The translations under genes and the position numbers were made by a program. A DNA stretch of 64,000 bases from an uncultured Actinomycetes bacterium (GTDB lineage: Bacteria > Actinomycetota > Thermoleophilia > Gaiellales > Gaiellaceae): positions 67,434 through 131,433 of the forward strand of contig CAWHNJ010000022.1 in the NCBI GenBank assembly GCA_963830835.1, read 5' to 3'. How positions within the stretch are numbered: the first letter of the stretch is position 1; each line of letters opens with the position of its first letter. The notes under the pieces are model-generated. The model did not search any database, was not told the DNA's origin, and saw only the letters and a program-made list of their open reading frames with translations. Shown here in pieces: positions 1 through 64,000 of this stretch.

Positions 1-823
1 CCTGCATCCCGACTTTGTGCTGGATCGCGCCCGAGATGCCGCACGCGATGTAGAGCTTCGGCGCCACCGTCTTCCCGGTCTGCCCGACCTGAGTCGAGTA
101 CGGGTACCAGCCGGCGTCGACGACAGCGCGCGTGGCGGCGACCGCCCCGCCGAGCGCCTTCGCCAGCTCCTCGATCTGCGCGAAGCCCTCCGGTCCGCCG
201 AGCCCCCGGCCGCCGGCGACGATGATGTCTGCGTCTTCGATGGAGGGGCCCGCCTGTTCCTCGAGGTCGTGTCCGGTCAGCGTCGTCGCGGTGGAGAAGT
301 CCTCCACTTCAGCCGTCACGTCCACGACGTTCGCCTCGCCGCCGGAGGCGACCGGGTCGAAGCTTCCCGCGCGAAAGAGCGCGACGGCGGGCTCCGAGCG
401 CCAGCCCGTGTCGACATAGACGCTGTCGCCGAGCGCCGGGCGCACTCCGACCAGACTGCCGTCGTCGACGCGGACGTCGACGAGATCCCAGTTGAGGCCG
501 GCATCGAGCCGGACGGCGAGCGCGGCCGCGATATCGGCCGCCAGCACCGACTGGCCGAAGAAGATCGCGCCGAACCCTTCGTCCCTGGCCACCTTCGCCA
601 GCACGTCGACGCGCGGCTGGGCGAGCGGGGCCGCGAGCTCGGGCGTATCCGCAACGTACACCGTCGCCGCACCGTGCGCGCCTGCCTGGCCGGCCGTCTC
701 CTTCGCGCCCTCGCCGACGACGATGCCGGCCGCCTCGCCGAGCGACGCCGCCTTTGCAAGCACGCCCAACGAGCCTTTCTGGATTTGCCCTTCGTGATGC
801 TCGAGGAACACCAGCGTTTTCAT
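1..823 (-). CDS. etfA: Electron transfer flavoprotein alpha subunit (3' end runs off the window)
   Basis: Minus-strand translation from ATG 823: MKTLVFLEHHEGQIQKGSLGVL...RGLGGPEGF...AVAATRAVVDAGWYPYSTQVGQTGKTVAPKLYIACGISGAIQHKVGMQ, typical EtfA. Its ATG overlaps the etfB stop (ATGA). Confidence 0.9.
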   Translation of the reverse strand, partial: MKTLVFLEHHEGQIQKGSLGVLAKAASLGEAAGIVVGEGAKETAGQAGAHGAATVYVADTPELAAPLAQPRVDVLAKVARDEGFGAIFFGQSVLAADIAAALAVRLDAGLNWDLVDVRVDDGSLVGVRPALGDSVYVDTGWRSEPAVALFRAGSFDPVASGGEANVVDVTAEVEDFSTATTLTGHDLEEQAGPSIEDADIIVAGGRGLGGPEGFAQIEELAKALGGAVAATRAVVDAGWYPYSTQVGQTGKTVAPKLYIACGISGAIQHKVGMQ

Positions 824-1596
824 ATGAGCTTCCGCTCCGCGAGCAGGTCGACCACCTTCTGCGCCGCCGAGCCGTCGTCCTCGAGCTTCAGCGTGTCGCC
901 ACGCGGCGGCGGGCTACCGAGCCCGCGCACCTCCGTGCGCGAGCCGGCGTCGCCGACGTCGCCGCCCGCGAGCCCGAGGTCTCCCAGCCCAAGGCTCTCC
1001 TGCGGCTTCGACTTCGCGCCCATGATCCCCTTGAGGGAGGGGTAACGCGGCTCGTTGATCGCGTCGGAGACGGCGACGACCGCGGGCAACGGCGCTGCAA
1101 TGTGGTCGTACCCGAACTCCGTCTGCCGCTTCGCGTCGATCGCTCCGCTCTTCACCTCGAGACCGGAGACCTGCGAGACGAGGGGCAGGCGCAACCGCTC
1201 GGCGACCGCCGCGCACAGCACGGCGCCGTCGGAGTCGCTGGCCTGCTGGCCGAACAGCACGAGGTCGGCGCCCTCCCGCTCGAGGGCCTTTGCAAGCACG
1301 GCGCTCGTCGCCACGAGGTCCGAGCCGGCTGCCTCCTCGTCGGACACGAGCACGGCACGATCGGCGCCCATGGCGAGCCCCTTTCGCAGGGCCTCCGTCG
1401 CGCGCTCCGGGCCCATGGAGACGAGCACGATCTCGCCCTCGCCCGAGGCGTCGCGAAGTCGCAGCGCCTCTTCGATCGCATTGGCGTCGAAAGGGTTCAG
1501 GCCGGCCTCGCCGGAGCGGTCGAGGCGCAGGGTGGCGGGATCGATGTGCTTCCCGCCGCCCTCGGGCACCTGCTTCACACAGACGGCGATCTTCAT
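820..1596 (-). CDS. etfB: Electron transfer flavoprotein beta subunit
   Basis: ORF 820..1596: MKIAVCVKQVPEGGG...LNPFDANAIEEALRLRD...PRYPSLKGIMGAKSKP, the EtfB signature. Frame intact. Confidence 0.93.
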   Translation of the reverse strand: MKIAVCVKQVPEGGGKHIDPATLRLDRSGEAGLNPFDANAIEEALRLRDASGEGEIVLVSMGPERATEALRKGLAMGADRAVLVSDEEAAGSDLVATSAVLAKALEREGADLVLFGQQASDSDGAVLCAAVAERLRLPLVSQVSGLEVKSGAIDAKRQTEFGYDHIAAPLPAVVAVSDAINEPRYPSLKGIMGAKSKPQESLGLGDLGLAGGDVGDAGSRTEVRGLGSPPPRGDTLKLEDDGSAAQKVVDLLAERKLI

Positions 1597-1694
1597 GGCG
1601 CCAAGACTCTAACGACGCGTGCCTTCCGTTCCGATAGGACAAGCGTCAGCGGACCTTGCTAGGGTCTTGGCCGCCGAGCGCGAACCTCGGAGTT

Positions 1695-2594
1695 GTGGAC
1701 GTCCATCAAACGACAGCCCGCGTACTCGTCTTCGCCGCCGTAGCGGCTTCAGCGGTCGGACTCGCCGGCGGCGTCTCCGCGGCGCCGGAGGCACCCGTGC
1801 CGAAGCTCGTCTTCCCGATCGTCGGCGCGGTCGCCTTCACGAACGACTGGGGCGACGCCCGCTGGCAGGGAAGCCACCAGGGGACGGACATCATGGCCCC
1901 CCGGCGGACGATCGCCGTCGCGGCCGAGGCGGGCAAGGTGAAGTACTGGACCTCGTCCTCGTCTGCCGGCTGCATGCTCTATCTCTACGGCAAGAGCGGC
2001 ACGACGTACCTCTACATCCACCTCAACAACGACGTCACGAAGGGGAACGACAACCACGGAAAGTGCGTCGCCGGCATGGCGTATGCCAAGGGGCTCCAGG
2101 ACGGCGACTCCGTGGAAGCCGGCGAAGCAATCGGCTACGTCGGCAACTCGGGCGATGCCGACCACACGGATCCGCATCTGCACTTCGAGGTGCACCCGAA
2201 CGACGGCGGCGCGGTGAACCCGTTTCCGTATCTCAGGAAGGCCGAGCGGCTGATCTTCGCCACGAGCCCGAAGAACACTGTGACGCTCACGGTCGAGGGC
2301 ACCGTTCTCTTTGCCGCCTCCGGCCAGATGACAGTGAAGGTGTCGGATCTCCAGGCATTCCCGTCAGGCACGGTGCTCGACCGCATGCGCCGCCCACTCC
2401 TGCTCACCGTCGCGCCGACCGTCCAGATCGATCTCGGCGGCAAGGTGGTCGGCGCCGCACAGGCGCCGCAGCTCCGCTCGAAGACCGTGCTCGTGCTGAC
2501 CGAGCCGACGTTCGCCACGCTCGCAGCGGCCGCGGTGAGGCCTCGCGCCTACAGCGCGGGCCGCGTCGTGCTCGCTGCCCCCGGCCGCCGCTAG
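1695..2594 (+). CDS. Secreted M23/LytM family metallopeptidase
   Basis: ORF 1656..2594. Signal-like VFAAVAASAVGLAGGVSA, then HQGTDIMAP ... GNSGDADHTDPHLHFEVHP (HxxxD and HxH zinc motifs). GTG 1695 is the preferred start; TTG 1656 is possible. Confidence 0.85.
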   Translation: MDVHQTTARVLVFAAVAASAVGLAGGVSAAPEAPVPKLVFPIVGAVAFTNDWGDARWQGSHQGTDIMAPRRTIAVAAEAGKVKYWTSSSSAGCMLYLYGKSGTTYLYIHLNNDVTKGNDNHGKCVAGMAYAKGLQDGDSVEAGEAIGYVGNSGDADHTDPHLHFEVHPNDGGAVNPFPYLRKAERLIFATSPKNTVTLTVEGTVLFAASGQMTVKVSDLQAFPSGTVLDRMRRPLLLTVAPTVQIDLGGKVVGAAQAPQLRSKTVLVLTEPTFATLAAAAVRPRAYSAGRVVLAAPGRR

Positions 2595-2636
2595 CGCAGC
2601 CGGGCTACGCCCGGCGGTAGCCGAGCCGCCCAGGCG

Positions 2637-3796
2637 TCAGCGCCCGCTGAAGCGAGGCTCGCGCTTCTCTATGAAGGCGGCCATGCCCTCGCGCTGGTCC
2701 TCTGAGCCGAAGAGCCCGGCGAACGCCTCGGCCTCGGCGCCGAGATCGCCGTAGAGCGTCCGGTTCATCGCCTGCTTCGCCGCGGCGAGCACGAGGGGGC
2801 TCTTCGCCGCGAGCAAGCGCGCCAGCTCGAGCGACTTCTCGAGCAGCTCCTCGGGAGGAAAGATCGCGTTGACGAGGCCGATGCGGAGCGCCTCGTCGGC
2901 GTCCACGAGGCGCCCGTCATGATCAGCTCCTTCGCCATGCTGATGCCGATGGTGCGCGGTAGGCGCTGAGTCCCTCCCCAGCCGGGGATGATCCCGATCG
3001 ACACCTCCGGCTGCCCGAGCTTGGCTGTCGTGGCCGCGTAGCGGACGTCGCAGGCGAGAGCCAGCTCGCAGCCCCCGCCGAGCGCGAAGCCGTTCACGGC
3101 CGCGATCGTGGGCTTCGGCATCGTCTCGAGAAGCGACGCGGTCTCGTGGCCGAGCGCGCCCCACGCCTCCGCCTGCGCGATGTCCATCTCCGACATGGCC
3201 TTGATGTCTGCGCCGGCGACGAACGCCCGCTCACCCGCGCCGGTGAGCACGACGACGCGCGCGGCCGCGTCGTCGGCCAGCTCGGCCAGCCGATCGCGTA
3301 GCTCACCGAGCGTCGCCGGATCGAGGGCGTTCAGGGCCTCCTGGCGATCGATGGTGACGACCGCGACGGCGCCGTCGCGCTCGACGCCGATCACGCCGTC
3401 GGTCGGCACCTGCGTCGCGCGGAGGAAGTCGACGATCGCGCTCGTGGTCGCGCCCGGGGTGAAGACCTCTGCCACGCCGCGCTCCTTCAGCTCCCGCGCA
3501 TCCTCGGTGGGGATCGTGCCGCCGACGACGACGAGCACGTCTTCCGCCTCGTCCTCGCGGAGCAAGTCGAGGATTCGGGGTACAAGCGTCATGTGCGCGC
3601 CGGAGAGCACGGAGATGCCGATTGCGTCGGCGTCCTCCTGGATCGCGGTCTCGACGATCTGCTCGGGCGTCTGATGCAGCCCCGTGTAGATGACCTCCAT
3701 GCCGGCGTCGCGCAGGGCACGCGCGATGACCTTCGCGCCGCGGTCGTGCCCGTCCAGACCGGGCTTCGCGATCACTACCCGGATCTTCTTCGCCAT
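2637..3796 (-). CDS. Cobalamin-binding (IcmB/mutase small-subunit-like) domain joined in frame to enoyl-CoA hydratase, with one apparent frameshift near 2912
   Basis: [46 protein letters not shown] (B12-binding domain), followed after about 8 aa by [24 protein letters not shown]...FVAGADI...[13 protein letters not shown] (crotonase). The C-terminal [15 protein letters not shown]...[17 protein letters not shown] lies in the ORF 2637..3164 frame. Confidence 0.8.
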
Positions 3797-3810
3797 TCGC
3801 GCGGCAGTAT

Positions 3811-4549
3811 ATGGCGATGCGATTGACCGTCGTGGGCTGCAGCCCGGCCTGGTACAACGCCGACGCCGCACAGTCCGGGTACCTGCTCGAGGGCCCGGGA
3901 CGGCTGCTGCTCGACTGCGGCCCCGGCGTGCTGCGACGGTTGCGCGAGATGAACGGGGGCGGTTGGCCGCGGGTCGACTCCATCGTCATCACCCACTGGC
4001 ACCTCGACCACTGGGGGGACCTCGTCCCATGGGTCTGGGGGAATATGGTCGGCCCGGGGAAGGACACGGACCCGTCCCGAGCTGTGGCTGCCGCCGCAGG
4101 GACGGGCGCGCATCCGCGACTTCGGCAGCCGTCTCGGCTGGGAGGACATGTTCGAGACGACGTTCAACGTCCGCGACTACGAAGAGGCGGTGCCGTTCAA
4201 GACCGCGGCCGGGCTCGAGGTGCTTGCGATCCGCTTGCCGCACTACACGCTTCGCACGTACGGCCTGCGGGTCTCGAACGACGACCGCACGCTGGCGTAC
4301 TCCGGTGACTCCGGCCCTGACGACCGCTTGACCGAGGTCGCCCGCGACGCCGACCTCTTCGTCTGTGAAGCGACGCTCCTCCGCGGCGAGCTCGACGGCA
4401 GCCCACGCGGCCACCTCTCCCTCGAGGAAGCAGTCGAGGCCTTCGAGGCTTCAGGGGCGAAGCGGCTCCTCCTCACGCACCGCCCCACCGAGCTGCCCCG
4501 TCCGGACGGGCACGAGCTCGCATACGACGGCCTCGTCATCGAGGTCTAG
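3811..4549 (+). CDS. MBL-fold metallo-hydrolase (RNase Z/beta-lactamase-like), frameshift near 4075
   Basis: ORF 3811..4308 carries [13 protein letters not shown] (HxHxDH). It continues in the ORF 4148..4549 frame ([30 protein letters not shown]...YSGDSGP...LLLTH). Confidence 0.75.
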
Positions 4550-4720
4550 CCGCACGAACACCTCGGGTTCGCTCTCCCGCATACATCGGGAGTGGGAGCC
4601 GGGCGTGGCGACACCGGCTTCGTGACCTTCGTGCCTGGCTCCGGCCGTAGCCACAAGCTGCGCAGGAGGCCCCGCTTCGGCAGGGCCCCTGCGGGTTCTC
4701 CGACCGGTTAGGGTTGCGGC

Positions 4721-5012
4721 GTGGAGTGGGTCGCGTTCTTCATGGTGGCGCTGATCGTGGGGGTCCTCGTCCCAGGCATCGTCGGCCTCGCGTCCGGGCG
4801 CGAGGGCTGGAAAGCGGCCGGTTCGCTTCACGGCGATCATCGGTGCGATCTTCGTTGGCGCAATGATCCTCGTCTTCATCTTCGACGCCGTATGGGCGGA
4901 GGCGGGGTTCATCGCAGCCGCCGTGCTCGTCGCCATCGCGCTCTTCATCCTCAAGAAGTGGGATGACCGCCGAGCCGTACGAGATCGAGAGCGCTTCGAG
5001 CGCAGCCGTTGA
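4721..5012 (+). CDS. Small hydrophobic membrane protein (hypothetical), frameshift near 4805
   Basis: GTG 4721 gives MEWVAFFMVALIVGVLVPGIVGLA. A second frame gives FTAIIGAIFVGAMILVFIFDAVWAEAGFIAAAVLVAIALFILKKWDDRR, stopping at 5012. There is no family-level evidence. Confidence 0.35.
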
Positions 5013-5027
5013 CGTGCTCCTAGTCGC

Positions 5028-6306
5028 GTGAGCGGCGAGTCGCGCACCGACTTCTGGAAGTTCTGGGCGGGCCAGACGATCTCCCAGCTCGGGAGCTCGT
5101 TCACGTTCTTCGCGCTGCCGCTGCTCGTCTACAAACTGACCGGGTCGTCGGTCAATCTCGCCGTCACGACGGCTGCGTACTTCCTCCCCTACCTCCTCTT
5201 CGGGCTCGTCATCGGCGCCTGGGTCGATCGCGTCGACCGCAGGCGGATGATGGTCGCGGTCGATCTCGGCCGCGCGGCGGTGCTCGCCACCATCCCGTTG
5301 CTGTCGTACCTCGATGCACTCTCGGTCGGGTGGATCTACGCGGCGTCGTTCGCGACGGCGACGCTGACGATCGCGTTCGACTCGGGACAGTTCGCCGCCC
5401 TGCCCAACCTCGTCTCCAAGGACGACCTCGTGACGGCGAACGGGCGTCTCCAGGCGAGCTACTCGGCCGCGATGGTGGTCGGCCCGCTCCTCGCCGGTGT
5501 GCTCGTCGCGGTCGTCGACCTGGAGACGGTGTTCCTCGTCGACTCGGCGTCGTTCGTCGCCTCGGCCGTCTCGCTCGGGCTCGTGCGGACGAGCTTCAAC
5601 CCCGACGAGCCTCCCGAGCGGAAGCACATCCTCCGCGACGTCAGCGAGGGGCTCCGCTACGTCCTCGGCCACCCAGTGTTGCGGAACATCTCGCTGATGA
5701 TGGCGCTGATCAACTTCGTCATCGGCGACGACGTTCACGCAGCTCGTCCTCTTCGCATCGGTGGAGCTCGATGCATCGGACACGCAGATCGCGGTGCTGT
5801 TCGCCGCCGGCGCGGCTGGTGTGGTGTGCCTGGGGCTGGCTGCGGGACGACTTCGCAAGCGACTCTCGTTCACCGTTGCCGCGCTCGGGGCGATGATGCT
5901 CGAAGGCCTCCTCGGGATCGCCTTCGGCCTCAACAACGTCTACGCGGTGGCGCTCGTGCTCTGGGCGGCGATGTCCGGGCTCGGCCTGTTCTTCAACATC
6001 AACACGATCAGCCTGCGCCAGCAGATCGTGCCCTCGCACATGCTCGGTCGGGTGGTCTCGATCGCCGGCGTGCTGGCGTGGTCGGCGATCCCGCTCGGCG
6101 CGCTCCTGGGTGGCTGGGCGATCGAGGTAACCGACGACGTCGCCCTCGTGTACGCAGCGATCGGCGGGCTGACCTTCCTGATCGCGCTCGCGTTCCGCTT
6201 CACGGCCCTCGGCCACGCGGACGACTACCTCGAGGCGCCCGACGCCGCCCCGCCCGAGCCCGAGGCGCTCCCGGACCCGGCTGTCGCGACGCGGGGAGGC
6301 GGCTGA
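5028..6306 (+). CDS. MFS transporter (EntS/MFS_3-like), frameshift near 5727
   Basis: ORF 5028.. gives FWKFWAGQTISQLGSSFTFFALPLLVY...GAWVDRVDRRRMM. The C-terminal half is in the ORF 5761..6306 frame (TTFTQLVLFASVELDASDTQIAVLF...). Confidence 0.85.
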
Positions 6307-6382
6307 CACGACGCGGCTTGTGTCGGGCAGGAGCCACTGCGGGTGTGACGGTCGCGACAGACGGCAGGTGCGAACTTCCCGT

Positions 6383-7003
6383 ATGCTGCCGCCCACTATG
6401 GGGAGATCAGCATTCATCATCATCATCGCGGCGGCGGCAGCTCTAGCCGGCTCTGCAGTGGCGCTCGCCCACAACACGCCGTACTCGTGGACGGCTGTGA
6501 AGACGCGGGTCGTGCTCCAGGAAGGAACGAACGTCGCGCTGCCGACAGAGCAGAGACGAGCGCTCGACGCCGAGCTGGAAGCGCTGCTCGATAAGTTCCG
6601 CCCGCTCAAGCTCACGGCCCAGTCGTCCTACGAGAGCACTCAGAACCCGGCCTACTCGCGTCTCGCCCAGACGTACGACACGTACATCGACCGTTTTGAA
6701 GATGCGCAGGCCAGGATCAGCGCGGGTCTCTCGATCGACAGCGCGAAGTGCGTCGGCCAGGGGAAGGCGTTGATTGGGAAGTTCACGGAAAAGCCTGGAC
6801 TGGTCGAAAAGCGGTACAAGCACTTCCGCTGCCAGGCGACGTCCTACGTGCTCGAGATCCCGAGCATCGACTTCGTGCCCGGAGCGGACCCGTTCTTGCC
6901 CGAAATCGCCGAGGGACCGAGGCGGCTCATCGGCCCGCTCCAGGCCGTCTTCACGGTCCACGTCACGGGCAAGTCCCGGATGCTCTCCCAGCGCGCGGGC
7001 TAG
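6383..7003 (+). CDS. Hypothetical secreted protein
   Basis: ORF 6320..7003. The internal start MLPPTMGRSAFIIIIAAAAALAGSAVALA looks like a signal peptide. No recognisable domain. Confidence 0.55.
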   Translation: MLPPTMGRSAFIIIIAAAAALAGSAVALAHNTPYSWTAVKTRVVLQEGTNVALPTEQRRALDAELEALLDKFRPLKLTAQSSYESTQNPAYSRLAQTYDTYIDRFEDAQARISAGLSIDSAKCVGQGKALIGKFTEKPGLVEKRYKHFRCQATSYVLEIPSIDFVPGADPFLPEIAEGPRRLIGPLQAVFTVHVTGKSRMLSQRAG

Positions 7004-8888
7004 CCGGGGAACTTCACCCACGACCGCGGCGCGAGCGTCGTCAGGCTCGAGCCCTTGAGGCCGGCTTCCGACAGCGTGTACAGCGTCGTCCCGACGACGA
7101 TCGACCTGCGAACGGGCTCCTGGCCTCCATGGGACACCGTGCCGATGACGTCAATGGCTGACCTGCCGACCCGCTGGACCACTGCCCCCGAGAACGGCCG
7201 GTCACGCCCCGGTGACTCGACGGTCGCCTGAACCGGCAGCACTACCAGCGACGCCTGCGGCCAGTAGAGGAAGGCGTGGTGATCCCACTCGACCTCGGAC
7301 CACGACCTGTCGAGCCGCTGTCGCGTCAGCAGCGTTGGACGGCGAAGGTCGGAGACGTCAAACACCGAGACCTGCGTCCCGAGCACCCTTCCCTGCTCGG
7401 TCGCGTCCTGGCCGACGCCCAGGAGGAGATCTCCGCCGAGCGGATGGAGGTACGCCGAGTAGCCGCGAATCTTCAGCTCTCCGCGGACCGTGGGCGCCGA
7501 CGGGCGCGAGAGGTCGATCGTGTAGAGCGGGTCGACCTGGCGGAAGGTGACGACATACCCGACGTCGCCGAAGAAACGGACGCCGTATGTCCGTTCCCCG
7601 CGACCCAGTCCGCCGACGCGTCCGAGCCGGACGAGGCTGCCCCCACGCTGTTCCAGGGTCGTCACGAAGCTCTCGCTCTCGGTGCGTCCGCCTCCCCACC
7701 AGGCGGGCATCTCCGTCGTCGCGACGCGCAACACGCCGCGCCATTCCGACATCGAGAACTGGTTCTCGACGTAGCCCGCCACGGCGCCGCTCGCGCGGTA
7801 GCGCGACCGCAACGGGCTCGAGATGTCGAACTTGTGGATGGTCGTCGTGAGCCCGGCGAGCGGCGCCCTCGTCACATCTGCCGGGTCGATCCAGCGCTGC
7901 GTGGCTACGTAGAGGCTCGACGGTGACGCGTAGACGGTCTGTCCGTCGCTCAGTACGCCGTCGGTGTCCACGGGCACGAGCCCTTCGCCGAGATCGAACG
8001 TCACGACGTTGAGCACGCCGAGGCCCGAGAAGCGCTGCGGGCGGGAGACATGGCTGCAGCCGAGCAGCAGGCCCTTCTTCCGCGATCCCGTTGCGCGGTT
8101 CACGAGCACGTAGGAGGGCAGCCAGTCGCGGGCACGCGACCGCGCGATCGCCTCACGATTCTCTGCCAGCGCCTTCTGCTCCCCCGCCTTGCCCGGCTCT
8201 GCGGGCGGATCGAGCGCGATCGGTGGAGTCGACGTCAAGACCACACGCAGGCCGGACCCGACGAGTCTCGCGCCGACGTACATCGCGTCGATCGTGAGCG
8301 TGCGAACGATGCGTGGGCGCGAGGGCGCGCCGAGGTCGACGTCCGTCAGAACGGTCTGTGTGGGGCATCGGAGCGATGGAAGTGGCGGCAGCCGGGAGCC
8401 GCGCGAAGGTCGCCGTCTTGCGAGACGACTACAGCCCGGTCGCGGAAGAGCACGAGGGCGACGGGGTAGTCGCCGGCGGACCGGCCAAGGGAGAGCGACG
8501 CGGCGAGCCGGAGCTTGCCGTCGTCGAGCGTGACCACGTGGAGCTTGCCCTGAGCGAGCGCGACGATCTTCTCGCCGTCCGTCTTCACGATGTCGGGCTC
8601 GTCGACCCCAGCCTCCTGGACGTTCGTCGTCGAGTAGTCGGCGCCGGGAGCGGGCGCGGCTTCCCGCCGCATGGCCGCCATCGCGATCGGCATCCCGCCG
8701 AGGCCGTACGGGCCGACGGTTCGCCGGCCCTGGGCACGGACGTAGTCGAGGAAGGGCGCGCAACCGGTAAAGCGGTGGAGGCGCGGCGCGGTCCCCGACC
8801 CGGCAAGCCCCGCCGTCACGGAGGCGCCGGCCAGCGTCGCCGCACCCGCCAGGAGCAGGATGAGCATCGTGAGCCGCGTGATCTTCAT
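7000..8888 (-). CDS. Secreted beta-propeller domain protein (PF09826-like), frameshift around 8350-8400
   Basis: The N-terminus with signal peptide is in ORF 8346..8888 (MKITRLTMLILLLAGAATLAGA). The body in ORF 7000..8763 has NQFSMSEWRGVLRVATT ... YGVRFFGDVGYVVTFRQVDPLYTIDLSRPSAPTVRGELKIRGYSAYLHP, characteristic of the Beta_propel family. Confidence 0.7.
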
Positions 8889-8976
8889 GCCGTCAGCCTC
8901 TCTACGGCGCCGCAGCGCGTCTTGTCACATTTTCCGACGTCCGGGCACAGCGGATGTTGCGCGATGCCCCTCCGCA

Positions 8977-9156
8977 TCACGCGGAGGGACCAGCCCAAGG
9001 ATCGCCCGGCGGACGATCCGCGGCACCAACGCGCTCGAGGTCATCTGCAAAGGCGGCCTCTGGCTCTCCGGCCGAGCGCCATGCCTCGAGCGCTTCCCGA
9101 AGCGAGGTTGCCGAGCTCTCGGGCTCGGGATCTGGGAGCGAAGGTTCGGTCGGCAT
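8977..9156 (-). CDS. Possible 59-aa ORF, below the ORF-track length cutoff
   Basis: ATG 9156 lies 15 nt after the upstream gene's stop: MPTEPSLPDPEPESSATSLREALEAWRSAGEPEAAFADDLERVGAADRPPGDPWAGPSA. GC3 is lower than in neighbouring genes, so coding status is uncertain. Confidence 0.25.
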   Translation of the reverse strand: MPTEPSLPDPEPESSATSLREALEAWRSAGEPEAAFADDLERVGAADRPPGDPWAGPSA

Positions 9157-9171
9157 CGGGTCGAGTCGATT

Positions 9172-10311
9172 CTAGGGGCCGGGTGGTCGACGGACTCCCG
9201 GGCCGACCCATCTCCGCAGCTTGCCGCTGCGACAGTCGACGACCAGCTTCGCACCCGCTCTTTCCTCGATCAGTTCACCCTGGTAAGAGATCCGGAGCTC
9301 GAGCCGATAGACGGCCACGTCGGGAAGACCGACGGCTCCCGTCGGCGGACTAAGTGCTGTCGCAGTCCAGCCGTCTCCCGCCTTGTAGCGTCTGCTCACG
9401 AAGCGGCTTATCGTCTTGGCCCCGACGAGGGCCGCGCGGCGGGAGTAGGGGTGGAACTCGCCGCGGTTGACGAACTGGCGACTGAACTCGTCCCCGACAC
9501 CGGTGTTGAAGGCGGCGAGGGCTGCGACGACCCGTCGTTTCACCACTGCCGGGCGGCAGCGGTTGGGCAGACCGACGCGGGTGGCACCAAGCCGGAAGCC
9601 AGGCGCCAACGCGCGCGCGTTCGCCCCGCGCGTGCATGCGACCGCCGGATCTGACGGAGCCCAGCCAGGGGGCTTCGGACAGGGCGAATCGCTGCGCGCG
9701 AGGTCCTGTCCGGGCGCGAGGTTCATGCCCATGCTCCAGACGAAGAACCGCCGGTCTGCGCAGTCCATCTCGAACTTCCCGTAGGCGATCCGCTGGTCCC
9801 CGCCTAGCCCCGGCGCAAGGTCGTCCGCGTCGCGGCGCACCGCGAACGTCCCTCCGGCCGCGCCCGCGATGTTCGACGTTCCCAACCTCGACGGCGACGA
9901 GCTGCATGCGCTCGTCCTGGCGCTGACGCTGGGCGAAGTACGGCAGCAGGTCGACAACGTCGTAGGCGACGAAGTGCCTGAGCGGCTGCCGCTCGCCACC
10001 GACCGCCGGACCTGCACCGCCTCCTTCGGTCACCGAGTACCAGCGGAATGCGCGGCCGGCAGGCTCGGTCGCCTTGCCCGGTGGGTCCTCCTCGGCGAAT
10101 GAAGCTGCGCAGATCGCACCTCGTCGCCCTCGAGCTAGCGCCGAGAAGAAGCCATTAATGACCGCTGCGACCTCGCGAGGAGCACATCCGGCCGGCAGCG
10201 CGATGGCCTGCCGCGTTACGGCAATTTCACCTTCGGCGCCCTGCACGGATACCGCGACTTGCGGCGCAGCGCTGGCAGCGGCAACTACGCCAGCCAGAGC
10301 AAGCAGAGGTC

Positions 10312-10336
<25 letters not shown>
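9172..10336 (-). CDS. Hypothetical secreted protein, frameshift near 9880
   Basis: ORF 9350..10366 gives MARDARLLRPLLALAGVVAAASAAP (signal peptide). It continues in the ORF 9172..10017 frame (SNIAGAAGGTFAVRRDADD...YRLELRISYQGELIEERAGAKLVVDCRSGKL). No known domain recognised. Confidence 0.5.
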
Positions 10337-11917
<1,581 letters not shown>

Positions 11918-11933
11918 GGCGAGAGCTACTCCG

Positions 11934-13206
11934 CTACCACGATCGCCGTTGGAGCACGTACCAGGCCTCGCACGCCGCGACAGTCGCCGCTCCGAATGCG
12001 ATCTGCACGCCGATGAGGTCCGCCGGCTCTCCGTGGAAGAGCCCGTAGGCAACGATCTGCGCCGCCAACAGGAGCACGAGAACGGCCGCGATGCGGGCGC
12101 GTCCGAGCGCAAGGAAGTGGTAGAGGTACACGATTCCGAGGCCATAGAGTGCCATCGCGAGGCAGAGCGGGCCTAGCCAGGAATCGGCCGCCTCGTACTC
12201 GGAGCCGAAGAGCAGGTCGATCAGCTGCCCGGCGAAGATCCATGCGAGCGCGGTGAGCAGCGTGGACGTCGCCGCTACGACCGCGAGGCCCGCCGCGAGG
12301 TGGCGACGCTCCCGCGCTCGGTCGTGGAGCACCGCCACGCGAGGAAAGAGGACCGTCGTCGCCGCGATCGGCACGAGCAGGAGCACCTTCGAGGCGACCG
12401 CGGCGGCGGCGTACGCGCCTGCTTCGTCGCCCGTCGAACGCCAGCCGCGCGACGAGGAGGTCGCCGTAGGCGAGCGCCCACAGCGCGGTGAGGCCGAGGG
12501 CCGCGCCGGCGTTGGGGCGCGTGGCGAGGCGTTCGCGACCGGCGTCTTCTGCCTTTGCCAGAAGCCGGCGAAGGGGCAGCGCCGTCACGATCACCGTGAG
12601 GGCGGTCGCGCCCGCGACGCCGAGCATGACCGCAGCGACGCTGCCGCCCGCGAGTGCGATCGCAAGGCCTGCTGCGAGGCGGGTGCCCGCATACAGGATG
12701 TGCGCGCCGGAAAGCGTCCCGAAGCGTCCGGCTCCCTGGAGCCCGCCCCACACGACGGGGATGGCGAGGGCGATGGCGATCGTCGCAGCCGTCGCGCCGA
12801 CAGCGACTGCATCGTCCGCGCCCGCAACCGCAGCCAGGACGGTCGCGATCGCCGCGAGCGCGGTGAGCACCACCGTCCACGCCAACACCGCGCGAAGCGT
12901 CCCCCGCAACACCGACCCTGCCGCGCCGGCACGCCCCTGCCCCAGCTCGGCAGCGACCGCGCGGGCCGTCGTGGCCTGGAATGCAAGCGGCGGGATGGCG
13001 CCCACGAGCACGACCGCGAAGAGGGCGGCGACGAGCGCGTACTCGTCCGGCTCGAGGATTCGGGCCAGCGAGAACTGGAGCACCGCGTTGAGGACGTTCG
13101 CGAGCCCGACCGCAATCGTGAGCAGAACGCCCGAGCGCAGCAGCACCCCTCTGCCCGCGGCGCGTGCGCCTGCGCCCCCTCCAGCCTCGTCGGAGCTCGC
13201 GGACAC
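11934..13206 (-). CDS. Polysaccharide/oligosaccharide flippase-like membrane protein (Wzx/MOP superfamily), frameshift near 12420
   Basis: ORFs 11926..13206 and 11934..12386 are joined. About 12 hydrophobic segments, e.g. [30 protein letters not shown]. The family call rests on general resemblance only. Confidence 0.65.
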
Positions 13207-13244
13207 GGGCGGAGTCTAGGTTTTCCACCAGCGACACAGCCCCC

Positions 13245-13398
13245 GGGACGTGTCCCACAGAGCCCTGTCCCAGGGACAGGCCCCTGGACATGTCCGAAGG
13301 AGGGGTGTCTCCGGCTCGGTCCTTAGACCAGCGCACGGGACTATCCCTGCACCGGCCCGAAAACGCCGGGTCGAGGGACTGTCCCTAAGACGTGTCCC
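13245..13398. repeat. Cluster of six GGGAC-N(0-2)-GTCCC-type palindromes in the flippase/TSUP intergenic region
   Basis: GGGACGTGTCCC 13245-56, CTGTCCCAGGGACAG 13265-79, GGACATGTCC 13286-95, GGGACTATCCC 13337-47, GGGACTGTCCC 13375-85, GACGTGTCCC 13389-98. Confidence 0.6.
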
Positions 13399-13404
13399 GA
13401 AGTG

Positions 13405-14154
13405 TCAGTCGAGGATGGCCTCGACCACGAAGGCAGCTCCCACGACGACGAGCGTGACACCGAGCGCGCGCCGCAGCCCGAGCTCGGAGAACCTGCCGGT
13501 CATCTGCGCGCCGAGCCAGCCGCCGGGGAGCGCGCCGGCCACGCCGGCCACCAGCAACGTCCACTCCACCTCGCCGCGAACGGCGTGGCCGAGGAAGCCG
13601 AACACGCCGAGAAAGAAGCCGACGACGAGGTTCGTCCCCACGACGCGTGCCGCGGTCATCCCCACGGCCCGCAACAGCGCCGGCACGCGCAGCGTCCCGA
13701 GGATCACGCCGATGGCACCGCCGAGCAGGCCGATCACGGCGCCGAACGCTGCGGCCGAGAAGAGACGCGGTCGCTCGCGCGGTCGCGCATGGAACGGCCG
13801 TGCGAGCAGGTCGACACCGTTCCAGATCAGCACGGCGGCGATCGCCGCGAACAGGATGCGCTCGGGAACGGCGTCGCCGTACAGGCCGCCGATGAGCGCG
13901 CCGACCACGGACGGCGGCGTCATCCACGCGACGACGCGCCAGTCCACCCGCCCGGCGCGCGCGTGCTGGATGCCGCCGGTCGCCGCCGACGCGGCACTGA
14001 TGGCGATGTTCGTGCCGGCCGCCGTCGCCGCGTCTCCGGAGACGACGAGCACGAGCGGCAGGCGCAGCGTGCCGAGCACGAGCCCGAGCATCGACCCGAG
14101 GTAGCCGGCCACGAACGAGCCGGCGAAGACGACGGCTATTTCCCAGGCTTCCAG
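13405..14154 (-). CDS. TSUP (TauE/SafE) family anion exporter, start codon unresolved
   Basis: This is the C-terminal 250 aa of ORF 13405..14577: IAVVFAGSFVAGYLGSMLGLVLGTLRLPLVL...GLLGGAIGVILGTLRVPALL (duplicated TSUP repeat). There is no ATG/GTG/TTG upstream of the first TM segment. Confidence 0.75.
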   Translation of the reverse strand: MEAWEIAVVFAGSFVAGYLGSMLGLVLGTLRLPLVLVVSGDAATAAGTNIAISAASAATGGIQHARAGRVDWRVVAWMTPPSVVGALIGGLYGDAVPERILFAAIAAVLIWNGVDLLARPFHARPRERPRLFSAAAFGAVIGLLGGAIGVILGTLRVPALLRAVGMTAARVVGTNLVVGFFLGVFGFLGHAVRGEVEWTLLVAGVAGALPGGWLGAQMTGRFSELGLRRALGVTLVVVGAAFVVEAILD

Positions 14155-14693
14155 AGCGTCTCCGCGTCGACCGGCGGCGGCGTTGGCCGCCCGCGCGAGG
14201 ATGAAGAGCAGGTCGGAGAGGCGGTTCAGGTAGATGCGGACGAGCGCGCTCGCCTCGGCCGCGATGGCTGCGCGCTCGGCGCGGCGGCAGACTGCCCGCG
14301 CGACGAACAGCCTCGCCGCGAGCTCGCAGCCCCCCGGGAGCACGAAGCTCTTGAGCTCGGGGAGTGCCTCGTTGAAGCGGTCGCAATCAGCCTCCAGCCG
14401 GTCGATCTGCTCCTGCGTCACCCGCAGCCCGGGCTTCCCTTCGGGCACGGTAAGGTCTGCGCCGAGATCGAAGAGCTCGTTCTCGACGCGCGCGAGCGTC
14501 TCGGCGATGTCGCCCTCTGCCTCGACGACTGCCCAGCCGACGAGCGAGTTGAGCTCGTCGACCTCGCCGCCCGCCACGACGCGGGATCGAGCTTCGAGAC
14601 GCGCGTTCCGTCGCCGAGGCTCGTCTGGCCCTCGTCACCGCCTCGCGTGTAGATCTTCGTCAGGCGAACCGGCTCGTCAGGCTTCCGGGGCAC
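14136..14693 (-). pseudogene. pduO: PduO-type ATP:cob(I)alamin adenosyltransferase with two apparent frameshifts (near 14585 and 14190)
   Basis: GTG 14693 gives [37 protein letters not shown], then [15 protein letters not shown]...LPELKSFVLPGG...YLNRLSDLLFILAR, then the canonical end DAETLWKPGK-stop (TAG 14136-38) in a third frame. Confidence 0.8.
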
Positions 14694-14701
14694 GGGCCAG
14701 C

Positions 14702-15853
14702 CTAGGTGCCGCCGAGGATCGAGCGCGCGATGACGAGCCGCTGGATCTCGCTCGTTCCCTCGTAGATCTCGGTCACCTTCGCGTCCCGGTAGTAGCGCTC
14801 GACGGGGAACTCCTTCGTGTAGCCGTAGCCACCGAGCACCTGGATCGCCTCGGCGGTCTGACGCCGCGCGGTCTCGGAGGCAGCAAGCTTCGCCTTCGCG
14901 CCGGCCGCTGCGAACGGCAGGCCCTTGTCCTTTCGCCACGCCGCCTCGTACGTCAGAAGCCGCGCCGCCTCGATCTCGACCGCCATGTCGACGAGCTTCC
15001 ACTGGATCGCCTGGTGGCGGGCGATCGGCTGCCCGAAGGAGTGGCGCTGCAATGCGTACTCGCGCGCGACGTCATAGGCGGCCTGTGCGATGCCGAGCGC
15101 CTGCGCCGCGATGCCGATCCTCCCGCCGTCGAGGGTCGACATGGCGACGGAGAACCCCTCGCCCTCCGGGCCGAGCATGCGATCGGCGCCGACGCGCGCG
15201 TCCTCGAGGAGGAGGTCGCCCGTCGACGAGGAGTTGAGACCGAGCTTCTCCTCCTCACGCGTCACGCGTACGTGCTCCGGACCGAGCAGGAACGCCGAGA
15301 TGCCCCGCGCTCCGGGAATTTCCGGGTCCGTGCGCGCGAAGAGGAGGATCGTGGCCGCGTAGCTCGCGTTCGTGATCCATTGCTTCTGGCCCGAGATCAG
15401 CCATTCACCCCCGTCCCGCGTGGCGGCACAGCGAAGCTTCGTCGCGTCGGAGCCGATGTCCGGCTCCGAGAGCGCGAATGCGCCGAGCGCCTCGCCGCGC
15501 GCGAGCGGCGGCACGAACCGCGACTTCTGCTCCTCGGATCCCCAGGCGAGGATCGGCAGCGTCGTCGCGCTCGTGTGGACTGCGACGGTGACGCCAACGC
15601 CGGCGTCCGCGCGCGAGAGCTGCTCGAGGACGAGGATGTAGGAGAGGAAGTCCGCGCCCGCGCCGCCGTGCTCCTCGGGCACGCACACGCCCATCAGCCC
15701 CACCTCGGCGAGCCGCGGGAGGACTTCCTCCGGGAAACGGTGCTCGCGATCCCAGGCCGCTGCGTGCGGAGCGATCTCCGCGTCCGCCAGCTCGCGGGCG
15801 AGAGCCTGGATCTCCTGCTGCTCCGGCGTCAGCTCGAAGTTCACATCACGCAT
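14702..15853 (-). CDS. Acyl-CoA dehydrogenase (short-chain/butyryl-CoA type)
   Basis: [23 protein letters not shown]...[14 protein letters not shown]...QWITNA...[18 protein letters not shown]. Frame intact. Confidence 0.93.
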
Positions 15854-16679
15854 AGTCGTAGAAACCGGCGCCGCTCTTGCGGCCGAGGCGGCCTGCGGCG
15901 ACATGCTCGCGGAGGAGCGGGCACGGCGCGTACTTCTCGTCCCCGAGGCCCCCGTGGAGCACCTCCATGATCGAGACGCACGTGTCGAGACCGATGAGGT
16001 CGGCGAGCGCGAGCGGTCCGATCGGGTGGTTGAAGCCGAGCTTGGCGATGGTGTCGATCGCCTCTGCCTCGGCGACGCCGTCCTGGAGCGCGTAGGCCGC
16101 CTCGTTGATGAACGGCATGAGGATGCGGTTGGACACGAAGCCCGGGAAGTCGTTCGCCTCCGCCGGCGTCTTGCCCAGGTCCCTGGCCAGCGCGACGACC
16201 GCGGCGGCCGTCTCGTCGGAGGTCTCGGGCGCCCGGATCACCTCGACGAGCGACATCAAGGGCACGGGGTTGAAGAAGTGCATGCCTATGACCTGTGACG
16301 GCCGCTCGGTCGCGGCCGCCAGGTCGGCGATGGGGATCGAGGACGTGTTCGAGGCCAAGATCGCCTCGGGGGGCAATGTCGCATCGGCGGTTCGGAAGAT
16401 CTCCTTCTTCACGTCGGCGTCCTCGACGACCGCCTCGATCATGAGGTCGGCCTCGACGATACCGCCCACCGGCTCGACACGACCGAGCACGTCGTCGGGG
16501 TCGGCGCCGCCCTTCTCGGCGAGCTTCTCGAGGCTGCGCCGCATCGTCTGCAGACCGCGCTCGACCGCGCCGGGCGCTGCGTCGTGCAGCGAGACGCGGC
16601 GGCCGGACGCCGCGAGCACCTGCGCGATACCGCCGCCCATCTGTCCCGCCCCCACAACGAGCACGTGCTCGAACCGCAT
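15846..16679 (-). CDS. 3-hydroxybutyryl-CoA dehydrogenase
   Basis: [23 protein letters not shown]...SNTSSIPI...[17 protein letters not shown]...[11 protein letters not shown]...[11 protein letters not shown]. Frame intact. Confidence 0.93.
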
Positions 16680-16725
16680 AAAGGCGATCTTACTGCCGCG
16701 CTCTGTTAATATCATTTCTGTACTG

Positions 16726-17045
16726 ATGGCGAGCGCTGATCTGATTCGGGAGGCGAGGCTGCGAGCAGGGGTCACCCAGGCGGACCTCGCCCGCCGCGTG
16801 GGCAGGCAGCAGTCGTCGATCGCGCGCTGGGAGCGAGGCGCAGTGACGCCGAGCTTCGAGACGCTGCAAGAGCTCGTCCGCGCCTGCGGGCTCGAGCTCA
16901 CCTTTCGACTCGCGAGCCGCGACGATCGTACGTGCCGCACATCGAGCGCTACCTCGAGCGCACGCCGGCGCAGCGCGTGGCGGATGCTCTGGCGCGAGCG
17001 CGAGCGCTCGATCCGCTGCGCGACGCCGCGGTGCGCCGTGGCTGA
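16726..17045 (+). CDS. XRE-family HTH protein (antitoxin-like), frameshift near 16925
   Basis: [58 protein letters not shown]. The tail [37 protein letters not shown]-stop is in a second frame. Confidence 0.65.
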
Positions 17046-17541
17046 TCTCGATCCTGCCCGTCTTCTGGGCACCCTCGAACAACACGGCGTCCGCTACGTC
17101 GTCATCGGCGCCATTGCGGCGATCGCCCAGGGCTATCCGCTCGCGACCGAGGATCTTGACATCACGCCCGAGAACGAGCTCGACAACCTCGAGCGCCTCG
17201 CCGCAGCTCTCGAGGAGCTCGGTGCGCGACTCCGTGTCCCGGGCGGCCCGACTGAGGGCGTTCCCCTCCCCGTCGATGCCCGTCTGCTGGCCCAGAGCGA
17301 CCTCTGGTCGCTGACGACGGACGCGGGCGACCTCGACCTCGTCTTCACTCCCGCCGGTACGGCCGGCTACTCCGATTTGCGCCGCGACGCGCTCGAGCTC
17401 GATCTCGGGGTCACCGTGCTCGTGGCGTCCCTTCGCGATGTCATCCGCTCCAAGGAAGCCGCGGGCCGCCCGAAGGACCTCGCCCAGCTGCCGGCGCTTC
17501 GTCAGACCCTCGAGGTAATTCGTCGACGCGAACGCAGCTGA
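17038..17541 (+). CDS. Nucleotidyltransferase-fold protein (putative toxin partner of the HTH protein)
   Basis: The GTG overlaps the upstream stop (GTGGCTGA). [44 protein letters not shown]...[21 protein letters not shown] resembles minimal NTase/AbiEii-like proteins. The family assignment was not verified. Confidence 0.5.
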
Positions 17542-17544
17542 GAG

Positions 17545-18693
17545 CTAGGCCTCGATCAGCAATGCGTCGCCCTGCCCGCCGCCCGAGCAGATGGCCGCAA
17601 GCCCCAATCCGCCGCCCTGCCTCCGCAGCTCGTACACGAGCGTGGAGAGGATGCGCGCGCCCGACGCGCCGATCGGGTGGCCGAGCGCGACCGCCCCGCC
17701 GTTGACGTTCACGGTCTCGGGATCGGCGTCGAGCATCTTCACCGAGTTGAGCGCGACCGAGGAGAACGCCTCGTTGACCTCCACGCGCTTCACATCGCCG
17801 ATCCGCTTGCCTGCCTGTTCGAGGACACGGTTGCCCGCGCCCGCGGGCGTGCGTGCGAGGTACGCGAACTCGTCTGCGACATACGCCTGGCCGACGATGG
17901 TCGCCAGCACCTCGAGCCCGCGCTCCCGTGCGAAGTCCTCGCTCGTCACGACGAGCGCGCCGGCGCCGTCGTTGACACCGGGCGCGTTGCCGGCCGTCGT
18001 CGTGCCCTCGGCGTCGAACACCGGCGGCAGGGCAGCCAGCTTCTCGAGCGAGGTGTCGCGACGCGGTGCCTCGTCGGTGTCGACACTCCCGACGGGAACG
18101 ATCTCCTCGCGGAAGCGACCTTCGTCGATGGCGGCGCCCGCGCGCTCGTGTGACCGCAGAGCCCACGCGTCCTGCTCCTCGCGAGGAATGCCGAGCTCGC
18201 GGGAGACGAACGATGCCTGCTCGACCATGTGCCGCCCGTCGAAGCTCGACACGAGGCCGTCGTGCACCATGAGATCGACGAGCTTGCCGTCGCCGAGCTT
18301 GTAGCCGAACCGAGCCTTCGGCGCCGCGTACGGCGCGTTCGACATCGATTCCATGCCCCCGGCGACGATGACGTCGTGGTCGCCGGCGCGGATCATGGCG
18401 TCCGCGATCTCGACGGCCCGGATGCTCGAGGCGCAGACCTTGTTGACGGTGTCCGCGGGCACCTCGATCGGCAGCCCAGCAGCGACGGCTGCCTGGCGAG
18501 CCGGCGCCTGGCCGGCCCCGCCCTGGAGCACCTGGCCCATGATCACGTACTCGACCTCGGCGTCCTCGACGTCCACGCGGTCGAGCGCAGCGCGGATAAC
18601 GATGGCGCCGAGCTCGGTCGCCTGCTTCGACGCGAGGCCGCCGCCGAGCTTGCCGAACGGCGTACGTGTAGCGGAGACGATGACGGAGCGCAC
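17545..18693 (-). CDS. Acetyl-CoA C-acetyltransferase (thiolase II)
   Basis: MRSVIVSATRTPFGKLGGGL...VNKVCASSIRAV...NGGAVALGHPIGASGARIL...AAICSGGGQGDA. Frame intact. Confidence 0.95.
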   Translation of the reverse strand: MRSVIVSATRTPFGKLGGGLASKQATELGAIVIRAALDRVDVEDAEVEYVIMGQVLQGGAGQAPARQAAVAAGLPIEVPADTVNKVCASSIRAVEIADAMIRAGDHDVIVAGGMESMSNAPYAAPKARFGYKLGDGKLVDLMVHDGLVSSFDGRHMVEQASFVSRELGIPREEQDAWALRSHERAGAAIDEGRFREEIVPVGSVDTDEAPRRDTSLEKLAALPPVFDAEGTTTAGNAPGVNDGAGALVVTSEDFARERGLEVLATIVGQAYVADEFAYLARTPAGAGNRVLEQAGKRIGDVKRVEVNEAFSSVALNSVKMLDADPETVNVNGGAVALGHPIGASGARILSTLVYELRRQGGGLGLAAICSGGGQGDALLIEA

Positions 18694-18731
18694 GGCCGCA
18701 ATCTATCCGTCTGAACGCCCGCTTCGGGGGA

Positions 18732-18767
18732 CGCCTTTCGAGGGATCGAGACCGCCTTTCGAGGGAT
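18732..18767. promoter_or_regulatory. Perfect 15-bp direct repeat CGCCTTTCGAGGGAT x2 (21-bp period) in the divergent thiolase/carbamate kinase intergenic region
   Basis: Copies at 18732-18746 and 18753-18767, read directly from the sequence. Confidence 0.4.
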
Positions 18768-18826
18768 TGGGCGGTCAAGCCCTGTTGCGCAGGTAGGAAG
18801 GCACCGCGCCCGCAGAACGAGGCCCG

Positions 18827-19754
18827 GTGACGGACTCTCGGCTCGTGCTCGTGGCGCTCGGCGGCAACGCGCTGCTGCGGCGCGGCGAGCCGATGACGGC
18901 AGCGGCGCAACGCGCGAACGTCCGCGTCGCCGCCGAGGCGCTCGCGCCCGTCGCGGAGCGCCACCGGCTCGTGCTCTCCCACGGCAACGGCCCGCAGGTG
19001 GGGCTGCTCGCGCTGCAGGCGGCCGCGTACTCGGAGGTCGAGCCGTATCCGCTCGACATCCTCGCCGCCGAGACGGAGGGGATGATCGGCTACCTCATCG
19101 AGCAGGAGCTCGGCAACCTCCTGCCGTTCGAGGTGCCCTTCGCGACGATCCTGACCATGGTCGAGGTCGATCCCGACGATCCCGCGTTCGACCGGCCGAC
19201 GAAGTTCATCGGCCCGGGCTACGACGAGGCGGAGGCGCGCAAGCTCGAGGAGGCAGCACGGCTGGGCCTTCGCGCTCGACGGTGACCGCTGGCGCCGCGT
19301 CGTCCCCTCCCCCACACCGACACGCATCTTCGAGCACCGGCCCATCAAATGGCTGCTCGAGAAGGGCACCATCGTCATCTGCGCCGGTGGCGGCGGCATT
19401 CCCACGATGTACGAGCAGAACGGCACACGCACGCTCGTCGGCGCGGAGGTGATCGTCGACAAGGACCGTGCGAGCGCGCTGCTCGCACGGGAGATCGAGG
19501 CCGACGTGTTCGTCATGGCGACCGACGTCGACGGCGTGTACCTCGATTGGGGTACCCCGGACGCGAGGCGCCTCGAACAGACGACCCCGGCCGAGCTGCG
19601 CGCCCACGACTTTCCGACGGGCTCGATGGGGCCGAAGGTGGAGGCGGCGTGTGACTTCGTCGAGCGCACGGGCGGCACGGCCGCCATCGGCGCCCTCGCA
19701 GACATCGAGGCCATCGTCGACGGCCGCGCAGGCACGATCGTCGAACCCGACTAG
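18827..19754 (+). CDS. arcC: Carbamate kinase, frameshift near 19258
   Basis: [17 protein letters not shown]...SHGNGPQVG...; continues in the ORF 19407 frame as [19 protein letters not shown]...ICAGGGGIP...[13 protein letters not shown]...ATDVDGVY. Confidence 0.88.
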
Positions 19755-19773
19755 CGTTGCTACCCTGGCCGGC

Positions 19774-20921
19774 GTGCGTCTCCGGAGCGTCGTCGCGCTC
19801 ACCGTCACGCTCGCGGCCGTGGTCGCCACGGGCGCCGGCGCGTTCAACATCGACACCGACCAGCCTCCGCCGCCGGGAGTCGTCGGCACACCGTACTCCT
19901 TCGTCTTCCAGCCCCAGGACGGCGCGCCGCCCTATGGGTTCTGGATCGACGCCGGCGAGATCCCGCCGGGCCTCAAGATGGAGGGCGACGGGACGCTGCA
20001 CGGGACGCCGACCGCCCCGGGCACGTTCAGCTTCACCGTCGGAGGCTCACAGTGCTGCGGTCCCGATTCGCAGATGGGATTCACCCTCACCATTCGCGAC
20101 AAGCTCGCGATCACGACCGCGTCGCTCCCGAGCGCACTGGTGGGAGCGCCATACGCGGCGCCGCTTTCGGTGGTCGGCAACAGCGGCCTGGGCATGGGCT
20201 GGAAGGTGAGTGCGGGCTCGCTCCCAGCGGGCCTGGCCATCGCGCCTGACGGTACGCCTGCGGACACGAAGATCTCAGGCACGCCGACGACAGTCGGCAC
20301 CTCGACGTTCACCGTCAAGGTGGGTGATACCGACGGCTTCCTGCCCGACCGTTCGACGACGCGGCAGTACACGCTCGCCGTCGTGGCGCCGTTCGCGGTC
20401 ACGGCCGCTGCAAGCAAGCTCCCAACCGGCATCGTCGGCAAGGTGTACAGAGGGACGCCGGCGACCGCTGCAGGCGGCCTCTCCCCCTACACGTGGGCCG
20501 TGTCGGGCGGGACCCTGCCGGCCGGGCTCACGCTCGACCCTGCGACGGGTGCGCTCGTCGGAAGGCCGACGACCGCGGGCTCGTACGCGCTGTCGATCCG
20601 GGCAACGGACGCGGACGGCCGCATGGGCACCGCAGATGTAGCGATCACGATTGCCGCGCGCTGGACCTCGTCACCACTCGCCTTCGCACTGCGACAGTCG
20701 GCGACCCGTATAGAGCAACGCTGCGCGCGCAGGGCGGTCAGGCGCCGCGGACGTTCACGATCACCCGCGGGAAGCTCCCGGGCAAGCTGAAGCTCAACGC
20801 GAGGTCTGGCGTCATCAGCGGGACGCCCCAGACAGCCGGCACGTTCCGCTTCACGGTGACGGCGAGGGACGCACTCGGCCAGCGCTCGTCCGAGCGGCTG
20901 TCGCTGACCGTTCACGCGTAG
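19774..20921 (+). CDS. Secreted protein with about 5 'putative Ig' (He_PIG/cadherin-like) repeats, frameshift near 20658
   Basis: Signal peptide VRLRSVVALTVTLAAVVATGAGA. Repeats of the form GxPY...GG.PY.W....G.LP.GL.L....G...GTPT..G...FTV. The last repeat is in the ORF 20493..20921 frame. Confidence 0.7.
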
Positions 20922-20991
20922 TCGCGTCGGGATAGATTCAGCCCGCCCATCCGAATAGCGCTTCGACACCCGCCGACGCACGTGGACTCTT

Positions 20992-21174
20992 GTGCAGTCC
21001 GTCCTCGTAACCGAGTCGCTGACGAACAAGGAGTACAACTCATCGGTGCTGCTGGACGGCACGAAGCTGTTCCGCATCGCGGTGCCGAAGGGAACGACGC
21101 TGCGCGCGGTCTTGCCGCTCCAGGCCGCCAAACCGTGCTACCTCGCCGGCTACAGCAAGCTCGTGCGCGCCTGA
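20992..21174 (+). pseudogene. Orphan C-terminal fragment (60 aa) of the tandem secreted-paralog family
   Basis: VQSVLVTESLTNKEYNSSVLLDGTKLFRIAVPKGTTLRAVLPLQAAKPCYLAGYSKLVRA matches only the last ~55 aa of the paralogs at 22.4-28.0 kb. There is no signal peptide or N-terminal domain, and local GC is lower. Confidence 0.5.
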
Positions 21175-21180
21175 GGGTCC

Positions 21181-21200
21181 ATATCAGATTAATCTGATAT
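21181..21200. promoter_or_regulatory. Perfect 20-bp AT-rich palindrome ATATCAGATTAATCTGATAT, a candidate toxin-antitoxin operator
   Basis: It lies 12 bp upstream of the antitoxin ATG (21213). It is the only AT-rich perfect palindrome in the neighbourhood. Confidence 0.6.
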
Positions 21201-21212
21201 GTTTGGCCACCG

Positions 21213-21470
21213 ATGGCTCGCCTGACCGCGACGGAAGTGGCCCGTCGCTTCTCGAGATCCTGAACCGGGTTGCGGACGGGGAGGAGATCGAGGTGAGCGC
21301 GGGGGCGCCCCGTGGCCGTCATCACCCCGCCGAGACGGCGCCTGCTGTCCGCGGAGCGGTTCCGTGAGCTGATGGCGTCCGCGCCACCCGTGGACGACGA
21401 CTTCGTCACCGACGTACGTCGGATCCGCCGTGAGGCTGGGATAGCCGAGGAGCGCGCCTGGCCGTCCTGA
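21213..21470 (+). pseudogene. Phd/YefM-like antitoxin with at least two frameshifts
   Basis: MARLTATEVARRFS(E)ILNRVADGEEIEV...PVAVITPPRRRLLSAERFRELMASAPPVDDDFVTDVRRIRREAGIAEERAWPS-stop can be reconstructed only by changing frame near 21255 and near 21300. Confidence 0.55.
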
Positions 21471-21859
21471 TCGACACGGACCTCCTGATCGAGTGGGAGC
21501 GGAGGGAGGACGCTGATGCACTCGAAGCCGTCGTCGGCCCTGTGGAGAGAGCGATCAGCGTCGTGACGGTCAGCGAGCTGCTCCACGGCGTGCACCGTTC
21601 TACGGGCGCACGCCGCGCACGCCGGCGCGCGTTCGTGGAGCACCTGCTGGCGGGCATCGAGGCGCTGCCGATCACGGAGGCGATCGCCCGAGTTCATGCC
21701 GAGGCCTGGGCCGACCTCAGCCGACGCGGCGAAGCCATCGGCGCTCACGACCTCTGGATTGCAGCCACCGCCCTGGCGCACGGCTTCGCCGTCGCGACAC
21801 GCAATCGCAACGATTTCGCGCGCGTTCGTGGGTTACGCGTCCTGGCGCCGGCTCGATAG
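21458..21859 (+). CDS. vapC: PIN-domain toxin (VapC-like), start codon unclear
   Basis: LAVLIDTDLLIEWERRE...ISVVTVSELLHGVH...ITEAIARVHAEAWADLSRRGEAIGAHDLWIAATALAHGFAVATRNRNDF. The ORF track begins only at 21542, because no ATG/GTG/TTG precedes the LIDTD motif. Confidence 0.75.
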   Translation: MAVLIDTDLLIEWERREDADALEAVVGPVERAISVVTVSELLHGVHRSTGARRARRRAFVEHLLAGIEALPITEAIARVHAEAWADLSRRGEAIGAHDLWIAATALAHGFAVATRNRNDFARVRGLRVLAPAR

Positions 21860-21884
21860 CTGGACGTTCGAGAGCAGCCGGACG

Positions 21885-21912
21885 GGAACCTTCCGGCTCG
21901 CATTCGCGACTA
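21885..21912 (+). promoter_or_regulatory. Candidate ECF-type promoter GGAAC-N16/17-CGAC, close enough to give a near-leaderless sigma transcript
   Basis: GGAAC at 21885-89 and CGAC at 21907-10, 6 nt before the GTG at 21917. This is pattern resemblance only. Confidence 0.3.
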
Positions 21913-21916
21913 TGTA

Positions 21917-22458
21917 GTGATGGCGAACCCGCAACCCGCGTCCGAACGACGTGTCGAGCGAGACTTCGAGGTCGAGGACGCCGAGCTCGTGCGGCGGGCG
22001 CAGCTGGGTAGCGTCGCGGCCTTCGAGGCGCTGGTCGTACGGCACGGGCCGCGGCTGCAGCGGTACCTGAGAGTCGAGCTGCGGCACGAGAGCGACGCGC
22101 ACGACGCGTTGCAGGAAGCCCTGACGGCCGCCTGGCGTGGGCTCCCACGCTCCGCCGCGCCGACCGCTTCTGGCCATGGCTTGCCGGCATCGCGTCCAAC
22201 AAGGCTGCCGACGTCCACCGCCGCCGAACGCGAACAGCCGACGCGGAGAGCGCCGGCCGAGACGATGACAACGACCTGCTGCTCGAGACGAGGGAGGCGC
22301 TCTCCGCGCTCCCGCCGCAGTACCGCGAGGTGCTGCTGCTCCGCTACCTGCTCGGGCTGAGCGAGGAGGAAGCGGCGGCGGCGCTCGGCGTCCGCGTCGG
22401 CACGATCAAGTCGAGGAGCTCGCGGGCGCGGCGTGCCTTGCTGGAGGAGCTGGGATGA
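21917..22458 (+). CDS. ECF (group 4) sigma-70 family factor, frameshift near 22146
   Basis: Region 2: ELVRRAQLGSVAAFEALVVRHGPRLQRYL...DAHDALQEALTAAWRGLP. The second frame gives RFWPWLAGIASNKAADVHRRR...LPPQYREVLLLRYLLGLSEEEAAAALGVRVGTIKSRSSRARRALLEEL (region 4). Confidence 0.85.
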
Positions 22459-23730
22459 GGCGCAACCGGCAGGAACAGGAGCACGTCATCCGTCAGCTGC
22501 TCGCCCGTCTCGCCGACGAAGCGGGCGACCCGACGGAGGTCGAGCTGCGCAAGGCCGCGCGGCTCGCGGCCGCCGAAGGACGAAGCCCGCAGCAGCGCCC
22601 GGCCGCGGCCACGCGACCCTGGCGTCCGCTCCGCGTGCGCTGGGCTGCCGGCGGCGCAGCGGCGCTGCTCCTCGCCACGGCCCTCGGCTTCGGCGTCGCC
22701 TCCTGGCTCACTCCGACGAGCAGCGCGCGAACGGACGTCGAGGGCTTCGGCTTCCTGCCCGCGACGGGCTGGACGGTGATCCAGGTCGGGCTCCCCGGCT
22801 CCGCCGAGTCGACGCGCATGGTGGCTGCCAACGTCCCTATCTCGCCTGGCGATCCCAGTCGCGGCCAGCCACCAGCGCTTCACGCATTTCCCCCCGTGGA
22901 CAATCGTTATCGACGCGACACTGAAGGCGCGCGGAGAGCCGGCCCGGGACCTCGCGTTCCCGGTGCGTAGCCTGCCGCTGAGCCTGGCGGACGCGAGGCC
23001 GGTCACCGTGACAGGCCAGCCGACGCTGGAGTACGTCCTCCGCGCGGGAGTCAACGGCTACAACGTCGACGCGAGCGTCACCTTCGCTACCGAGCCCACG
23101 GACGAGATGTTCGGCAAGGCCGAGGAGCAGATCGCGCGACTCGTCGTCGCTCCGGCAGCGATCACGATCTCCGTCCGGCCGACGATCTTCGGACGGCAAG
23201 GCCCGCTCGTCGTATCGGGATCGGTGACGAGCGGGAAGGCCGACGAGAAGGTGACGCTCCAGTTCAGGCAGTGCGGCCTCGTCCCGGCCCAGTTCCGCGA
23301 CCTCACCGAGGTGACGACGCACGAGGGCGGTGGCTGGTCGATCGAGACCGGCGTCCTCGCGAACGGCGTCTTTCGAGCGCTCTCCGGCAGCGACGTGTCG
23401 AACGAGGTGCAAGTGCAGAAGAGGGTGGACGTGCGCCTCGCGCCGGCACCGCCCCGGCGGTTCGTCGTCAACGTCGTCGAGCGGTTCCAGTTCTGGCGGA
23501 AGCAGGTGCTCATCCAGCGCTTCCACCGCGGACAGGGCAAGTGGCTGCTCGTAAAGAAGCTCCGGCTCGTGAACACGAACGCGGCCCCGGGGTCTTCGTT
23601 CGTCTGGTCGACGACCGACGAGTTCGCCGTCGACGTCGCCAAGGGCACGACCATCAGGGCCGTCCTGCCGCTCGCCCAGGCCAAGCCCTGCCACATCGGC
23701 GGCTACAGCAACCTCCTGGTGACGAAGTGA
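22455..23730 (+). CDS. Putative membrane anti-sigma factor whose extracytoplasmic C-terminus is a copy of the secreted paralog family (P1); frameshift in the C-run at 22891-95
   Basis: ATGA overlap with the sigma gene. One TM segment (AAGGAAALLLATALGFGVASWL). The C-terminal 200 aa ITISVRPTIFGRQGPLVVSGSVTSGKADEKVTLQFRQCG...LIQRFHRGQGKWLLV...VAKGTTIRAVLPLAQAKPCHIGGYSNLLVTK align with P2-P6. Confidence 0.6.
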
Positions 23731-24374
23731 GGCGCTCGGCCTGGATCGCAGGGGCGTTCGTCGCAGCCGCGCTCAGCCTGGGCTTCCGGGCCGCCGCTGA
23801 CGAAACGATCTCGTGGTGGGTCCGTCCGCTGATCGTCCGCTGGGACGAGCTCGTCACGGCCAGCGGGACGATCGGGAGCGGCCAGGCGGGCCAGCTGGTG
23901 ACGATCCAGCAACGCGTCTGCGACCAGCAGACGTGGCGAGACGTCGGAGAGGCAACTACCACGGACGGTGGCAACTGGTCGGTCGACTTCCTCACCAGGA
24001 TCAGCGGGCTCCTGCGTGCCACCTCCGGCGGCGCGACGACCGACCCGGTGCAACTCCAGCAGCGGCCGTACGTCTTCTTCTCACAACGCCCTCCAGGGCG
24101 GTTCCGGGCGGGCGTTCAGGCGCAGCGGCAGTACTGGCACAGGAGGATGCGGATCGACCGGTTCGACCGCGCGCGCGGTGCGTGGGTGACGGTGAAGCGC
24201 GTGCTGATCACCAAGACCGAAGGAGACGGGGGCGGCGGCATGTCGGACATCGCGAGCACGACCGACCTCTTCCGAATCAACGTCCCGAAGGGCACGAACC
24301 TGAGAGCCGTCCTGCCCACAGAGGTCGGGAGGCCGTGCTACGTCGCAGGCTTCAGCGCTATCGTCCGCCGTTGA
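23727..24374 (+). CDS. Secreted paralog P2 (unrecognised two-domain family)
   Basis: GTGA overlap with the upstream gene. Signal VRRSAWIAGAFVAAALSLGFRAAA, then ...TIQQRVCDQQTWRD...RIDRFDRARGAWVTV...NVPKGTNLRAVLPTEVGRPCYVAGFSAIVRR. Frame intact. Confidence 0.7.
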   Translation: MRRSAWIAGAFVAAALSLGFRAAADETISWWVRPLIVRWDELVTASGTIGSGQAGQLVTIQQRVCDQQTWRDVGEATTTDGGNWSVDFLTRISGLLRATSGGATTDPVQLQQRPYVFFSQRPPGRFRAGVQAQRQYWHRRMRIDRFDRARGAWVTVKRVLITKTEGDGGGGMSDIASTTDLFRINVPKGTNLRAVLPTEVGRPCYVAGFSAIVRR

Positions 24375-24448
24375 GCAACATCCCCTCGTCACGAAGTGAC
24401 GCGCTCGACACGGGCTATCGGTCTGCTGGAAAGCGCGTCTAACCAGTC

Positions 24449-25087
24449 GTGAGACGCGGGCTCTTCACCGTGGCCGCTGTTGCCGCCGGCCTCGGGCTCG
24501 GCCTCGGCGGCACGGCGGCCGAGACGATCTCGATCAGCGCCCGGCCGACGATCACCGGTGCCGGGGACCGTGTCGTCGTGACCGGCTCGATCGGCAGCGG
24601 ACGCGCCGACGTCGACGTCACGCTCGAGGCGAAGTACTGCGACGAGCCGGCATGGCGGGAGCTTTCCGCGACGCACACCGACCAGGGAGGCACGTGGTAC
24701 CTCGAATACGTGCCGCTGATCACGCAGCTGATCCGGGCGAAGGGCGCGGGCGCCACGAGCACCGAGGTCAAGGTGCAGACGCGGCCCACTGTTTCCCTCG
24801 GCCAGAGGCCACCCGGCATGTTCTTCGTCAACGTCAACTCCCAGCGGGGGTTCTGGCGCAAGCGCGTCTCCCTGCAGCGTTTCGACCGCGAGAAGCGCGT
24901 CTGGCGCGAGATCCGCAAGATCCAGCTCACGGAGACCGGCGCCCCACCGGGCGTCGGCTGGGTGTGGACCGGCAGCGAGAAGGTCCGCGTCCAGGTCCCC
25001 AAGGGAACTACCCTGCGCGCCGTGCTTCCGCTCTCGCAGACGAGGCCGTGCTACCTCGCCGGCTACAGCAACCTTCTGCGACGATGA
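24449..25087 (+). CDS. Secreted paralog P3
   Basis: ORF 24449..25087, intact. Signal MRRGLFTVAAVAAGLGLGLGGTAA, then ISISARPTITGAGDRVVVTGSIGSGRADVDVTLEAKYC...SLQRFDREKRVWREI...QVPKGTTLRAVLPLSQTRPCYLAGYSNLLRR. Confidence 0.75.
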   Translation: MRRGLFTVAAVAAGLGLGLGGTAAETISISARPTITGAGDRVVVTGSIGSGRADVDVTLEAKYCDEPAWRELSATHTDQGGTWYLEYVPLITQLIRAKGAGATSTEVKVQTRPTVSLGQRPPGMFFVNVNSQRGFWRKRVSLQRFDREKRVWREIRKIQLTETGAPPGVGWVWTGSEKVRVQVPKGTTLRAVLPLSQTRPCYLAGYSNLLRR

Positions 25088-25713
25088 GGCGCGCTCGCCC
25101 TCACCGTCGTCGTCGTATTCGCGACCGCAGGCCTCGCCGCTGCCGCCGTCGTCGCGGACAGCGTGACGCTGCAGCTGCGCGCGAACGTCCTTCGCTCGAA
25201 CGAGTACAGCGTGGGTGTCGTGGGCGACATCTCGAGCGGCGCAGAGGGCGAGTACGTGGTCGTGAAAGGCAAGGAGTGCGGCATCCCGGGCGCATTCTTC
25301 CGCGGCCTCGGCGGCGGTACGACTCTCGCGGGGGGCCGGTACGAGGCGTCCGTCCTCGTCCGCACGAAGACGACGCTCCGCGCCGAGTGGAAGGGGACGA
25401 CGAGCCTGCCGGTGGTCGTCAACAAGCGCGCGTACATCACGCTCACGAAGGAGGAGGACGGCTTCCGCGTAGGCGTAGCAAGCGAGACGCACAACGTCGA
25501 CGGGAAGAAGGCGACCATCGAGCGCCTCACGTCCACGGGTTGGAGGAAGCTCCAGACGGTCGTCCTGAAGGCGCAGCCGGTTACGTCCAGTACGCGGAGA
25601 AGAAGAAGCTCCGCTTCCAGGTGCCGAAGGGGACGACGATCCGCGCGGTGCTCCCGCGCTCGCAGGCTGGCGCCTGCTACCTGGCCGGATACAGCAAGCT
25701 GGTGCGAACATGA
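25084..25713 (+). pseudogene. Secreted paralog P4 with two frameshifts (near 25097 and 25585)
   Basis: ATGA overlap with P3. Reconstructed as MRRALALTVVVVFATAGLAAAAVVADSVTLQL...VVVKGKECG...IERLTSTGWRKLQTVVLKAQ-GYVQYAEKKKLRFQVPKGTTIRAVLPRSQAGACYLAGYSKLVRT. Confidence 0.65.
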
Positions 25714-26333
25714 GGTCGCGTTCGGCGCTCTGCTGTCCTTCTAGCTGTCGGGGCGACGGCAGCTACGGCGCTCGCCGCGGCTGCTGACACCGTGACCATC
25801 GCCGCCCACCCGGGAAATCGATCCGCTGGCCGGCGATCGCGTCGCTGGCGGGACAGGTCTCGAAGGGCAAGGCAGGCGAGATCGTCACGCTCGAGGCCAA
25901 GCAGTGCCCATCGCAAGTGTTCTCGGAGATCGGCCGGACTCGCACGACTGCGGGCGGCGCCTGGTCCGCGGAAGCCGGAGTGCAGACGAAGACCACGATA
26001 CGCGCCACGTGGCAAGGCTCCCGCAGCCGCCACAGTGGTCGTCCTCGTTCGCCCACACCTCGTGCTCGGCCAAGTCTCGAGCCGTCTCTTTCGGGCATAC
26101 CTCACGCTCGGAAGGTTTGCGAACGGCAAGCAGCTCGTGCTCCAGCGCTTCGGCGGCGAGGATCGTGGCTGGACCGCCGTCAAGGCGTTCGTCTTCCGAA
26201 GCCCGTCGACCGGCTGGCCGCAGATGACCTTCACGGCAAGCGTGCCGAAGGGAACGCTGCTGCGGTTGACGCTGCCGCGCGCCAGGCACAACCGTGCTAC
26301 CTAGCCGGATACAGCAACCTGCTACAGACGTAG
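25710..26333 (+). pseudogene. Secreted paralog P5 with at least four frameshifts
   Basis: ATGA overlap with P4. Pieces in two frames: TVTIAAHPG / EIDPLAGDRVALAGQVSKGKAGEIVTLEAKQCPSQ...TTIRATWQGSRS / ATVVVLVRPHLVL...LVLQRFGGEDRGWTAVKAF...SVPKGTLLRLTLPRA / QAQPCYLAGYSNLLQT. Confidence 0.6.
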
Positions 26334-26343
26334 AGGAGGCGAC

Positions 26344-27349
26344 GTGACGGAAGTCGGAGGGAACCTCGGGCAGGCGGCGGAGATCGCCGGGCGACTGCTC
26401 GCGAACATCGAGACGGTCGTCCACGGCAAGACGGACGAGGTGCGGCTCGTGCTCGCGGCGCTCGTCTGCGACGGCCACGTCCTGCTCGAGGACGTGCCGG
26501 GCACGGCGAAGACCGTGCTCGCCCGCGCCATCGCCGGCTCGGTGGAGGGCGCGTCCTTCGCGCGCATCCAGTGCACGCCCGACCTCCAGCCGACCGACGT
26601 CACCGGCCTGTCCGTCTTCAACCAGCGCGACCGCGACTTCGAGTTCCGGCCCGGGCCAGTGTTCGCGAACGTCCTGCTCGTCGACGAGATCAACCGTGCG
26701 ATGCCGAAGACGCAGTCGGCGCTGCTCGAGGCGATGGCTGAGTACCAGGCGACGATCGACGGCGTCACCCGCGAGCTGCCGAAGCCGTTCCTCGTGCTCG
26801 CCACCGAGAACCCGATCGAGCAGGAGGGGACGTTCCCGCTGCCGGAGGCTCAGCTCGACCGCTTCCTGCTCCGTACCGCGCTCGGCTACCCGGGCGAGGA
26901 GGAGGAGCTGCGGATCGTCGAGGAGCAGGTGGTGCGGCATCCGCTCAGCGGGCTACAGCCCGTGCTGTCGCTCGACGAGGTCAACACGCTGCGCGAAGCG
27001 ACCCACAGCGTGTACATCGATCCGCTGCTGCGGCGCTGGGCGATCCGGCTCGTGCGCGCGACGCGGGAGGCCGAGGGCGTGGCGATCGGCGCCTCTGTCC
27101 GCGGCTCGCTCGCCCTCGAGCGCTCGGCGCGCGCATGGGCGCTCCTCTCCGGCCGCGAGTTCGTGACGCCGGTCGACATCGAGCGGCTCTTCCTCCCTGT
27201 CGTCATGCACCGGATCGTGTTCACGCCGAGCTACGTCGCCACAGCACGCGAGATCGGCTGGCGGGAGGCGGCGGACGGGTTCCAGCGTCAGTGTCTCGAG
27301 ATCGCGCCGCCAGCCCGGAGTCGAGCTCGAGCAGGCCGTTTCGGTATGA
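26344..27349 (+). CDS. moxR: MoxR-family AAA+ ATPase, frameshift near 27310 just before its stop
   Basis: GHVLLEDVPGTAKTVLARAIA (Walker A), VLLVDEINRAMPKTQSALLEAM (Walker B), ATENPIEQEGTFPLPEAQLDRF. The real end GVELEQAVSV-stop overlaps the next ATG (ATGA 27346-49). An AGGAGG SD precedes the GTG at 26344. Confidence 0.9.
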
Positions 27350-28022
27350 AGTTGCTCGCGCTGGCGGGGCTCGGGCTGGCGCTCGCAGGCGGCGTCGCCG
27401 CAGCTTCGAGCCAGGCCGACCCGGTGACGCTGTCCATGCGCCAGTACACGAACTCGAGCAAATGGCGGGTCCACGTGTGGTACGGCCAGGTGGCGACCGG
27501 CGCAGCGGGCGAGGACGTCGAGGTGCTGGGGCAGGCGTGCCTCACGAAGGGCTTCCGCCTCTACATGGCGACGAAGACCGTTCCCGGAGGCGGCTACGAG
27601 GCCGAGAGCGTGTCTACGCAAATCCCCTACCAGCATCGGTGCAGGTCGACTCCGGCACGACGTTCCGGGCGCGCTGGCGAGACCAGCTCAGCAACACGAT
27701 CCTCCACAAGACTCCGATACTCGGCTTCTACCCGGTGAAGATCCCCAAGCGGCGAGCGTGGAAGGTGGTCGTCAACCCGGCGCCGCTCTACATGAAGCTG
27801 GGCGGCAAGCCCGTCATCCTGCAGCGCTTCCGTGCCGGCAAGTGGGAGCGCTTCAAGAGCGCGCCACTCGTCCTCAAGGCGAACTACGACTACGGCGGCG
27901 CGACGAACTACGAGGCGGTCTTCGAGACTCCCACGCGCGGCATGCGGCTTCGCGCCATCGTGCCCGCCAAGACCGTTGCGCCGTGCTACCTCGGCAAGAC
28001 GAGCCCGTCGTGGCGCACGTGA
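27346..28022 (+). CDS. Secreted paralog P6 (divergent member), frameshift near 27630
   Basis: MKLLALAGLGLALAGGVAAASS...EDVEVLGQACL...ASVQVDSGTTFRARWRD...VILQRFRAGKWERFKS...RGMRLRAIVPAKTVAPCYLGKTSPSWRT. Confidence 0.6.
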
Positions 28023-28608
28023 GGCTCCTTTTGTCGGCGTCGCTGCGGCCTCGCGGTCGCGGCCGGGATCGCCAGCGCAGCCTCGCAGCCCGCGTCGCGG
28101 ATCGTCGACCGCACGATGCTCTGCAAGACCTGGGGCTCCGGCTACCCCGACCCACTCCGCACCATGGCGGTCGTCGGCGTGCCCAACCAGGCGCAGGCCA
28201 CGAACGGGCCACAGGGATCGCCGCGGTTCGTCGTGGCCCAGATCGCCCTGGGGGTGAACGGCCAGGATCAGGTGGTCGTCAGCCGCACCGCGTGTGCTCC
28301 CACGAGCAAGCGCCTCCAGCTGTCTGCAAAAGGGCTGCGCAGCGGCGTGACCGACTTCGGAAACAAGTGGAAGTGCCCGGTGCCCGCCTCGGTGCTGATC
28401 CGTGTCCGCGCCGCCTTCGCGGGGCCGGTGACTCTCAAGCCGGCGCCGGACGCGAGCTACCTCCTGATCGCCACGGGACGTATCTCGAGCGGCTCGCTGG
28501 CCATCAAGACGAAGGACGGGACACCGCCTCGCCTTCGCGTCCGTCGACAACCGCGGGAAGGGCGCCATCTTCGTCGCCAGGCCCCGCTGCCAGCGGAACC
28601 GTTTTTGA
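28019..28608 (+). pseudogene. Hypothetical secreted Cys-containing protein with two frameshifts (near 28045 and 28535)
   Basis: GTGA overlap with P6 and TTGA overlap with DUF58. Core MLCKTWGSGYPDPLRTMAVVGVPNQ...VSRTACAPTSKRLQL...NKWKCPVPASVLIRVRAAF...LAFASVDNRGKGAIFVARPRCQRNRF. No known family recognised. Confidence 0.45.
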
Positions 28609-29507
28609 CGGCGACGACCTTCCCACTGATCCCGCGGCGGCGGGTGCTCGGCTTGCCGTTCGGAGCGCTGCACAGCGCGCGCCGCGGTCTCGGCTCTGAC
28701 GTCGCCGGCTCCCGCCCCTACCAGCCGGGGGACGACATCGACCGCATCGACTGGTACGCGTCGGCGCGGCTGTCCCTCGCGCGCGGCTCGGACGAGTTCG
28801 TCGTCCGCGAGCATTTCGCCGAGGAGGCGCCGCGCGTCGTCTCGCTCGTCGACCGCCGGCCGTCGATGTCGATCTTCCCCGAGGGCTGGCCCTGGCTGCA
28901 GAAGCCGGAGGCGATCCGCGGCGCGGTGCGGCTCATCTCCGACAGCGCCATCGCCGCCCGCGGCCTGCTCGGCTACCTCGACGAAGGCGAAGGCGAGCCG
29001 TTCTGGCACCCGCCGCGGAGCCAACACCTGCTCGGGGACGCCGACCTCGAGCGGCCGTTCGAGGCGCCTGCCGACACGCTCACGCGCAGCCTGCACCATC
29101 TCGTCGCGCAGCGCCGCGACCTGCCCGCAGGCACGTTCGTCTTCGTCATCTCAGACTTCCTCGAGCGGCCGAGCCGCGACGACTGGCTGCTCGTGCTCGA
29201 ACGGCGGTTCGAGATCGTGCCGGTGATCGTGCAAGACCTGCTCTGGGAGCAGAGCTTCCCCGACGTGAGCGGCGCGGCGGTGCCGTTCGCGGACGCCGCC
29301 ACCGGCCGCGTCTCACTGGCGGCGCTACGCGAGCACGAGGCGGCCGAGCGGCGCGAGCAGAACGAGACGCGCTTCCGCGACCTCGTCCGCGAGTTCCACG
29401 GGCTCGCGATGGATCCCGTCGTCGTCTCGTCGCACGAGCACCGCGACGTCGTCTTCTCGTTCCTCTCCTGGGCCGACCAGCGGCTGCTGACGAGGGGACG
29501 GCCGTGA
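28605..29507 (+). CDS. DUF58 (vWA-like, MoxR-associated) protein
   Basis: TTG start. GSDVAGSRPYQPGDDIDRIDWYASARL is the DUF58 hallmark (RxYxxGDxxRxIDW). The rest of ORF 28116..29507 is intact. Confidence 0.85.
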   Translation: MTATTFPLIPRRRVLGLPFGALHSARRGLGSDVAGSRPYQPGDDIDRIDWYASARLSLARGSDEFVVREHFAEEAPRVVSLVDRRPSMSIFPEGWPWLQKPEAIRGAVRLISDSAIAARGLLGYLDEGEGEPFWHPPRSQHLLGDADLERPFEAPADTLTRSLHHLVAQRRDLPAGTFVFVISDFLERPSRDDWLLVLERRFEIVPVIVQDLLWEQSFPDVSGAAVPFADAATGRVSLAALREHEAAERREQNETRFRDLVREFHGLAMDPVVVSSHEHRDVVFSFLSWADQRLLTRGRP

Positions 29508-30427
29508 GGCGCGCCGCCCTGCTTGCGCTGCTCGCCGCCGTAGCGCTCGCCGCGGGCTGCGGCGGAGGTGGTGAGGACATCGCGGCGCTGCCTCCCGGAA
29601 GCTTCGTCTCCGCGAGCGGAGAGCTCGGGCCGCCCATCCATCTCTTCGGCGACACGATCGGCGCAGACGTCAGCGTCGTCGTCGACAAGACGAAGCTCGA
29701 CCCGGGACGGGTCAGCCTGAAGACGTTCTTCGAGCCGTACGAGCCGATCGAGGAGATGGAGGTCGCTCGCCGCGAGGCAGGGAATCTGGCGGAGATTCGC
29801 TACCGGCCCGTCTCCGCTGCCTCGAGCGTGCCTGCATCACCTCGACCCTCGGGACGATCCAGAATCCGGCGGAGTGCGCCGCGCACGTTCCGGTTCCAGC
29901 CCGCGCAGGTGCAGTACACCGATCCCGGCGCGGAACAGCCGCGGCTCCTGCGCACGGTCCGGTTCTCGCCGATCGAATCGGTCACGCGCATCAACGCGCA
30001 GGACGTGACGCAGGTCTACGGCTTCCCCTTCCGCGGCAGCTTCACGCCGCTGCCCGCGATCTCGCAGCGCATGTCCGCGACGACGCTCGGCGTCCTCCTG
30101 CTTCTGCTCGCGGCGGCCTTGCTCGTGCTGCCCGTGATCCTGGCCCTCCGCTGGTGGCGCGCACGCAGACAGCCGCCGCCGCCCGAGCCCGAGCCGGAGC
30201 CCACGCCGCTCGAGCGCGCGATCGCACTCGTCGAGTGGTCGCTGGCGAGTGAGAACGGAGCCGAGCGGCGGGCGGCGCTCGACGCGCTCGCCACGGAGCT
30301 GGACGTCGTTGAGTCGAACGGCCTGGCCGACGAGACACGCGTTGCGGCCTGGTCGCCGCCCTCGCCCTCGACCGACGAGGCAGAGCGAATCCTCACCCTC
30401 GTGAAGGAGCGGCATGGCGACGCTTGA
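29504..30427 (+). CDS. Lipoprotein with a C-terminal TM anchor (occupies the BatD-like position)
   Basis: Lipobox LALAAGCGGG. TM segment TTLGVLLLLLAAALLVLPVILAL followed by RWWRARRQPPPPEPEPEP. There may be hidden compensating frameshifts at 29808-29885. Confidence 0.6.
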   Translation: MRRAALLALLAAVALAAGCGGGGEDIAALPPGSFVSASGELGPPIHLFGDTIGADVSVVVDKTKLDPGRVSLKTFFEPYEPIEEMEVARREAGNLAEIRYRPVSAASSVPASPRPSGRSRIRRSAPRTFRFQPAQVQYTDPGAEQPRLLRTVRFSPIESVTRINAQDVTQVYGFPFRGSFTPLPAISQRMSATTLGVLLLLLAAALLVLPVILALRWWRARRQPPPPEPEPEPTPLERAIALVEWSLASENGAERRAALDALATELDVVESNGLADETRVAAWSPPSPSTDEAERILTLVKERHGDA

Positions 30428-31232
30428 GCGCGCGTTCCCGTCGGCCGAGACTGCGCCGCTGCGCCGCGTCGTGCGGCGGACGACGCTCATTCGCATCGCA
30501 CTCGCCCTCGCGCTCGTGGGCGCGCTGGCGCTCGCCTTCCTCGCCGCCCGCGACTCGGACGTGAGGCACGCGCCGCTCGTGCCCTCGGGGACGACCGGCG
30601 TCGTCGTGCTCGATCTCTCGGCGAGCGTCTACGAGGCTGCCTTCGGCTCGACGCTGCAGAAGATGGCGCGGCAGGGCGAGCGCGCCGGCCTCGTCGTCTT
30701 CTCGGACTCGGCCTACGAGGTGCTGCCGCCGGGGACACCCGGCCGCGAGCTGCTGCCCTTCCTCCGCTTCTTCCGCCCCGACCCGAACAGCACGACCGGC
30801 AGCTTCCCACCCAATCCGTGGCAGGACTTCCGCGCCGGCACGCGCATCTCGGCGGGCCTCGCCGAAGCGCACGCGTCGCTCGTCTACGCCGGCGCGAAGA
30901 AGGGCTCGATCCTCATCGTCTCCGACCTGGAGATCCTCCCTGACGAGGTGGCGCGGCTCGGCCACGTGATCGCCGACGTGCGCCGGGACGGCATCGAAGT
31001 CCGCATCCTCCCCGTCAATCCCAGCGCCGAGAAGCGGCGCTCATGGAGGAGATCCTCGGCAAGGGAGCGTTCCTCAAGGAGAAGGCGGAGGAGGCAGCGC
31101 CGAAGGAAGCGCCGGAGAAGGAGAGCCTGCGGCTGGCGGCGCCCTGGCTGTTCATGCTCGCCGCCGGCCTCGTCGTGGTGCTGCTCGCCACCAACGAGCG
31201 GCTGCTCGGGACGTCTGGAGGTGCGCCGATGA
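30414..31232 (+). pseudogene. Membrane-anchored vWA-domain protein (BatA/BatB-like) with two frameshifts (near 31035 and 31205)
   Basis: N-terminal TM segment, then GVVVLDLSASV (DxSxS MIDAS) ...GLVVFSDSA...ILIVSDLE. The middle section is in the ORF 31043 frame (MEEILGKGAFL...WLFMLAAGLVVVLLA). It ends RLEVRR-stop, overlapping the next ATG. Confidence 0.7.
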
Positions 31233-31859
31233 GGTGGCGGCGCTGGCTCGTTCCGGCCTTGGCCGTGCTCTGCGTGCCCGTGGCGGTCGTGCTCGCGCTC
31301 TTCGCCGTCGACGTGCTGCGTGTCGGCGACTCCGTCACCGAGGACGACGTCCGCTTCAAGCAAGGCCAACACTGCAGGCAGGGCTCTTCGACGACCCCGG
31401 TTTCCTGCCCGGTCACATCGCCGCGAAGGCGGTCGGTCTCGAGGACGACCTGCGCTATCGCCGCGCGGTCTGGCTCTATGCCCGCGCCGACCCGAGCAAC
31501 ACGACGGTGTACCTCTCGCCCGCCCAGGAGGCGTTGCGGGCGAGCCTGGAGCCGAAGCTCATCGATGCCAGCCGGGCGGAGACCGATCCCCGACGGCGTT
31601 CGCGGCTGCTCAACCTCTTGGGCATCGTCGCGATGAGCCGCTACGCCGTCGACCCCGGCGACCGCTCCAACACCGTTCGTGCGGCCATCGACTCGTTCAC
31701 GAACGCGATCAACATGGACCCGACCAACGTCGACGCGAAGTTCAACCTCGAGATCGTCCTGCGCGACTTCTTCCACCAGGTCGCGCCCGGCGTCTCCCCG
31801 GACCGCGGCCGGCTGGGCGGGAACGTCGCCGGCGTCGGCCGCGACGGCAGCGGTACTGA
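31229..31859 (+). pseudogene. Membrane-anchored helical protein (occupies the BatC/TPR-like position) with frameshifts near 31370 and 31855
   Basis: MRWRRWLVPALAVLCVPVAVVLALFAV...; second frame LQAGLFDDPGFLPG...AIDSFTNAINMDPTNVDAKFNLEIVLRD (TPR-like). A TGATG junction joins it to the next gene. Confidence 0.5.
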
Positions 31860-32748
31860 TGGACCTGACGTTCCTCACGCCGATGGCGGCGATCTTCGCC
31901 GTGTCGGCGTTGCTGCCGCTCGGCATCTACTGGTTTCGCGAGCGGCGCGCCTCCAAGATCCGGAGTGCGCTCGGGCTGGAAGAGCCGTCGTGGCGCTCCC
32001 GTGCGCCGCTTGTGGCGGCAGTGGCCGCAGTGCCACTGCTGCTCGGAGTCGCGGCCGCACAGCCGGTGCTCGGCACCGAGCGCTCCGTGCCCGAGCGGAC
32101 GGACGCCGAGGCATTCTTCGTCATGGACACGTCGCGCTCGATGCTGGCAGCGGACGGCCCCGAAGCCGCCACACGCTTTGACCGTGCGGTCGAGGTCGCC
32201 TCGGAGATCCACGACCGGATCCCGCAGGTGCGTTCCGGCATCGTGTCGATGACCGACCGCCTACTGCCCCATGCCCTGCCGACCACCGACCGGCGGTGTT
32301 CGAGACGACGCTCCGGCGGTCGATCGGCGTCGAGCTGCCGCCGCCCGCGTTCACCTACTCCACCTATGCGACGTACTACGACATCCTCGCCGGGATCCCG
32401 CAGCGCAAGTTCTTCTCGCCAGCGGCGAAGAAGCGGCTGCTCGTCGTGATGACCGACGGCGAGTCGCGGCCGTTCGGTTCCCAGCTCGGCGCGGCGTTTC
32501 CCGGCAAGCCTCCGATCGAGACCGTCCTCGTCCGCTTCGGGAACGCCGACGAGCGCATCTACACGACGGGCGAGGCAGAGGGCTACGTGCCCGCCAAGAA
32601 CAGCGAGCAGACGATCGCGCGCGTGGCCGACCTGATGGGCGGCCGCGCGTTCTCCGAGGACGACGTGTCCGCGGCCGGCGACGCCGTCGCCGAGATCGTC
32701 GGCGAGGGAGCGACGAACGACAGGAAGATCCCGGGCGCGCGTCGGTAG
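31859..32748 (+). CDS. vWA-domain membrane protein (BatA-like), frameshift near 32290
   Basis: MDLTFLTPMAAIFAVSALLPLGIYWF...AFFVMDTSRSMLA (DxSxS)...; second frame LLVVMTDGESRPF... Confidence 0.75.
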
Positions 32749-32938
32749 GCGGGCTCATGCCCTGGGTGCCGTCGGTGACGCTCGGCCGTGGCGCAGGAAT
32801 CGCGGCCTGAGCGAGAACCGTCCTTCCGGCGTGCCGCTCGCGCTTCCTCCTGTGGCGAGAGGACACCGCGTCCCGCTCGCGTAGCCCACGAACGCGACGA
32901 CAAGCCCCGTCGCGGCGGCCACACTGCTGCGATCCTCG

Positions 32939-33702
32939 TCAGTCAGCTCCTTCGCTCTCGGGCTGGCCGACACGGTCGATCGGGAGACCACACAGCCATG
33001 AACGAGAGAGGCCCCGCCCGGGCATCAGACGACGGCGGTAACTCGCGGGGTCCGGCTGCGGCACGATGCGGATGTAGGGCTTCGGCGACTCCCACTCGCC
33101 GAAGATCTCCTTCGCCTCGTCGTTCGAGACCGAGCCGGCGATGATGACGTCCTCGCCGTGCTGCCAGTTGACCGGGGTTGCGACCCGGTGCTTCGCGGTC
33201 AGCTGCAGCGAGTCGATCACGCGCAGCACCTCGTCGAAGTTGCGGCCCGTCGTCATCGGGTAGACGAGGACGAGCTTGACCTTCTTGTCGGGGCCGACGA
33301 CGAAGACGTTGCGCACCGTCTGATTGTCGACCGGCGTGCGGTCTTCGGGTCGCCGGAAGCCTCCGCCGGCAGCATCCCGTAGAGCTTCGAAACCTCGAGG
33401 TCGGGGTCGCCGATGATCGGGTAGTTGGGCGCGTGACCCTGCGTCTCCTCGATGTCGGCGGCCCATCCCGAGTGATCATCGACGCGGTCTGCAGACAGGC
33501 CGATGATCTTCACATCGCGCTTGTCGAACTCGGGCTTGATCCTCGCCATGTAGCCGAGCTCGGTCGTGCAGACGGGCGTGAAGTCCTTGGGATGCGAGAA
33601 CAGCACGGCCCAGGAGTCGCCGATCCAGTCGTGAAAGCTGATCGGCCCCTCGGTCGTCTCAGCCTGGAAATCCGGTGCGGTGTCTCCGATCTTGAGGCTC
33701 AT
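32939..33702 (-). CDS. 1-Cys peroxiredoxin (Prx6 subfamily), frameshift near 33345, C-terminal end uncertain
   Basis: MSLKIGDTAPDFQAETTEGPISFHDWIGDSWAVLFSHPKDFTPVCTTELG...; second frame VRNVFVVGPDKKVKLVLVYPMTTGRNFDEVLRVIDSLQLT...PYIRIVPQP. A strong AAGGAGG SD precedes it. Confidence 0.88.
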
Positions 33703-33746
33703 AACATCCCCTCCTTTTGAAAGTGAAGTATTGAGAGCTTAACGAA

Positions 33747-34767
33747 TCATTCCTCAGAGCCACTCCCGCCCGCTCCGGACTCGTCGAGCGCCCGCCAGAG
33801 CCGCTGGCCGCGCGTCTGGCGGCGGAACTCCGTCACCGTCATGCTGGTGAGGCGGGTCGGTGCCGTGGCGCGGGCAGTGGCCGAGCGACGGATGCCGAAC
33901 AGTGGAGCCAGCTCTCCGAAGTAGTTCCCGGGCCCGATAGTCGCAAGCACCTCCTCGGTGCCGTCGGCCCGTTCCCGCACGACCTCGACCGCGCCTTCGT
34001 CGACGACATAGACTCGCTCGCCCGGGTCACCCTGGCGGAAGACGGTGTCACCAGGGGCGAGGCGAGCCTCCCCCGGCTCTCCCGACTCTCCGTCGATCCG
34101 CGGGCTCATGGCCACGACCTTGTCGGCCAGCGGAATCATGCGATCGTCGTGGGTGGCAGACCACGACGATGCGGCCGCTGTCGGCGATGTCCCGCAGGAG
34201 CTCGAGGACGTTCTCCACCTGCATGTAGTCGAGATGCGCCGTGGGCTCGTCCGCGAGGACGAGCGGCGGGTCGTGAGCCAGGGCTCGGGCAATCGCGACC
34301 CGCTGCTGCTGACCACCGGAAAGGTCGCCCGGCCGGTGGTGCCGACGGTCCCCCAGACCGACCTGCTCGAGCAGCCCGTCGGCGCGCTCGCGGGCGGCCG
34401 CGGAGCTGAGACCTGTGGCCCGCAAAGGAACCTGGACGTTCTCGCTCGCGGTCAAGCTCGGAACGAGATTGAACGCCTGGAAGACGACTCCGACGCGGTA
34501 CCTGCGGTACTCGGTCAGCGCAGCGCCCGCGAGCGTCGTGATCTCGACGCCTCCGAGCTGCACGCTGCCTCCGGCAGGCGTGAGGATCGACGCGAGGATC
34601 GACAGCAACGTCGTCTTGCCGCAACCGCTGGCGCCGAGGAGTAGGGCCAGCTGGCCCGAACCGATCTCGAAGTCGAGCCCGTCGATCGGCCGAACGACGT
34701 AGTCGCCGCTTCGATACTCGACGACGAGATCTCGCCCGGCCAGCTGCAGGTCAGCTGCCAAAGGCAA
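33747..34767 (-). CDS. ABC transporter ATP-binding protein (MacB/LolD type) fused to a C-terminal cyclic-nucleotide-binding domain, frameshift near 34160
   Basis: LLGASGCGKTTLL (Walker A), LSGGQQQRVAIARAL, LVLADEPTAHLD, then ATHDDRMIPLADKVV. In the same frame follows FRQGDPGERVYVVDEGAVEVV...GPGNYFGELAPLFGIRRSATARA (cNMP-binding). Confidence 0.8.
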
Positions 34768-35793
34768 GCGCGGGGTCGATCTTGAGGGTACGCCTGAGCG
34801 CAGCGAGGCTCGCGAGGGCTCCGGCGAGGACGGCTACGGCCAGCGAGCTCCACGTACGCACGGGCGGGGACCTCCACCTTCATCGCCGACAGCGGCGCAA
34901 GAGCGAGCTCGAGCACGATGGCGACGGCGACGGCGCACGAGCGTGAGCGCGATGGCCTGACCGACCAGTCCCCGAACGAGGCTGGCAGTGGAGACGCCGA
35001 TCGCCTTGAAGACGGCAAAGTCCGCGGTCCGCTCGAGGGTGGACAGGTAGAGGATGGCGCCGACGATGCCGGCTGCGACCGCCCACAGCAGCCAGCGGAT
35101 GAGCCCGATCGTCTGCTTTGCCTGTGCGACGGGCCGGTTGAGGTCCTCCCCCACATCACTGTTCGTGAGGACGGAGAACCCCTGCGGCGGGGCAGCAACT
35201 TCTCCTTCGGCCACGATTGCCGTCGCGAGCCGCTGGCCGTCGAACCCGAGGCGCTGGACGTCTGGGAGCGCGACGACGACCGCGGGCACGCCGGCGAAGT
35301 ACGTCCGGCCGCTCGTCTCCGCGACCACCTCGAACTCCATGCCGCTGAGCTCGATCGTGTCGCCCACGTCGACGCCGAGCCGATCGTCGACGATCGCAGC
35401 TCCAGGTCGCGTGAGGAGGTCTTCGGCCTCGGCGGCCGGGCCCACGCCACCGGGGACCGCGCCGATGACGTTCACGTTCTCGGGATCCGGCGTGAGCGCG
35501 GTCGCCCCCACGATCGCCACGGGGTCGGCTCTCCGTACGCCGGTGGCACGTCGTACCTCGTCGACGCGAGACGTGGGGAAGCCAATCGGCGCGGTGAACG
35601 GCCCGACGGCTCCTTCAGCCACCAGCCACTGATCGGCGCCGAACGAGGACACGGTCCGGTCGATCTCGTTGTCGAAGCTCGCACGCACACCCGTGAGCAG
35701 CAGTGCCAGCGCGAGCACGAGGCCGGTGGCGAGGACGGCGATCGCAAAGCGCCGCCGTCGCCACTCGAGGTCACGAACACTGATCAGCCACAC
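34751..35793 (-). pseudogene. FtsX-like ABC permease with two frameshifts (near 34950 and 34850)
   Basis: GTG 35793 gives VWLISVRDLEWRRRRFAIAVLATGLVLALALLL...FAVFKAIGVSTASLVRGLVGQAIAL.... The true end VAVLAGALASLAALRRTLKIDPALAFGS-stop is in a third frame. Confidence 0.7.
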
Positions 35794-35877
35794 CGGCGCC
35801 GGAGTATCGACCGGGAGCCCATGACGGTGCAAGTGGCACTTCCAAACGAGGCGTCGCACGGAGTAGGGTCCCTTCGC

Positions 35878-37635
35878 ATGGACCCGCCGACGTCGTTCTT
35901 CTCGGGCATCACCGAGCAGGAGATCGACAGCGCGCTCAACGGCATCGAGCGCAGGCGTCTCTCGAGCGGAACCGTGCTCATCGGCGAAGGAGACATCCCT
36001 GGAGAGATGTACGTCCTCCGCTCCGGTTCGGCGGAGGTCCTCATGGAGGATCGCCTGGGCGTAAAGCAGACGGTCAGCCGCATCGGCCCCGGCGAGACGA
36101 TCGGGGAGATGTCGCTCCTCACCAGAGAGCCTGCCTCGGCGACTGTTCGCATCTCCGAGGCGGCGGAGGTGCTCGTGCTCGACGAGACCGGCCTCGCAGA
36201 GCTCACCGAGCGACTCCCGGGCCTCGAGCGCAACATGTTCAGGATCCTCGCCGCCCGCCTCGTGCGGGCCAACCGCCTGGTGGTCGGCCGCCAGCCGGGC
36301 CGTCTGACCGTGCTCGACGACCGCGAGTCGCCGCCGCTGCTCGGCTACGCCCTCGCGGCGAGCATCGCCTGGCACACCGGGGCTCGAACGCTGTACGTCG
36401 CACTGACCGACGCACCAGCCGAGGCGCTGGCCGCCCTCGCGAGAGCCTCACAGAAGACCGCCGAGTCGGGGGCGCATGGCGCCGAGCTCGTCGTCGCGAG
36501 CCCGGACGGCGAGTTTGCCCCCGAGCGGATCGAGTCGACGCTGCTTCGACTCGCTGCCGAGTACGACGACGTGGTGGTGCAGTTGCCCCGGGGCGCGACG
36601 AGCGGTCCCGTGAACATCAGTCGCACGATCACGCTTGCTTCGACGGAGGCACCGCCACAGGGATTCGCAGTCGAGCTCGCTCCGGACGCCGCCGCACCGT
36701 TCCTGCGGGGGCCGCTCCTGCGCACCCCTCCGCTGTCCGCCGAAGACGAGGCCGCGCTCGAGCATGGGCTGCTGCCGGCAACGACAGGAGCGGGCCGAGC
36801 GCTGGGACGGCTCTCCAGAAGGTTGGTCGGACTGGAAGTCGGTGTCGCCCTGGGGACGGGAAGCGTGCGTGGCTATGCGCACCTCGGCGTGCTGCGCGGG
36901 CTCGAGCGCGCAGGAATCCCCGTCGACTACCTCGCCGGCACGAGCATCGGAGCAGTCGTGGCCGGAGCGTATTCGCTGGGCGACGTGGACACGGCGACGG
37001 ACTTCCTGGACGAGCTGGGCTCGAGGATGTTCAGGCCCACGCTCTCCAAGCGATCGATGCTTTCGACGCGCGCCATGCGCCGCCTCATCCGTAAGCGGTT
37101 CGGCGACCCGCAGCTGGAGAGCTTGCCCATCCCCCTGGCGGTCGTGGCCACCGATATGGAGACCCACGAGGAAGTGGTGCTCAGTCGCGGAAGCACGACC
37201 GCGGCGCTGTTCGCCAGCTCGGCCATCCCCGGCGTCTTCCCCGCCGTCCGCATCGGAGCGCGGACGCTCGTCGACGGCGGCATCGTCAATCCCGTTCCGG
37301 TCAGCGTCGCAGCAGCCCTTGGAGCGGGCGTCGTGATCTCGGTGCGGCTCGTGTCGGGGGGCGGTATCGGCGAGGAAGTGTCGGAGGAGGTCAAGGGCCC
37401 GGTGCCCAATGTCGTTGCCGCCATCGTCAGGTCGATCGAGACGGTGCAGACGCGCATCAAGGCCGAGACGGATTCGGTGCCGGTCGTCGCGCTCACTCCC
37501 GACCTCACGAAGATCGAGCCGGTCAAGCTGCGGAGGTTTCGCGACGGCCGCCGTTTCGTGCCGGCGGGGGAGGCCGCGGTCGAGGACGCCATGCCTCGAC
37601 TGCGAGCCGCCCTGCCGTGGCTCCGCGAAAGCTGA
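35878..37635 (+). CDS. Cyclic-nucleotide-binding domain plus patatin-like phospholipase (NTE-like architecture)
   Basis: N-terminus: GEGDIPGEMYVLRSGSAEVL...GPGETIGEMSLLTREPASATV. C-terminus: VGVALGTGSVRGYAHLGVL...LAGTSIGAVVAG (GxSxG) ...LVDGGIVNPVP (DGG). Intact, 585 aa. Confidence 0.85.
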   Translation: MDPPTSFFSGITEQEIDSALNGIERRRLSSGTVLIGEGDIPGEMYVLRSGSAEVLMEDRLGVKQTVSRIGPGETIGEMSLLTREPASATVRISEAAEVLVLDETGLAELTERLPGLERNMFRILAARLVRANRLVVGRQPGRLTVLDDRESPPLLGYALAASIAWHTGARTLYVALTDAPAEALAALARASQKTAESGAHGAELVVASPDGEFAPERIESTLLRLAAEYDDVVVQLPRGATSGPVNISRTITLASTEAPPQGFAVELAPDAAAPFLRGPLLRTPPLSAEDEAALEHGLLPATTGAGRALGRLSRRLVGLEVGVALGTGSVRGYAHLGVLRGLERAGIPVDYLAGTSIGAVVAGAYSLGDVDTATDFLDELGSRMFRPTLSKRSMLSTRAMRRLIRKRFGDPQLESLPIPLAVVATDMETHEEVVLSRGSTTAALFASSAIPGVFPAVRIGARTLVDGGIVNPVPVSVAAALGAGVVISVRLVSGGGIGEEVSEEVKGPVPNVVAAIVRSIETVQTRIKAETDSVPVVALTPDLTKIEPVKLRRFRDGRRFVPAGEAAVEDAMPRLRAALPWLRES

Positions 37636-37639
37636 CGGC

Positions 37640-39220
37640 TTAGACGAGCCCGCCGCGGTAGCGCCACGGGCCCGGGTCGAGGCGGATGCCGCGCTTGCGG
37701 CAGAGCTCGCGGACGGAGTCGAGCACGATTCCCCCCTTCCCGTGGAGCCTGCGATCAACGAGGTCGAGCACGGCGAAGCCGTCGGGAGGCTCGCCGGCAA
37801 CCTCGAGCGTGAGCACGACAACCTCGCCGTCGGTCTCCGGTGGCTCGAACGTCGTGTCGACCTTCTCGACGAACAGCACGAGCGACGTCGTGTCGTCCGC
37901 TCGAATCGCAATGGAGTGGTCGGAGCCGGCGGCGACGTCGACGCCACGCAGCTCGAGCAACTCGCGGAGATCGTCGAGCATCCGCCGCACGAGCTGCGGC
38001 TGCCGCGCGCGCGGCACCGGGCGCGCTGAGACGCCGACTGGTCTTCGCCGGCACACCGATCGCCAGCTTGCCGCGCGGGGACGTCCGAGACGACGTACGA
38101 GTTCGACGCGACGATGGCCTCCCGGCCGAGCCGGCAGCCCGCATAGACGACGGCGCCGAGCCCGACCTGCGCGCGGTCCTCGAGCACGATCGGCGCGAAC
38201 CGGTTCTCGAAGCCCTCGAGCACCGAATGGCCGATGTTGTGCGTGACGAGCATCGACCGCATCGTCACGAAGACCTCCCGGCCGATGACGACCGGCCGGC
38301 AAGGGTTGATGAACGCCTCGTCGCCGACGAAGACGAGGTCGCCGACAGCGAGCGTCGCCCACGGGTCACGCCAGCCGCCGCCGCCGACCCGCACGTCACG
38401 CCCCAGGTGGCCGTTGGCGCCGATGAAGGCACGGCGGCACTGAATCTCGAGCCGCGGGCCAATGTTCGTGAGAGCGCCCACCGCGAACACCTCCTCGCAG
38501 CGAACCCAACCGTCGTCAGCCGATCTCGACACCGTCTCCAACCACGATCCGCGGCGCGATGAGGATCGTGCCGTCGCCGAGGCGCACGCCGTCGCCGATC
38601 GAGGCGCCGTGGCGCCGGTACGCATCGCAGCGCTCGTCGGACGAAAGCGACCGGAACGTGTCCGGATCCGACCGTAGCGACTCGAGGAAGCCCTCCTCCA
38701 GGCGTCCTTCCTCCTCGGGAAGCTCCAGCACGGCGGGTAGCGTCACGCCTTCGAGTGAGATGCCGTGGAAGAGCCCCGGCACCGTCACGACCTCCTCGGC
38801 CGCGCGGGCAGCGACGAGGCGCTCCACGTCCTCGGCCGTGATGAAGCCGTCCTTCTCGATCGTCGCCAGGTCGATGCCGTGCTCCTCGGCCAGCTCGACG
38901 GCCCTCCGCGTCGCGTTCGCGGGCCCGGCCGGCTGCACCGACGGGGCCTTCGCCGGGCGAGACTCCTCGGCTGCGGCGAGCTCTTCCTCGCTCTCGGCGA
39001 TCACGGCGATGCGGCCGCCCAGCTCGACCTCGTCACCCTCGCCGTAGAGGTGGTGGAGGATCCCGTCACCCGGCGCTTCGAGCTCGAGCAGCGCCTTCGA
39101 GGTCTCGACGAGGCAGACGACCTGCCCCTTCTGCACCCGGTCGCGGTCCGGCACGAGCCACTCGACGAGCAGCGCCCACTCGGTGTTCGCGTCTTCGCGG
39201 GTGAGAACGAGCTCGAGCAG
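37640..39220 (-). pseudogene. Hybrid E2-like protein: lipoyl-type domain, E3/peripheral-subunit-binding domain, hexapeptide-repeat (LbH) acyltransferase and an unknown C-terminal domain. About 3 frameshifts; non-canonical (CTG?) start.
   Basis: ELVLTREDANTEWALLVEWLVPDRDRVQKGQVVCLVETSKALLELEAPGDGIL (lipoyl fold). ATRRAVELAEEHGIDLATIEKDGFITAEDVERLV (PSBD). ASIGDGVRLGDGTILIAPRIVVGDGVEIG / WVRCEEVFAVGALTNIGP...IGANGHLGRDVRVGGGGW...LEDRAQVGLGAVVYAGCRLGREAIVASNSYVVSDVP (LbH). Frames change near 38520, 38085 and 38030. Confidence 0.6.
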
Positions 39221-39223
39221 CCG

Positions 39224-40245
39224 TCAGCTCCTGACGATCCCGAGCGCCCGCACCGCGCTGACGACGTCGTCGACGCCCGGCAGCACCGCCTCCTCGAGCG
39301 TGGGCGCCGCGGGGATGATGCCGTCCCGCGCCGCGATCCGCTCCACGGGCCGCCGCAGGTCCTCCCACGCCTCGCTCTGCACGCGGGCCGCGATCTCGGC
39401 GCCGACGCCGCCGGTCAGCGTCCCCTCCTCGACCGTGACGAGCGAGCCCGTGCGGGCGACGGACTCCAGCACCGGCTCCAGATCGAGCGGCAGCAGCCGG
39501 CTCAGGCAGACCACCTCGGTGAACAGCTCGTCCTCGATGATCAGCCGTACCGCCGCCTCGAGCACGATCGGCAGCATCCCTCCGTACGTGACGATCGTCG
39601 TCTCGCCGCCGGCGAAGCCGTTGCCCGAGAAGGAGAGCGCCGGATACGGACCCGTCGGTCTCCCGGCAGGCGAGATCGCCGAGCCGCCCGTCCACCGGCC
39701 TGCGGTTCGGCCGTCCGTACATGAGCTTGTTCTCGATGAAGAAGACGGGATCGTCGTCGTCGATCGCCGCGTGCAGCAGCGCGCCGATGTCGTGGCACTC
39801 GCTGGGCGCGACGACCTTGATGCCCGGGCACGCCGAGCAGCACCTTCTCGAGCGTCTGGCTGTGCGTCGGGCCGTAGCCGCGCCGCCCGCCCATCGGCGT
39901 GCGGATGACGAGCGGCACGCGCACCTGGTCGTCGAACATCGCGCGGAACTTCGCGATCCCGTTGACGGTCTGGTCGAAGCCGAGCGCGATGAAGTCGCCG
40001 AACATGATCTCGAGGATCGGCCGCCAGCCGCGCAGCGCCATGCCGGCGGCGACGCCGAAGATCGCGCCCTCCGAGACGGGCGTCGTGATCACCCGCTGCG
40101 GCCACGTCGACGAGAGGCCCTGCGTGACCTTGAACGCGCCGCCGTACGGGTCGAGCACGTCCTCGCCGAGCAGGTAGACGTCGTCGCGGCTCTCGAAGGC
40201 CTCGGTCAGCGCCGAGTTGAGGACCGTGGCGCAGCGCTCTTCCAC
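39224..40245 (-). pseudogene. 2-oxoacid dehydrogenase E1 beta subunit (set 1) with about two frameshifts (near 39835 and 39650)
   Basis: VEERCATVLNSALTEAFESRDDVYLLGEDVLDPYGGAFKVTQGL...TPVSEGAIFGVAAGMAL...RTPMGGRRGYGPTHSQ / IKVVAPSECHDIGALLHAAIDDDDPVFFIENKLMY / TIVTYGGMLPIVLEAA... Confidence 0.8.
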
Positions 40246-40246
40246 G

Positions 40247-41151
40247 TCAGCCCGCCTCGGGCATGGCCGGCGGAGACGCGTCGGCTGTCGGCGATCGCCT
40301 CGGTCAGCCGGCGCTCGCATCGCGTCCTCGATCGACGTCCGCTGCTCGTCCGGCAGCCGCGCGCCCGCGATGCCGAGCGGATCGCGCTGCGCGCGCTGCC
40401 TCGATCTCCGCCGGGTCGCGGTTGTCGTCGCCCTTCGAGTGCGGGCTGTAGCGGTACGTGTTGAGCACGAGGAAGAACGGCCGCCCGCTCGCGCGCACCT
40501 TGGGCACGATCTCGGCGGCCGCGTCCCGGATCTCGGCCACGTCGGTCGTGTCCAGCTCCGCCGTCTCGATCCCGAAGGCTGCGCCGCGGTCCGCGATACC
40601 GCCCGCGAGCGTCAGGTGGCTGGGCGTCGACTGCGCGTAGAAGTTGTTCTCGACGACGACGAGCAGCGGCAGACCCCAGCGCGAGGCGATGTTGAGGCTC
40701 TCGTAGACGACGCCCTGGCCGAGCGTGCCGTCGCCGATGAAGGCGGTGGTCACCGCGCCGCTCCCGCGCTCCCGCTCGGCGAGCGCCATGCCGGTCGCGA
40801 CCGGCATCGTGCTCCCGAGCACGCCGTTCGAGTAGAAGCCGCCGTTAGCAGAGGTGCTGGCTGCCGCCCTTGCCGCCGCAGACGCCGCTCTGCGCGCCCC
40901 ATCACCTCGCCGCAGCAGCCCGTCCACGTCGTCGGTGAACGCGAGGTAGTGGCCGTGGCAGCGGTGGTTCGAGACGATCGACGTCGCGCCCCGGCTCGGA
41001 GGTGGTCGATCACGCCGACGGCGTTCGCCTCCTGGCCGATGTACGTGTGCGTCGTGCCGGCGAGCTTGCCGAGCGAGAAGAGCTCGAGCAGGCTCTCCTC
41101 GAAGCGACGGATGAGGTACATCCGCTCGTACAGGCGGGCGAGATCGGCCAT
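40247..41151 (-). pseudogene. TPP-dependent 2-oxoacid dehydrogenase E1 alpha subunit (set 1) with at least four frameshifts
   Basis: MADLARLYERMYLIRRFEESLLELFSLGKLAGTTHTYIGQEANAVGV / IVSNHRCHGHYLA / NGGFYSNGVLGSTMPVATGMAL...AFIGDGTLGQGVVYESLNIASRWGLPLLVVVENNFYAQ (TPP motif). The C-terminus is scrambled over three frames. Confidence 0.75.
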
Positions 41152-41218
41152 CGCTTGATCTTCGCTCAGCGTCTGGGGTTTGCCTGCCACGACTCGCGAG
41201 ACGGTACCCGAAGGACAA

Positions 41219-42414
41219 CTACAGGTAACCCGAGATCGGACAGGCGCTGCTCGACGAGCGCCTCCTCCTCGGCGCTGAGGCACCGCCGCGACACGCTCTC
41301 GAGCTCGTCGTACAGCCGCTCACGCACGTCGCCGGGCACGTCGTCCGGCACGGCTCTCGAGCTCGCGCGGATCGACGTCGAGCCGGTACGCCTGCTCCTC
41401 GCCCGGACTGGACCTGGACCGTCAGCTTCCACGGCGGCATGCCGCAGCGCGAGCTGCGACACGGCGCCCTTGTCGGTGCCCACGATCAAGCGCCGGGCGG
41501 TCGCCCTGCTCCGTGCCGTCGGCGAGCGGGAGCAGCGACGTCCCGTCGAGCCCGTCGATCGGTGCGTCCGCCAGCTCGAGCAGCGTCGGCATGAGGTCGA
41601 CGAGGCTCACCTGCGAGGGGACGGCAGCGGGCTCCAGCCGCCCCGGCGCGGAGACGATGAGCGGCACGCGCACGATCTCGTCGTAGAGGTCGGCGCCGTG
41701 CATGTGGTACGTGCCCTTGACCTGCGTCTTGTCCTCGTAGCGCTCGCCCCACGACTCGCCGTGGTCGGAGACGAACGCGACGGCCGTCGTCTCGCGCAGC
41801 CCGAGATCGTCGAGCGCCTGGAGAAAGCCTGCGAAGTGCGTCTCCGACTCGCGCTCCACCGACTGCCGGTAGCTCTCGCGCAGCGCCTCGAGCGCGGCGG
41901 GATCGCCCGACTGGATGCCGGCGATGATGTCCTCCTTCGCCTGGCGCCACTCCTTGCGCTCGGAGTGGAGCACGCCGTACGGCATGTGCGTCGTCCAGCT
42001 GTGGAACCACAGGCAGAACGGCCTCGAGCCGCGCTCGCGCAGCCACTCGACCACGCCGTCGAGCCGCTCGCTCGTCCCCGCGACGTTCGCCTCCGGAAAG
42101 TCGCGGAACAGATACCGCTCGTCGAAGACGAAGCTCCCCGTCTCGTAGCCGTAGGCCGCGGCAACCGTGAACAGCGTCGGCTGCGCGACGTCGAGCTCGG
42201 CGTCCCAGTGCAGGTACCCGTGATGATGCGGGTAGAGGCCGGTGATCATCGACGCGGTCGACGGGGCAGTCCACGGCGCTGCGCTGATTGCCTGGTCGAA
42301 GCGAACGCCGCCCGCGGCGAGCTCGTCGATGGTCGGCGTGGCGACCCGCCCTGCTCCGTAGCAGCCGACGTGGTCGAGGCGTAGCGCGTCGGCGACCCAG
42401 ACGACGAGGTTCAT
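41219..42414 (-). pseudogene. Sulfatase-like hydrolase/transferase (alkaline phosphatase superfamily) with several C-terminal frameshifts
   Basis: MNLVVWVADALRLDHVGCYG...AISAAPWTAPSTASMITGLYPHHHG...AFVSDHGESWGE...PLIVSAPG.... The C-terminal 90 aa are spread over three frames and end LSDLGYL-stop. Confidence 0.7.
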
Positions 42415-43787
42415 GCGGCCAGCTGCGCGGCGAGGCTGCGGCCGCGCATGTCCGATGGGATGTCCAGGCCGAGCAGGTCGAGCACGGTCGGGGCGACGTC
42501 CAGCAGGTGCGCGTCCAGCCGGCCGCGGGCGTCGACACCAGCGCCTGCGGCGACGATCATCCCGTCCTGGGCGTGGTTCGCGTCGTCCGGGCCCGTGTCG
42601 TTCTCGAGCGTGTGCACGCCCTCGTCCCCGCCGATCGTCGCCACCGAGCGCCACAGCAGGTCGCCGAAGATGACGATGAGGTCGGGCGCGACCCCGTTCA
42701 CCTCGGCGTAGAGCTCCTCTGGCCGGTAGACACGCGTCTCCATCGGTCGCCCCTGGTCGTCAGGGATCGCCGCCAGCCGCTCAGCAAGGTCGTCCCGCAC
42801 ACGCTCGTAGTCCTCGGGCGGGACGACGCCCGCCGGCTCTCGACCCTGGACGTTGAGGAAGATCCGCGCGTAGTAGCCGCCGTCGCCCCAGGCCGTCGTG
42901 CTCGACCAGTCGATGCCGACCTCGTGCGGCAGACAGACGCCGTTCGGCTCCGCTTCGAGGGCGAGCAGCCCTTCCCGCCGCAGCCACTCGTTGACGCGGA
43001 TGCCGCCGTCGAGGCGCTTCGCGCCGTGGTCGGAGACGACGAGCACGAGCGTCTCCTCGTCCGCGTGCCCGAGCAGGCGGCCGACGAGGCCGTCCACGTG
43101 CTTGTAGTAGTCGAGGATCGCGGTCTCGAACTCGTTGCCCGGCTCGTGCTTGCGGTGCTCGGCATCCATGAACTTCCAGAAGCCGTGATGGATGCGGTCA
43201 TGGCCCATCTCGACCATCGTGAACAGCTTCCACGGCCGCGTCGCGAGCAGGTGCTCGGCGAGCTGGAAGCGTCGGTCGGTCATCTCGTAGAGCTGCTCGA
43301 GCAGCCATGCCTTGTTCTCCGTGCGGAAGTCCTTGACATCGAAGACGTACTCGCCCACGACCTCCGCCACCTCGTCCTTGAGGCCGGGCGGGTACGTGTA
43401 CGTGCTCTCGACCGACGGCGTGAGAAAGCACGTGACGAGCGCGCCCCGCAGAGGCCGCGGCGGATACGTCCCCGGCACGCCGAGCACGATCGACGAGCCG
43501 CCGGCTCTCCCCACGAGGTCCCACAGCCGCGGCGCCTTGATGGCGCTGCCGTCGGCGATGAACCTCCCGTCGTAGGTGTGGTCCGAGCGGTTGCGAAACC
43601 CGTAGACGCCGAGATCGCCCGGGGTGCGGCTCGCCATCATGCAGGACCACGCCGGGACGGTGATCGGCGGCACGACCGACGTCAGGCGGCCGTGCACGCC
43701 GCGATCCATCAGCGCGGACAGCGTCGGCAGCTCGTCCCGCCATGCCTCGACGAGGGACGGCTCGGCGCTGTCCAGGCCGATCACCAT
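42411..43787 (-). CDS. Type I phosphodiesterase/nucleotide pyrophosphatase family protein (alkaline phosphatase superfamily)
   Basis: MVIGLDSAEPSLV...VVPPITVPAWSCMMASRTPGDLGVYGF...LVVSDHGA...NDTGPDDANHA. Intact. ATGA overlap with the sulfatase-like gene. Confidence 0.8.
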   Translation of the reverse strand: MVIGLDSAEPSLVEAWRDELPTLSALMDRGVHGRLTSVVPPITVPAWSCMMASRTPGDLGVYGFRNRSDHTYDGRFIADGSAIKAPRLWDLVGRAGGSSIVLGVPGTYPPRPLRGALVTCFLTPSVESTYTYPPGLKDEVAEVVGEYVFDVKDFRTENKAWLLEQLYEMTDRRFQLAEHLLATRPWKLFTMVEMGHDRIHHGFWKFMDAEHRKHEPGNEFETAILDYYKHVDGLVGRLLGHADEETLVLVVSDHGAKRLDGGIRVNEWLRREGLLALEAEPNGVCLPHEVGIDWSSTTAWGDGGYYARIFLNVQGREPAGVVPPEDYERVRDDLAERLAAIPDDQGRPMETRVYRPEELYAEVNGVAPDLIVIFGDLLWRSVATIGGDEGVHTLENDTGPDDANHAQDGMIVAAGAGVDARGRLDAHLLDVAPTVLDLLGLDIPSDMRGRSLAAQLAA

Positions 43788-43810
43788 CGCCTTCTGTACC
43801 CGGGCCTGGG

Positions 43811-43841
43811 CCACGGGCGCCCATGATAGATCGGCGCCCGT
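43811..43841. terminator. Perfect 10-bp inverted repeat CACGGGCGCC-N11-GGCGCCCGTG between the FAD oxidase stop and the phosphodiesterase start
   Basis: Read directly from the sequence. There is no U-tract, so it could be either a terminator or an operator. Confidence 0.35.
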
Positions 43842-43858
43842 GCGAGCCGGCCGCGACG

Positions 43859-45274
43859 TTACGAGCCCGCGGGCGTGATGTTGTTGTTGCGCCGGAAGAA
43901 GTTGTCCGGGTCGTACTTCGCCTTGATCTCCGAGAGCCGGCGGAGGTTCTTGCCGTGGGCGCTGTCCACGCCGACGTCCGTTCCCTCGTCCGAGATACCC
44001 GTGAAGTTGAGATAGACCGCACCGGTCCCGAATTCGTTGATCTCGGACCACGCGTCTCGCACCCAGCTGACGTTGTCGTCGTTCTCGGACGGATCGGTCC
44101 AGTTGCCGTCGACCGAGGCCATCCAGGGCGCCGTCCGCTCCGTGAACGCCGTGTCCTCCGCTCCCACGTTGTTGATCGCCCCTCCCCACAGGAACGTCAC
44201 CATCATCGTCAGCGGCGCAGGACGTGCTCGCGCAGTCTTGACGATCACGTCGATCGCATCGTCCGACAGCTCCTTCAGGAACGCAGACTTCCAGTAGCTC
44301 TGGTAGTGGTTGCGCGGGAAGAACCCGTCGAAGGCGCTCTGCACCGCGGTATACGGCATCGGCTGCGAGATGTCTGCGAACGGCGTGCCGAGCTCACGGA
44401 GCGGCTGGAGTGCCTTCATGCCTTCGTCCGCGTCCCCCGCATAGACCCCGCCGATCACGAGACAGTCCTGCTCGTGAACCTCGGGCGGCAGGCTCGGATC
44501 GGCGGGCATCGTCACGCCGATGGCGAGCGCCGTGACCTCGTCGGGAGCGGAGTTGCCGAAGTCGCGGAACTTCCGCAAGACCTCGTCCGCATCGGCCAGC
44601 GGATAGAAGACGCCCGCAAAGGCGACGATGGGGCCGAGCGGATGGAGGCGAAACGTGAATGATGTCGCGATCCCGAAGTTCCCGCCTCCGCCACGAATCC
44701 CCCAGTAGAGATCGGGATTCGAGTCCGCTGAAGCGATCCGGACTTGCCCGTCTGCACCGACGATCTCTGCCTCCACGAGGTTGTCGCACGAGAGCCCGTA
44801 CTTGCGGCGGAGCCAACCCTCGCCGCCTCCGAGCGTGAGCCCCGCGATCCCGGTGTCCGACACGATTCCGCCCGGTGCAGCCAGCCCGTGGAGCTGTGTC
44901 TCGCGGTCGACGTCGCCCCAAAGGGCGCCGCCCTGCGCGCGCACGAGGCGCGCCTCGGCGTCGACGAAGACGCCGTTCATCGGCGACAGGTCGATGAGCA
45001 TGCCCCCGTCTGTGCTCGACAGCCCGGCCACCGAGTGCCCGCCGCCGCGCACGGTGACTTCGAGACCGTTCTCGCGGGCGAAGTTGACCGCGACGACGAC
45101 GTCGGCTGTCCCCGTGCACTGCACGATGAGGGCCGGCTGGTCGGCCTGCATGGCGTTGTACGGGGCCCGCACGTTCTCGTACCCGGAGTCGCCCGGCGTG
45201 AGGACATTGCCGCGGAGGAGCAAACGAAGCTCGTCCAGCGCTTCGCCCGAGATCGTCGAGAGGATCGTGGCCAT
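43859..45274 (-). CDS. FAD-linked oxidase with a berberine-bridge-enzyme (BBE) C-terminal domain
   Basis: VTVRGGGHSVAGLS...DLYWGIRGGGGNFGI...YLNF...NLRRLSEIKAKYDPDNFFRRNNNI. Intact, 471 aa. Confidence 0.9.
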   Translation of the reverse strand: MATILSTISGEALDELRLLLRGNVLTPGDSGYENVRAPYNAMQADQPALIVQCTGTADVVVAVNFARENGLEVTVRGGGHSVAGLSSTDGGMLIDLSPMNGVFVDAEARLVRAQGGALWGDVDRETQLHGLAAPGGIVSDTGIAGLTLGGGEGWLRRKYGLSCDNLVEAEIVGADGQVRIASADSNPDLYWGIRGGGGNFGIATSFTFRLHPLGPIVAFAGVFYPLADADEVLRKFRDFGNSAPDEVTALAIGVTMPADPSLPPEVHEQDCLVIGGVYAGDADEGMKALQPLRELGTPFADISQPMPYTAVQSAFDGFFPRNHYQSYWKSAFLKELSDDAIDVIVKTARARPAPLTMMVTFLWGGAINNVGAEDTAFTERTAPWMASVDGNWTDPSENDDNVSWVRDAWSEINEFGTGAVYLNFTGISDEGTDVGVDSAHGKNLRRLSEIKAKYDPDNFFRRNNNITPAGS

Positions 45275-45434
45275 AGCTAGCCCCCTTTCGAGCCCGCCAT
45301 CGAGCGGGACAGGTCAATCCACGCTAAGCCCTGGGAGCATGCCAAAGGTCCGGCCGATCAGCCGATTGGATTCAGGTCGGCGCGGGAACGAAGAGCTGGC
45401 CTAACACGGCGACCGGGAGGGGTAGTCTGAGCCG

Positions 45435-46305
45435 ATGCCCGGGAAGAGCGTCGAAGCGCGGTGCGCCGTTCCGGCGGCCGAGCTGAGACCGCTCGTCGAC
45501 AGCTACAGCGGCATTCGCTATACGGGCTTCGCACCTGGCACCCATCTTGGGCTGCCGTCGCGCCATCTGACGGTGGCCGTGAGTCTCGGCGTCCCCGCTC
45601 AGCGTCGCCCTTTCAGACCTGTCGACTATGGCTCGGCCGTTCCGCGCTCTCGCCGCCGGATTGCACACGCGCCCTGCGCTCGTCTTCCACGACGGCAGCC
45701 AGGACGCAGTCTCGTTCGAGCTGACGCCGCTGGGGGCCCGCTCTCTGCTCGGAGTGCCTGCGGCGGAGCTGGCGGGCACCGTCGTTGAGCTCGACGACCT
45801 GCTCCCGGGCGACGCGGCCGAGCTGATGGATCGCGTTGCCGCAGCAGCGGACTGGTCAGTCCGCTTCGCCGTCCTCGACGATGTGCTTGCTCCGACGCGC
45901 CCGTCGCACGGACGTGTCCGAAGGTGCCGTCGAGCGCGCGTGGCACAGGATCGTCAAGACCGGCGGCCGAATTCGCGTCGACGAGCTCGCGCGCGAGATC
46001 GGGCTACAGCCGACGTCAGCTCACGAAGCGTTTCACGGGTGAGTACGGCGTCACGCCCAAGCAGGCGCTCGCGCGTCGTCCGCTTCGAACAGTCGTGGCA
46101 CGCATTGCGGCGTCTCGAACGCCGGCGCCGTACGTCGCCGGCTCGCAGGCGCCCGTCCCTCGCCGAGATCGCCGTCAGGTGTGGCTACTCCGACCAGTCT
46201 CACCTCGCGCGCGAATGGAACGAGCTGGCCGGCTGCCCACCTTCGGCGTGGCTCGCCCAGGAAGAGCTCCCATTCGTCCAAGACGCCGGATCCGAGCCCG
46301 CGTAG
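45435..46305 (+). pseudogene. AraC-family transcriptional regulator with at least five frameshifts
   Basis: HTH pieces are scattered over three frames: RIRVDELAREIG / YSRRQLTKRFTGEYGVTPKQ / VVRFEQSWHALRRLE...SLAEIAVRCGYSDQSHLAREWNELAGCPPSAW. Confidence 0.7.
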
Positions 46306-46315
46306 CCTGAACGGC

Positions 46316-46762
46316 ATGAACACACACGTCTCCCCCAATCTCGGATACACGGATGCGAGGGCGGTGATTCGCTTCCTCGTCGACGCCCTCGGCTTCGAGG
46401 TGGCCGTCCTCTACGAGCGGAGCTCCGACGGCAGTGTCGCCCACGCCGAGCTGCGCTGGCCAGGCGGCGGCAGCGTCATGCTGCACACGGCCGAAGGCAA
46501 GCCCGTTGCCGATCTGCCAGCGCCTTCGACAGCTGGCGGGTACCCCGCGTACTCCATCCATCTCGGCACGAGCGACCCCGACGAGCTGTTCGTGCACGCC
46601 GTGGCTGCAGGAGCGAACGTGGTGCGCAAGGTCGAAGACTCCGCCGTCGGCACGCGCGGCTTCATCGTCAGCGACCCCGAAGGTCTCTACTGGAGCGTGG
46701 GCACGCCGCTCCCGGCGTTGACGCGCGACGGCGAAGGACACTGGCGGCCGCGACACGACTAG
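46316..46762 (+). CDS. VOC/glyoxalase family protein
   Basis: MNTHVSPNLGYTDARAVIRFLVDALGFEVAVLYE...VAHAELRWPGGGSVML...TRGFIVSDPEGLYWSVG. Intact. Confidence 0.8.
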   Translation: MNTHVSPNLGYTDARAVIRFLVDALGFEVAVLYERSSDGSVAHAELRWPGGGSVMLHTAEGKPVADLPAPSTAGGYPAYSIHLGTSDPDELFVHAVAAGANVVRKVEDSAVGTRGFIVSDPEGLYWSVGTPLPALTRDGEGHWRPRHD

Positions 46763-47682
46763 AGGATCTCCACGACGTCGTCATCCGCGAGCACGTGGGC
46801 GGCGCCGACGCGTTGTCCGTCGAACTTCGCGGACGGTCCCCAGACACGCGCGCCCTTGCACGCCTCGGCGAGATCGTGGTGGACCGTGGCCGCGGCGTCG
46901 ACGACCGTCGCTCCCGGCATGAGTGCCATAGCCTCCGCCTCGGTGTCGCCCGGCCGGCGCAGGAACACGCGAATGAGCCCCGTCAGCCGCCACAGCTCGT
47001 CGCGCAGCCGATCGAGACTCTCGTCGTCGAGCACGGAGACACCCACAGCCGGCAGCCCGGCCGCGCGCGCGATCCGGTCGACCGCACCCGGGTCAGCCTC
47101 GTCGAGCTTCGTCACGGCGAGGATCGCCCGCTGGGAGATCGCAGCCCGCTCGAGCTCGCCGAGCACGGCCGTCAGCCCGTCGAGCGGCGCCGAGGCGTCC
47201 TGGCAGAGCACCATCGCATCGGCGCTGCGCAGCACGCCCAGTAAAGCCCGGCCGTCGCCGCGCCCGTCGGCTGCGCCCTCGATCAGGCCGGGGATCTCCA
47301 CCAGCTGGACGAGCACGCCGCGCAGCCGCGTCAGCGCCGGCACCGGCCTGAGCGTCGTGAACGCATAGTCGCCCGTCTTGATCTGGATCGACGACAGCGC
47401 CTGGAGCAGCGACGACTTGCCCGCGTTGGGCGGGCCGACGATCGCGATCTGCGCCGCGCCCTCCCGGCGCACGGCGATGGCGTCGCGATGGACGACCTTC
47501 TTGCGGACGCGAGACGCTTCGATCTCGGCGTTCACCCACTTGCGAATGTCCGCGTACGGCCCGTTCCGGTACCCGGGCAGCTCGAGGAGAATGCTCTTGA
47601 GCTCCCTGATCCGCTCGGCGCCGTCCTTGCCGACGAGCCGGCGCTTGATGAGCTGCATCTGCGTGCGATGCGGCATCGGCAT
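46759..47682 (-). CDS. OBG/DRG-type GTPase with a C-terminal TGS domain
   Basis: IAIVGPPNAGKSSLLQAL (G1), YAFTTLRPVPA (G2), VEIPGLIEGA (G3), VTKLD (G4). The C-terminal LIRVFLRRPGD...VHHDLAEACKGARVWG...RVGAAHVLADDDVVEI is TGS-like. Confidence 0.8.
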   Translation of the reverse strand: MPMPHRTQMQLIKRRLVGKDGAERIRELKSILLELPGYRNGPYADIRKWVNAEIEASRVRKKVVHRDAIAVRREGAAQIAIVGPPNAGKSSLLQALSSIQIKTGDYAFTTLRPVPALTRLRGVLVQLVEIPGLIEGAADGRGDGRALLGVLRSADAMVLCQDASAPLDGLTAVLGELERAAISQRAILAVTKLDEADPGAVDRIARAAGLPAVGVSVLDDESLDRLRDELWRLTGLIRVFLRRPGDTEAEAMALMPGATVVDAAATVHHDLAEACKGARVWGPSAKFDGQRVGAAHVLADDDVVEIL

Positions 47683-47954
47683 CGCGATCACCTTCCCTTC
47701 GTTCGTGCGGGAAGGCGCGCGCTCTACCCGGCCGCTTCCGCGGCCACGGTGGCGCGTCCCTGTCCCGCCGCTCTCTCGGACGCTGGAGGTCGAGAGCGGC
47801 GGATCAGCCTGTTTTGTTCGAACAGGCGTGGAGCCAGGATCGTTCTGCTGCACTCATCGCGCTGCGAGGGTACCGCATGTGGCGAACGGCCTGCCTTGCA
47901 CGCTCGTGTCGACTGTGCCATTGTCGGCCCGTGAACTCGGCCAAAGGAGCCCAG

Positions 47955-48540
47955 ATGGACACGACGCGCCGCCCGTTCCACTTCATCGTCGCTCTCGCGG
48001 GAGCACTCGCTGGTCTGCTGCGCTGCTTGCCGCGACAGCCTCCGCAGGGCCGGCACCGCAGACATCGAGCCGCCGGACCCGCTCGATCCGCGCACGACCG
48101 CGCCGGACAGCCGACTCTTCCTCGTTACGCACGCGATCGGCTTCCAGACCTACCAGTGCAACGCGACCGGCACGGCCTGGGTTTTCACCGGCCCCGTGGC
48201 CACCCTGTACAAGACGACCGGCAAGTCGAAGCCGATCGGTACGCACTTCCGGAACCCCGTGACCACTCGTCCCGTCTGGGAACTGAAGGACGGCAGCTCC
48301 GTCGAAGCGGCAGCGATCGTGACGGTAGCCGCGGGAGCGGGGAACATTCCGTGGCTGCTGCTCCAGGCAGCTGTGACGACGGCCGGCGCCGACGGCGACC
48401 GCCTGACTCAGACCACGTACATCCAGCGGCTGAACACGGTGGGCGGCGTGGCTCCCCCGGTGCCGTGTTCACCCGGCACGACCATGGCCGTCCCCTACAC
48501 AGCCGACTACTTCTTCTGGAGAGCGCAGGGCGCCGGCTGA
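47955..48540 (+). CDS. DUF3455-family secreted protein with 1-2 frameshifts in the signal-peptide region
   Basis: AAAGGAG SD, then MDTTRRPFHFIVALAGALAGLL. Body: LFLVTHAIGFQTYQC...PVATLYKTTGKSKPIGTHF...PVWELKDGS...IPWLLLQA...TYIQRLNTVGGVAP...VPYTADYFFW. Confidence 0.65.
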
Positions 48541-48560
48541 AGGAGCTTGACCACGGACGC

Positions 48561-49046
48561 GTGAACGCTCCCACTCGACCGTCGGTTCACGGCACCGCAG
48601 CAGGCGAGGCGTACTGGGGCCCCGGCGACAGGTACGTCTTCCACGTCACGGGCGCCGAATCGGGCGGCTCGATGTTCGCGTTCGACTGCCTCGTCGGCCC
48701 GGGCGGTGGACCGCCGCCGCACCGCCACCTCGCCGAGGACGAGCTGTTCTTCCTCTACGAGGGCTCGATCGAGCTCCACGCCGCCGGCGAGACCCACGTG
48801 GTCTCGGCCGGCGAGGCGATCTTCGTGCCGAAGGGAACGGCCCACAGCTACAGGAACGTCGGTGATGGCAGCGCGCTCATGTACACGATCTACACGCCCG
48901 CCGGCATGGAGGGGTGGTTCCGCGAGGTCTTCGACCGGGTCCAGCCAGGAGACTTCGACAAGACGCCGCCGCCCGCCGACGAGGCGATGATCGCGCGGAT
49001 GCTCGAGGCGGGGCCGCGCTACAACGTCGAGTGGGTCTCGGAGTGA
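48561..49046 (+). CDS. Cupin-domain protein
   Basis: GGPPPHRHLAEDELFFLYEGSIELHAAGETHVVSAGEAIFVPKGTAHSYRNVG (cupin motifs 1 and 2). Confidence 0.75.
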   Translation: MNAPTRPSVHGTAAGEAYWGPGDRYVFHVTGAESGGSMFAFDCLVGPGGGPPPHRHLAEDELFFLYEGSIELHAAGETHVVSAGEAIFVPKGTAHSYRNVGDGSALMYTIYTPAGMEGWFREVFDRVQPGDFDKTPPPADEAMIARMLEAGPRYNVEWVSE

Positions 49047-50673
49047 CTACGTTCGCGAGAGGATCGCTCGCAGGGCGTCGCCGACTGCCGTCCGCCGCAT
49101 CTCCGCTTCGCGCTCGGCGCGCCACGCGACGAAGCCGTCGGGCCTGAGGATCGTCGCTCCGCTGTCCCCGAGACCGTAGACCCCGCCGAAGCGTCCCTCG
49201 ACGTCGCCGAGATCGTCCGCCCCGACACGGTGCGCGGCGAGGGGGACACCGAGCTCGGCTGCCGCCTCCCTCGCGCCGTCACACCATGCCTTCCCGTCGG
49301 GCCCGGTAACGAGCGCCAGCTGCGGGCCGACGAGGTCGAGTGTCGAGATCCGTTCGCCGGCTCGCTCGAGCCAGACGTGCGGCGCGCGCGTGCCCGGGGA
49401 CGCGGACGGCTCGTGTGGGTTCTCGTAGAGGAGCCCGTCGTCGCCGGAGGTGGCGACGACTGCCTGCGAGCGGTAGCGATAGCCGAGGTCGATGCTCGCG
49501 TCCTCGACGTAGGCGGCGAGGTTGTCCGTGCCGAGGCTCGGGTCGAGGCGTGTGACGTAGCGCATGTATGCCTGCTCGGCCGTGAACTCCGCAACCGGGC
49601 GCCGCTCGGCGTCGTACGTGTCGAGAAGCGCCTCGCCTGCGTGGCCGTGCAGGACGTACGCAAGCTTCCAGGCGAGGTTGTGCGCGCTGTGGACGCCGGT
49701 GTTGCCGCCGAAGCCGCCCGTCGGCGGCATGACGTGCGCGGCGTCGCCGGCGATGAAGACGCAACCCTCGCGCATCCGCTCGGCCCAGTTGGCCTCGGCG
49801 TTCCACTTCTGGACGTTCTCGATCTCGATCGGCAGCTCGGCGGCGCGCCGAGTGCTCGCGGACGTACTCCACGCACTTCTCGGCGCTCGTGTCGTCCCAC
49901 AGCTGCCGCGACAGCTCGCCGTTCTCGTCCACCGCCGAGTTGACCGCGAGGAAGCCGGCCTGTCCGTCGAGCGAGAAGCGGAAGAACCCCTGCACTCGCG
50001 GCCCGAAGACATACACGACGCTGAGGTTCCGCTCCCCGATTAGCTCCCGCACATCGGCGCGAAAGTAGATCGTGATGCTCTCGGAGAAGCTGCCGTGCCC
50101 GCGAGTCGCGATCCCGAGTTGCTGCCGGATCGGGCTGTGCGTCCCGTCGGCGGCGACGACGTAGCGCGCCCCGACCGTCCGCTCGCGGCCCGTCTCCCGG
50201 TTTCGCACAACCGCAGTCGCACCGTCCTCTCCCCCTTTGAGCGACATGAGCTCTGCGCCGTACTCGAGGCGCGCTCCGAGCTTCGCCGCGCGCTCCTTCA
50301 AGACCGGCTCGAGCCCGATCTGCGTGATGAAGAGACGTGGCGCGGGGCTCAGATGCTCGACGCCGTCGTTGATCGAGCGGAAGTACCACTCGAGCTCCTC
50401 GCCACCCAGCGACTTCACCGACATGATGGCGCCGTTCTGGAGGAACTCCTTCTCCGACGCCGCCACAACCTCGTCCTGGATGCCCGCGCTCCGGTACGTC
50501 TCGATCGTGCGCTGGAGAAAGCCCGCCGCACGCGGGTGGATCGCCGTGCCTGGGTGCCGCTCGACGACGAGGTGGTCGACCCCGTGCTGGGCGAGGAACA
50601 GCGACGTCGACAGCCCGACAAGGCTGCCGCCGACGACGAGGACGGGGACTTTTTCGTCGATCGTCTTCCCCAG
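49047..50673 (-). CDS. FAD-dependent aromatic-ring monooxygenase (PheA/TfdB family), frameshift near 49855, start codon unresolved
   Basis: KVPVLVVGGSLVGLSTSLFLAQHGVDHLVVERH (GxGxxG) ...ARYVVAADGTHSPIR... / CVFIAGDAAHVMPPTGGFGGNTGVHSAHNLAWKL. There is no ATG/GTG/TTG upstream of the FAD motif; CTG 50673 follows a GGGAG SD. Confidence 0.85.
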
Positions 50674-50677
50674 CTCC

Positions 50678-51142
50678 CTATCGCCGCAACGCTTCGAGAC
50701 GGTCGAGGCTCTCGCGCGGCCACAGCTTGTCCGTGTCGTAGTAGACCTTGTACGCCGGGACCCCTTCCGGCAGCGCGACCCATGGCAGTTTCGAGCGAGT
50801 GAAGATGTGGACGTCCGGCTCCACGCTCGACGGGTCGTCGAGCGTGCCCGCGCGGACGAAGCGGACCTTGGGGCTCGTGTACTTGCTGTAGACGGCGATC
50901 TGGCACGTGGGACAGCGCCAGATCCGCTGCTTGCCCCGGTCGCGTGGCACGTCGACGGGCTCCGGCTCCCCCGCGAGGAGCTCGACGCGATCGGTCTCGA
51001 TGAGAACGTTGATGACGAACGCGCTGCCCGTCTGCCGCTGGCAATTCAGGCAGTGACAGCAATGGGTGAAGAGCGGATCGGCGCTCAGCCGGTAGCGGAC
51101 CGCTCCACAGGAGCACCCACCTTCGCGTACGGGATCCGCCAC
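50678..51142 (-). CDS. GFA (glutathione-dependent formaldehyde-activating / CENP-V) family protein
   Basis: GGCSCGAVRYRL...HCCHCLNCQRQTGSAF...WRCPTCQIAVYS (zinc-binding Cys clusters). Intact. Confidence 0.85.
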   Translation of the reverse strand: MADPVREGGCSCGAVRYRLSADPLFTHCCHCLNCQRQTGSAFVINVLIETDRVELLAGEPEPVDVPRDRGKQRIWRCPTCQIAVYSKYTSPKVRFVRAGTLDDPSSVEPDVHIFTRSKLPWVALPEGVPAYKVYYDTDKLWPRESLDRLEALRR

Positions 51143-51144
51143 CG

Positions 51145-51387
51145 CTACTGCTCGTAGTTCTCGACGACGCCGGAGGGCCTGGCGGCAGCCGCCCCGGGAT
51201 CGAGGCCGGCCTCGCGCAGGGCGCGGCGCTGGCGCAACAGGTCCCAGCATTGGTCGAGCGAGACCTTCAGCTTGTCGAGACGTTGCCGGTCGGCGTCGGT
51301 CGCGCTTCCGGCTGCCTCTCGTTCCCACAGCTCGTGCTCCTCGGCGACGAGTTGCTCGATCGTGCCGTGGATCTGGGCATCGTCCAT
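51145..51387 (-). CDS. DUF2630 family protein
   Basis: MDDAQIHGTIEQLVAEEHELWERE...LDQCWDLLRQRRALREAGLDP...VVENYEQ. Confidence 0.6.
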   Translation of the reverse strand: MDDAQIHGTIEQLVAEEHELWEREAAGSATDADRQRLDKLKVSLDQCWDLLRQRRALREAGLDPGAAAARPSGVVENYEQ

Positions 51388-51484
51388 GTCGCTCCCTCCC
51401 GAGGTTGTCCTCTCGAGGGAGGAGGCTAGCTCAGCAACACGAGTCGGGAAGGCCATATGACGTCCCTGCGACAGAGAGAACCGG

Positions 51485-52852
51485 CTAAACGGCTTCCGCA
51501 GGCTCCGCCGCCCACGCTGGCAGCAGGCCGCCCTTCGAGAGGATCTCGTTCCGCGACGCTTCGAGCTGGGCAAAAGTGCGGTCGAGATCGACGCCGACGA
51601 GCTTGCCTCCCCGCTTGACCGTCTTGCCCGCGACGAGCACCGTGTCGACGTTCGACGTATCCGCGAAGACGACGATCGTCCCCACGGGATCGATCATCGG
51701 TGCCGTGTTGATCGCGTTCGTCTGCAGGAGGACGATGTCGGCCTGCTTGCCAGGTGCGAGTGACCCGACCTTGTCCTCGAGCCCGCACGCGCGCGCTCCG
51801 TCGATCGTCGCGAACTCGAGCACGTCCTTGTAGGACAGGCTCGGCTCGAAGGGCTCGTCCGGCGAGTCGGTGAACTCCCCGATCCGGTCGTGAACGAGCG
51901 CCGTCCGCATCTGCGTGAACATCTCGCCGGGCACGCTCGAGACGACATCGACGCTCAGCGACGGACGAACGCCGCGGGCGAGCAGCTTGCCCGTCGGCGG
52001 AGGCCCGTGGCCCATGAGCATCTCCACGTAGGGAGCGACCGACGCGGTCCCTCCCGACTCGGCGATCAGGTCGAGCTCCTCGTCGGTGGAATCCGTGCAG
52101 TGGATGTACGTCGTGTCCGGCCCCAGCAGGCCGAGATCGTCGATGTTCTTCACGTGGTTGACGTGCACGCCGGTCAGCCGCATCCCGACGTGGACGCTGA
52201 TCCGGATGCCGAGATCTCTGGCCAGCTCCCAATCGTGCTTCGCGACCTCGAAGTTCGAGTTTCCCGGCGCGCGGGCAGCGAGTGCGAGCGTCGTGAGCTG
52301 ATCGTCGGACGAGAAGTACGTCTCGCGGATGCGGCGGACGTCCTCGGGATGCTCCAACTCGCTGAACGCCCACCACTCGCCGCCGGTCGGGACGCCGTGT
52401 GCGTAGACGGCGCGGATACCACTGGCACGCAGCCCCTCGATGGCGGCGTCCGAATGGTCGGGGGTGTTGCTGATGTGCGACCAGTCGAGGATCGTCGTGA
52501 CGCCGCCGTTCAGCGCCTCGAGCGTTCCCGCGTAGTTCCCGATCTGGACGTCCTCGGGCCGGTAGTGCCCGCCGACGCTGCCGAGCATCACGGCGAAGTA
52601 GTGGTCCAACGTGCAACACGGAAGGATGCCGCGCACCGGCGTCTGCCAGACATGGCGGTGCGTGTCCACGAACCCCGGCATGACAATCATGCCCGCGGCA
52701 TCGATCTCCTCCGCGTCCGACACGGAGAGGCCGGGGCCGACCTCCACGATCTTCCCGTCTTCGACGAGGACGTCGGCGCCGGCGACGTCGCCAACGGCCG
52801 GATCCATCGAGACGACGAACCCGTTACGGATGACGAGTCGGTGCGCGCCCAC
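51485..52852 (-). CDS. Amidohydrolase-superfamily enzyme (chlorohydrolase/deaminase-like)
   Basis: MPGFVDTHRHVWQT (HxH) ...ISVHVGM...YIHCTD...LSVDVVSS...GSLAPGKQADIVLL. Intact, 455 aa. Confidence 0.88.
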   Translation of the reverse strand: MGAHRLVIRNGFVVSMDPAVGDVAGADVLVEDGKIVEVGPGLSVSDAEEIDAAGMIVMPGFVDTHRHVWQTPVRGILPCCTLDHYFAVMLGSVGGHYRPEDVQIGNYAGTLEALNGGVTTILDWSHISNTPDHSDAAIEGLRASGIRAVYAHGVPTGGEWWAFSELEHPEDVRRIRETYFSSDDQLTTLALAARAPGNSNFEVAKHDWELARDLGIRISVHVGMRLTGVHVNHVKNIDDLGLLGPDTTYIHCTDSTDEELDLIAESGGTASVAPYVEMLMGHGPPPTGKLLARGVRPSLSVDVVSSVPGEMFTQMRTALVHDRIGEFTDSPDEPFEPSLSYKDVLEFATIDGARACGLEDKVGSLAPGKQADIVLLQTNAINTAPMIDPVGTIVVFADTSNVDTVLVAGKTVKRGGKLVGVDLDRTFAQLEASRNEILSKGGLLPAWAAEPAEAV

Positions 52853-52866
52853 TCCGCCTCGCGCGT

Positions 52867-54066
52867 CTACGAGCCGACCGCCGCGGGGACGGCGGCAGCG
52901 TCGATCTGGAGCCCCGGGTCAGCAGCCCGAACCTGCGTGGTGGGGACGCCGAGCTCCTCACGGACGACGTTCGCGCCCTGCGCGAGAGCCGCGGCCTTGT
53001 AGAGCGCGATCGGGCGCGGCACGCCCTGGCGCCCGAAGCCGCAGTCCGAGGACAGCACGAGGTACTCCGGCTCGATGTGCTCGAGCGCCAGCCGTATGTC
53101 GGCAGCCACCTCCTCCGCGGTCTCCACTTGGAGCGCCCTGTGGCTGATCATCCCGACGGCGATCTTCTTCGTGAGCTTGCCCTTGTAGGCCCCGAGCTTC
53201 GGCAGCAGCTGGTGGCCGTTGTGCTTCGACTCGATCGTCCAGACGTCGGCGTTGATGCGGTCGAGGTAAATCTCGAGCGAGGGCTCGTACGAGATGCTGG
53301 GGTCGAAGCAGTGCTGCGCACCTGGGTTGCCCCAGCACGTGTGCACCCAGATCTCCGCCTCGAGACCCTCGACGGTGTAGTTGAAGAGATCGACGAAGAA
53401 GTCGAGCGTCGCCTCGTCCGCCCCCCACGCTGCGGCGCTGTGGATTGCCGGCTCTTCGATCTGGACGACCTTGCAGCCGGCTGACACGAGCTCGCGCAAC
53501 TCGCCGTTCAGCACGCCCGCGAGGTCCCACATGAGCTCCCGCTTGTCGTCGTCGTATGCGTCGGTCTTCACCGTGAGCACCGTCGAGGCGAGATCCGCCG
53601 CGATCGTGCCGAACTTCACCGGCCTCTCCGTCCTCGACTGCGCGACGCGCCACACCTTCGCGAACTCGAGCGGCACACGAGGGGCGATCTTGTCGACGAT
53701 GGCGTGGTACTTCCAGCCGCCGACGATCTCGTTGAGCCAGGTGCCGACGGGATACGTCCAGCCGGCCGTCGTCTCCGTGTCGAACTCCGAGATTCCGCTC
53801 AGGCGCTCGCTGGGGTAGGAGAACCACGAGCGGCCGGCGAGGTCGAAGTCCAGGTGGTAATCACCGTTCGTGAGGATGTCGAGGCCCGCGAGCTCCTGAT
53901 CCGAGATCACCGTGGCGACCGCGTCGAGGTGCTGCTCGCGGTAGTCGACATCACCCAACCCGGTCGAGTACGGCCGCTCGAACAGGTTCCCCGTGTACCA
54001 CTTCGGTCGCGGCCACGATCCGGTCACGGTCGTCGGAAGCATGAGGTCCTTCGTGGCTGTCAGCAT
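52867..54066 (-). CDS. Cobalamin-independent methionine synthase (MetE C-terminal, Meth_synt_2)-like methyltransferase
   Basis: LPTTVTGSWPRPKWY...ILTNGDYH...VVQIEEPAIH...VHTCWGN...DCGFGRQG. Intact, 399 aa. Confidence 0.8.
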   Translation of the reverse strand: MLTATKDLMLPTTVTGSWPRPKWYTGNLFERPYSTGLGDVDYREQHLDAVATVISDQELAGLDILTNGDYHLDFDLAGRSWFSYPSERLSGISEFDTETTAGWTYPVGTWLNEIVGGWKYHAIVDKIAPRVPLEFAKVWRVAQSRTERPVKFGTIAADLASTVLTVKTDAYDDDKRELMWDLAGVLNGELRELVSAGCKVVQIEEPAIHSAAAWGADEATLDFFVDLFNYTVEGLEAEIWVHTCWGNPGAQHCFDPSISYEPSLEIYLDRINADVWTIESKHNGHQLLPKLGAYKGKLTKKIAVGMISHRALQVETAEEVAADIRLALEHIEPEYLVLSSDCGFGRQGVPRPIALYKAAALAQGANVVREELGVPTTQVRAADPGLQIDAAAVPAAVGS

Positions 54067-54141
54067 CGCGCCTGACTCCTTTCGGCAGGGCAGCGTGTTT
54101 AGGCGTCTCGTGAAGTCACGCTGAACGTAACAGACTGCAGG

Positions 54142-55020
54142 TCATCGATCCCGGATCACCCTGGCGACGCTCGCGAAGTCGGCATCCTCGAGGCCGAGCT
54201 CGCAGGCGCGCGCAAGGACCTCGTCCGCTGCCTGCGTCGCCTTCATCTCCACTCCAAGGTCGTCCGCAAGCCGACGTGCGAGCTGGAGATCCTTTCGCAT
54301 CAGGCTCACCGTGAAGGCGACCGGCGTCTCCTCGGGTTGCAGGAACGCGTTTCGCTTGTAGAGCACGTACGGCGCCGCGAGCGCTCCGCCGGCGAAGACG
54401 TCGTAGGCGGCCTCGCGCTCGATTCCCGCGCCCTCGGCGAGCACGAGCCCCTCGGCGATCGCCTCGTTGAAGACGGCGATTGCCGAGTTCACGGCGAGCT
54501 TCATCGCGGCGCCGGCTCCTGCGCCGCCGAGGTGGAACTGCTTGGTCGATATCGCGTCGAGCACCGGCTTCGCGCGCGCGATTGCGCTCGGCTCCCCTCC
54601 GAGCATCAGCGCCAGCTCGCCCTTCTCGGCCAACGCCGTGCTCCCCGAGACGGGCGCGTCGATCCAGTGGCCGCCCCGTTCCGAGACCGCTCGGTCGAAC
54701 TCGAGCGCGGCGGTCGGCCCGATCGTGCTCGTGTCGACGACGATCGCACCCGGCCGAAGACCGGCGAGCAGCCCGTCGTCGCCATGGAGGACTGCTCCGA
54801 GGGCATCGGCGTCCGCGACCATCGTGACGACGACATCGGACCGTTCGGCGAGCTCCTTCGGCGTCTCTGCTGCGGCGGCGCCGACCGCCGTGCACGGCTC
54901 CAGTCGCTCGGCCGTGCGATTCCACACGGTGAGCGGCAACCCCGCATCCACGATCCTGAGGGCCATCGGCGTCCCCATGCGGCCGAGGCCCGCGAAGCCG
55001 ACGGTCAGGCGCTCGGTCAC
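54142..55020 (-). CDS. NAD(P)-dependent beta-hydroxyacid (3-hydroxyisobutyrate-type) dehydrogenase
   Basis: VGFAGLGRMGTPMALRI...VDTSTIGP...WIDAPVSGS...AMKLAVN. The GTG start overlaps the upstream stop (GTGA). Confidence 0.88.
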   Translation of the reverse strand: MTERLTVGFAGLGRMGTPMALRIVDAGLPLTVWNRTAERLEPCTAVGAAAAETPKELAERSDVVVTMVADADALGAVLHGDDGLLAGLRPGAIVVDTSTIGPTAALEFDRAVSERGGHWIDAPVSGSTALAEKGELALMLGGEPSAIARAKPVLDAISTKQFHLGGAGAGAAMKLAVNSAIAVFNEAIAEGLVLAEGAGIEREAAYDVFAGGALAAPYVLYKRNAFLQPEETPVAFTVSLMRKDLQLARRLADDLGVEMKATQAADEVLARACELGLEDADFASVARVIRDR

Positions 55021-55931
55021 GTCGTCGTCGTCTCGACTCCCGACTCGAGCCGCTCCGCGAGGTAGTCCCAGTCGCGGTTGAAGCGGTACGAGTGGCGGTC
55101 GGGGGGCCCTGGAGCCGACGTCTCGAGCCACCTCACGTGAACGCCACGGGTGTTGTAGAACGCGTGGATACAGCCCACCCCGGTCCAGAACACGTCCCCG
55201 GGCCGCAGGGTGTAGCGCTCGTCGTCGGCGACCACGTCCACTTCGCCTTCGAGCATGTAGTACGACTCCTCGAAGGGATGGTCGTGCGGGAGCGCCTGGC
55301 CCGTCTCCTGGTACTGCACCATGAACATCGTGTGGAGATGGGCGTCGAGGCGCCGGTCGACGAGCATCTTCACGGCGATCCCGCTGTACGCGAGCAGCGC
55401 CGTAGCCATGCTCGCCGAGACGGTCGGCTGCTCGACAGGCGCACCCTGCTTGAGCTCGTCGACGTCCATCTGCCAGTCGTCGAGCCTGAAGAGCGTGCGG
55501 TTCCTCGGGTCGCGCACGTCGAGCGGCGCCGGCGGCGATGACGGAACAGGGCCGAGGAAGTACGTGTCCGGCTGGCCCTGCCCTGGGCGCCGTGGCTGCG
55601 GGGAGGCCATGTCGATCCAGACCGCGCGGTCGTCGCCACGCCACGCGTGCGGAACGCCGACCGGCACGACGCCGCACGCGCCGGGCAGCAGCGTGACTCC
55701 GCGCCCGTCGAAGTACAGCACCGGGGCGCCATCGAGGACGTAGAAGCTCTCCTCGAACGAGTGGACGTGCACGTCGATGTGGCCGTCCTCGAGGGCAGAC
55801 AGGCCGAGCCCCATGTGCACGGAGCCCGTCGAGCCGTCGATCAGCGCCGCGCGCTCGAAGCCATCGCTGCGTGACTCGTACTCCGGCTCGAGGACGATGT
55901 CCTCGCGCCGCATCAGGTGGTGTCTCGTCAC
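55017..55931 (-). CDS. Bicupin protein
   Basis: Two cupin modules: VHVHSFEESFYVLDGAPVLYFDGRGVTLLPGACGVVPVGVPHAW and LPHDHPFEESYYMLEGEVDVVADDERYTLRPGDVFWTGVGCIHAF. Confidence 0.7.
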   Translation of the reverse strand: MTRHHLMRREDIVLEPEYESRSDGFERAALIDGSTGSVHMGLGLSALEDGHIDVHVHSFEESFYVLDGAPVLYFDGRGVTLLPGACGVVPVGVPHAWRGDDRAVWIDMASPQPRRPGQGQPDTYFLGPVPSSPPAPLDVRDPRNRTLFRLDDWQMDVDELKQGAPVEQPTVSASMATALLAYSGIAVKMLVDRRLDAHLHTMFMVQYQETGQALPHDHPFEESYYMLEGEVDVVADDERYTLRPGDVFWTGVGCIHAFYNTRGVHVRWLETSAPGPPDRHSYRFNRDWDYLAERLESGVETTTT

Positions 55932-56623
55932 TGCATCATCCAGCCGCCGTCGACGTCGAGGTTGACGCCGTTCACGGCCGGGTTCTCGAGCAGGAAGATC
56001 GACGCGTCGACGATGTCGGAGGTCATGACGTTCCGGCCCGTCGGCGTGCGAGCGCGCACGTTCTCGCAATGCTCCTCCTTGCCGCTCCAGAAGGGCGTGT
56101 CGGCCACGATCCCGGGGTGGATGGCGTTCACCCGAACGGGCGCGAGCTCGAGCGCCATCGTCCGGATCATCGTCGACACGGCGCCGTTCACCGTCGAAAC
56201 CGTCGTCGAGCCGGGATACGGCCGGTCCTTCGCGAGCCCGCCGAAGAGGAGAATCGACGCGTCAGGCCCGAACCGGCCCGCGAGCTGGTGGACGACCTCC
56301 GTGTAGCCGACGAGCTTGAGCGTGACGAGCCGGATTGCCTGGTCGACGTCGTAGTCGGCGACGGAGTTCTGGTCACGATCGACGGCGACGAGCGCGAGTC
56401 GGTCGACCGTCTCGATCTCGCGCAGGGCGTCGCCGATCGACGCCGGTTCTGCCAGGTCGAGGACGATGCTCCGGACGCCGTCCCCGATCTCGGCAGCACT
56501 CGACGCGCACCTCTCATCGTCGCGGCCCGTGATCGCGACGCCAGCGCCCCGCGAGCGGTAGGTCTTCGCGAGCTCGAAGCCGAGGCCCGAGGTGCCTCCG
56601 ATCACGACGACGCTAGTGGCCAT
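55928..56623 (-). CDS. SDR-family oxidoreductase
   Basis: VVVIGGTSGLGFELAK (TGxxxGxG) ...RVNAIHPGIVADTPF.... Intact. Confidence 0.88.
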   Translation of the reverse strand: MATSVVVIGGTSGLGFELAKTYRSRGAGVAITGRDDERCASSAAEIGDGVRSIVLDLAEPASIGDALREIETVDRLALVAVDRDQNSVADYDVDQAIRLVTLKLVGYTEVVHQLAGRFGPDASILLFGGLAKDRPYPGSTTVSTVNGAVSTMIRTMALELAPVRVNAIHPGIVADTPFWSGKEEHCENVRARTPTGRNVMTSDIVDASIFLLENPAVNGVNLDVDGGWMMQ

Positions 56624-56707
56624 CTCGCTCCTTCGATTTGATCACATTGAGCAGTGCAGGCCCAGATTCGACGCAACTCTACAGCCGGACGATCGTATAG
56701 TCAGTCC

Positions 56708-57348
56708 ATGGCAGGACCGGCACCGGCAGTCGCAGAGCCCTCCGTTCCAGAGACGCTCGGCGCGAGGATCCGCCACGAACGGCAGGCGGCAGGGCTCACC
56801 GGTCGCAAGCTCGCCGCCCGCATCGCGGTGTCGCCGAGCCTCATCTCGCAGATCGAACGCGGCCGCGCGACTCCTTCCGTCGCCACGCTCTGGGCGATTG
56901 CGACCGAGCTGGGCATCCCCGTCGGCGACCTGTTCAGCGACGCGGAAGCGGCGTTCGGCCCGTCTGCGTCGACCACGCCGGTCCAGCCACGCGGGACGCG
57001 GACGGCGATCACGCTCGCGGGCGGCATTCGGTGGGAGCGCCTGACGCCCGCAACCGACCACGAGGTCGACTTCATCTATGTCGTCTACCCGGTCGGATCG
57101 GAGTCGTGCCCCCCGACGCGCTGTCCCAGCACGGCGGCAGGGAGTACGGCTACGTGATCAGCGGAAAGCTTGGCGTGCAGATCGGGTTCGACGAGTACGC
57201 GCTGCGAGCCGGCGACTCGATCAGCTTCGAGTCGCACAGGCCACATCGTCTATGGGCTATGGGGAAGGAACCGGCAGTGGCCGTCTGGACCGTGCTCAAC
57301 CGGAAGGGCGACGAGCGCGGAGAGCTGCTCCGCGACAGCGCCACCTGA
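56708..57348 (+). CDS. XRE-HTH plus cupin transcriptional regulator (copy 1), frameshift near 57100
   Basis: LGARIRHERQAAGLTGRKLAARIAVSPSLISQIERGRATPSVATLWAIATELG...GIRWERLT...FIYVVYPVGSES / HGGREYGYVISGKLGVQIGFDEYALRAGDSISFESHRPHRLW. Confidence 0.8.
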
Positions 57349-57351
57349 GAG

Positions 57352-58314
57352 TCACTGCCTGGCGAGCACGTCCGCCACGATGCGGTCGGCACCGGGCAGG
57401 AAGTCGTCCTCGAGCGGCGGGCTGTACGGGATCGGCGTGTTCGGCGTCGTGATTCGCCACGCGTCGTCGAGGTCGCCGAGCCCCTGCTCCACCACGAGGG
57501 CGAGCACCTCGCCGGCCCAGCCACCGGTCAGCGGCCCCTCCTCCACGACTGCGACGCGGTTCGTCTTCACGACCGACGCCATCACCGTCTCGATGTCGAC
57601 CGGGCGAAGCGTTCGGAGGTCGACGACCTCGGCGCTGACGCCTTCCGCCGCCAGGCGCTCGGCTGCTTCGAGGCAGTCGTGGACGCCTTTCATGGCGCTG
57701 ACCAGCGTTATGTCGTCCCCATCGCGAACGAGCTCCGCCCGCCCGATCGGGACGGGCTCGGTCCCGACCTCTCCCTTCAGGGGGTACAGGCGCTTGTGCT
57801 CGAGGAAGACGACAGGGTCGTCGTCCCGGATGGCGGCCTTCAGCAGTCCCTTCGCGTCCCCAGCGGTCGCCGGTGCGACGAGCTTCAGGCCGGTGATGCC
57901 CATGAGCCACGATGCGGGCATCTGCGAGTGGATGGCGCCGAAGCGGCCACCCGCGCCGACGACCGATCGGATGACCACGGGACAGCCGTGGCGCTCGCGG
58001 GTCAGGAACCAGTGTTTCGTCATCTGGTTGATGACGCCGTCCATCGAGAGCGCGAGGAAGTCGCCGAACATGATCTCCAGCACGGGTCGCAGGCCCGTGA
58101 TCGCAGCTCCGTAGGCGGCGCCGGTGAGGGCGAGCTCCGAGATCGGCGTGTCGAAGACGCGTCGCTCGCCGTACTTCTCGTAGAGCCCCGGCGTGACGGC
58201 GAACACTCCCCCAGCGATGGCCACGTCCTCGCCGAAGAAGATCACACGCTCGTCCCGCTCGAGCTCCTCGTCGAGAGCCTGCCGCACCGCTTCCCGGAAC
58301 TCGATCTCCGCCAC
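57352..58314 (-). CDS. 2-oxoacid dehydrogenase E1 beta subunit (set 2)
   Basis: MAEIEFREAVRQALDEELERDERVIFFGEDV...DTPISELALTGAAYGAA...IHSQMPASW...PIPYSPPLED. Intact. Confidence 0.93.
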   Translation of the reverse strand: MAEIEFREAVRQALDEELERDERVIFFGEDVAIAGGVFAVTPGLYEKYGERRVFDTPISELALTGAAYGAAITGLRPVLEIMFGDFLALSMDGVINQMTKHWFLTRERHGCPVVIRSVVGAGGRFGAIHSQMPASWLMGITGLKLVAPATAGDAKGLLKAAIRDDDPVVFLEHKRLYPLKGEVGTEPVPIGRAELVRDGDDITLVSAMKGVHDCLEAAERLAAEGVSAEVVDLRTLRPVDIETVMASVVKTNRVAVVEEGPLTGGWAGEVLALVVEQGLGDLDDAWRITTPNTPIPYSPPLEDDFLPGADRIVADVLARQ

Positions 58315-58323
58315 GACTCCTCC

Positions 58324-59520
58324 TTATTCGGCGACGAGGGCAGCGGGGCTCTCGAGCAGCTCCCGGAGCCGCTCGAGGAAGCGCGCGGCCTCGGCGCCGT
58401 AGACGACGCGATGATCGCAGGAGAGCGTTACGTCCATCGACCGTCGCGCGACGATGGCTCCGTCCTCGGCGACGAACGGGCGCGGCGCGACGTCGCCGAC
58501 CGCGAGCAGGGCAACCTGCGGGGGATTGATCACGGCGTGGAAGCGGCGGACGCCGAACATGCCGAGGTTCGACACCGTGAACGTGCCGTCGGCGAGGTCG
58601 GCCGGTGCGAGACGGCGTTCCCGCGCTGCTTCCGCGAGGCGTCGCGACTCGGCCGCGATGGACAGGAGGGGCTTGCGGTCCGCGTCGTGGATCGTCGGCA
58701 CGAGGAGCGCGTCGGGCGCGTCGACGGCGACACCGATGTTGATGCGGTCGTGCTGAATCGACTTCCCCGGCTCGTAGGACGCGTTCAGGGCAGGGAAGTC
58801 CCGGAGCGCGAGCGCCGCAGCACGGACGACGAGATCGTTGAAGGACGGCACCGGCGCACGTCCTGCGTCCCGGAGCTCGTCACGAAGCGTCGCCGCGGCT
58901 TCCATCGCGATCTCGACCTCGAGCGTGAACTCCGGAATGGACGATCGCGACTCGGCCATCCGCTCTGCGATCCTGCGTTGCGTCGGGCTCTGCTCGACAA
59001 CGATCGGCGCGCCACGGCCGTCGCCGTCCGCGGCCGCTTCCGCCTCTCCGCCGCCCGCGGCGGCCTCGACGTCCGAGACCACGATGCGACCGCCCGGACC
59101 GGTGCCGTCGATCTCGTCCAACGCGACGTTCAGCTGATCAGCGAGCTTGCGCGCGACCGGCGTCGCCCGTGCGCGTCCCGTGCGCGGAGCCGGACGCGAC
59201 TTCGCAGGTTCCGGCGCGCGTTCTGTTCGATCCGCCGGCTTCGGCGCGGGAGCCGCCGCCCGGCTCTGCGCGGCAGCGTCCGGCCGGATGCGTGCGATGA
59301 GGGCGCCGAGCTCGGCGGTCTCACCGTCCGCGACGACGATCTCCTCGAGGGTGCCGTCCACCTCGGCCTCGTAGACGACCGTCGCCTTGTCCGTCTCGAC
59401 CTCGACCAGCGGCTCGCCTCGGGCGAAGCGCTCCCCCGGCTCCTTCAGCCACGTGAGAATCGTCGCCTCCTCCATGGAGTCGGAAAGCCGCGGCATTCCG
59501 ATGTCGACGACGTCGCCCAC
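58324..59520 (-). CDS. Dihydrolipoamide acyltransferase E2 (set 2)
   Basis: DIGMPRLSDSMEEATILTWLKEPGERFARGEPLVEVETDKATVVYEA (lipoyl), ATPVARKLADQLNVALDEIDGTGPGGRIVVSDVE (PSBD), SNLGMFGV...LSCDHRVVYGAEAARFL (catalytic). Confidence 0.9.
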   Translation of the reverse strand: MGDVVDIGMPRLSDSMEEATILTWLKEPGERFARGEPLVEVETDKATVVYEAEVDGTLEEIVVADGETAELGALIARIRPDAAAQSRAAAPAPKPADRTERAPEPAKSRPAPRTGRARATPVARKLADQLNVALDEIDGTGPGGRIVVSDVEAAAGGGEAEAAADGDGRGAPIVVEQSPTQRRIAERMAESRSSIPEFTLEVEIAMEAAATLRDELRDAGRAPVPSFNDLVVRAAALALRDFPALNASYEPGKSIQHDRINIGVAVDAPDALLVPTIHDADRKPLLSIAAESRRLAEAARERRLAPADLADGTFTVSNLGMFGVRRFHAVINPPQVALLAVGDVAPRPFVAEDGAIVARRSMDVTLSCDHRVVYGAEAARFLERLRELLESPAALVAE

Positions 59521-59525
59521 GAGCG

Positions 59526-60171
59526 CTACAACTGACGACCGAGAACGATCCAGACGGCCGTCACAGCCTCGCTGCCGTCGTTGTGCAGCCGGTGAGGCAC
59601 GGAGGACTCGAAGCACACGGAGTCGCCCGGCCCGAGCACGTACTCCTCGAAGCCGAGCGTCACGGTGAGCTCTCCTTCCCGGACGAAGCCGAGCTCCTTC
59701 CCGTTGTGCCGCACGAGCGCATCGGCCGGGGCCGACTCGCTCCCCGGTGGGTACACGACGTAGAGGAACTCGACACCCGGCACGTCGCGCGTCGTCAGGC
59801 GCTCCCAGCGAACGCCGGTCTCCAGGTCGATGCCGCGTGCGCTCGTTCGCTCGCTGGACGAAGCGGTTGCCGTCCTCTTCGGCGGAGCTCCAGCCGTCCT
59901 CCACGGCGGTCGCCGCCGCCTCTCCGTTGTCCGAAGGTGGGGCCTCGTCGGGCTCCACGTGGTGAAACACCTCGTCCATCGACACCCCGAGCTCGCTCAC
60001 GACCGCATAGAGCGTCCGCACGGACGGCTGGATCCGTCCCGTCTCGATCTGCGAGAGGAGGCTCGGCGAGACGTCGAGCCTGCGGGCCAGAGCACGGAGG
60101 CTGAGCCCGCGCTCGAGGCGTGTCCGGCGAAGGTTCTCCCCCAGCGGGGCTAGAGGCCGGGTCGCGCTCAC
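59526..60171 (-). CDS. XRE-HTH plus cupin transcriptional regulator (copy 2) embedded between E1 alpha and E2, frameshift near 59835
   Basis: LGENLRRTRLERGLSLRALARRLDVSPSLLSQIETGRIQPSVRTLYAVVSELG... / IDLETGVRWERLT...FLYVVYPPGSES...HNGKELGFVREGELTVTLGFEEYVLGPGDSVCFESSVPHRL. Confidence 0.8.
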
Positions 60172-61148
60172 GACCCGACCTCCGTTGCGAACTCGCGTCG
60201 GTCGTATGGCTCGGGGAAGGGCGCGTCGAGGGCTGCTTGCTCGATCCCGTCGAGGGCTCGCTCGACCTCGTCCCGGATCGCAGCGACGTCGGCCTCCTCG
60301 AGCCCATACTCGTCGCGGAGCCGCTCGGCCGCGACGGCGAGCGGATCGCGCTGCTTCCAGCGGTCGAGCTCCCCCTCGGGACGGTACTTGCCGGGATCGC
60401 TACGCGAGTGGCCGACGAAGCGGTACGTCGCGGCCTCCACGAACTGAGGCCCGCTTCCGCCTCGGGCCTTCTCGACGACCTCTGCCGCGACAGCGCGAAC
60501 GGCCCAGACGTCCATGCCGTCGACTGCCGACGTGGGAATCTCGAGCGCGGCCGCCCGGGGCTGGATCCCTCCCGGCGTCACCGCCTCCGTGGGCGTGTAC
60601 TCGCCGTAGCGGTTGTTCTCGCAGACGAAGACGACCGGCAACGCGAAGACCTTCGCGAAGTTGAGGCACTCGAAGAAGTAGCCGTGGTTCGCGGTGCCGT
60701 CTCCGAAGTACGCGACCGCGACATGCCCCGTGCCGCGAAGTGCGAGTGCCGCTCCGGTGGCTGCCGCCATGCTGCCGCCCACGATCCCGTAGCAGCCCAT
60801 GACGCCATGGTCCGGATCGACGACGTTCATCGAACCGGCGAGCCCGCCGTTCACGCCCGAGGCGCGCCCGAGCAGCTCGGCGAGCAGCTCCGTCGGGTCG
60901 GTGCCCATGGCGAGGAGATGTCCATGCCCGCGGTAGGTGCACGCGACACGGTCGCCGTCGCCGAGCACGCTCGCGAAACCGACGGCGACCGCCTCTTGGC
61001 CGGAGTACAGATGCGTCGTGCCGTACACCTCGCCCCGCAGGAAGAGGCTCTGGACGCGTTCCTCGAAGCCGCGGATGAGCAGCATGCGGCGGTAGAGGTC
61101 CGCCGCCAGGCCGGCTTCGACTGCAGCGGTCGCGGCCTTGGTCGCCAT
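60168..61148 (-). CDS. TPP-dependent 2-oxoacid dehydrogenase E1 alpha subunit (set 2)
   Basis: LYRRMLLIRGFEERVQSLFLRGEVYGTTHLYSGQEAVAVG...YFGDGTANHGYFFECLNFAKVFALPVVFVCENNRYGE. Intact. Confidence 0.93.
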   Translation of the reverse strand: MATKAATAAVEAGLAADLYRRMLLIRGFEERVQSLFLRGEVYGTTHLYSGQEAVAVGFASVLGDGDRVACTYRGHGHLLAMGTDPTELLAELLGRASGVNGGLAGSMNVVDPDHGVMGCYGIVGGSMAAATGAALALRGTGHVAVAYFGDGTANHGYFFECLNFAKVFALPVVFVCENNRYGEYTPTEAVTPGGIQPRAAALEIPTSAVDGMDVWAVRAVAAEVVEKARGGSGPQFVEAATYRFVGHSRSDPGKYRPEGELDRWKQRDPLAVAAERLRDEYGLEEADVAAIRDEVERALDGIEQAALDAPFPEPYDRREFATEVGS

Positions 61149-61153
61149 CGCGT

Positions 61154-62455
61154 CTAGGAGACTTCGAGCGGGTCCTTCGCGACGCGGCCGTCGACGACGT
61201 CGACGCCGCGGACGTACGTCTTGCCTGTCACGAGCAGCTCGTCGGCCGGGAAGCGCGTGATCACGTCGCAGCCATCGGCCGTGACGACGACCTCTTCCTC
61301 GATGCGAGCGGCCGACCGGCCGTCGCTCGCCGGACAGTACGTCTCGAGGGCAAACACCATCCCGGCCTCGAGCTCGGCCGGCGCGTCCATCGAGTGCAGC
61401 CGCGAGATCATCGGGAACTCGTAGAGCCCGACGCCCAGCCCGTGGCCGAACTGCAGGCCGAACGCGGCTCGCTCGTCCTGCATGCCGATCTCCTCCGCGG
61501 TGGGCCACGCCTCGGCGATCTCGTCCGTCGTCGCGCCGGGCCTGACGAGCTCGATCGCCGCGTCGAGCCACTCCCGGCAGCGCTTGTAGGCATCGATCTG
61601 GGACGGCGTCGCGTAGCCGACGTTGAACGTGCGGTAGTAGCACGTCCGGTAACCCATGAAGGAGTGGATGATGTCGAAGAACGCCTGGTCCCCCGGCCTG
61701 ATCAACCGGTCCGAGAAGGTGTGCGGATGGGGGTTGCAGCGGTCACCGGAGATTGCGTTGATCGCCTCCACGTGCTCGGAGCCGAGCTCGAACAGGAGCC
61801 TCATGGCCGCCGCGACCACCTCGCTCTCCTTCACGCCCGGACGCAGCATCCGGTAGATCTCCTCGTAGACCGCGTCGACGATTCCCGCGGCGTGGTCGAG
61901 CAGGGCGAGCTCGTCCTCCGTCTTGATCTTCCTGGCCTCGAGCATCACCGGCTGCGAGTCGACAAGGTGGAGCCCGGCGCGCTGGAGCGCGAGGAGCGTC
62001 GTCATGTCGGGCACGTCCACGCCGAGGGGCTCGCCCGCCAAGCCGCGCTCTGAGAGCTCGTGGTGGACCATGGACGCGAGCGCGTCCGGTACGCCCGTCT
62101 CGTCGGGCATCGCCCCGCGCATCGGCGAGACCCAGGCCTGCCAGCTCGACTCGGGAAGCCAGGGGCAATAGAGCTTGTGATGGCGCGCCGCCGAGCCGAA
62201 GTCCCAGAGCACCGGGTCCTCCTCGCGGAACACGAGCGCGAAGCGGATGTTCTTGTCACGCTCCCAGGTGCCGATCGCGGTGCTCGTGACGTAACGCAGG
62301 TTGTTGGGGTCGAACAGCAGCAGCGCCCCCAGCTCGGAAGCTGCGAGCTGGGCCTTCGTCTTCTCCAGGCGCACCGCACGCAGACGCGCGAAGTCGACAC
62401 GCTGCTCCCAGTCGACCGCCATTGTCGCGCCGCGCGAAGCGATGGTCATCATCAT
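61154..62455 (-). CDS. M24-family metallohydrolase (creatinase / Xaa-Pro peptidase / ectoine-hydrolase-like)
   Basis: Creatinase-like N-terminal domain plus pita-bread fold: RPGDQAFFDIIHSFMGYRTCYYRTF...FGHGLGVGLYEFP...GMVFALETY...IEEEVVVT. Intact, 433 aa. Confidence 0.85.
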   Translation of the reverse strand: MMMTIASRGATMAVDWEQRVDFARLRAVRLEKTKAQLAASELGALLLFDPNNLRYVTSTAIGTWERDKNIRFALVFREEDPVLWDFGSAARHHKLYCPWLPESSWQAWVSPMRGAMPDETGVPDALASMVHHELSERGLAGEPLGVDVPDMTTLLALQRAGLHLVDSQPVMLEARKIKTEDELALLDHAAGIVDAVYEEIYRMLRPGVKESEVVAAAMRLLFELGSEHVEAINAISGDRCNPHPHTFSDRLIRPGDQAFFDIIHSFMGYRTCYYRTFNVGYATPSQIDAYKRCREWLDAAIELVRPGATTDEIAEAWPTAEEIGMQDERAAFGLQFGHGLGVGLYEFPMISRLHSMDAPAELEAGMVFALETYCPASDGRSAARIEEEVVVTADGCDVITRFPADELLVTGKTYVRGVDVVDGRVAKDPLEVS

Positions 62456-62709
62456 CTCCTAGAACTCGGCCTGTTCAGCGATTCTGCACACGGCTCTCCC
62501 GAGAGTCAACTCGCCCGATCGCCCGGAAACACGCTGCTTGACTCGCCGCGGGCAACGGACTAGCGTTGAGAGGCAATGGACAGCGAGCGCCAGACGTTCG
62601 ATGTCGCTGGACACCGTAACGGTGCTCGCTCGAAGTCTCGACCAAGCCGCGGAGACGGCCCGTCGGCCGCGGAACCTCGCGTGTCTTCGCCCACGAAGGA
62701 GGGTGACGA

Positions 62710-63712
62710 ATGTCGAAAGCACTGATCCGTCGCCGCACGGCGATCATGGCGGTCGTTGCGGCGAGCGCCGTAGCCGCCGCAGCCGTCGCGACGGGAGCGA
62801 GTGGTAGCGCTCAGCGTCCCAAGGTCGCGTTCATGTCGTTCGCCGTCGCGAACAGCTACGACGCACCGATGCTCAAGGCCGCGAAGGACGTCGCGAGGAA
62901 GAACCGCGCGACCGTCGACGGTCTTCGATGCTGCGAACGACCCGAAGAAGCAGTTCTCGCAGCTCCAGACGGTGATCTCGTCGAAGCAGTACGACGCGAT
63001 CCTCGTGCAGCCCATCTTCGGGCCGCAGCTGATCCCGCTCGTCAAGCAGGCGATCAAGGCCGGCATCAAGGTCGTGAACGTCGACCAGATCCTGGGTACG
63101 AACCCGGGAACGGCACGACCGCCCGTGGCCGGGATGTCTGGCAACGTCGTGTTCATCCAGACCCAGATCGGCAGGAAGCAGGGCGCGCTCGTCGCCGCGG
63201 CGTGCAAGGCGAACAAGCTCAACCCGTGCAACGTCGGCTACCTCTACTCAGTGAAGGTGTCCTCCCTCGACACGGCGATCCGGAACGGCTTCAACAGCGT
63301 CATCAAGGCGAACCCGAACATCAAGGTCGTCGCCGAGGGCGAGACGTTCTACCAGCACGCAGTCGCGCTGAAGGCGGCGCAGACGATGCTTCAGGCCCAG
63401 TCCGACATCAACCTCATCGTGGGCGCCGACCAGGGTGCGACCGGCGCCGAGCTGGCCGCGGGCGACAAGAAGATCGTGCTCGTCGGCTACGGCGGAGGCC
63501 AGGTCGGCCTGAACGCCGTCAAGGCCGGCCGCTGGTACGGCACCGTCATGCAGCGTCCTGCTACCGAGGGAAGGCTCGGGATGCAATGCGCGGTCGCCGC
63601 CGTGAAGACGAAGCGGCGCTGTGGCGGCATCGACGTCCTGAAGAGCCTGCCTCAAGGCGGGGTCGTGACGAAGGCCAACGTCTCGAAGTTCAAGGCGGAG
63701 TGGCCGGGCTAG
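62710..63712 (+). CDS. ABC sugar transporter periplasmic binding protein (Peripla_BP_4 type), frameshift near 62920
   Basis: GAAGGAGGG SD. Signal MSKALIRRRTAIMAVVAASAVAAAAVATGASG. Then KVAFMSFAVANSYDAPMLKAAKD / VFDAANDPKKQFSQLQTVISSKQYDAILVQP...GIKVVNVDQ... Confidence 0.8.
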
Positions 63713-63722
63713 GTCGACCACG

Positions 63723-64000
63723 ATGCACCTGAGCGCGACGGCGTGGCCCACCTCGAGCTCCAGAGTCGTCTCGAAGCACTTCGGAGGCGTCCGCGCGCTC
63801 GACGACGTGTCGGTCACGGTCACGCTCGGCACGGTCCACGCCATCGTCGGTGAGAACGGCGCGGGCAAGTCGACGCTCGGCCGGATAGTCGCCGGCGTTC
63901 ACTCCGCGGACGGAGGTCGGATGCTCCTCGACGGAGCACCGACCTCCTTCCGCTCGCCGCGAGAGGCACTCGACCACGGCGTGGCGGCGATCGCGCCAGG
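63723..64000 (+). CDS. ABC sugar transporter ATP-binding protein (5' part; possible N-terminal frameshift)
   Basis: VSKHFGGVRALDDVSVTVTLGTVHAIVGENGAGKSTLGRIVAGV...FRSPREALDHGVAAI. An alternative start, GTG ~63746 (VAHLELQS), lies in another frame. Confidence 0.8.
   Translation, partial: MHLSATAWPTSSSRVVSKHFGGVRALDDVSVTVTLGTVHAIVGENGAGKSTLGRIVAGVHSADGGRMLLDGAPTSFRSPREALDHGVAAIAP

Follow-up and report, generated by a model that had tools for sequence, protein, structure and literature searches.

An ECF sigma factor gene heads a Bat-like operon of MoxR, DUF58 and vWA genes in a Gaiellales-type actinobacterium

Well-known operons combining a MoxR ATPase with DUF58 and vWA proteins are those of the Bat (Bacteroides aerotolerance) type, MoxR-DUF58-BatA/BatB-TPR, which include spirochaete versions (PMC3557215, PMC5700661). 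Related actinobacterial arrangements are the Bifidobacterium PFNA cluster, pkb2-fn3-MoxR-DUF58-tgm (PMC8430577, PMC6803598), and the mycobacterial region ripA-ripB-moxR1-Rv1480(DUF58)-Rv1481(vWA) (PMC4810496). MoxR-vWA surface-sensor signalling is represented by the Esr pathway (PMC13622651) and by the MoxR-vWA-beta-propeller ternary systems. Separately, ECF sigma factors paired with single-pass anti-sigma factors that carry extracytoplasmic sensor domains have been classified (PMC7826278); in the main text of that classification the sole link to vWA is ECF289, in which the anti-sigma itself is fused to a vWA domain. No ECF group with a MoxR/DUF58 context is described in the literature that we searched.

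The stretch of DNA analysed here (the window, 64,000 nucleotides) comes from a soil actinobacterium of the Gaiellales type and contains a variant of the Bat-like MoxR operon, in which a dedicated ECF sigma gene precedes the MoxR, DUF58 and vWA genes of the membrane module. GC3 frame analysis indicated + strand coding across all of 21.9-32.8 kb, and tblastn with the 14 intact proteins of a syntenic locus, L002, mapped them onto the window in the order ECF sigma, anti-sigma::P1, P2-P5, MoxR, P6, Cys protein, DUF58, lipoprotein-TM, vWA1, TPR-like TM protein and vWA2, where P denotes a paralogous protein family. This is precisely the content and order given by the first-pass annotation of this DNA, although the genes do not stand as ORFs in the window, where about 20 indels disrupt their frames. 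The end that it placed at 32748 had to be moved, since the stop codon there is made by a private +5 nt insertion and the true end of vWA2 lies beyond. Pfam matches within the operon were to Sigma70_r2, Sigma70_r4_2, AAA_3 (1.5e-59), DUF58 and VWA_2. The features are as follows.

21885-21910, + strand: ECF-type promoter, GGAACCTT, spacer, CGCGAC
21920-22458, + strand: ECF sigma factor in two pieces, the frame being broken near 22135-22147
22455-23730, + strand: putative anti-sigma::P1, with the P1 domain at 23161-23727 and one frame break near 22852-22895
23727-24374, + strand: P2 (paralog D), 215 aa, an unbroken ORF whose GC3 signature is that of coding DNA
24449-25087, + strand: P3 (paralog E), 212 aa, unbroken, taken as the family's reference
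25084-25713, + strand: P4 (paralog F), ATG overlapping the P3 stop codon, breaks near 25095 and 25577
25720-26333, + strand: P5 (paralog G), pieced together from four segments across three frame breaks
26344-27349, + strand: MoxR AAA+ ATPase, with a private 1-nt insertion at about 27310 that falsely fuses P6 in frame
27346-28022, + strand: P6, the post-MoxR paralog, frame break near 27610-27639
28019-28608, + strand: secreted Cys protein, breaks near 28019-28083 and at 28524, reading as a DUF58 fusion
28605-29507, + strand: DUF58 protein, intact
29504-30427, + strand: probable lipoprotein-TM, compensating indels at 29809 and 29876
30414-31232, + strand: vWA1, with a TM, a predicted outward vWA domain with DLSAS and a C-terminal TM
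31229-31859, + strand: TPR-like TM protein, predicted outer helical domain, frame breaks at 31357 and 31854
31859-32810 (end approximate), + strand: vWA2, break at 32296 and private +5 and -16 nt changes at the 3' end

The MoxR protein matched AAA_3 (PF07726) over positions 1-131 of 131 and AAA_lid_2 (PF17863) at 8.3e-18, and Walker A (GTAKT) and Walker B (DEINR) motifs were read from its translation; the full-length domain, the lid and both Walker motifs are those of a classical AAA_3-type MoxR, and the protein is 94% identical to its L002 counterpart. The match to bpMoxR was weak (3e-07, 30 bits versus 200 for AAA_3). The match to DUF58 (PF01882) stands at 7.5e-12 for the window protein and 6.9e-14 for that of L002 (45.3 and 52 bits, cutoff 23.4), and in all long loci the gene is found downstream of MoxR. 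Since neither MoxR nor DUF58 has a TM segment, both are predicted to be cytoplasmic. Downstream of these two genes are two TM-anchored MIDAS vWA proteins, as in Bat operons, and the DxSxS motif previously reported for both is present (DLSAS in vWA1, DTSRS in vWA2) and kept in 13 of 13 vWA1 and 9 of 10 vWA2 orthologs. The vWA2 protein, which has two N-terminal TMs, an apparently outward vWA domain and a C-terminal TM, matched VWA_2 (2.2e-12, L002) and, weakly, PRK13685 (1.3e-07), so that Pfam bears out the second of the two vWA assignments but leaves vWA1 below its thresholds (VWA_CoxE, 20.3 bits); indels at 31039 and 31208 shift the C-terminal TM of vWA1 to another frame. The small TM gene between them does exist as annotated, but its TPR-like character amounts to sub-threshold PDB matches (E 0.13-1.8, all on residues 150-180), with no match in Pfam. 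The lipoprotein-TM, kept in all long loci, is predicted to span the membrane once, with a domain on the outside and a tail of about 95 aa in the cytoplasm; it has a lipobox-like AAGC/TAGC and four K/R after the TM, and it matched no NCBIfam or Pfam family. The Cys protein, whose L002 ortholog has four Cys, had no Pfam match above threshold. Topology was read from hydropathy and the positive-inside rule rather than from a dedicated predictor, and on this basis the MIDAS-bearing vWA1 and vWA2 domains, the TPR-like protein, the lipoprotein domain, the Cys protein and all P domains would face outward.

The locus thus shares with Bat operons an AAA_3 MoxR, a DUF58 protein and a pair of vWA proteins, anchored in the membrane and carrying DxSxS, whose genes flank that of a small helical TM protein, all on one strand. 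It differs in having a dedicated ECF sigma and putative anti-sigma at its head, in the addition of an unnamed tandem-Ig family (P), the Cys protein and the lipoprotein-TM, in its monoderm Gaiellales-type actinobacterial host, and in a small TM protein whose TPR identity Pfam does not confirm. The BatB equivalog NF047506 scored 15.2 bits against a cutoff of 350, and no BatA_N domain was reported. The PFNA cluster, also actinobacterial, likewise brings MoxR and DUF58 together with a signal transducer and a surface protein of beta-sandwich fold, but its transducer is a Ser/Thr kinase rather than an ECF sigma pair, its beta-sandwich is FN3 rather than P and forms no paralog array, and its membrane partner is a transglutaminase in place of two vWA proteins. 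Membership in PFNA was rejected, as only MoxR and DUF58 are common to both and neither a kinase nor a transglutaminase gene was found in any locus. The mycobacterial ripA-moxR1 region is similar in that MoxR, DUF58 and a TM-vWA adjoin genes for exported envelope proteins in Actinomycetota; however, its exported partner is a Tat-dependent peptidoglycan hydrolase, and it has just one vWA and neither an ECF pair nor the P family.

The GGAAC..CGAC motif proposed as promoter in the first-pass annotation is real. It lies directly 5' of sigma, has the consensus GGAAC(C/T)TT…CGCGAC across loci, with the GGAAC-like -35 and CGT/CGAC-like -10 elements of an autoregulatory ECF promoter, and is kept at this position in the window, L001-L006 and L010-L012, 10 loci whose upstream genes differ. 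Defined strictly, the motif is found a single time in each locus and a single time in the whole 64-kb window; the loose motif does not stand out by itself (17 matches versus 8.9 expected). Because this conserved promoter sits 5' of sigma, the sigma gene is probably autoregulated, and because TATGTAGTG-ATG comes after the promoter, the transcript is probably near-leaderless. In the window, Pfam placed Sigma70_r2 and Sigma70_r4_2 (7.7e-18) in different frames, and residues 1-179 of the L002 sigma aligned by tblastn in two frames. The L002 protein scored 61.9 bits on TIGR02937 (cutoff 42.9) and matched no equivalog-level NCBIfam family; with sigma-2 and sigma-4 regions only and a family model above cutoff, it falls among the ECF (group 4) sigma factors.

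Across loci, sigma is always followed by a single-pass membrane protein with a predicted N-in orientation (hydropathy and the positive-inside rule), which in the window matched a 426-aa L002 protein by tblastn and in L002 begins in an ATGA overlap with the sigma stop codon. Its N-terminus, a pair of helices in the cytoplasm, is followed by a single TM, then by an alpha/beta middle domain and, at the C-terminus, by the tandem-Ig domain P1. The AF2 model of a homolog, P0275 (pLDDT 83), places helices at 2-21 and 27-39, the TM at 60-83, the middle domain at 97-226 and the P domain at 231-415, and this form, at 405-440 aa, recurs in the P profile search. The protein had no Pfam or NCBIfam match and its N-terminus matched no anti-sigma family; the ZAS zinc motif (HxxxCxxC) is absent in the L002 protein, whose only cysteines, C275 and C414, both lie in the outer P domain. 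Position, topology and coupling point to a putative anti-sigma factor. The pair resembles other ECF systems in its two-domain sigma and GGAAC-type promoter and probably in a co-transcribed membrane anti-sigma, and differs in its presumed sensor, a tandem-Ig module that has no name and of which free paralogs are encoded as well. Start and stop codons overlap by 4 nt at 9 of the 12 junctions in intact L002, neither a terminator-like excess nor a sigma-70-like promoter was found inside the operon, and intact relatives of the L002 type appear from their sequence to be one translationally coupled operon.

Six P copies were found, the number originally given for the array, together with a seventh half-copy upstream at 20959-21174; a VapBC insertion also lies just upstream of the operon. 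That the family has no named domain also held: 59 members and the long forms matched nothing in Pfam, NCBIfam and PADLOC gave no hit either, and Foldseek returned only generic two-Ig proteins (TM score about 0.4, about 10% identity) and no specific PDB family. The profile search reached 2,500 representative clusters at E<=1e-3 and about 1,000 at E<=1e-10. The paralogs are two-Cys proteins of about 210 aa, predicted to be Sec-exported. The AF2 model of P3 (pLDDT 91.2) shows two Ig-like sandwiches; P3 has 128 close homologs, none of them named, and is 86% identical to its L002 counterpart. P2 is 41% identical to paralog E and has the ortholog L010_a, and P4 is 71-89% identical to L002_P4. Read in three frames, P5 has a signal peptide, a conserved Cys and the tail PCYLAGYSNLLQT, and it groups with the pre-MoxR copies. 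P6, whose ATG overlaps the true MoxR stop codon (a junction compared across 8 loci), forms a separate clade with L002_P6, L004_post and L010_post and is 55% identical to its L002 ortholog. No invariant acidic residue that would be an obvious MIDAS ligand was seen in P; its conserved C-terminal surface contains PCYLAGYS. Free copies at matching positions in different genomes are orthologous, and the copies share just 18-48% identity with one another, the pattern of old, positionally conserved duplicates.

The first-pass annotation had allowed that the linkage of paralogs, MoxR and ECF genes might be chance. When neighbourhoods were tabulated, MoxR directly followed the last P copy in 33 of 39 informative additional loci and sigma, anti-sigma and P lay upstream in 21, so the operon is genuine and its layout conserved rather than a chance juxtaposition. 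The MoxR module and the sigma/anti-sigma::P pair always occur together, and no kinase, FHA, transglutaminase, beta-propeller or effector gene was found in the locus neighbourhoods. Free P copies number from 0 to 5 or more per locus, with P2-P5 before and P6 after MoxR in the window lineage. Minimal operons (L005, L006, L025-L027, L029, L039 and L045), which are the most divergent loci and belong to divergent Gaiellaceae, have the full MoxR/DUF58/vWA module and a single P domain, fused to the anti-sigma. Because these operons have only anti-sigma::P and no free paralog, the free paralogs most likely go back to old duplications of the sensor domain of the anti-sigma and did not originate as MoxR clients. 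It had been proposed that they are clients or substrates matured, or aided in export, by a MoxR/DUF58 chaperone-like machinery under envelope-stress control, a reading in keeping with the tight P-MoxR adjacency in 33 loci, the translational coupling of P6 to MoxR and the need for MoxR1 in Tat export of M. tuberculosis RipA (PMC4810496). We now consider it quite unlikely: MoxR, DUF58 and vWA are kept where free P is missing; the P signal peptides are short and Sec-type (strict Tat-like motif in 2 of 176), and the proteins would therefore be exported unfolded, away from a cytoplasmic MoxR; the conserved Cys pair is consistent with extracellular folding; and copies so diverged and yet orthologous are not interchangeable, fitting differentiated envelope components better than equivalent substrates.

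The explanation we prefer, and hold to be reasonably probable, is a single ECF-sigma-driven, translationally coupled operon for an envelope-spanning Bat-like module with docking of P1 and feedback. In the mechanism that we infer, the anti-sigma would keep sigma at the membrane while P1 binds the outer side of the vWA/TPR/lipoprotein complex, or a ligand of that complex. Were the P1 contact lost or overloaded, sigma would be freed and the whole operon transcribed. Free P paralogs could occupy the same sites through the PCYLAGYS-containing surface, as subunits of the complex or competitors of P1, and so tune or reset the switch.

Signalling might also run in reverse, with a vWA/P assembly sensing an envelope or external cue and MoxR/DUF58 using ATP to remodel the anti-sigma and free sigma, which would place the Bat-like module both upstream and downstream of sigma. 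Such a role is suggested by the strict co-occurrence of the two parts, by the cytoplasmic segments of the anti-sigma and lipoprotein-TM within reach of MoxR/DUF58, and by the Esr pathway, in which MoxR-vWA and variable surface sensors form a signalling cascade in Actinomycetota. The operon shares with Esr a MoxR-vWA core, variable extracellular proteins, a transcriptional output and the phylum, but it has DUF58 and an ECF sigma as output, and has no beta-propeller, kinase, phosphatase or FHA component; given this and a MoxR of the classical AAA_3 type with its weak bpMoxR match, we regard reverse signalling as unlikely. Even the parallel with Esr, the diversified surface paralogs and that bpMoxR match (3e-07) leave it scarcely credible that the operon belongs to the MoxR-vWA ternary type of anti-phage or conflict systems, with its P proteins as sensors of invaders, since PADLOC matched 0 of 8 core proteins, beta-propeller, effector and toxin domains are missing, DUF58 with two TM-vWA proteins is classical Bat architecture, and P orthologs are fairly conserved, as with P3. 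Membership in the MoxR-vWA-beta-propeller ternary or defence systems was rejected on the bit scores, the neighbours and the PADLOC result.

Only P2, P3 and DUF58 are clean ORFs in the window. The approximately 20 frame-breaking indels affect sigma, anti-sigma, P4, P5, the MoxR 3' end, P6, the Cys protein, the lipoprotein, vWA1, the TPR-like gene and vWA2, which are readable only after conceptual correction, and produce two false fusions (MoxR-P6 and Cys protein-DUF58). The breaks are patchy: at least 10 private frame-shifting indels fall in 6.5 kb of the operon, versus 1-2 in relatives and zero in an adjacent 3.1 kb, and the window at 14.7-18.7 kb has no indel relative to L002. Some are not single-base, such as the +5 and -16 nt changes at the vWA2 3' end. 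These observations, to which a P remnant and the VapBC insertion, both just upstream, may be added, are what real frameshifts in a decaying pseudogene cluster would leave, and we therefore retain a small probability for recent inactivation in this strain, though we think it very unlikely. Most likely the breaks are consensus errors of the assembly, because the L002 copy is intact, sister long-read MAG loci are broken at other sites, unrelated genes elsewhere in the window, including an upstream kinase gene, are broken as well, and the window-private substitutions are biased by codon position (28/33/74). The third-position share of 55% resembles that of intact relatives, where neutrality would give 33%, and the shifted frames still encode conserved proteins that are 55-94% identical to those of L002.

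The 14 proteins of L002, a syntenic locus in which all genes are intact, were mapped onto the window and reproduced exactly the gene order proposed in the first-pass annotation: ECF sigma, anti-sigma::P1, P2 to P5, MoxR, P6, Cys protein, DUF58, lipoprotein-TM protein, vWA1, TPR-like protein and vWA2. Pfam searches of the window itself matched Sigma70_r2 and Sigma70_r4_2, each in a different frame, AAA_3 (1.5e-59) with AAA_lid_2, DUF58 and VWA_2, and tblastn with an intact paralog as the probe located five more P copies and an upstream half-copy in the region. Four loci (L001-L004) share synteny with the window, at nucleotide identities of 78-90%, and a genome scan yielded nine related loci in MAGs assigned to Gaiellaceae or to uncultured Actinomycetes.

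Neighborhoods were surveyed in 55 loci, comprising L005-L013 and 46 metagenome loci. MoxR lay straight after the last P copy in 33 of them, while 13 ended within or just past the P array and were uninformative. In two, anti-sigma::P was followed by a second sigma, as in the tandem-pair type of L012 and L052; MoxR was absent from six, with weak or partial matches, and one gave no matches. Sigma, the N-terminal part of the anti-sigma and P were found upstream in 21 loci. Chance juxtaposition, against which the first-pass annotation had proposed such a tabulation, is ruled out by this survey, since the P/MoxR/ECF linkage is present in relatives. Judged from sequence, the operon is real and conserved. 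It carries a domain family without a name, its regulatory layout is unusual, and it is known only from uncultured lineages. Two tandem sigma/anti-sigma::P pairs precede the P array and MoxR in L012 (9493-12560) and L052 (5520-9183), and probably in L028 and L047.

Eight loci (L005, L006, L025-L027, L029, L039 and L045) have a minimal form, consisting of sigma, anti-sigma::P, MoxR, DUF58, lipoprotein-TM protein, vWA1, TPR-like protein and vWA2, that lacks free P proteins, P6 and the Cys protein. This form suggests that P is primarily the outer domain of the anti-sigma and that the free copies are lineage-specific additions. The rival view, put forward in the first-pass annotation, is that the P paralogs are clients of MoxR.

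Of 12 junctions in L002, nine overlap as ATGA, GTGA or TTGA, one overlaps by 14 nt and two are gaps of 9-10 nt, one of these gaps with GGAGG; a hairpin lies 3' of the last stop codon. The MoxR stop codon is overlapped by the P6 start codon in six loci. Neither a sigma-70-like promoter nor an excess of terminator-like sites was found in the operon region of the window. The GGAAC..CGAC motif previously suggested as the promoter is not distinctive alone (17 matches versus 8.9 expected), but its extended form, GGAAC(C/T)TT-N-CGCGAC-TATGTAGTG-ATG, is kept 5' of the sigma gene in ten loci, among them L005 and L006, whose sigma identity is about 57%. Each locus has a single copy of the strict motif, and the 64-kb window likewise has just one. 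Since the motif is conserved, and single-copy in its strict form, it supports an ECF-type promoter, probably autoregulated and near-leaderless. It is kept despite a differing upstream neighbor, which may be a kinase gene, a He_PIG gene, a P gene or VapC. The features ahead of the operon in the window are as follows.

19756-20925, + strand: secreted protein built of He_PIG 'putative Ig' repeats (PF05345, 2.4e-30), with a frameshift near 20630
20925-21885, + strand: insertion of ~960 bp relative to L004
20959-21174, + strand: P gene remnant (C-terminal half), ending …PCYLAGYSKLVRA and stop
about 21200-21440, + strand: VapB-like antitoxin, frameshifted
21542-21859, + strand: PIN/VapC toxin (PF01850, 7.9e-14)

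The He_PIG ortholog in L004 is intact (6201-7430) and ends just 5' of the sigma promoter, and L003 has a full P gene and then the He_PIG gene at the same position. A fusion of the He_PIG gene to the P half-domain was rejected on the basis of the stand-alone ORF in L004. Synteny further ahead (window ~10-19.75 kb) is kept in L010-L012 and L060, where the block contains thiolase, 3-hydroxyacyl-CoA dehydrogenase, acyl-CoA dehydrogenase, a CAP-domain secreted protein and an AA_kinase (carbamate-kinase-like) gene.

The paralogs had been described at first reading as members of an unassigned domain family, and indeed Pfam, NCBIfam and PADLOC contained no match to P; the same scans gave nothing usable for the anti-sigma, Cys, lipoprotein-TM and TPR-like proteins. 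One rival explanation would make the operon a defense system. Weak matches to PF20381 (Rv1476) in three of 59 members of the P-family alignment (E 0.07) were taken as probably compositional; it is a curious coincidence that in M. tuberculosis the Rv1476 membrane protein is encoded next to ripA-ripB-moxR1. P3 had 128 close homologs, all unnamed and all from metagenomes or MAGs. When 1.84 billion representative proteins were searched with a profile, 2,500 matched at E<=1e-3 and 1,011 still matched at E<=1e-10, so that P is a sizeable uncharacterized domain family of about 1,000 representative clusters at the stricter threshold. Architectures among the matches were free proteins of ~210 amino acids, anti-sigma-like proteins of 405-440 amino acids with a C-terminal P, proteins of ~300-325 amino acids, and multi-P forms.

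AlphaFold2 predicted the P fold as two tandem Ig-like sandwiches (pLDDT 91.2). Foldseek searches of the PDB with the free P model found only generic two-Ig proteins. Across the 59-member alignment, residues G46, C64, G81, R96, W152, P200, C201, G205 and S207 are invariant and the C-terminal PCYLAGYS tail is nearly so. The family has short signal peptides of Sec-like type; among 176, two carry a strict Tat-like motif and none a lipobox. The P copies of the window share only 18-48% mutual identity and those following MoxR form a separate clade, and for every copy L002 and L010 contain an ortholog at the corresponding position; diverged copies with positional orthologs indicate an array that is old and maintained. 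Distant P-like domains (~26% identity) occur outside the MoxR context in L057 (848-1747), L058 (8-529) and L051 (2-436). The L057 example is a cupredoxin::P fusion protein, and the others adjoin a PD40/PASTA protein, or a response regulator and a CAP-domain protein.

Topology was predicted for the intact L002 proteins from hydropathy and the positive-inside rule. The anti-sigma would have its N-terminus inside and one TM segment. vWA1 would present an outward vWA domain (DLSAS) between two TM segments, and vWA2 would consist of a TM segment, a cytoplasmic loop, a second TM segment, an outward vWA domain (DTSRS) and a final TM segment. For the lipoprotein-TM protein the prediction is an outer domain plus a ~95-amino-acid cytoplasmic tail, and for the TPR-like protein a TM segment and an outer domain. 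TM segments are absent from MoxR and DUF58. The DxSxS motif is kept in all 13 vWA1 orthologs and in nine of ten vWA2 orthologs. In the model of a full-length anti-sigma::P protein (pLDDT 83), a pair of N-terminal helices and a TM helix precede an alpha/beta middle domain, which is followed by the tandem-Ig P; Foldseek searches of the PDB with this model found only generic Ig tandems, with no specific structural match for the middle domain. Matches to Factor XIII and transglutaminase (TM 0.14-0.2) in the searches with the free P and anti-sigma models were disregarded.

The operon structure, the conserved promoter, the domain relationships and the linkage are shown here; from them and from the predicted topology we infer a preferred scheme in which the ECF sigma would drive the entire operon from its own promoter, and the P1 domain of the anti-sigma would report on the outer face of a vWA/TPR/lipoprotein complex. 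Free P proteins would fill the same sites through a common conserved tail surface, as subunits or competitors, and their occupancy of the sites would provide feedback. Alternatively, by analogy with the Esr pathway, MoxR might act upstream of sigma as a signaling device. In a further reading, which we consider improbable, the Bat-like module is a transmembrane signaling device: it would detect an envelope or external ligand by means of its outward MIDAS vWA domains and a set of diverged tandem-Ig P proteins, acting as receptors or decoys, after which the cytoplasmic MoxR ATPase would remodel the P-domain anti-sigma and free the ECF sigma. If true, this would give the long-enigmatic Bat/MoxR-DUF58-vWA operons a concrete, testable function and would be a new route of ECF sigma activation without regulated proteolysis.

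MoxR-DUF58-vWA (Bat-type) operons are widespread. Here such a module is wired in a conserved way to a dedicated ECF sigma/anti-sigma pair, and the sensor domain of the anti-sigma and up to six secreted proteins of the operon belong to one unnamed family. This arrangement suggests particular proteins as partners of the outward vWA domains, and a regulatory input and output that are well defined; a phenotype described only vaguely as 'envelope integrity' would thereby become a set of testable interactions. The architecture is Bat-like, but the module does not pass equivalog tests; conceptually it comes closest to the Bifidobacterium PFNA cluster, the mycobacterial moxR1 region and the Esr pathway. 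The main text of the ECF classification paper (PMC7826278) mentions vWA only for ECF289, in which the anti-sigma itself is fused to a vWA domain, and no description of an ECF context for MoxR/DUF58 was found in the literature searched, which included that main text.

The operon genes of the window are extensively broken. The G+C content of the window is ~70%, and third-position GC analysis indicated that + strand coding is unbroken over ~21.45-32.75 kb with frequent switches of frame; many candidate ORFs have Arg-rich, out-of-frame tails. Most of the mapped L002 proteins fell into two to four frame pieces, only P2, P3 and DUF58 read cleanly in the operon, and the carbamate-kinase-like gene upstream, outside the operon, is also broken. 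A four-way alignment of the 6.5 kb from MoxR to vWA2 contained at least ten window-private frame-shifting indels, versus one or two per relative. P4 has two breaks and P5 three, and the vWA2 end has +5 and -16 nt; the total is about 20, with sigma, anti-sigma, P4, P5 and the vWA2 end included. Since the L001 copy of P5 is itself broken, this paralog was rebuilt by three-frame reading.

The breaks are very probably artefact and not decay. Read in the shifted frames, the sequence still gives conserved protein, loci of sister long-read MAGs are broken at other positions, other parts of the window also have broken frames, and window-private substitutions at codon positions 1/2/3 (28/33/74) resemble those of intact relatives. 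Real pseudogenization of the operon is the rival explanation; the breaks are window-wide but patchy, with no indels in 3.1 kb compared with L002 at 14.7-18.7 kb, and homopolymer runs hold only some indels, both of which count against a simple error model. Because a homopolymer cause fits some sites only, private-indel counts and the codon-position test were used instead. Gene models from the window are corrupted by indels and need frameshift-tolerant handling. Frame-aware segmentation also located many short frame segments window-wide (for example 2.6-7, 18.8-19.75, 33-35, 38-41.5 and 49.8-51.5 kb), and coding signal that ends well ahead of the ORF stop codon. A MoxR-P6 fusion, apparent in the window and also in called products of 555-556 amino acids from L012 and L060, was rejected as independent frameshifts, which differ between the window and L012. 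These public 'MoxR' proteins (L012 15293-16963; L060 11276-12943) are frameshift read-through into P6, a gene-call error that has been carried into protein databases.

Follow-up and report, generated by a model that had tools for sequence, protein, structure and literature searches.

A putative ECF anti-sigma factor from an uncultured Gaiellales bacterium carries a predicted sensor module paralogous to the putatively exported proteins encoded beside it

The window analyzed here is a 64-kb stretch of DNA from an uncultured soil actinobacterium (Gaiellales). An ECF sigma factor gene, a membrane protein gene that overlaps it, a series of genes for related small proteins built on a module that we call P, and a Bat-like MoxR-DUF58-VWA cluster lie on its plus strand. 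The features, in order, are as follows.

20959..21174, plus strand: P0, remnant of a P-module C-terminal half, 5' of the sigma gene (Pmod HMM positions 122-189, E 7e-23)
21885..21912, plus strand: ECF-type promoter-like motif GGAACCTTCCGGCTCGCATTCGCGACTA (GGAAC-N17-CGACTA), 8 nt 5' of the sigma ATG
21920..22458, plus strand: ECF sigma factor gene, ~179 aa; an assembly frameshift near 22145 splits the window copy
22455..23730, plus strand: putative anti-sigma factor, 424 aa after removal of one C at 22890-22895; its ATG overlaps the sigma stop (ATGA)
22455..22637, plus strand: predicted cytoplasmic N-terminal region of the anti-sigma factor, residues 1-61, with two predicted helices (2-21 and 28-40), Arg-rich and without Cys; presumed sigma-binding part
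22638..22709, plus strand: its single transmembrane (TM) helix, residues ~62-85, with the hydrophobic stretch AAGGAAALLLATALGFGVASWL; AF2 helix at 62-76
22722..23151, plus strand: its juxtamembrane (JM) alpha/beta domain, residues ~90-232, with HMM matches in two frames; holds the frameshift site
23152..23727, plus strand: its distal sensor P module, residues 233-424, modeled as two tandem beta-sandwich domains (Pmod HMM E 3e-78)
23727..24374, plus strand: P2, free, putatively exported P-module protein; GTG start overlaps the anti-sigma stop (GTGA); 88% identity to L001 g216
24449..25087, plus strand: P3, free, putatively exported P-module protein; intact 212-aa ORF and closest paralog of the sensor (45% identity)
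25084..25713, plus strand: P4, free P-module protein; ATGA overlap on the P3 stop; frameshift near 25578 and a probable second just past the start codon
25710..26333, plus strand: P5, free P-module protein; ATGA overlap on the P4 stop; several frameshifts
26344..27349, plus strand: MoxR-type AAA+ ATPase gene; frameshift near the 3' end; 96% identity to the L001 gene
27346..28022, plus strand: P6, free P-module protein of a divergent subtype, between MoxR and DUF58; frameshift near 27636
28030..28610, plus strand: free, putatively exported X-domain protein (VIDRTxxC...; Xdom HMM E 1e-43); its 3' end enters the DUF58 reading frame
28611..29507, plus strand: DUF58 gene, followed at 29504-32800 by DUF4381-like, VWA-like, TPR-like, and VWA_2 membrane proteins, a Bat-like module

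After frameshift correction, the 180-aa sigma protein matched Sigma70_r2 (E 3e-12; 46.7 bits against a cut-off of 24) and Sigma70_r4_2 (E 1e-17; 64 bits against 25.7) in Pfam and passed the NCBIfam model TIGR02937 (sigma70-ECF; 73.7 bits against 42.9). It comprises the sigma-2 and sigma-4 domains only, the composition of an ECF (group IV) sigma-70 factor; none of the NCBIfam ECF subgroup models reached its own cut-off on this protein. The intact sigma gene of a related locus (L001) matched the window copy at ~90% identity across two frames. GGAAC-N17-CGACTA was found once in the 64-kb window (0.01 matches expected by chance), and it is kept 5' of orthologous sigma genes despite a differing upstream neighbor (a carbamate-kinase-like gene, a He_PIG gene, or vapC). 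In 18 loci, the motif stands 8 to 27 nt 5' of the sigma start as extrapolated from the HMM, and it is almost absent elsewhere in them. A GGAAC-like -35 and a CGA-type -10 upstream of the sigma gene itself are the pattern of a predicted ECF autoregulatory promoter. Since the motif ends 8 nt before the ATG, the transcript probably has little or no leader. The window search gave no second copy before the P genes or MoxR; dependence of these genes on the sigma factor would come through co-transcription, which we infer solely from gene spacing. Four-nucleotide stop/start overlaps join sigma to anti-sigma (ATGA), anti-sigma to P2 (GTGA), and P3 to P4 to P5 (ATGA), and the sigma/anti-sigma overlap is also present in L001, L003, and L004. 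A looser pattern, GGAAC-N16-18-CGAC, gave 11 matches against ~4 expected and was set aside as chance, because apart from the sigma promoter none falls at a gene start of the mapped operon. Rfam and tRNA scans of the window gave no matches.

In the raw assembly, the anti-sigma gene appears as two overlapping ORFs, 22455..22970 (frame 0, 171 aa) and 22963..23730 (frame 1, 255 aa). Third-position GC switches frame near 22885, at a C6 run (22890-22895), and DNA alignment showed C5 at this site in four relatives (L001, L002, L008, and L011). Removal of one C gives an ORF of 424 aa whose product aligned at 100% coverage with more than 50 homologs of 415 to 436 aa (best identity, 92%). Relative to the clean L001 sequence, the carbamate-kinase-like gene, sigma, P4, P6, g272, g210, and VWA_2 are each split by one frameshift, an indel pattern typical of long-read assembly with homopolymer errors. 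The C5 run in relatives, the full-length homologs, and the similar indels in nearly all neighboring genes indicate that the split is an assembly indel, and the single ORF proposed in the earlier note is upheld. If the frameshift were real, the locus would encode a 171-aa anti-sigma factor and a separate 255-aa P1, or else a decaying pseudogene. The raw sequence, with its two ORFs in different frames, is what such a reading would predict; however, ~424-aa single ORFs in more than 50 homologs, C5 rather than C6 in the four relatives, and one indel in almost all genes of the region relative to L001 all argue against it, as do coding-type GC3 that runs on past the junction and a second ORF that, taken alone, has no signal peptide. 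We consider a genuine frameshift extremely improbable, and we reject two separate genes on the basis of the full-length homologs, the comparison with L001, and the C5 run. In practical terms, an apparently broken gene in a long-read MAG can be recovered by comparison with relatives.

The corrected protein has 14 Arg/Lys in residues 1 to 62 and 1 in the 20 residues after the TM helix; given the positive-inside rule, this bias places the N terminus in the cytoplasm. The two Cys that are invariant among homologs occur solely in the C-terminal module, on the predicted outer side. The predicted layout, a single-pass protein with the N terminus inside and the C terminus outside, is that of a generic ECF anti-sigma factor. 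Within the N-terminal region, homolog alignment showed conservation of L31, A35, R36, A38, and an RPWRPLRLRW stretch, and AF2 modeled the two helices with low confidence (pLDDT about 56 to 64). As the earlier note had stated, no HxxxCxxC zinc motif is present: residues 1 to 61 lack Cys altogether, and neither a zf-HC2 nor an RskA-type domain was detected, so the protein is not a class I or ZAS-type anti-sigma factor. The NCBIfam model NF052375 ("anti-sigma factor") matched residues ~13 to 94 (N terminus plus TM helix) in 42 of 65 homologs, with a best E value of 2e-5, all matches lying far under the model's 100-bit cut-off. Pfam gave no family for the 424-aa protein, anti-sigma domains included, and none consistent across the 65 homologs. 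One homolog, P0090, was considered as a natural sigma-anti-sigma fusion for modeling the complex and was rejected as a frameshift chimera whose region 4 is scrambled.

The lack of a Pfam anti-sigma domain and of a ZAS motif, together with a very short (~60 aa), low-confidence cytoplasmic part, is also what would be expected if the protein were a membrane-anchored structural part of a P/X-MoxR-VWA envelope system that merely sits beside its regulator gene. We regard this as very unlikely, given that adjacency to a sigma gene is strict and translationally coupled in all cassettes, including those with two or three tandem pairs, that NF052375 matches recur among homologs, and that a short cytoplasmic N terminus, one TM helix, and an extracytoplasmic domain make up the canonical ECF anti-sigma architecture. 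The coupling to an ECF sigma factor that had been proposed earlier stands on the ATGA overlap, the Pfam domains of the sigma protein, and the position of a sigma gene 5' of such proteins in related loci. The membrane protein probably holds the sigma factor in check.

The earlier note described the stretch linking the TM helix to the P module as a spacer of ~120 aa. This stretch is instead ~150 aa long and forms a conserved, confidently folded domain: a model of the JM domain alone (~145 aa) had a pLDDT of 85.8 and a pTM of 0.81. Its conserved motifs are GxGFLPAxGW, AANVP, LRAxVxGYNV, and QxxRLVV. A Foldseek search of the JM model against the PDB returned nothing at E ≤ 0.001 (best E, 0.085); lipoate ligase and RseB were examined as relatives and dismissed as noise (E 0.1 to 0.5, TM below 0.37). 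The domain is common to all anti-sigma-like proteins of these cassettes, whichever distal module they bear, and is probably central to signaling.

The distal ~200 aa had been described earlier as paralogous to the downstream proteins, a claim that the comparisons support. In tblastn over the 64-kb search space, residues ~233 to 424 matched P3 at 45% identity over 186 aa (E 2e-46) and P2 at 37% identity (E 2e-35), with weaker matches to the frameshifted P4, P5, and P6. The orthologous domain of L001 aligned end to end with all five free paralogs (E 2e-28 to 3e-4). Cys273 and Cys412 are invariant in the 65 homologs, and 127 of 128 nonredundant P modules have exactly two Cys. Sensor and free modules share the C-terminal motif KGTTxRAxLP...PC(Y/H)xxGxS, which reads KGTTIRAVLP..PCHIGGYS in the window sensor. 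In the set of 128 modules, 21 positions reach 80% conservation or more and hold an identical residue in sensor and free copies, and there are no sensor-specific positions; in a neighbor-joining tree, the two classes are intermixed. These data confirm, at the level of sequence, that the predicted sensor module of the sigma-coupled membrane protein is a paralog of the neighboring proteins. The N-terminal sequences and Cys pairs of the free P proteins suggest that they are exported; the N terminus of P2 resembles a signal peptide (VRRSAWIAGAFVAAALSLGFRAAA). Upstream of the sigma gene, the tblastn alignment of P0 to P3 reaches back to 20863 (42% over 102 aa) and crosses in-frame stops in the frame-1 translation, and P0 is probably a pseudogene fragment.

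AF2 modeled the P module with a pLDDT of ~90. The Foldseek matches to residues 236 to 424 were generic tandem Ig pairs (probability ~1.0; E 8e-6 to 1e-3; TM-scores 0.13 to 0.45; rmsd >6.5 Å), and the model makes a beta-sandwich fold class plausible. The modeled P module, a pair of beta-sandwich domains, resembles PECAM-1 IgL1-2 and the beta-barrel domains of factor XIII and transglutaminase 2 at ~10% identity and with those same low TM-scores, a resemblance of fold class only that assigns the module to no specific family; there was no Pfam or PDB sequence match. A whole-family profile searched against PDB sequences remained at chance level (best match, Mediator subunit 8; E 0.14), and no Pfam or NCBIfam family scored above threshold on P2, P3, the X and JM+X proteins, or the anti-sigma protein. 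The X-domain protein, which has four Cys in full-length copies, was considered as a divergent P and rejected (hhalign probability <1%); hhalign found no relation between P and X, P and JM, or X and JM (probability ≤1.2%).

We then compared about 30 loci from Gaiellales MAGs. Wherever the contig extends upstream of a JM-domain protein, a sigma gene lies directly 5' of it, and in loci where two or three sigma/JM pairs stand in tandem, every JM gene has a sigma gene to itself. As its distal module, the JM protein carries either P or the unrelated four-Cys X domain, and the free copies that follow are usually of the same type. A JM+X sensor adjoins a free X in L016, L019, L022, L024, L028, and L031; free X is the next gene in 6 of 10 JM+X cassettes (L015, L016, L019, L022, L024, L028, and L031) and lies farther downstream in L020. 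In JM+P cassettes, any gene before MoxR or the next sigma gene is a free P, and for a second P subtype in L025, the best match of the sensor is the adjacent free copy (42% identity). The design looks deliberate to judge from these gene orders, since related genomes repeat the arrangement with an unrelated domain. Copy number of the free genes ranges from 0 to 6, and in about half of the JM+P cassettes (L003, L012 to L017, L021, L028, and others) the gene right after the anti-sigma gene is already MoxR or the next sigma gene, without an intervening free P. Free P or X without a matching sensor in the locus also occurs (X before DUF58 in the clade of the window; free P in L024 and L026, which have a JM+X sensor), and a free P or X sits between MoxR and DUF58 whatever the sensor type. 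Even the most distant loci keep MoxR-DUF58 behind the cassette.

Because roughly one in two JM+P cassettes lacks a nearby free P, free paralogs cannot be the obligatory signal, and their titration of the anti-sigma factor, suggested earlier as the signal, does not hold as a general rule. Any role they have is therefore expendable or is filled from another part of the genome. The same gap weighs on direct homotypic sensing, in which free P (or X) would be the ligand of tethered P (or X), beta-sandwich to beta-sandwich, and the circuit would gauge the abundance or export of its own product: the operons of many orthologous systems (L003, L013, L014, L017, L021, and the P0108 contig) lack a free P. 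Homotypic binding would fit the match of type between sensor and next gene for three module types and the identity of conserved positions in sensor and free copies, and the best Foldseek match is a trans-homophilic Ig pair, PECAM-1 IgL1-2, as a generic fold match only. A match of type, however, is equally expected from plain tandem duplication of the anti-sigma 3' end, and we think direct homotypic sensing unlikely.

Duplication leads to another account, in which the likeness is an evolutionary by-product. Free P and X would have arisen by repeated duplication and shuffling of the 3' part of the anti-sigma gene, or the reverse, and would now be independent, for example as envelope or adhesin-like accessories of the MoxR-VWA system, with no signaling cross-talk. 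Variable copy number (0 to 6), the interleaving of sensor and free modules in the tree, the P remnant at 20959-21174, and the free P or X between MoxR and DUF58 independent of sensor type are all consistent with this account, as are the stop/start junctions, which repeat TGAGGCGC in a manner fitting unit duplication. It leaves unexplained the recruitment of these modules specifically by anti-sigma factors. Moreover, the surface motif and Cys pair are kept in both classes over deep divergence (identities down to 25 to 30%), and the neighbor shares the sensor's type more often than not, the unrelated domain included. We consider a by-product less likely than not.

The explanation that best accommodates these data, to which we assign a probability of roughly 0.6, is that an autoregulated ECF sigma factor and a single-pass anti-sigma factor head the operon and that the P module reads a target shared with the free P proteins. 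The operon would comprise, in order, sigma, anti-sigma, four exported P proteins, MoxR, one P, X, and the DUF58-VWA (Bat-like) envelope module. Inside the cell, the two-helix, Cys-free N terminus would hold the sigma factor; outside, the family-specific JM domain would carry the distal P module. This tethered module would bind the envelope target that the free P proteins also bind, which might be a ligand in the cell envelope or part of the extracytoplasmic VWA complex. When the target is engaged or lost, the JM domain would change and the anti-sigma factor would be inactivated, probably via regulated proteolysis as in other ECF systems, and the freed sigma factor would transcribe the operon from the GGAAC-N17-CGACTA promoter. 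Free P copies made from the same transcript could compete for the target and provide feedback, as an optional lineage-specific addition rather than the primary signal. Shared-target sensing with optional competition is thus our best inference, reached by comparing genes and models; its indirect elements, as opposed to direct demonstrations, are binding of the sigma factor, membrane topology, free-protein export, target identity, competition, and proteolysis.

A broader and rather doubtful reading is a product-mimic ECF circuit in which a tethered copy of the operon's own exported family (P, the P6-like subtype, or X) has been grafted onto the JM transducer. Tethered and free copies would bind each other, or compete for one another or for a site on the MoxR-driven VWA complex, and the sigma factor would read out whether its own products are exported, how abundant they are, or how they are assembled. 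If true, such a circuit would be a general modular route to anti-sigma factors that sense feedback, and it would give the enigmatic Bat/MoxR-VWA systems their first regulatory handle.

In bacteria, ECF sigma/anti-sigma pairs rank as the third major mode of signaling across the membrane, and we know of no established sensing logic for most anti-sigma ectodomains. The family described here is a clean modular case, with a conserved membrane-proximal domain lacking a solved structural relative and interchangeable distal modules that mirror adjacent free exported proteins. By analogy, the system appears to be a variant of ECF sigma/anti-sigma signaling whose closest counterparts are the RsgI anti-sigma factors, the distal modules of which include CBM3 and PA14. 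RsgI/SigI of Clostridium (Acetivibrio) thermocellum combines a sigma-binding N terminus, one TM helix, a conserved membrane-proximal domain, and a variable distal module, reported to be a GH10 domain in RsgI6 (PMC10328401, PMC4711584, PMC6852018). The RsgI periplasmic domain is an alpha/beta/alpha sandwich that cleaves itself at an Asn-Pro site lying between beta1 and beta2 (PMC10328401). The window protein has the RsgI layout, with a presumed sigma-binding N terminus; both systems also share a distal module of a kind found in secreted proteins under the system's control (predicted control in the window) and several paralogous sigma/anti-sigma pairs with different distal modules per genome. 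In contrast to RsgI, the partner here is a two-domain generic ECF sigma factor rather than SigI, and Pfam detected no RsgI_N domain in the window protein or its homologs. Although RsgI structures are published, no RsgI entry was among the 50 best PDB matches listed for the JM model, none of which reached E ≤ 0.001, and the JM alignment has no invariant Asn-Pro at the equivalent place, the conserved motif being AANVP. The P and X domains are uncharacterized, and their free partners are whole-protein paralogs encoded immediately downstream rather than modules within enzymes. A sensor drawn from the regulon's own module has so far been known mainly from the clostridial RsgI cellulosome sensors; the same principle appears to have evolved independently, more than once, in an uncultured actinobacterial order.

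RpoE-RseA and SigW-RsiW are the canonical ECF pairs, released by regulated proteolysis. The window pair resembles them in its co-transcribed, translationally coupled genes, in a single-pass anti-sigma factor with its N terminus predicted inside, and in a predicted autoregulatory promoter with a GGAAC -35 and a CG-rich -10. It differs in having no class I anti-sigma domain or HxxxCxxC motif and a cytoplasmic part of only ~60 aa with two helices, presumably closer to the length of class II anti-sigma factors, CnrY for example. The two-part extracytoplasmic arrangement (JM plus P or X) is new relative to these pairs, and proteolysis would be carried over from them by analogy.

To our knowledge, the function and regulation of MoxR-DUF58-VWA systems remain unclear. 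Pfam matches place the downstream half of the operon among Bat-like MoxR-VWA clusters: bpMoxR, AAA_3, and AAA_5, DUF58, and VWA_2 were found on the L001 and L004 orthologs (the L001 MoxR gene also matched AAA_lid_2), and in the aligned parts, the window copies share 83 to 96% identity with the L001 proteins. DUF4381, VWA, and TPR matches on the three small downstream proteins were weak and sub-threshold. Literature searches returned no described Bat-type operon headed by an ECF sigma/anti-sigma pair or with P/X proteins among its genes, and nothing relevant linking ECF or anti-sigma factors to MoxR or DUF58. Known operons of this kind include the Bacteroides aerotolerance genes, Leptospira Bat, and Borrelia BB0170-BB0176 (PMC3557215, PMC5700661). 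The downstream half of the window operon is like them in its MoxR AAA+ ATPase, DUF58, DUF4381-like, VWA-domain membrane, and TPR-like proteins, the three small ones counted on their sub-threshold matches. The locus thereby ties an ECF switch to a Bat-like operon, and its sigma factor, predicted promoter, and sensor module are concrete handles for heterologous reconstitution.

The putative anti-sigma factor gene (22455-23730) read in the uncorrected sequence, where window G+C is ~70%, as two overlapping open reading frames (ORFs) that do not share a frame, one of 171 aa at 22455..22970 and one of 255 aa at 22963..23730. Near 22885, the GC3 signal of coding sequence passed from frame 0 to frame 1, the place of this switch being a C6 run at 22890-22895, and deletion of one C from the run yielded an ORF of 424 aa. 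In a DNA alignment, this site read TTTCCCCCG, with a C5 run, in four loci from Gaiellales MAGs (L001, L002, L008, and L011) versus TTTCCCCCCG in the window. A search among 5.8 billion proteins returned 109 relatives of the reconstructed protein, more than 50 of which were 415 to 436 aa long and covered 100% of it (top identity, 92%). As judged from these comparisons, the single ORF assumed in the earlier note is real. Relative to orthologues in L001 (OY969889), a clean 3.1-Mb MAG chromosome used as the reference for intact window genes, one frameshift each was found in the following genes.

Frameshifts relative to L001 orthologues (window positions)
near 19250, carbamate-kinase-like gene
near 22145, sigma gene
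22895, anti-sigma gene
near 25578, P4
near 27636, P6
near 31037, g272
near 31400, g210
near 32293, VWA_2 gene

Such frameshifts across neighboring genes indicate an indel-prone, long-read-type assembly, and the pattern in 18845-32800 is what homopolymer indel errors typically leave in a long-read MAG; ORF-based annotation of the window will therefore be badly fragmented. Nearly all genes in this interval carried one frameshift, and the MoxR and X genes (X being a distal domain type described below) were also without stop codons.

The 424-aa gene follows an ECF sigma factor gene whose corrected product passed the NCBIfam ECF superfamily model.

Other features of the locus (window positions)
20959-21174, P0, C-terminal remnant of a P module (tandem beta-sandwich domain)
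21542-21859, PIN-domain vapC-like gene (Pfam PIN, E = 8e-14)
21885-21912, promoter-like GGAAC-N16-18-CGACTA, sole full-motif copy in the 64-kb window (0.01 expected by chance)
21920-22458, ECF sigma gene, frameshift-corrected, about 180 aa (Pfam Sigma70_r2 and Sigma70_r4_2)
~28030-28610, free X-type gene, before DUF58

The sigma gene ends in a TGA that shares bases with the ATG of the 424-aa gene (GGATGAGG), the stop codon of which likewise overlaps the GTG start of P2, the first of the free P-module proteins encoded downstream (P2 to P6), and the P3/P4 and P4/P5 junctions are ATGA overlaps. The anti-sigma factor and P2 to P4 start with Met/Val-Arg-Arg (22455, 23727, 24449, and 25084) and P5 (25710) with Met-Arg-Ser; four of these five starts lie within a stop/start overlap of near-identical sequence, (A/G)TGAGGCGC. 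The junctions hint that the P array grew by duplication of units containing them.

The AlphaFold2 model of a homologue (P0001, 92% identical to the window protein; 65 homologues) comprised low-confidence N-terminal helices (2-21 and 28-40), a transmembrane helix (62-76), an alpha/beta domain (~98-232; pLDDT 75-90), and two successive beta-sandwich domains (236-424; pLDDT ~90). Residues 1-61 contain 14 Arg/Lys, which predicts a cytoplasmic N terminus, and zero Cys, ruling out a ZAS motif, as the earlier note had claimed. Pfam gave no match for the window protein and none consistent among its homologues. NCBIfam NF052375 ("anti-sigma factor") weakly matched 42 of 65 homologues at residues ~13-94 (best E = 2e-5, all far under the model cut-off), which is supportive of an anti-sigma role without conferring family membership. 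What had been taken for a spacer between the transmembrane helix and the P module proved to be a juxtamembrane (JM) domain, conserved and marked by the motifs GxGFLPAxGW, AANVP, LRAxVxGYNV, and QxxRLVV. Modeled alone, it folded with confidence, at a pLDDT of 85.8 and a pTM of 0.81, with no significant structural neighbor in the PDB (best E = 0.085); the C-terminal domain pair resembled only generic tandem Ig or beta-barrel pairs.

Within the window, sensor residues ~233-424 aligned with P3 (45% identity; E = 2e-46), P2 (37%; E = 2e-35), and, more weakly, the frameshifted P4, P5, and P6. In L001, where all genes are intact, the orthologous sensor domain aligned end to end with 5/5 free proteins. 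The free P proteins have, by reading of the sequence, signal-peptide-like N termini (e.g., MRRGLFTVAAVAAGLGLGLGGTAAE in P3). Across 128 nonredundant P modules (61 tethered, 67 free), 21 positions were ≥80% conserved with the identical residue in both classes, no sensor-specific positions were found, and 127 modules had exactly two Cys. Tethered and free modules interleaved in a neighbor-joining tree, which has no support values and is indicative only. These alignments place the paralogy of the sensor domain and the downstream secreted proteins, as first noticed in the earlier note, far beyond chance.

The 424-aa family was restricted to Gaiellales, Gaiellaceae, Thermoleophilia, and "uncultured Actinomycetes" MAGs, except for one partial match in a bin labeled beta-proteobacterium; in metagenomes it is of considerable size, with 1500 clusters (50% identity, E ≤ 1e-3). 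Architectures among 253 retrieved proteins included JM-P (141), free P (69), and JM-X (24). The locus L035 (CAVVDJ010000001.1), whose 623-kb contig belongs to a MAG labeled "uncultured beta proteobacterium," reads P(partial)-MoxR-P-DUF58; either the contig is mis-binned or mislabeled, or this is the one case of the P family beyond Actinomycetota.

A six-frame HMM census covered 31 distinct loci and the window. A sigma gene preceded every JM-domain protein with one exception, cut by a contig end, and one to three tandem sigma/JM cassettes lay upstream of MoxR in L012, L015, L016, L018, L019, L020, and L028. Where two or three lie directly upstream of one MoxR-DUF58 operon, the tandem cassettes represent at least three sigma subtypes. 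Distal to JM was either P or the unrelated X (~180 aa, four Cys; VIDRTxxC...C..PL..GL...C.P..VLVRVR...); profile-profile comparison of P, X, and JM detected no similarity (probability ≤1.2%). The X family, putatively exported and uncharacterized, has no Pfam match. It is encoded as a free protein between MoxR and DUF58 and also serves as the distal part of other anti-sigma factors with a JM domain (L016, L019, L022, L024, L028, and L031 among the loci). A free X was the next gene after JM+X in 6/10 cassettes (loci named: L015, L016, L019, L022, L024, L028, and L031), and in L020 JM+X was followed by a P and then X. JM+P was followed by a free P in 13/13 cases with anything before the next sigma gene or MoxR; ~15 cases had nothing there. 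The L025 and L029 genomes hold, besides a window-type locus, a second, separate sigma/anti-sigma pair with a P6-like subtype, and the best match of the second L025 sensor was the adjacent free copy (42% identity; E = 1e-42). The type-matched pairs recur in three module types, so a functional link stays plausible; duplication without functional cross-talk, however, would predict the same matching, and we consider such a by-product less likely than not.

The cassettes fit an ECF sigma/anti-sigma signaling module whose ectodomain is of a new design: the JM domain is conserved and transducer-like and bears an exchangeable distal module, and these distal modules appear to belong to the families of the operon's exported proteins. 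We assign a probability of about 0.6 to the overall reading that tethered and free modules have a common target, with competition optional; shared-target recognition is the best-supported mechanism, each functional step of which we infer. The tethered module would bind what the free proteins bind, possibly an envelope ligand or a component of the extracytoplasmic VWA complex. The state of the target would be relayed via JM and inactivate the anti-sigma factor, with regulated proteolysis, established in other ECF systems, as the probable means, and free copies from the same transcript may compete for the target, producing feedback. Direct homotypic sensing, in which the free proteins themselves bind the tethered module, seems improbable. 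Many orthologous cassettes lack free copies, and free paralogues therefore cannot be the obligatory signal. The titration or homotypic signal of the earlier note is weakened in that respect, a functional link remaining plausible from the type-matched pairs; its paralogy observation is confirmed and its interpretation partly supported.

In L001 and L004, the operon begins with sigma, anti-sigma, three to four free P, MoxR, and zero to two P (plus X in L001) and ends with DUF58 followed by DUF4381-like, VWA-like, TPR-like, and VWA_2 proteins. This downstream half is a Bat-like MoxR-VWA module, and the window's downstream genes are a member of this MoxR-DUF58-VWA kind; the literature searched contained no description of a Bat-like operon with an ECF pair or P/X proteins. 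The most divergent members (L003 and the P0108 contig; 36 to 38% identity) have MoxR-DUF58 immediately after the anti-sigma gene and no free P between them.

The closest known counterpart is the RsgI/SigI system of cellulolytic clostridia, in which RsgI comprises a sigma-binding N terminus, transmembrane helix, conserved periplasmic domain, and variable distal module. In RsgI6, for example, the distal module is a xylan-binding GH10 domain. Other RsgI distal modules include CBM3 and PA14 and resemble cellulosomal modules. The 424-aa family shares the RsgI layout and logic but differs on all defining features tested: Pfam found no RsgI_N domain, the partner is an ECF sigma factor rather than SigI, the JM fold lacks a significant PDB match though RsgI periplasmic-domain structures are published, and there is no Asn-Pro site. 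Nor is it a class I or ZAS anti-sigma factor. The feature is real, conserved, and uncharacterized, and its main value lies in a modular, repeatedly evolved sensor design tied to MoxR-VWA systems. At the end of a JM beta strand, AANVP (residues 124-128; window 22830-22845) has an invariant Asn126, with Ala124, Ala125, Val127, and Pro128 invariant or nearly so; that it could mark where the protein is processed or cleaved, if loosely likened to the RsgI Asn-Pro autocleavage site, is pure speculation.

Upstream of sigma, an alignment of ten loci with differing neighbors (a carbamate-kinase-like gene, a He_PIG gene, or, in the window, vapC) contained one conserved island, GGAAC(C/T)TT-N14-GCGACTAT, whose motif was present in 9/10 and whose window copy ends 8 nt before the start codon. 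In 18 loci, the full motif lay 8 to 27 nt before the sigma start, with the start placed by HMM extrapolation, and was almost absent elsewhere in them. It looks like a classical autoregulated ECF promoter, with activity that we infer and a leaderless or nearly leaderless transcript. Among tandem cassettes of at least three sigma subtypes, GGAACYTT-N14-GCGACT occurred only at window-type sigma genes; the remaining ones presumably rely on other promoters.

Between the carbamate-kinase-like gene and sigma, the window holds ~2.1 kb (~19780-21860) not at this position in L001 or L004, comprising a He_PIG-repeat exported protein, the P remnant, and the vapC-like gene, with a candidate antitoxin upstream of vapC. 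The segment suggests a local rearrangement or insertion beside the promoter. Elsewhere, the He_PIG-repeat protein is encoded downstream of VWA_2 (L004) or upstream of sigma (L008 to L010).

Follow-up and report, generated by a model that had tools for sequence, protein, structure and literature searches.

The E2 component of the pyruvate, 2-oxoglutarate and branched-chain complexes carries a lipoyl lysine in a beta-turn, followed by an Ala/Pro linker, a peripheral-subunit-binding domain (PSBD) and a C-terminal catalytic module that forms trimers, and its gene lies right after those of E1 alpha and E1 beta; every characterised E2 that we know of, from 2-oxoacid and acetoin complexes alike, passes its acyl group to CoA. 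AcoC, the E2 of acetoin dehydrogenase (PRK14875 / NF011457), sets a lipoyl/PSBD head on a non-CAT catalytic domain, partners E1 alpha/beta, and transfers acetyl to CoA with a core of the alpha/beta-hydrolase fold. Chloramphenicol acetyltransferases come in two folds, type A being CAT-fold and type B a left-handed beta-helix (LbH). Enzymes of the MAT/GAT/WcaF/NeuO type (LacA, Maa, VCA0836 and WcaF) are stand-alone, acetyl-CoA-dependent LbH acetyltransferases of about 180–220 residues.

In the QncN/QncL/QncM system, a lipoyl-borne acyl group is handed to ACP, a non-CoA acceptor (PMC6335953). Here, as in SclQ1-4, a lipoyl domain receives its cargo, a glycolyl unit for tetrahydroisoquinoline and scleric-acid biosynthesis, from an E1-like ThDP enzyme; QncL retains a canonical E2 acyltransferase domain. 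In the succession of LpxC and LpxD (and in LpxA), an N-deacetylase is followed by an LbH acyltransferase that uses a protein-bound thioester arm, in this case ACP-phosphopantetheine. A 2018 eLife paper counted only five characterised lipoate-dependent complexes before the LbpA/sHdr system was added (PMC6067878).

Here we describe a gene family that keeps the E1/lipoyl/PSBD machinery and exchanges the catalytic core for an unrelated fold. We analysed it in a 64,000-nucleotide stretch of Gaiellales DNA (the window), for which an earlier note had proposed an E2-like scaffold with its CAT-like core replaced by a hexapeptide-repeat acyltransferase; Pfam, a family profile and AF2/Foldseek agree on that architecture. 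This fusion of an E2-like head with an unrelated LbH acyltransferase suggests an undescribed lipoic-acid-dependent acyl-transfer system.

Anatomy of the fusion gene

The fusion gene spans 37640..39220 on the minus strand, as do its domains and the upstream genes described below, and encodes 525 residues once three inserted bases are removed. It ends at a TAA (37642-37640) and lies just after the TGA of the upstream E1 beta gene (39226-39224). Its start codon is probably the CTG at 39220, which has an AGGAG motif 7 nt to its 5' side, aligns with the ATG of one relative (L042) and recurs in the four closest relatives among those listed (L004, L005, L021 and L067). The TGA, CTG and TAA confirm both the extent of the gene and its position directly after the E1 alpha/E1 beta pair as the earlier note had given them.

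The protein begins with a lipoyl domain (residues 2-77, 38990..39217; Pfam PF00364 Biotin_lipoyl, E 5e-10) and continues through an Ala/Pro/Glu linker, a PSBD, a helical cap and an LbH acyltransferase to a C-terminal domain. The predicted lipoyl-lysine is Lys42 in VETSKA (codon 39097-39095). This lysine is invariant in family alignments of 22 and 67 sequences, and in the AF2 model of a homologue, P0077 (pLDDT 83), the aligned Lys42 occupies a turn between strands 34-39 and 44-48; we infer that Lys42 is lipoylated. A biotinyl domain was ruled out, since the motif is ET[ST]KA and not EAMKM, a PSBD follows downstream, an E1 pair lies 5' of the gene, and E2 lipoyl domains head the profile matches.

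The PSBD (E3/E1-binding; residues 103-138, ATRRAVELAEEHGIDLATIEKDGFITAEDVERLVAA, 38807..38914) was assigned by comparing the family profile with the PSBD of PDH E2 chains: in a PDB profile search, profile positions 2-144 match the lipoyl domain and PSBD of solved PDH E2 chains with E 2e-44. The clear PSBD claimed from the letters is thus borne out by the family profile; the window copy alone falls below threshold for Pfam E3_binding (E 2.9e-4, 21.4 bits against a cutoff of 23.7 bits). The PSBD loop of the window protein and its Gaiellales clade is shorter than in canonical PSBDs, and distant family members have a full-length PSBD with a precomputed PF02817 match. PRK14875 (AcoC) is the third-best NCBIfam match for the N-terminal part, in which the first ~130 residues of the window protein cover only positions 10-129 of the 372-position model; no abhydrolase family was matched in the fusion protein by Pfam, and its core is LbH where that of AcoC is an alpha/beta-hydrolase.

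The CAT-fold 2-oxoacid_dh domain (PF00198, DHRxxDG) is absent from the stitched fusion protein, in which Pfam finds nothing of this kind at E <= 1. As a control, the canonical E2 ORF in the same window (58327-60171) has Biotin_lipoyl, E3_binding (E 4e-13) and 2-oxoacid_dh (E 4e-75) together with CDHRVVYG, so the difference between the two genes that the earlier note had drawn from the letters holds.

In place of that domain, a helical cap (residues 174-206, FLESLRSDPDTFRSLSSDERCDAYRRHGA, 38603..38701) precedes the beta-helix; it was placed with the AF2 model of P0077, in which helices span residues 164-204 at pLDDT above 90, and its motif is kept family-wide. The LbH acyltransferase domain follows (residues 207-392, 38043..38602; Pfam Hexapep PF00132, E 3e-6) and contains an invariant Thr-His (His327, codon 38241-38239) and a GGGGxRDPWA loop. 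Family profile positions 262-385 match acetyltransferases of the MAT/GAT/VCA0836 kind (PDB profile matches 3ect, 1kqa and 1ocx), and a Foldseek search with the AF2 model returned VCA0836, NeuO, MAT, GAT and LpxA among its matches. CatB and XAT are among the PDB-profile matches, and gamma-carbonic anhydrases appear among the PDB-profile/Foldseek matches; among LbH relatives of known structure, the closest are all proteins that bind acetyl-CoA. The Thr-His is invariant in 67 sequences of 27-84% identity, and the surrounding motif, THNIGHSVLEGFENRFAP, is very strongly conserved across the family. BLASTP pairs His328 of P0077, which aligns with His327 of the window protein, with His115, the catalytic base of LacA.

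The fusion protein thus shares its LbH fold, the position of the catalytic-type His, a C-terminal 'GVPAK' end and the N-terminal helical cap with MAT/GAT/WcaF/NeuO-type enzymes, and differs from them in extra N-terminal coils, the GGGGxRDPWA loop, a 125-residue C-terminal domain and a lipoyl carrier. Its scores also lie far below the family cutoffs: the best partial NCBIfam match of the LbH part is the WcaF family NF007797 (68 bits against a cutoff of 192), and the cutoffs of WcaF TIGR04008 (39 against 326 bits), Maa (31 against 314) and LacA (31 against 347) were likewise missed.

The C-terminal alpha/beta domain (residues 397-525, about 125 residues, 37643..38029) is family-specific and ends in VRELCRKRGIRLDPGPWRYRGGLV. 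On the strength of the model of the window's own sequence (pLDDT 91.5, pTM 0.86), this domain is real, and the earlier description of it as lacking a known match stands: Foldseek found no PDB fold match for the model (best E 0.16), the family profile search found no PDB sequence match, and Pfam found nothing over this part of the stitched protein at E <= 1, with the exception of a weak RCC1_2 hit over 17 residues that we took as noise. Holliday-junction resolvases and other partial fold matches (E >= 0.16, TM <= 0.35) were set aside as noise as well.

The same C-terminal domain occurs in a stand-alone LbH relative, P0329 (hhalign probability 93%), and proteins of this LbH plus C-terminal-domain type have neither a lipoyl domain nor E1. 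Because it is found in such proteins, the C-terminal domain is not a lipoyl-specific adaptor. One of these stand-alone relatives adjoins a GT4 glycosyltransferase. Their existence also implies that the LbH and C-terminal unit can work alone, presumably with acyl-CoA, as it would if the LbH domain of the fusion were a conventional acyl-CoA-dependent acetyltransferase whose lipoyl-PSBD part only tethers it to E1/E3, takes part in regulation or in redox sensing, or receives acyl groups from acyl-CoA in the reverse direction. We consider this improbable: the lipoyl lysine never varies, the gene is co-linear with E1 alpha/beta almost without exception across at least five phylum-level groups, and a domain order held constant at 25-100% identity is hard to explain without substrate channelling.

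Frame breaks and selection

In the uncorrected sequence, the ORF from 39154 ends at 38516 and the remainder of the fusion gene lies in two other frames, as would fit either a pseudogene in decay or a pair of genes, one for a short lipoyl/PSBD protein closed by the TGA created at 38518 and one for an independent acetyltransferase. Each of the three breaks is a +1 insertion (38518, 38073 and 38040); they lie in or just past the LbH domain and are missing from the four closest relatives compared. The three breaks that the earlier note had placed near 38520, 38085 and 38030 therefore exist, at slightly different sites and as part of a larger cluster: within 3.45 kb (41.5 to 38.0 kb) there are 17 single-base insertions, spread over the fusion gene, the sulfatase-like gene, E1 alpha and E1 beta.

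With the insertions removed, the fusion gene is a single 525-residue ORF, as in intact-sequence relatives, where the gene is called as one ORF of 480-550 residues; the repaired protein is 93.8% identical to an intact 504-residue metagenomic protein (P0001). Orthologues still share 78-98% of amino acids, and every segment, also past the breaks, shows a dN/dS of 0.12-0.18 against L021 (about 0.15 overall), which places the gene under purifying selection. An intact E1 beta (L001) aligned to the window by tblastn gives three pieces of 92-98% identity. Because the 17 one-base insertions are clustered, and because of the identities of the E1 beta pieces and the repaired fusion and the low dN/dS, the insertions are most likely assembly or sequence errors and not gene decay. 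We rejected the pseudogene and two-gene readings, which the insertion cluster, the repaired ORF and the purifying selection leave barely credible.

Repair of the sequence mends the annotation, in which the fusion gene would otherwise be divided or missing. Elsewhere in the window, peroxiredoxin and VWA genes are frame-broken as well.

Genomic neighbourhood and distribution

Immediately upstream lie E1 beta (Transket_pyr and Transketolase_C; 39224..40245), split over three frames by insertions and located by tblastn, and E1 alpha (E1_dh; 40247..41190, translation ...AFIGDGTLGQGVVYESLNIASRWGLPLLVVVENN...), which is frame-broken by several insertions and keeps its ThDP motif GDG-x25-ENN intact. 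The closest NCBIfam model for the module's E1 beta is PDH E1 beta, below cutoff. Farther upstream they are joined by a sulfatase-like protein of the alkaline-phosphatase superfamily (PF00884; 41220..42414, end approximate), a conserved fourth gene of the Gaiellales operon with Thr-Ala-Pro-Ser-Thr in place of the formylglycine motif C-x-P-x-R, and by an intact PF01663 protein of the type I phosphodiesterase/NPP family (Pfam E 2.9e-48; 42411..43823, ends approximate).

By tblastn counts at Gaiellales fusion loci, the gene directly upstream of the fusion is E1 beta in 79 of 80, and E1 alpha precedes the fusion in 77 of 78; of 74 loci, 72 have the sulfatase-like gene upstream of E1 alpha, and 56 of 71 have the PF01663 gene, a frequent fifth member of the operon, no more than 8 kb upstream. 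No E3 gene linked to the module was found; a Pyr_redox gene downstream in some Gaiellales loci, considered as a candidate E3, proved to be Pyr_redox_3 / FMO-like and not Lpd. Among the gene products listed for the loci that were fetched by protein look-up, none was a PP-binding/ACP protein. The shortened PSBD loop of the Gaiellales clade, the missing E3 linkage and the LbH and C-terminal domains in place of a CAT-fold 2-oxoacid_dh set the fusion apart from canonical E2; it resembles E2 in the lipoyl turn, linker, PSBD, gene position and a trimer-forming C-terminal module.

The identical architecture occurs as one intact ORF in hundreds of proteins and therefore is not a chance arrangement. As a single gene, the fusion was found in no fewer than 158 species-level Gaiellales/Thermoleophilia genomes; the family comprises at least 252 clusters at 50% identity, reaches at least four other phylum-level groups besides Gaiellales and retains its domain order across 25-100% sequence identity. 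Soil metagenomes are the main source of Gaiellales MAGs. More distant members, at 25-35% identity, are found in MAGs of Saganbacteria, Binatia, Deltaproteobacteria and Planctomycetes, in each case beside E1, and E1 alpha/beta or a fused E1 alpha-beta adjoins the fusion in all six distant loci of other phyla; linkage to E1 is obligate in the family. The earlier note did not see this breadth, and a search for the same domain order in other genomes and its neighbours gave these E1-adjoined loci. A PIG-L deacetylase adjoins the module in five of the six non-Gaiellales loci, where Gaiellales have the sulfatase-like neighbour instead, and the Saganbacteria copy sits inside a nonulosonic-acid cluster (NeuB, NeuC-like, DegT and cytidylyltransferase).

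A PlsC-type acyltransferase (PF01553) adjoins the module in three distant loci. Such a neighbour would suit an LbH domain that merely trimerises three lipoyl-PSBD arms, the acyl group being removed by another enzyme or by hydrolysis; LbH domains are obligate trimers, and some LbH proteins are non-catalytic or otherwise active, gamma-carbonic anhydrases being among the matches. Against this stand the invariance of the His aligned with the LacA catalytic base, the strong conservation around it, and the lack of any second acyltransferase conserved in the Gaiellales operon, and we hold such a scaffold to be decidedly improbable.

Pairwise similarity divides the module's E1 subunits into two subgroups without clean separation from canonical E1: non-Gaiellales module E1 beta is equally close to the window's canonical E1 beta and to Gaiellales module E1 beta. 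Databases give the family no functional name, only generic labels ('biotin/lipoyl-containing protein', 'E3 binding domain-containing protein' and 'acetyltransferase-like isoleucine patch superfamily enzyme'). In the full-text literature, searches for lipoyl fusions with hexapeptide or beta-helix domains, for lipoyl proteins in connection with nonulosonic acids, for PDH E1 with legionaminic acid and for non-canonical E2 gave no description of the family. The gene is real, conserved and unstudied, and nothing in these databases and papers contradicts the earlier note, which knew of no described architecture of this kind.

A possible course of acyl transfer

We tentatively propose, with a confidence that falls a little short of an even balance, that the fusion protein serves as both carrier and transferase in a lipoate-dependent acyl-transfer module of three proteins, the others being E1 alpha and E1 beta, and that the acceptor would most likely not be CoA. 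E1 alpha/beta, a ThDP-dependent enzyme that most resembles pyruvate-dehydrogenase E1, would decarboxylate a 2-oxo acid or cleave a 2-hydroxyketone and reductively acylate the lipoyl group on Lys42, while the PSBD would hold E1 and/or a shared E3 beside the arm. The arm would then carry its acyl thioester to the active site of the LbH trimer, with His327 as general base; the acyl group would pass to the acceptor, and E3 would re-oxidise the dihydrolipoyl arm. We infer the hand-over from lipoyl arm to LbH domain, as well as the identity of the 2-oxo acid and of the acceptor.

The acceptor may be a sugar-like metabolite, acylated on a hydroxyl or amino group after preparation by a co-operonic hydrolase, namely the Thr-type sulfatase-like and PF01663 enzymes in Gaiellales and the PIG-L N-deacetylase in other phyla. 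The logic would parallel that of LpxC followed by LpxD, as a functional analogy only: LpxC is unrelated to PIG-L, and the carrier there is ACP-phosphopantetheine and not lipoyl-lysine. A sugar-like acceptor is made likelier by the PIG-L gene in five of six loci, the nonulosonic-acid cluster, the sulfatase-like partner and the GT4 neighbour of the stand-alone relative, and the sugar-acetyltransferase type of the LbH domain counts toward a non-CoA acceptor. Put as a whole, the module may be a CoA-bypassing lipoate system, in which an acyl group taken from a 2-oxo acid by E1 and borne on lipoyl-lysine is placed on a sugar, amine or other metabolite by the fused LbH domain, with a hydrolase that depends on the clade; we would give this scheme slightly less than equal weight to its negation. 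It resembles QncN/QncL/QncM in having an E1-like enzyme load a lipoyl domain, and differs in that QncL has a dedicated ACP acceptor, whereas the fusion loci examined have no ACP gene.

The LbH subfamily normally uses acetyl-CoA, so a CoA site may persist and the product may simply be acyl-CoA. The complex would then be an ordinary 2-oxoacid (or acetoin-type) dehydrogenase whose CAT-fold core has been replaced by an LbH trimer, a reading that we judge unlikely, if far from negligible. It would require the fewest evolutionary changes; all characterised E2s acylate CoA, AcoC, the third-best N-terminal match, included, and the nearest solved LbH relatives are all acetyl-CoA binders. Both LbH enzymes and E2 cores form trimers whose active sites lie between subunits, and the swap between CAT fold and LbH has a precedent in the chloramphenicol acetyltransferases, CatB and XAT being among the matches. 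The lipoyl arm might in that event occupy the sugar-acceptor site of the MAT/GAT type, with CoA in its usual groove. This non-homologous E2 would, however, leave the PIG-L and sulfatase-like association and the placement in a nonulosonic-acid cluster unexplained and the extra C-terminal domain without a role, and a canonical E1/E2 set is already encoded in the same window.

The non-CoA acceptor suggested in the earlier note is plausible, genomic context and the sugar-acetyltransferase-type LbH domain speaking for it, and an acyl-CoA-making replacement of the E2 core stays beside it as a rival of lower probability. If acyl-CoA is still made, the family would be a clean non-homologous displacement, comparable with type A and type B chloramphenicol acetyltransferases. 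If a metabolite is acylated directly, as in the reading we prefer, 2-oxo-acid oxidation would be coupled to group transfer in a new way, and lipoate would act as acyl donor in biosynthesis, as ACP does for LpxA and LpxD. A single acceptor common to the whole family is unlikely, because the accessory genes differ by clade, sulfatase-like in one and PIG-L in the others.

Reading frame of the fusion gene

Reading the minus strand of the window, in which G+C is about 70%, we placed the probable start of the fusion gene, which follows E1 beta and joins a lipoyl domain to a left-handed beta-helix (LbH), at a CTG (39220-39218) three bases past the E1 beta stop (TGA, 39226-39224) and 7 nt after an AGGAG; its stop is a TAA at 37642-37640. 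These bounds match the coordinates of the earlier note, 37640-39220. The opening residues, LLELVLTREDAN, agree with what is conserved at the N-terminus across the family; of the relatives compared, the four closest (L004, L005, L021 and L067) have the same CTG, and ATG stands at this position in L042, among other loci. Gene callers begin orthologues of the fusion about 22-25 codons late, for example in proteins P0001-P0008.

Unrepaired, the frame ends at a TGA (38518-38516), gives way to a second frame until about 38073 and a short third frame, and resumes from about 38040. Alignment with the four closest genomic relatives, at 82% DNA identity, traced the breaks to one-base insertions in the window, a T at 38518, which itself makes the TGA, and a C at each of 38073 and 38040. 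Compared with three close relatives, the operon has 17 one-base (+1) insertions between 38039 and 41491, about one per 200 nt, spread across the sulfatase-like gene, E1 alpha, E1 beta and the fusion; we found no homopolymer runs at the 17 sites, and no insertions in the adjoining PF01663 gene (42417-43814). Deleting the three inserted bases gives a 525-aa open reading frame sharing 93.8% identity with P0001, an intact metagenomic protein, across 504 residues, and dN/dS against L021 is 0.18, 0.12 and 0.15 in three segments of the fusion. Pseudogene decay was considered and rejected, as 17 insertions with no other decay are unlike what pseudogenes accumulate; the insertions are most likely errors from a local assembly or polishing problem. 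That all 17 events are insertions is odd even for long-read error.

Searching with intact proteins of locus L001 (tblastn), we found the sulfatase-like, E1 alpha, E1 beta, fusion, peroxiredoxin and VWA genes each divided over two or three frames, the pieces being 72-98% identical to their L001 orthologues. The VWA-domain gene (31859-32742) and the peroxiredoxin gene (33050-33702) each lie over two frames, so the indel errors extend beyond the operon. At the canonical 2-oxoacid dehydrogenase locus (58324-61643) an XRE-type HTH_3 domain lies upstream of E2 in one continuous reading frame with it, and the Arg-rich stretch between the two looks out of frame; this joint is probably another indel. 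The apparent order there, E1 alpha, HTH, E2, E1 beta, is unusual.

A lipoyl and PSBD head on a left-handed beta-helix

The repaired protein comprises a lipoyl domain (residues 2-77; PF00364, E 5e-10) with K42 in the motif VETSKA, a Glu/Ala/Pro linker read directly from the translation (78-102), a peripheral-subunit-binding domain (PSBD, 103-138), a helical cap (174-206), an LbH (207-392; PF00132, with the WcaF family as best partial NCBIfam match) and a C-terminal alpha/beta domain (CTD, 397-525), the cap being seen in an AF2 model. The PSBD was assigned with a family profile of 67 sequences: the window protein alone is sub-threshold for E3_binding (E 2.9e-4), the profile aligns without a break to solved PDH E2 chains across both their lipoyl domain and their PSBD (E 2e-44), and divergent members have a PSBD of canonical length, such as ASPAARRLAREKGVELKDVTGTGPRGEVTIRDV, with PF02817. 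Profile positions 262-385 match VCA0836, SACOL2570, LacA and Maa. The 2-oxoacid_dh domain, reported missing in the earlier note, indeed has no match in the fusion protein at E <= 1, whereas the canonical E2 of the window (58327-59520) matches it at E 4e-75.

AlphaFold2 gave the same modules with disordered linkers for P0077, a 62% identical homologue (pLDDT 83), and Foldseek matched this model to the acetyl-CoA-dependent LbH acetyltransferases VCA0836, NeuO, MAT and GAT, to LpxA and to E2 lipoyl/PSBD models. The CTD modelled from the window's own sequence with a pLDDT of 91.5 and pTM of 0.86; it has no fold neighbour in the PDB (best E 0.16).

Two features never vary among 67 sequences of 27-84% identity to P0077, the lysine of the lipoyl domain and a Thr-His pair of the beta-helix. 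BLASTP pairs P0077 His328 (window His327) with His115 in what we take to be the E. coli LacA sequence, presumably acting there as general base. The His-flanking motif THNIGHSVLEGFENRFAP, a GGGGxRDPWA loop and a C-terminal REFCRKRGIRFxPGPWRY hardly vary within the Gaiellales clade.

By the defining test for E2 membership the protein falls outside the E2s, since the CAT-fold core is absent, and its scores against all named LbH acetyltransferase families lie far under their curated cutoffs. Public sources give it no functional name, only domain-level names, and full-text searches of the literature brought up no description, in keeping with the earlier note, whose author knew of no described lipoyl-PSBD-LbH architecture. 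The nearest conceptual precedent is AcoC, in which a lipoyl head is likewise joined to a catalytic domain of another fold. Given these scores, the missing core, the AcoC precedent and the lack of a description, we class the fusion module as a lipoate system of the E1/E2 type whose catalytic core has been displaced, with a substantial chance of a new mechanism; only five characterised lipoate-dependent complexes were counted in 2018 (PMC6067878).

Distribution and gene neighbourhood

The same domain order, for which the earlier note had proposed a search, recurs beside E1 in Gaiellales and four further groups. A word-indexed search returned at least 999 relatives, those ranked highest being intact single proteins of 500-530 aa. 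Scanning the GTDB species representatives by pattern, we found the fusion in at least 158 genomes; the best 80 are without exception MAGs from Gaiellales, Gaiellaceae or Thermoleophilia. When 1.84 billion cluster representatives were searched exhaustively with the profile, 252 matched at E <= 1e-30, many full-length at 25-35% identity; a search seeded with one divergent match located members in MAGs of Ca. Saganbacteria, Ca. Binatia, Deltaproteobacteria and Planctomycetes. Every carrier seen is a MAG, many of the relatives being 'MFD' MAGs, and one, MFD10007.bin.2.119, has two copies of the whole module on separate contigs (L014 and L020).

Among Gaiellales loci, E1 beta lies directly upstream of the fusion in 79 of 80, with E1 alpha (77 of 78) and the sulfatase-like PF00884 gene (72 of 74) also upstream and a PF01663 enzyme gene within 8 kb upstream in 56 of 71. 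At L011 (5211-9500), and there alone, the fusion directly follows the PF01663 and sulfatase-like genes; E1 alpha/beta is not detectable within this 17.5-kb locus. E1 alpha retains the ThDP motif GDG-x25-ENN; the module's E1 comes closest to the PDH E1 alpha and E1 beta models, scoring below cutoff on each, substrate specificity is not readable from sequence, and pairwise scores gave no obvious separate grouping of the subunits. Peroxiredoxin directly follows the fusion in L001 and L021, so the genes that stand between the two in the window at 34048-37635 (an ABC ATPase, a permease-like ORF and a cNMP-binding/patatin-like phospholipase) are a lineage-specific insertion.

E1 alpha/beta adjoins the fusion in all six distant loci, a PIG-L family N-deacetylase in five and PlsC-type acyltransferases (PF01553) in three. 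In the Planctomycetes locus L086 (7874-9979) a fused E1 alpha-beta of 701 aa precedes the fusion; flanking proteins of 326 and 274 aa have no Pfam match. The Saganbacteria order is NeuB, E1 alpha, E1 beta, fusion, PIG-L, NeuC-like, DegT, dehydratase and hexapeptide transferase, with cytidylyltransferases nearby. P0329 (371 aa), a stand-alone LbH-CTD relative, has a GT4 glycosyltransferase as neighbour and no E1; the unit of transferase and CTD is therefore either older than the fusion or occurs independently of it.

Candidate acyl transfer and its acceptor

Beyond the domain anatomy, the functional steps are those we infer. The N-terminal half would function as a swinging lipoyl arm that E1 loads, given that its Lys is invariant, that it has a PSBD and that it is obligately paired with E1; the beta-helix would be a working acyltransferase, because its catalytic His is invariant; and the arm would feed its acyl group to this transferase, because the two stay fused across several phyla. 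With CoA as acceptor in the usual groove and the arm in the former sugar-acceptor site, the protein would be a non-homologous E2 making acyl-CoA, which parsimony and precedent favour and which we nonetheless consider rather unlikely. Alternatively, with a chance we put a little short of even, the arm may replace CoA as donor, in the role that acyl-ACP has for LpxA/LpxD, passing the acyl group to a sugar-like metabolite at a hydroxyl or an amine; PIG-L, the nonulosonic-acid cluster, the glycosyltransferase-linked stand-alone relatives and the sulfatase-like partner favour this. Lipoyl-borne acyl groups can reach non-CoA acceptors in QncN/L/M, although there a canonical E2 domain transfers them to ACP (PMC6335953).

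The sulfatase-like partner of this candidate donor system (41220-42414) has T-A-P-S-T near 42282 at the position of the sulfatases' C-x-P-x-R, and cannot form formylglycine. Phospho-transferases and phospho-hydrolases of the alkaline-phosphatase superfamily use a Thr nucleophile, and the partner is probably not a sulfatase but a member of that superfamily that acts on phospho- or sulfo-esters through a Thr nucleophile. An ASST gene (PF14269) lies directly downstream of the fusion in L006, L007, L008 and L016 (about 9567-11012 in the last), and a Sulfotransfer_4 gene upstream of the operon in L001 (4584-5279); these neighbours hint that sulfate esters are a theme of the version in Gaiellales.

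Follow-up and report, generated by a model that had tools for sequence, protein, structure and literature searches.

A Conserved, Uncharacterised Operon of Soil Gaiellales Encodes E1 Subunits, a Lipoyl-Hexapeptide Hybrid Protein, and Alkaline Phosphatase Superfamily Enzymes

Operon Composition and Conservation

Five of seven neighboring genes in the window (the whole 64,000-nt stretch of DNA that was analyzed, from genome G000) make up an operon, uncharacterised so far, that is conserved in soil Gaiellales, and the other two are chance neighbors. We favor, with a probability of about 0.55, a reading that combines a real conserved operon and two unrelated neighbors in an error-laden long-read assembly with a mechanism in which an acyl group would be transferred from a lipoyl arm. 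Pfam analysis places all seven genes where, and on the strands on which, the original prediction had them. Six are on the minus strand: the hybrid “E2” (37640–39220; Biotin_lipoyl, E3_binding, and Hexapep), E1β (39224–40260; Transket_pyr and Transketolase_C), the TPP-binding subunit E1α (40247–41151; E1_dh), a sulfatase-fold enzyme of the alkaline phosphatase superfamily (41219–42414; PF00884), a phosphodiesterase-like protein assigned an NPP fold from Pfam and a fold model (42411–43796; PF01663), and a BBE-type FAD-linked oxidase (43859–45274; FAD_binding_4 and BBE). The seventh, an AraC-type regulator recognized from frame pieces and their Pfam matches (~45440–46305; DUF6597 and HTH_18), is on the plus strand, divergent from the oxidase. 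As predicted, the phosphodiesterase stop codon and the start codon of the sulfatase-like gene overlap in an ATGA (GCATGAACC).

Comparison with the relatives G022, G021, and G010, and with a set of 69 related loci (denominators differ by gene), defines the operon order as [phosphodiesterase-like]–sulfatase-fold enzyme–E1α–E1β–hybrid, with all five genes intact in G022. E1β is located upstream of the hybrid at 66/67 loci, E1α at 60/61, the sulfatase-like gene at 57/60, and the phosphodiesterase at 40/52. The conserved core comprises the sulfatase-fold enzyme, E1α, E1β, and the hybrid; the phosphodiesterase is a loose partner, which is unlinked in G010 and has orthologues also in genomes where the hybrid is not found. 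At one locus (L022), the E1 genes are missing, and the sulfatase-like gene and the hybrid are present. Within soil Gaiellales, the operon is an accessory trait of a single family, with a patchy distribution (9/151 class genomes), and the E1α–E1β–hybrid triad is also present in a few Proteobacteria and Acidobacteria. The proteobacterial copies belong to a glycan-type cluster that also encodes methyltransferases, a glycosyltransferase, a hexapeptide transferase, and a WbmS-like deacetylase. At the Gaiellales loci, no glycan genes, glycosyltransferases included, were observed; the neighbors there, which include aspartokinase, an fn3 protein, and transporters of the MFS and ABC types, have no functional theme.

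The proposal that the cluster matches no nameable pathway agrees with these searches: none of the five operon proteins reached the cut-off of a curated NCBIfam model, and in a full-text literature search, neither a lipoyl-hexapeptide fusion, nor E1 genes in such a setting, nor this AlkP phosphohydrolase family was found described. Rfam gave no match in 37000–47000 or upstream of the intact G022 operon, and a promoter/terminator scan gave no signal exceeding chance.

The BBE Oxidase and AraC Genes

The BBE oxidase is encoded in an intact frame with both domains over their cut-offs (FAD_binding_4, 2.6e-31, 108.6 bits; BBE, 3.6e-10, 40.1 bits); its best NCBIfam matches are of the BagK/FevA1 type (240 versus a cut-off of 800), too low a score for a specific function to be assigned. 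The AraC gene is split over at least three frames, with HTH_18 divided between two of them and a weak DUF6597 match. The oxidase and the phosphodiesterase share a strand, and the former ends 34–62 bp upstream of the latter, such that co-transcription is possible, and the AraC gene diverges from the oxidase. This arrangement is consistent with all seven genes constituting one pathway or small biosynthetic cluster that processes a (glyco)conjugate bearing phosphate or sulfate, in which the BBE protein would be a tailoring enzyme and AraC the regulator, but comparison with orthologous loci makes such a cluster extremely unlikely. The BBE oxidase is present at 0/52 related loci, and the 4.7 kb segment containing BBE and AraC (43842–48587) has no counterpart adjoining the operon in either G022 or G021. 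It further encodes a GTPase, a DUF3455 protein, and a member of the glyoxalase family. In the relatives the BBE oxidase belongs to a multi-copy paralogue family, the closest G022 member of which (68% identity) lies at a distance of ~110 kb from the operon and has no AraC match in the 1.5 kb flanking it on either side. The formylglycine motif is, moreover, absent from the sulfatase-fold protein (see below), arguing against sulfate esters. Synteny thus largely refutes the seven-gene cluster: the unassigned cluster originally proposed stands for the five tightly linked genes encoding the E1, the two alkaline phosphatase superfamily enzymes, and the hybrid E2, and does not extend to BBE and AraC, which are not linked to them in orthologous loci.

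Frame Breaks in the G000 Assembly

The reported distribution of frameshifts is reproduced in the assembly, with E1α, E1β, the hybrid, the sulfatase-like gene, and AraC broken, and the phosphodiesterase and oxidase unbroken. The breaks in the four operon genes are all single-base insertions (18, with no deletions), and show no association with homopolymers. Five +1 insertions are in the sulfatase-like gene (41491, 41439, 41406, 41346, and 41231), eight in E1α (40999, 40979, 40913, 40892, 40844, 40391, 40320, and 40286), two in E1β (39829 and 39650), and three in the hybrid (38518, 38073, and 38039). There are none in the BBE oxidase or in the phosphodiesterase when the latter is read from the ATG at 43796; if translation instead begins at the ATG at 43824, the start used in G022, the phosphodiesterase has an extra +1 insertion at ~43817.

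Uneven breakage of this type could reflect real decay, i.e. a pseudogenised copy of the operon in which only the phosphodiesterase and oxidase are retained. The clustering of breaks in four adjacent genes, with two neighbors spared, and the accessory nature of the operon, which is often not found in relatives, are in line with decay, but other observations render it highly unlikely. The exclusive occurrence of insertions, away from homopolymers, tells against decay, and all 18 are missing from both G022 and G021. Substitutions relative to G022 fall mostly at the third position of codons (for E1β, rates of 0.038/0.012/0.241 by codon position), and this bias is equally strong in broken and intact genes. 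Soil-metagenome short-read contigs have one base fewer at, or within a few bases of, 38038, 38074, 38519, 39654, 40892, 40912, 40979, and 40997, and so lack the insertions at the covered sites; these contigs derive from related populations (92–99% identity), and thus show the insertions to be private to the G000 assembly, which is not strict proof that they are errors. The best sequencing run contained 0.20 of the sampled words, implying that the source sample is probably not among the runs searched. Similar single-base insertions are also present in unrelated genes of the window (34157, 34845, 34936, and ~35796) and in the E3-like gene on another contig, and a patch of extra single bases is also seen in G021, at a different place.

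On a crude measure, long open coding-like frames account for 46% of G000 compared with 72%–75% in three of six relatives' loci scored; the remaining three gave 53%, 60%, and 0%. The completeness of G000 is 54%. Judged from these sequence comparisons, the frameshifts look like long-read assembly errors, and a patch of such errors, not differential decay, best accounts for their uneven distribution among the genes; their interpretation as a biological property of the genes is not sustained by G022, G021, or the short-read contigs.

The E1 Subunits and a Candidate Shared E3

The heteromeric TPP-dependent E1 is complete with respect to its domains (E1_dh, Transket_pyr, and Transketolase_C), with intact copies in G022. 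E1α matches E1_dh (1.2e-34), contains the sequence FIGDGTLGQG...VVENNFYA, and has human PDH E1α as its nearest solved chain (6CER, 1.1e-34). E1β matches Transket_pyr (1e-19) and Transketolase_C (7.7e-24), is closest among solved chains to PDH/BCKDH E1β (1IK6, 3.7e-57), and has 96%–98% protein identity with the intact G021/G010 copies of the G022 gene. In the NCBIfam PDH equivalog tests (TIGR03182/NF006667), neither subunit reached its cut-off, E1α scoring 244.7 bits against PDH_E1_alph_y (cut-off 393.85) and E1β 238.8 bits (cut-off 321).

The cluster has no E3, as had been noted. The best E3 match in G000 is instead at C5:14805–16171, beside a canonical E2, where it is split over two frames and scores 398.6 bits versus a cut-off of 408.8; the E3 match in G010 is above the cut-off. 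Four canonical E2 genes (PF00198) are present elsewhere in the genome. For the lipoylation gene family PF03099 (BPL/LplA/LipB), no member was found in the 54% complete G000, and only one each in G022 and G010.

The Hybrid Lipoyl-LbH Protein

The hybrid comprises, in order, a lipoyl domain (VETSKA), an Ala/Pro/Glu linker, a peripheral-subunit (E3/E1)-binding domain, a left-handed β-helix (LbH) acyltransferase domain, and a conserved α/β C-terminal domain (~125 residues, ending PGPWRYRGGLV). Translation probably starts at a CTG (39220–39218) preceded by AGGAG. Pfam analysis gave Biotin_lipoyl at 2.1e-10, E3_binding at 2.7e-4 (marginally short of its cut-off, 21.5 versus 23.7 bits), and Hexapep at 9e-4, which is under the cut-off in the broken window copy and clear in an intact homologue. 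No PF00198 (2-oxoacid_dh, the CAT-like E2 core) was found in the hybrid, where the LbH domain occupies that region. The G022 hybrid is an intact 525-codon frame that aligns over its full length with 47 homologues; at least 976 homologues were found at E ≤ 1e-10. The lysine of VET(S/T)KA, the predicted lipoylation site, is invariant among homologues, and this lysine together with the GGGG(H/R)RDPW and THNIGHS..EGFENRF motifs is kept in 68–69 of them.

An AlphaFold2 model of the hybrid superimposes on a lipoyl domain by VIA-align (Z 12.4, rmsd 1.9, 87 residues aligned). By the same approach, the folds nearest to the LbH domain are LpxA (Z 14.9) and LpxD (Z 13.3), with a pLDDT of ~35–65 for the LbH core. 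Its nearest relatives by sequence are the sugar O-acetyltransferases WcaF, 3ECT, and MAT/GAT, with a top score of 61.6 bits against the WcaF-family model NF007797, which does not reach the cut-off of 192. The C-terminal domain (residues ~400–524) is confidently modeled, and the whole-protein search gave no match specific to it.

The Two Alkaline Phosphatase Superfamily Enzymes

The sulfatase-fold protein matches Pfam Sulfatase (1.9e-38), and its PDB sequence matches are S1 sulfatases (best 6e-23). It has a Thr at the nucleophile position, WTAPSTASMITG. The motif T-(A/C)-P-S-(T/M) is present in 58/58 orthologues covering this region, and the C/S-x-P-x-R formylglycine motif was not found among them; SDHGESWG and W(A/T)THMPY are also conserved in the orthologues. 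A sulfated conjugate, one of the substrates originally suggested, is therefore unlikely, since Thr replaces the formylglycine Cys/Ser throughout. The Thr substitution is shared with LtaS/EptA-type phospho-transferases, which fall within Pfam Sulfatase.

The phosphodiesterase-like protein matches Phosphodiest (3.3e-48, 165.5 bits versus a cut-off of 23) and belongs to the “predicted AlkP superfamily phosphohydrolase/phosphomutase” family. No PDB sequence match was found at E ≤ 0.001. Foldseek searches with its AlphaFold2 model (pLDDT 97.5) gave ENPP1, Xac NPP, and ENPP6 as top matches (E ~1e-19 to 1e-16, TM ≤0.69 on target), and PPITVPAW, SDHGA, and DANHAQDG are conserved in its orthologues. 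It thus has the domain, modeled fold, and Thr nucleophile and metal-ligand motifs of an NPP-type enzyme, and shares the fold and conserved Thr motif with the Thr-nucleophile NPP phosphodiesterases; its predicted activity is of this type. A phosphonoacetate hydrolase (PhnA-like) identity is not favored, no PhnA being present among its NCBIfam matches or the listed Foldseek matches.

With a conserved Thr at the nucleophile position of both enzymes, phosphoryl chemistry is likelier than desulfation for each, as far as motifs can predict. By eye, no signal peptide or membrane anchor is seen at the N terminus of either protein, in which respect they differ from Thr-nucleophile members of the superfamily.

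Proposed Function and Comparison with Known Systems

In 2-oxoacid dehydrogenase complexes, the lipoyl arm gives its acyl group to CoA via a CAT-like E2 core. We propose that the PDH-type E1 α2β2 would decarboxylate a 2-oxo acid, most simply pyruvate, and would reductively acylate the lipoyl-lysine of the hybrid's own N-terminal swinging arm. The LbH domain would replace the CoA-forming E2 core, with the protein-tethered thioester as donor, and may acylate a non-CoA acceptor, probably a sugar or sugar phosphate, at one of its hydroxyl or amino groups. The subunit-binding domain would recruit E1 together with a putative shared E3, encoded at another site in the genome, and this E3 would reoxidize the dihydrolipoyl arm. 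The two putatively cytoplasmic alkaline phosphatase superfamily enzymes would act at a phosphoester or phosphodiester of the acceptor or product, either making or trimming it, and would not remove sulfate. Which 2-oxo acid and acceptor are used, and what the two phosphatase-family enzymes do, are guesses. Somewhat tentatively, and at less than even odds, the operon may therefore be regarded as a candidate CoA-independent acylation machine, in which a lipoyl-carried acyl group from a decarboxylated 2-oxo acid would be passed by the β-helix transferase to a phosphorylated sugar or polyol made or unmasked by the two Thr-nucleophile enzymes.

The LbH domain might instead be a non-homologous replacement of the E2 core, in an otherwise ordinary catabolic 2-oxoacid (or acetoin-type) dehydrogenase that transfers the acyl group from dihydrolipoamide to CoA and releases acyl-CoA. 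LbH acetyltransferases as a class bind CoA or acyl-CoA, a subunit-binding domain with a shared E3 is typical of catabolic complexes, and the Gaiellales loci are without glycan genes. However, the genome already has four canonical E2 cores, the operon is patchy, the nearest sequence relatives of the LbH domain are sugar O-acetyltransferases, the proteobacterial copies lie among glycan-modification genes, and the sulfatase-fold partner of 57/60 loci is left unexplained, such that we regard a CoA-dependent replacement core as unlikely.

The proposed lipoyl-arm transfer system is similar to the heteromeric-E1 complexes (pyruvate, branched-chain 2-oxoacid, and acetoin dehydrogenases) with respect to its E1 domains, to which PDH E1 is closest, to the next gene, which likewise opens with a lipoyl domain, flexible linker, and peripheral-subunit-binding domain, and to the location of the candidate E3 elsewhere in the genome, as is often the case. 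In contrast to these complexes, the PF00198 core is replaced by an LbH acyltransferase and an unmatched C-terminal domain, E1α and E1β score well under the NCBIfam PDH cut-offs, and the operon adds one or two alkaline phosphatase superfamily genes. The LbH fold is common to the hybrid and the hexapeptide acyltransferases (WcaF/maltose/galactoside type; LpxA/LpxD), of which LpxA and LpxD are acyl-ACP dependent, i.e. they use a protein-tethered thioester as acyl donor. We know of no hexapeptide acyltransferase fused to lipoyl and subunit-binding domains, and acyl-dihydrolipoyl-lysine would here take the place of acyl-CoA or acyl-ACP as donor. In the biosynthesis of tetrahydroisoquinoline antibiotics, a PDH-like E1 and a lipoyl-bearing E2-like protein (QncN/QncL) reportedly deliver a C2 unit to a non-CoA acceptor; that system is said to keep a canonical E2-type transferase, and to hand the C2 unit to the ACP of an NRPS line, whereas here the transferase is an LbH domain and no ACP or NRPS gene is seen nearby.

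These results illustrate that patchy +1 insertion errors in long-read MAGs can mimic pseudogene decay, and that cluster boundaries are drawn too wide when they are based on gene adjacency in one genome. In the hybrid family, the E1, the arm, and the E3-docking domain are kept, and the E2 core is swapped for a sugar-type β-helix transferase; the constant Thr-nucleophile sulfatase-fold partner provides a concrete handle on the substrate. If the mechanism is true, acceptors would be acylated straight from pyruvate-type precursors without acyl-CoA. The CoA-independent reading, if true, would place the encoded system in a new functional class among 2-oxoacid dehydrogenase complexes, and make it a new acyl-group source for glycan or metabolite modification.

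Gene Content of the Cluster

The genome assembly that contains the window (G000) is a 2.08 Mb MAG of 22 contigs, with 69% G+C and a rated completeness of 54%; related records are Gaiellales, Gaiellaceae, and Thermoleophilia MAGs, many bearing "MFD" isolate names. Codon-position G+C plots and stop-to-stop translations reveal an unbroken minus-strand coding run from 45274 to 37640, within which the best reading frame switches about 10 times. The seven genes named in the original prediction are each borne out by Pfam. On the minus strand lie a BBE oxidase (43859–45274; FAD_binding_4 and BBE), a phosphodiesterase (42411–43796; Phosphodiest, PF01663), a sulfatase-like enzyme of the alkaline phosphatase superfamily (41219–42414; Sulfatase, PF00884), E1 alpha (40247–41151; E1_dh), E1 beta (39224–40260; Transket_pyr and Transketolase_C), and a hybrid protein (37640–39220; Biotin_lipoyl, E3_binding, and Hexapep), in which a left-handed β-helix (LbH, hexapeptide) acyltransferase is fused to lipoyl and E3-binding domains in place of the E2 core. 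An AraC-type regulator (approximately 45440–46305; DUF6597 and HTH_18), spread over at least three frames, is on the plus strand. The ATGA overlap that had been described is present in the sequence, and, as had also been stated, no E3 is found inside the cluster.

The hybrid gene follows the E1 beta TGA (39226–39224) by one codon in the same frame, and its sole available start is a CTG (39220–39218) located 7 nt after AGGAG. The letters of this start region (window 39218–39226; 12841–12849 in the related locus L013) are identical in G022, the closest well-assembled relative (88% complete, 6 contigs), and other clades begin the same N terminus (MLEIVLT...) at ATG; judged from these sequences, the start looks like a conserved CTG.

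A Four-Gene Core with a Frequent Fifth Gene

When a single genome was scanned for each species, 70 loci emerged; 69 contain clear relatives of the hybrid, nearly all in Gaiellales/Thermoleophilia MAGs, with one each in a Betaproteobacteria, a Gammaproteobacteria, and an Acidobacteria MAG. Using the intact G022 proteins as tblastn queries, and counting only loci with sufficient flank, we found colinear genes upstream of the hybrid for E1 beta in 66/67 loci, E1 alpha in 60/61, the sulfatase-like enzyme in 57/60 (absent only from the three non-actinobacterial loci), the phosphodiesterase in 40/52, and the BBE oxidase in 0/52. In the single 3.1 Mb contig of the related genome G010 the operon runs sulfatase-like, E1 alpha, E1 beta, hybrid, and the phosphodiesterase orthologue is found among paralogues at a distance of 1.3 Mb; phosphodiesterase orthologues are present also in genomes without a detected hybrid. 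At one MAG locus (L022, 6857–10500) the hybrid comes immediately after the sulfatase-like gene, with no E1 genes at the locus.

The oxidase is a member of a multi-copy paralogue family, the nearest G022 paralogue of which (68%) is about 110 kb away from the operon; the 1.5 kb flanking this paralogue on either side contains no AraC match. A cupin gene adjoins the operon in G022; in the window, 4.7 kb (43842–48587) intervenes, comprising the oxidase, the broken AraC gene, and three further genes: a glyoxalase-family gene (46340–46759), a minus-strand MMR_HSR1+TGS GTPase (46762–47853), and a DUF3455 gene (47935–48537). On the basis of the locus counts and the relatives' gene neighborhoods, the unit is a four-gene core with a frequent fifth gene, the phosphodiesterase, and the oxidase and AraC genes are chance neighbors. 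The proposal of a single seven-gene cluster thus holds for five linked genes; the particular seven-gene combination is no real feature, and the original observation as a whole is confirmed in part.

Further Gaiellales neighbors have no common theme (aspartokinase, MFS and ABC transporters, and an fn3-domain protein). The last, of about 690 residues, is encoded on the same strand directly downstream of the hybrid in 22 Gaiellales loci (e.g. L050, 10533–12590) and is missing from the window. Among BBE oxidase paralogues in more than 10 related genomes, many have exactly one in-frame TAG within the match, which could reflect a match overrunning the gene boundary, assembly error, or a real feature. 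The hybrid was detected in 8 of 25 genus genomes searched, G000 included, and in 9 of 151 drawn from across the class, these nine belonging to one family; the operon is an accessory trait.

Origin of the Frameshifts

The frameshifts had been described as uneven, sparing the phosphodiesterase and oxidase, and the breaks themselves are present in the assembly, in the AraC gene as well as in the operon. In G022 the phosphodiesterase through the hybrid form five uninterrupted frames. Nucleotide alignments of the window with G022 (86.6% identity) and a second relative, G021 (84%), show that between 41491 and 38039 each frame-breaking difference is one extra window base without counterpart in either genome, amounting to 18 insertions (sulfatase-like 5, E1 alpha 8, E1 beta 2, hybrid 3) and no frame-breaking deletions; the insertion sites do not fall on homopolymers. 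The phosphodiesterase is free of insertions only with ATG 43796 as its start, as the upstream ATG 43824, usable in G022, would entail one further insertion at about 43817.

Four observations argue for assembly error over gene decay. Firstly, third-position substitution bias relative to G022 is equally strong in the broken genes and the intact phosphodiesterase (by codon position, 0.038/0.012/0.241 for E1 beta and 0.071/0.032/0.318 for the phosphodiesterase). Secondly, short-read soil-metagenome contigs from related populations (92–99% identical; the best run contained 0.20 of sampled words) omit one base at 38038, 38074, 38519, 39654, 40892, 40912, 40979, and 40997, positions that coincide with, or fall a few bases from, eight of the window insertions. 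Thirdly, similar single-base extras occur in unrelated window genes (34157, 34845, 34936, and approximately 35796), and an E3-like gene on contig C5 of G000 is broken across two frames. Finally, fragmentation is genome wide: long open coding-like frames, crudely measured, span 46% of G000 and 9% of the 10 kb bin containing the cluster, compared with 72–75% in the relatives' loci L013, L016, and L017, 60% in L015, and 53% in L014 (the 0% for L018 reflects a G+C filter evidently inapplicable there). The breaks are therefore very probably errors, and the uneven "decay" is no real feature. In G021, a separate patch of about 19 extra single bases shows up against the window (locus L019, in the stretch matching window 29500–32300), so patchy +1 insertion errors seem to be common to long-read MAGs of this kind.

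The Hybrid Protein and Its Partners

At least 976 homologues of the hybrid were found at E ≤ 1e-10, named only "acetyltransferase-like isoleucine patch superfamily enzyme" or "biotin/lipoyl-containing protein"; our literature search found no description of a lipoyl-LbH fusion. The lysine in VET(S/T)KA is invariant across the alignments, which also contain a subunit-binding domain, the invariant, putatively catalytic β-helix motifs GGGG(H/R)RDPW and THN(I/V)GHS..EGFENRF, and a strongly conserved C-terminal domain ending in PGPWRYRGGL. In an AlphaFold2 model (mean pLDDT 77), confidence is good over the lipoyl, binding, and C-terminal α/β domains and weak over the LbH core, as expected when a trimeric fold is modeled as a monomer. 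The closest sequence relatives of the LbH part are WcaF, 3ECT, and maltose/galactoside O-acetyltransferases; this part resembles LbH sugar acyltransferases, yet scores below every curated cut-off. Its closest structural neighbors are LpxA (Z 14.9, rmsd 2.9, 174 residues) and LpxD, both users of acyl-ACP; this is no more than a hint, because CoA-dependent sugar N-acyltransferases are among the matches within about 2 Z units.

The nearest solved chains to E1 alpha and E1 beta are human PDH E1 (6CER, 1e-34) and a PDH-type E1 (1IK6, 4e-57), respectively, and both proteins score far below the NCBIfam PDH cut-offs. E3-like and canonical E2 genes are sited outside the operon. A canonical E2 (PF00198) stands beside the broken E3-like gene at C5:12613–16171, and another canonical E2 core occurs in the window at 58333–59001 (C22:125766–126434).

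The sulfatase-fold protein has T-x-P-x-(T/M) at the C/S-x-P-x-R position of sulfatases in 58/58 orthologues that span the motif. The very confident phosphodiesterase model (pLDDT 97.5) has structural matches to ENPP1, Xac NPP, and ENPP6, at 13–17% identity, and no sequence match was found in the PDB; its family, a large one present in bacteria and archaea (3,152 cluster representatives at E ≤ 1e-30), carries no name beyond "predicted AlkP superfamily phosphohydrolase/phosphomutase". Inspection of the N termini by eye revealed no signal peptide in either protein.

Proposed Function

We propose that E1 would place an acyl group, in the simplest case acetyl from pyruvate, onto the lipoyl arm of the hybrid, that the LbH domain would use the tethered thioester as donor to acylate a non-CoA acceptor, as LpxA and LpxD do with acyl-ACP, and that an E3 docking at the binding domain would reoxidize the arm. 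A sugar acceptor is suggested by the neighbors of the proteobacterial copies (methyltransferases, a WbmS-like deacetylase, a hexapeptide transferase, and a glycosyltransferase); the picture is less clear at the Acidobacteria locus, which has a GNAT-family gene, a desaturase, and genes of no known kind. In Gaiellales, the constant sulfatase-fold partner with its Thr nucleophile and the frequent NPP-fold partner suggest that the acceptor or product bears a phosphoester or phosphodiester.

The operon system is like a 2-oxoacid dehydrogenase complex as far as the lipoyl arm, but departs from one at the defining E2 core. The main rival explanation, that the LbH domain simply forms acyl-CoA and so constitutes a non-homologous E2 core, appears unlikely to us. 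Acyl transfer to a non-CoA acceptor would have a precedent in the QncN/QncL system, in which PDH-like enzymes reportedly supply a C2 unit to such an acceptor through a transferase of the canonical E2 type, together with an ACP. A conserved lipoyl-LbH operon is surprising and open to testing, and its function is tractable.
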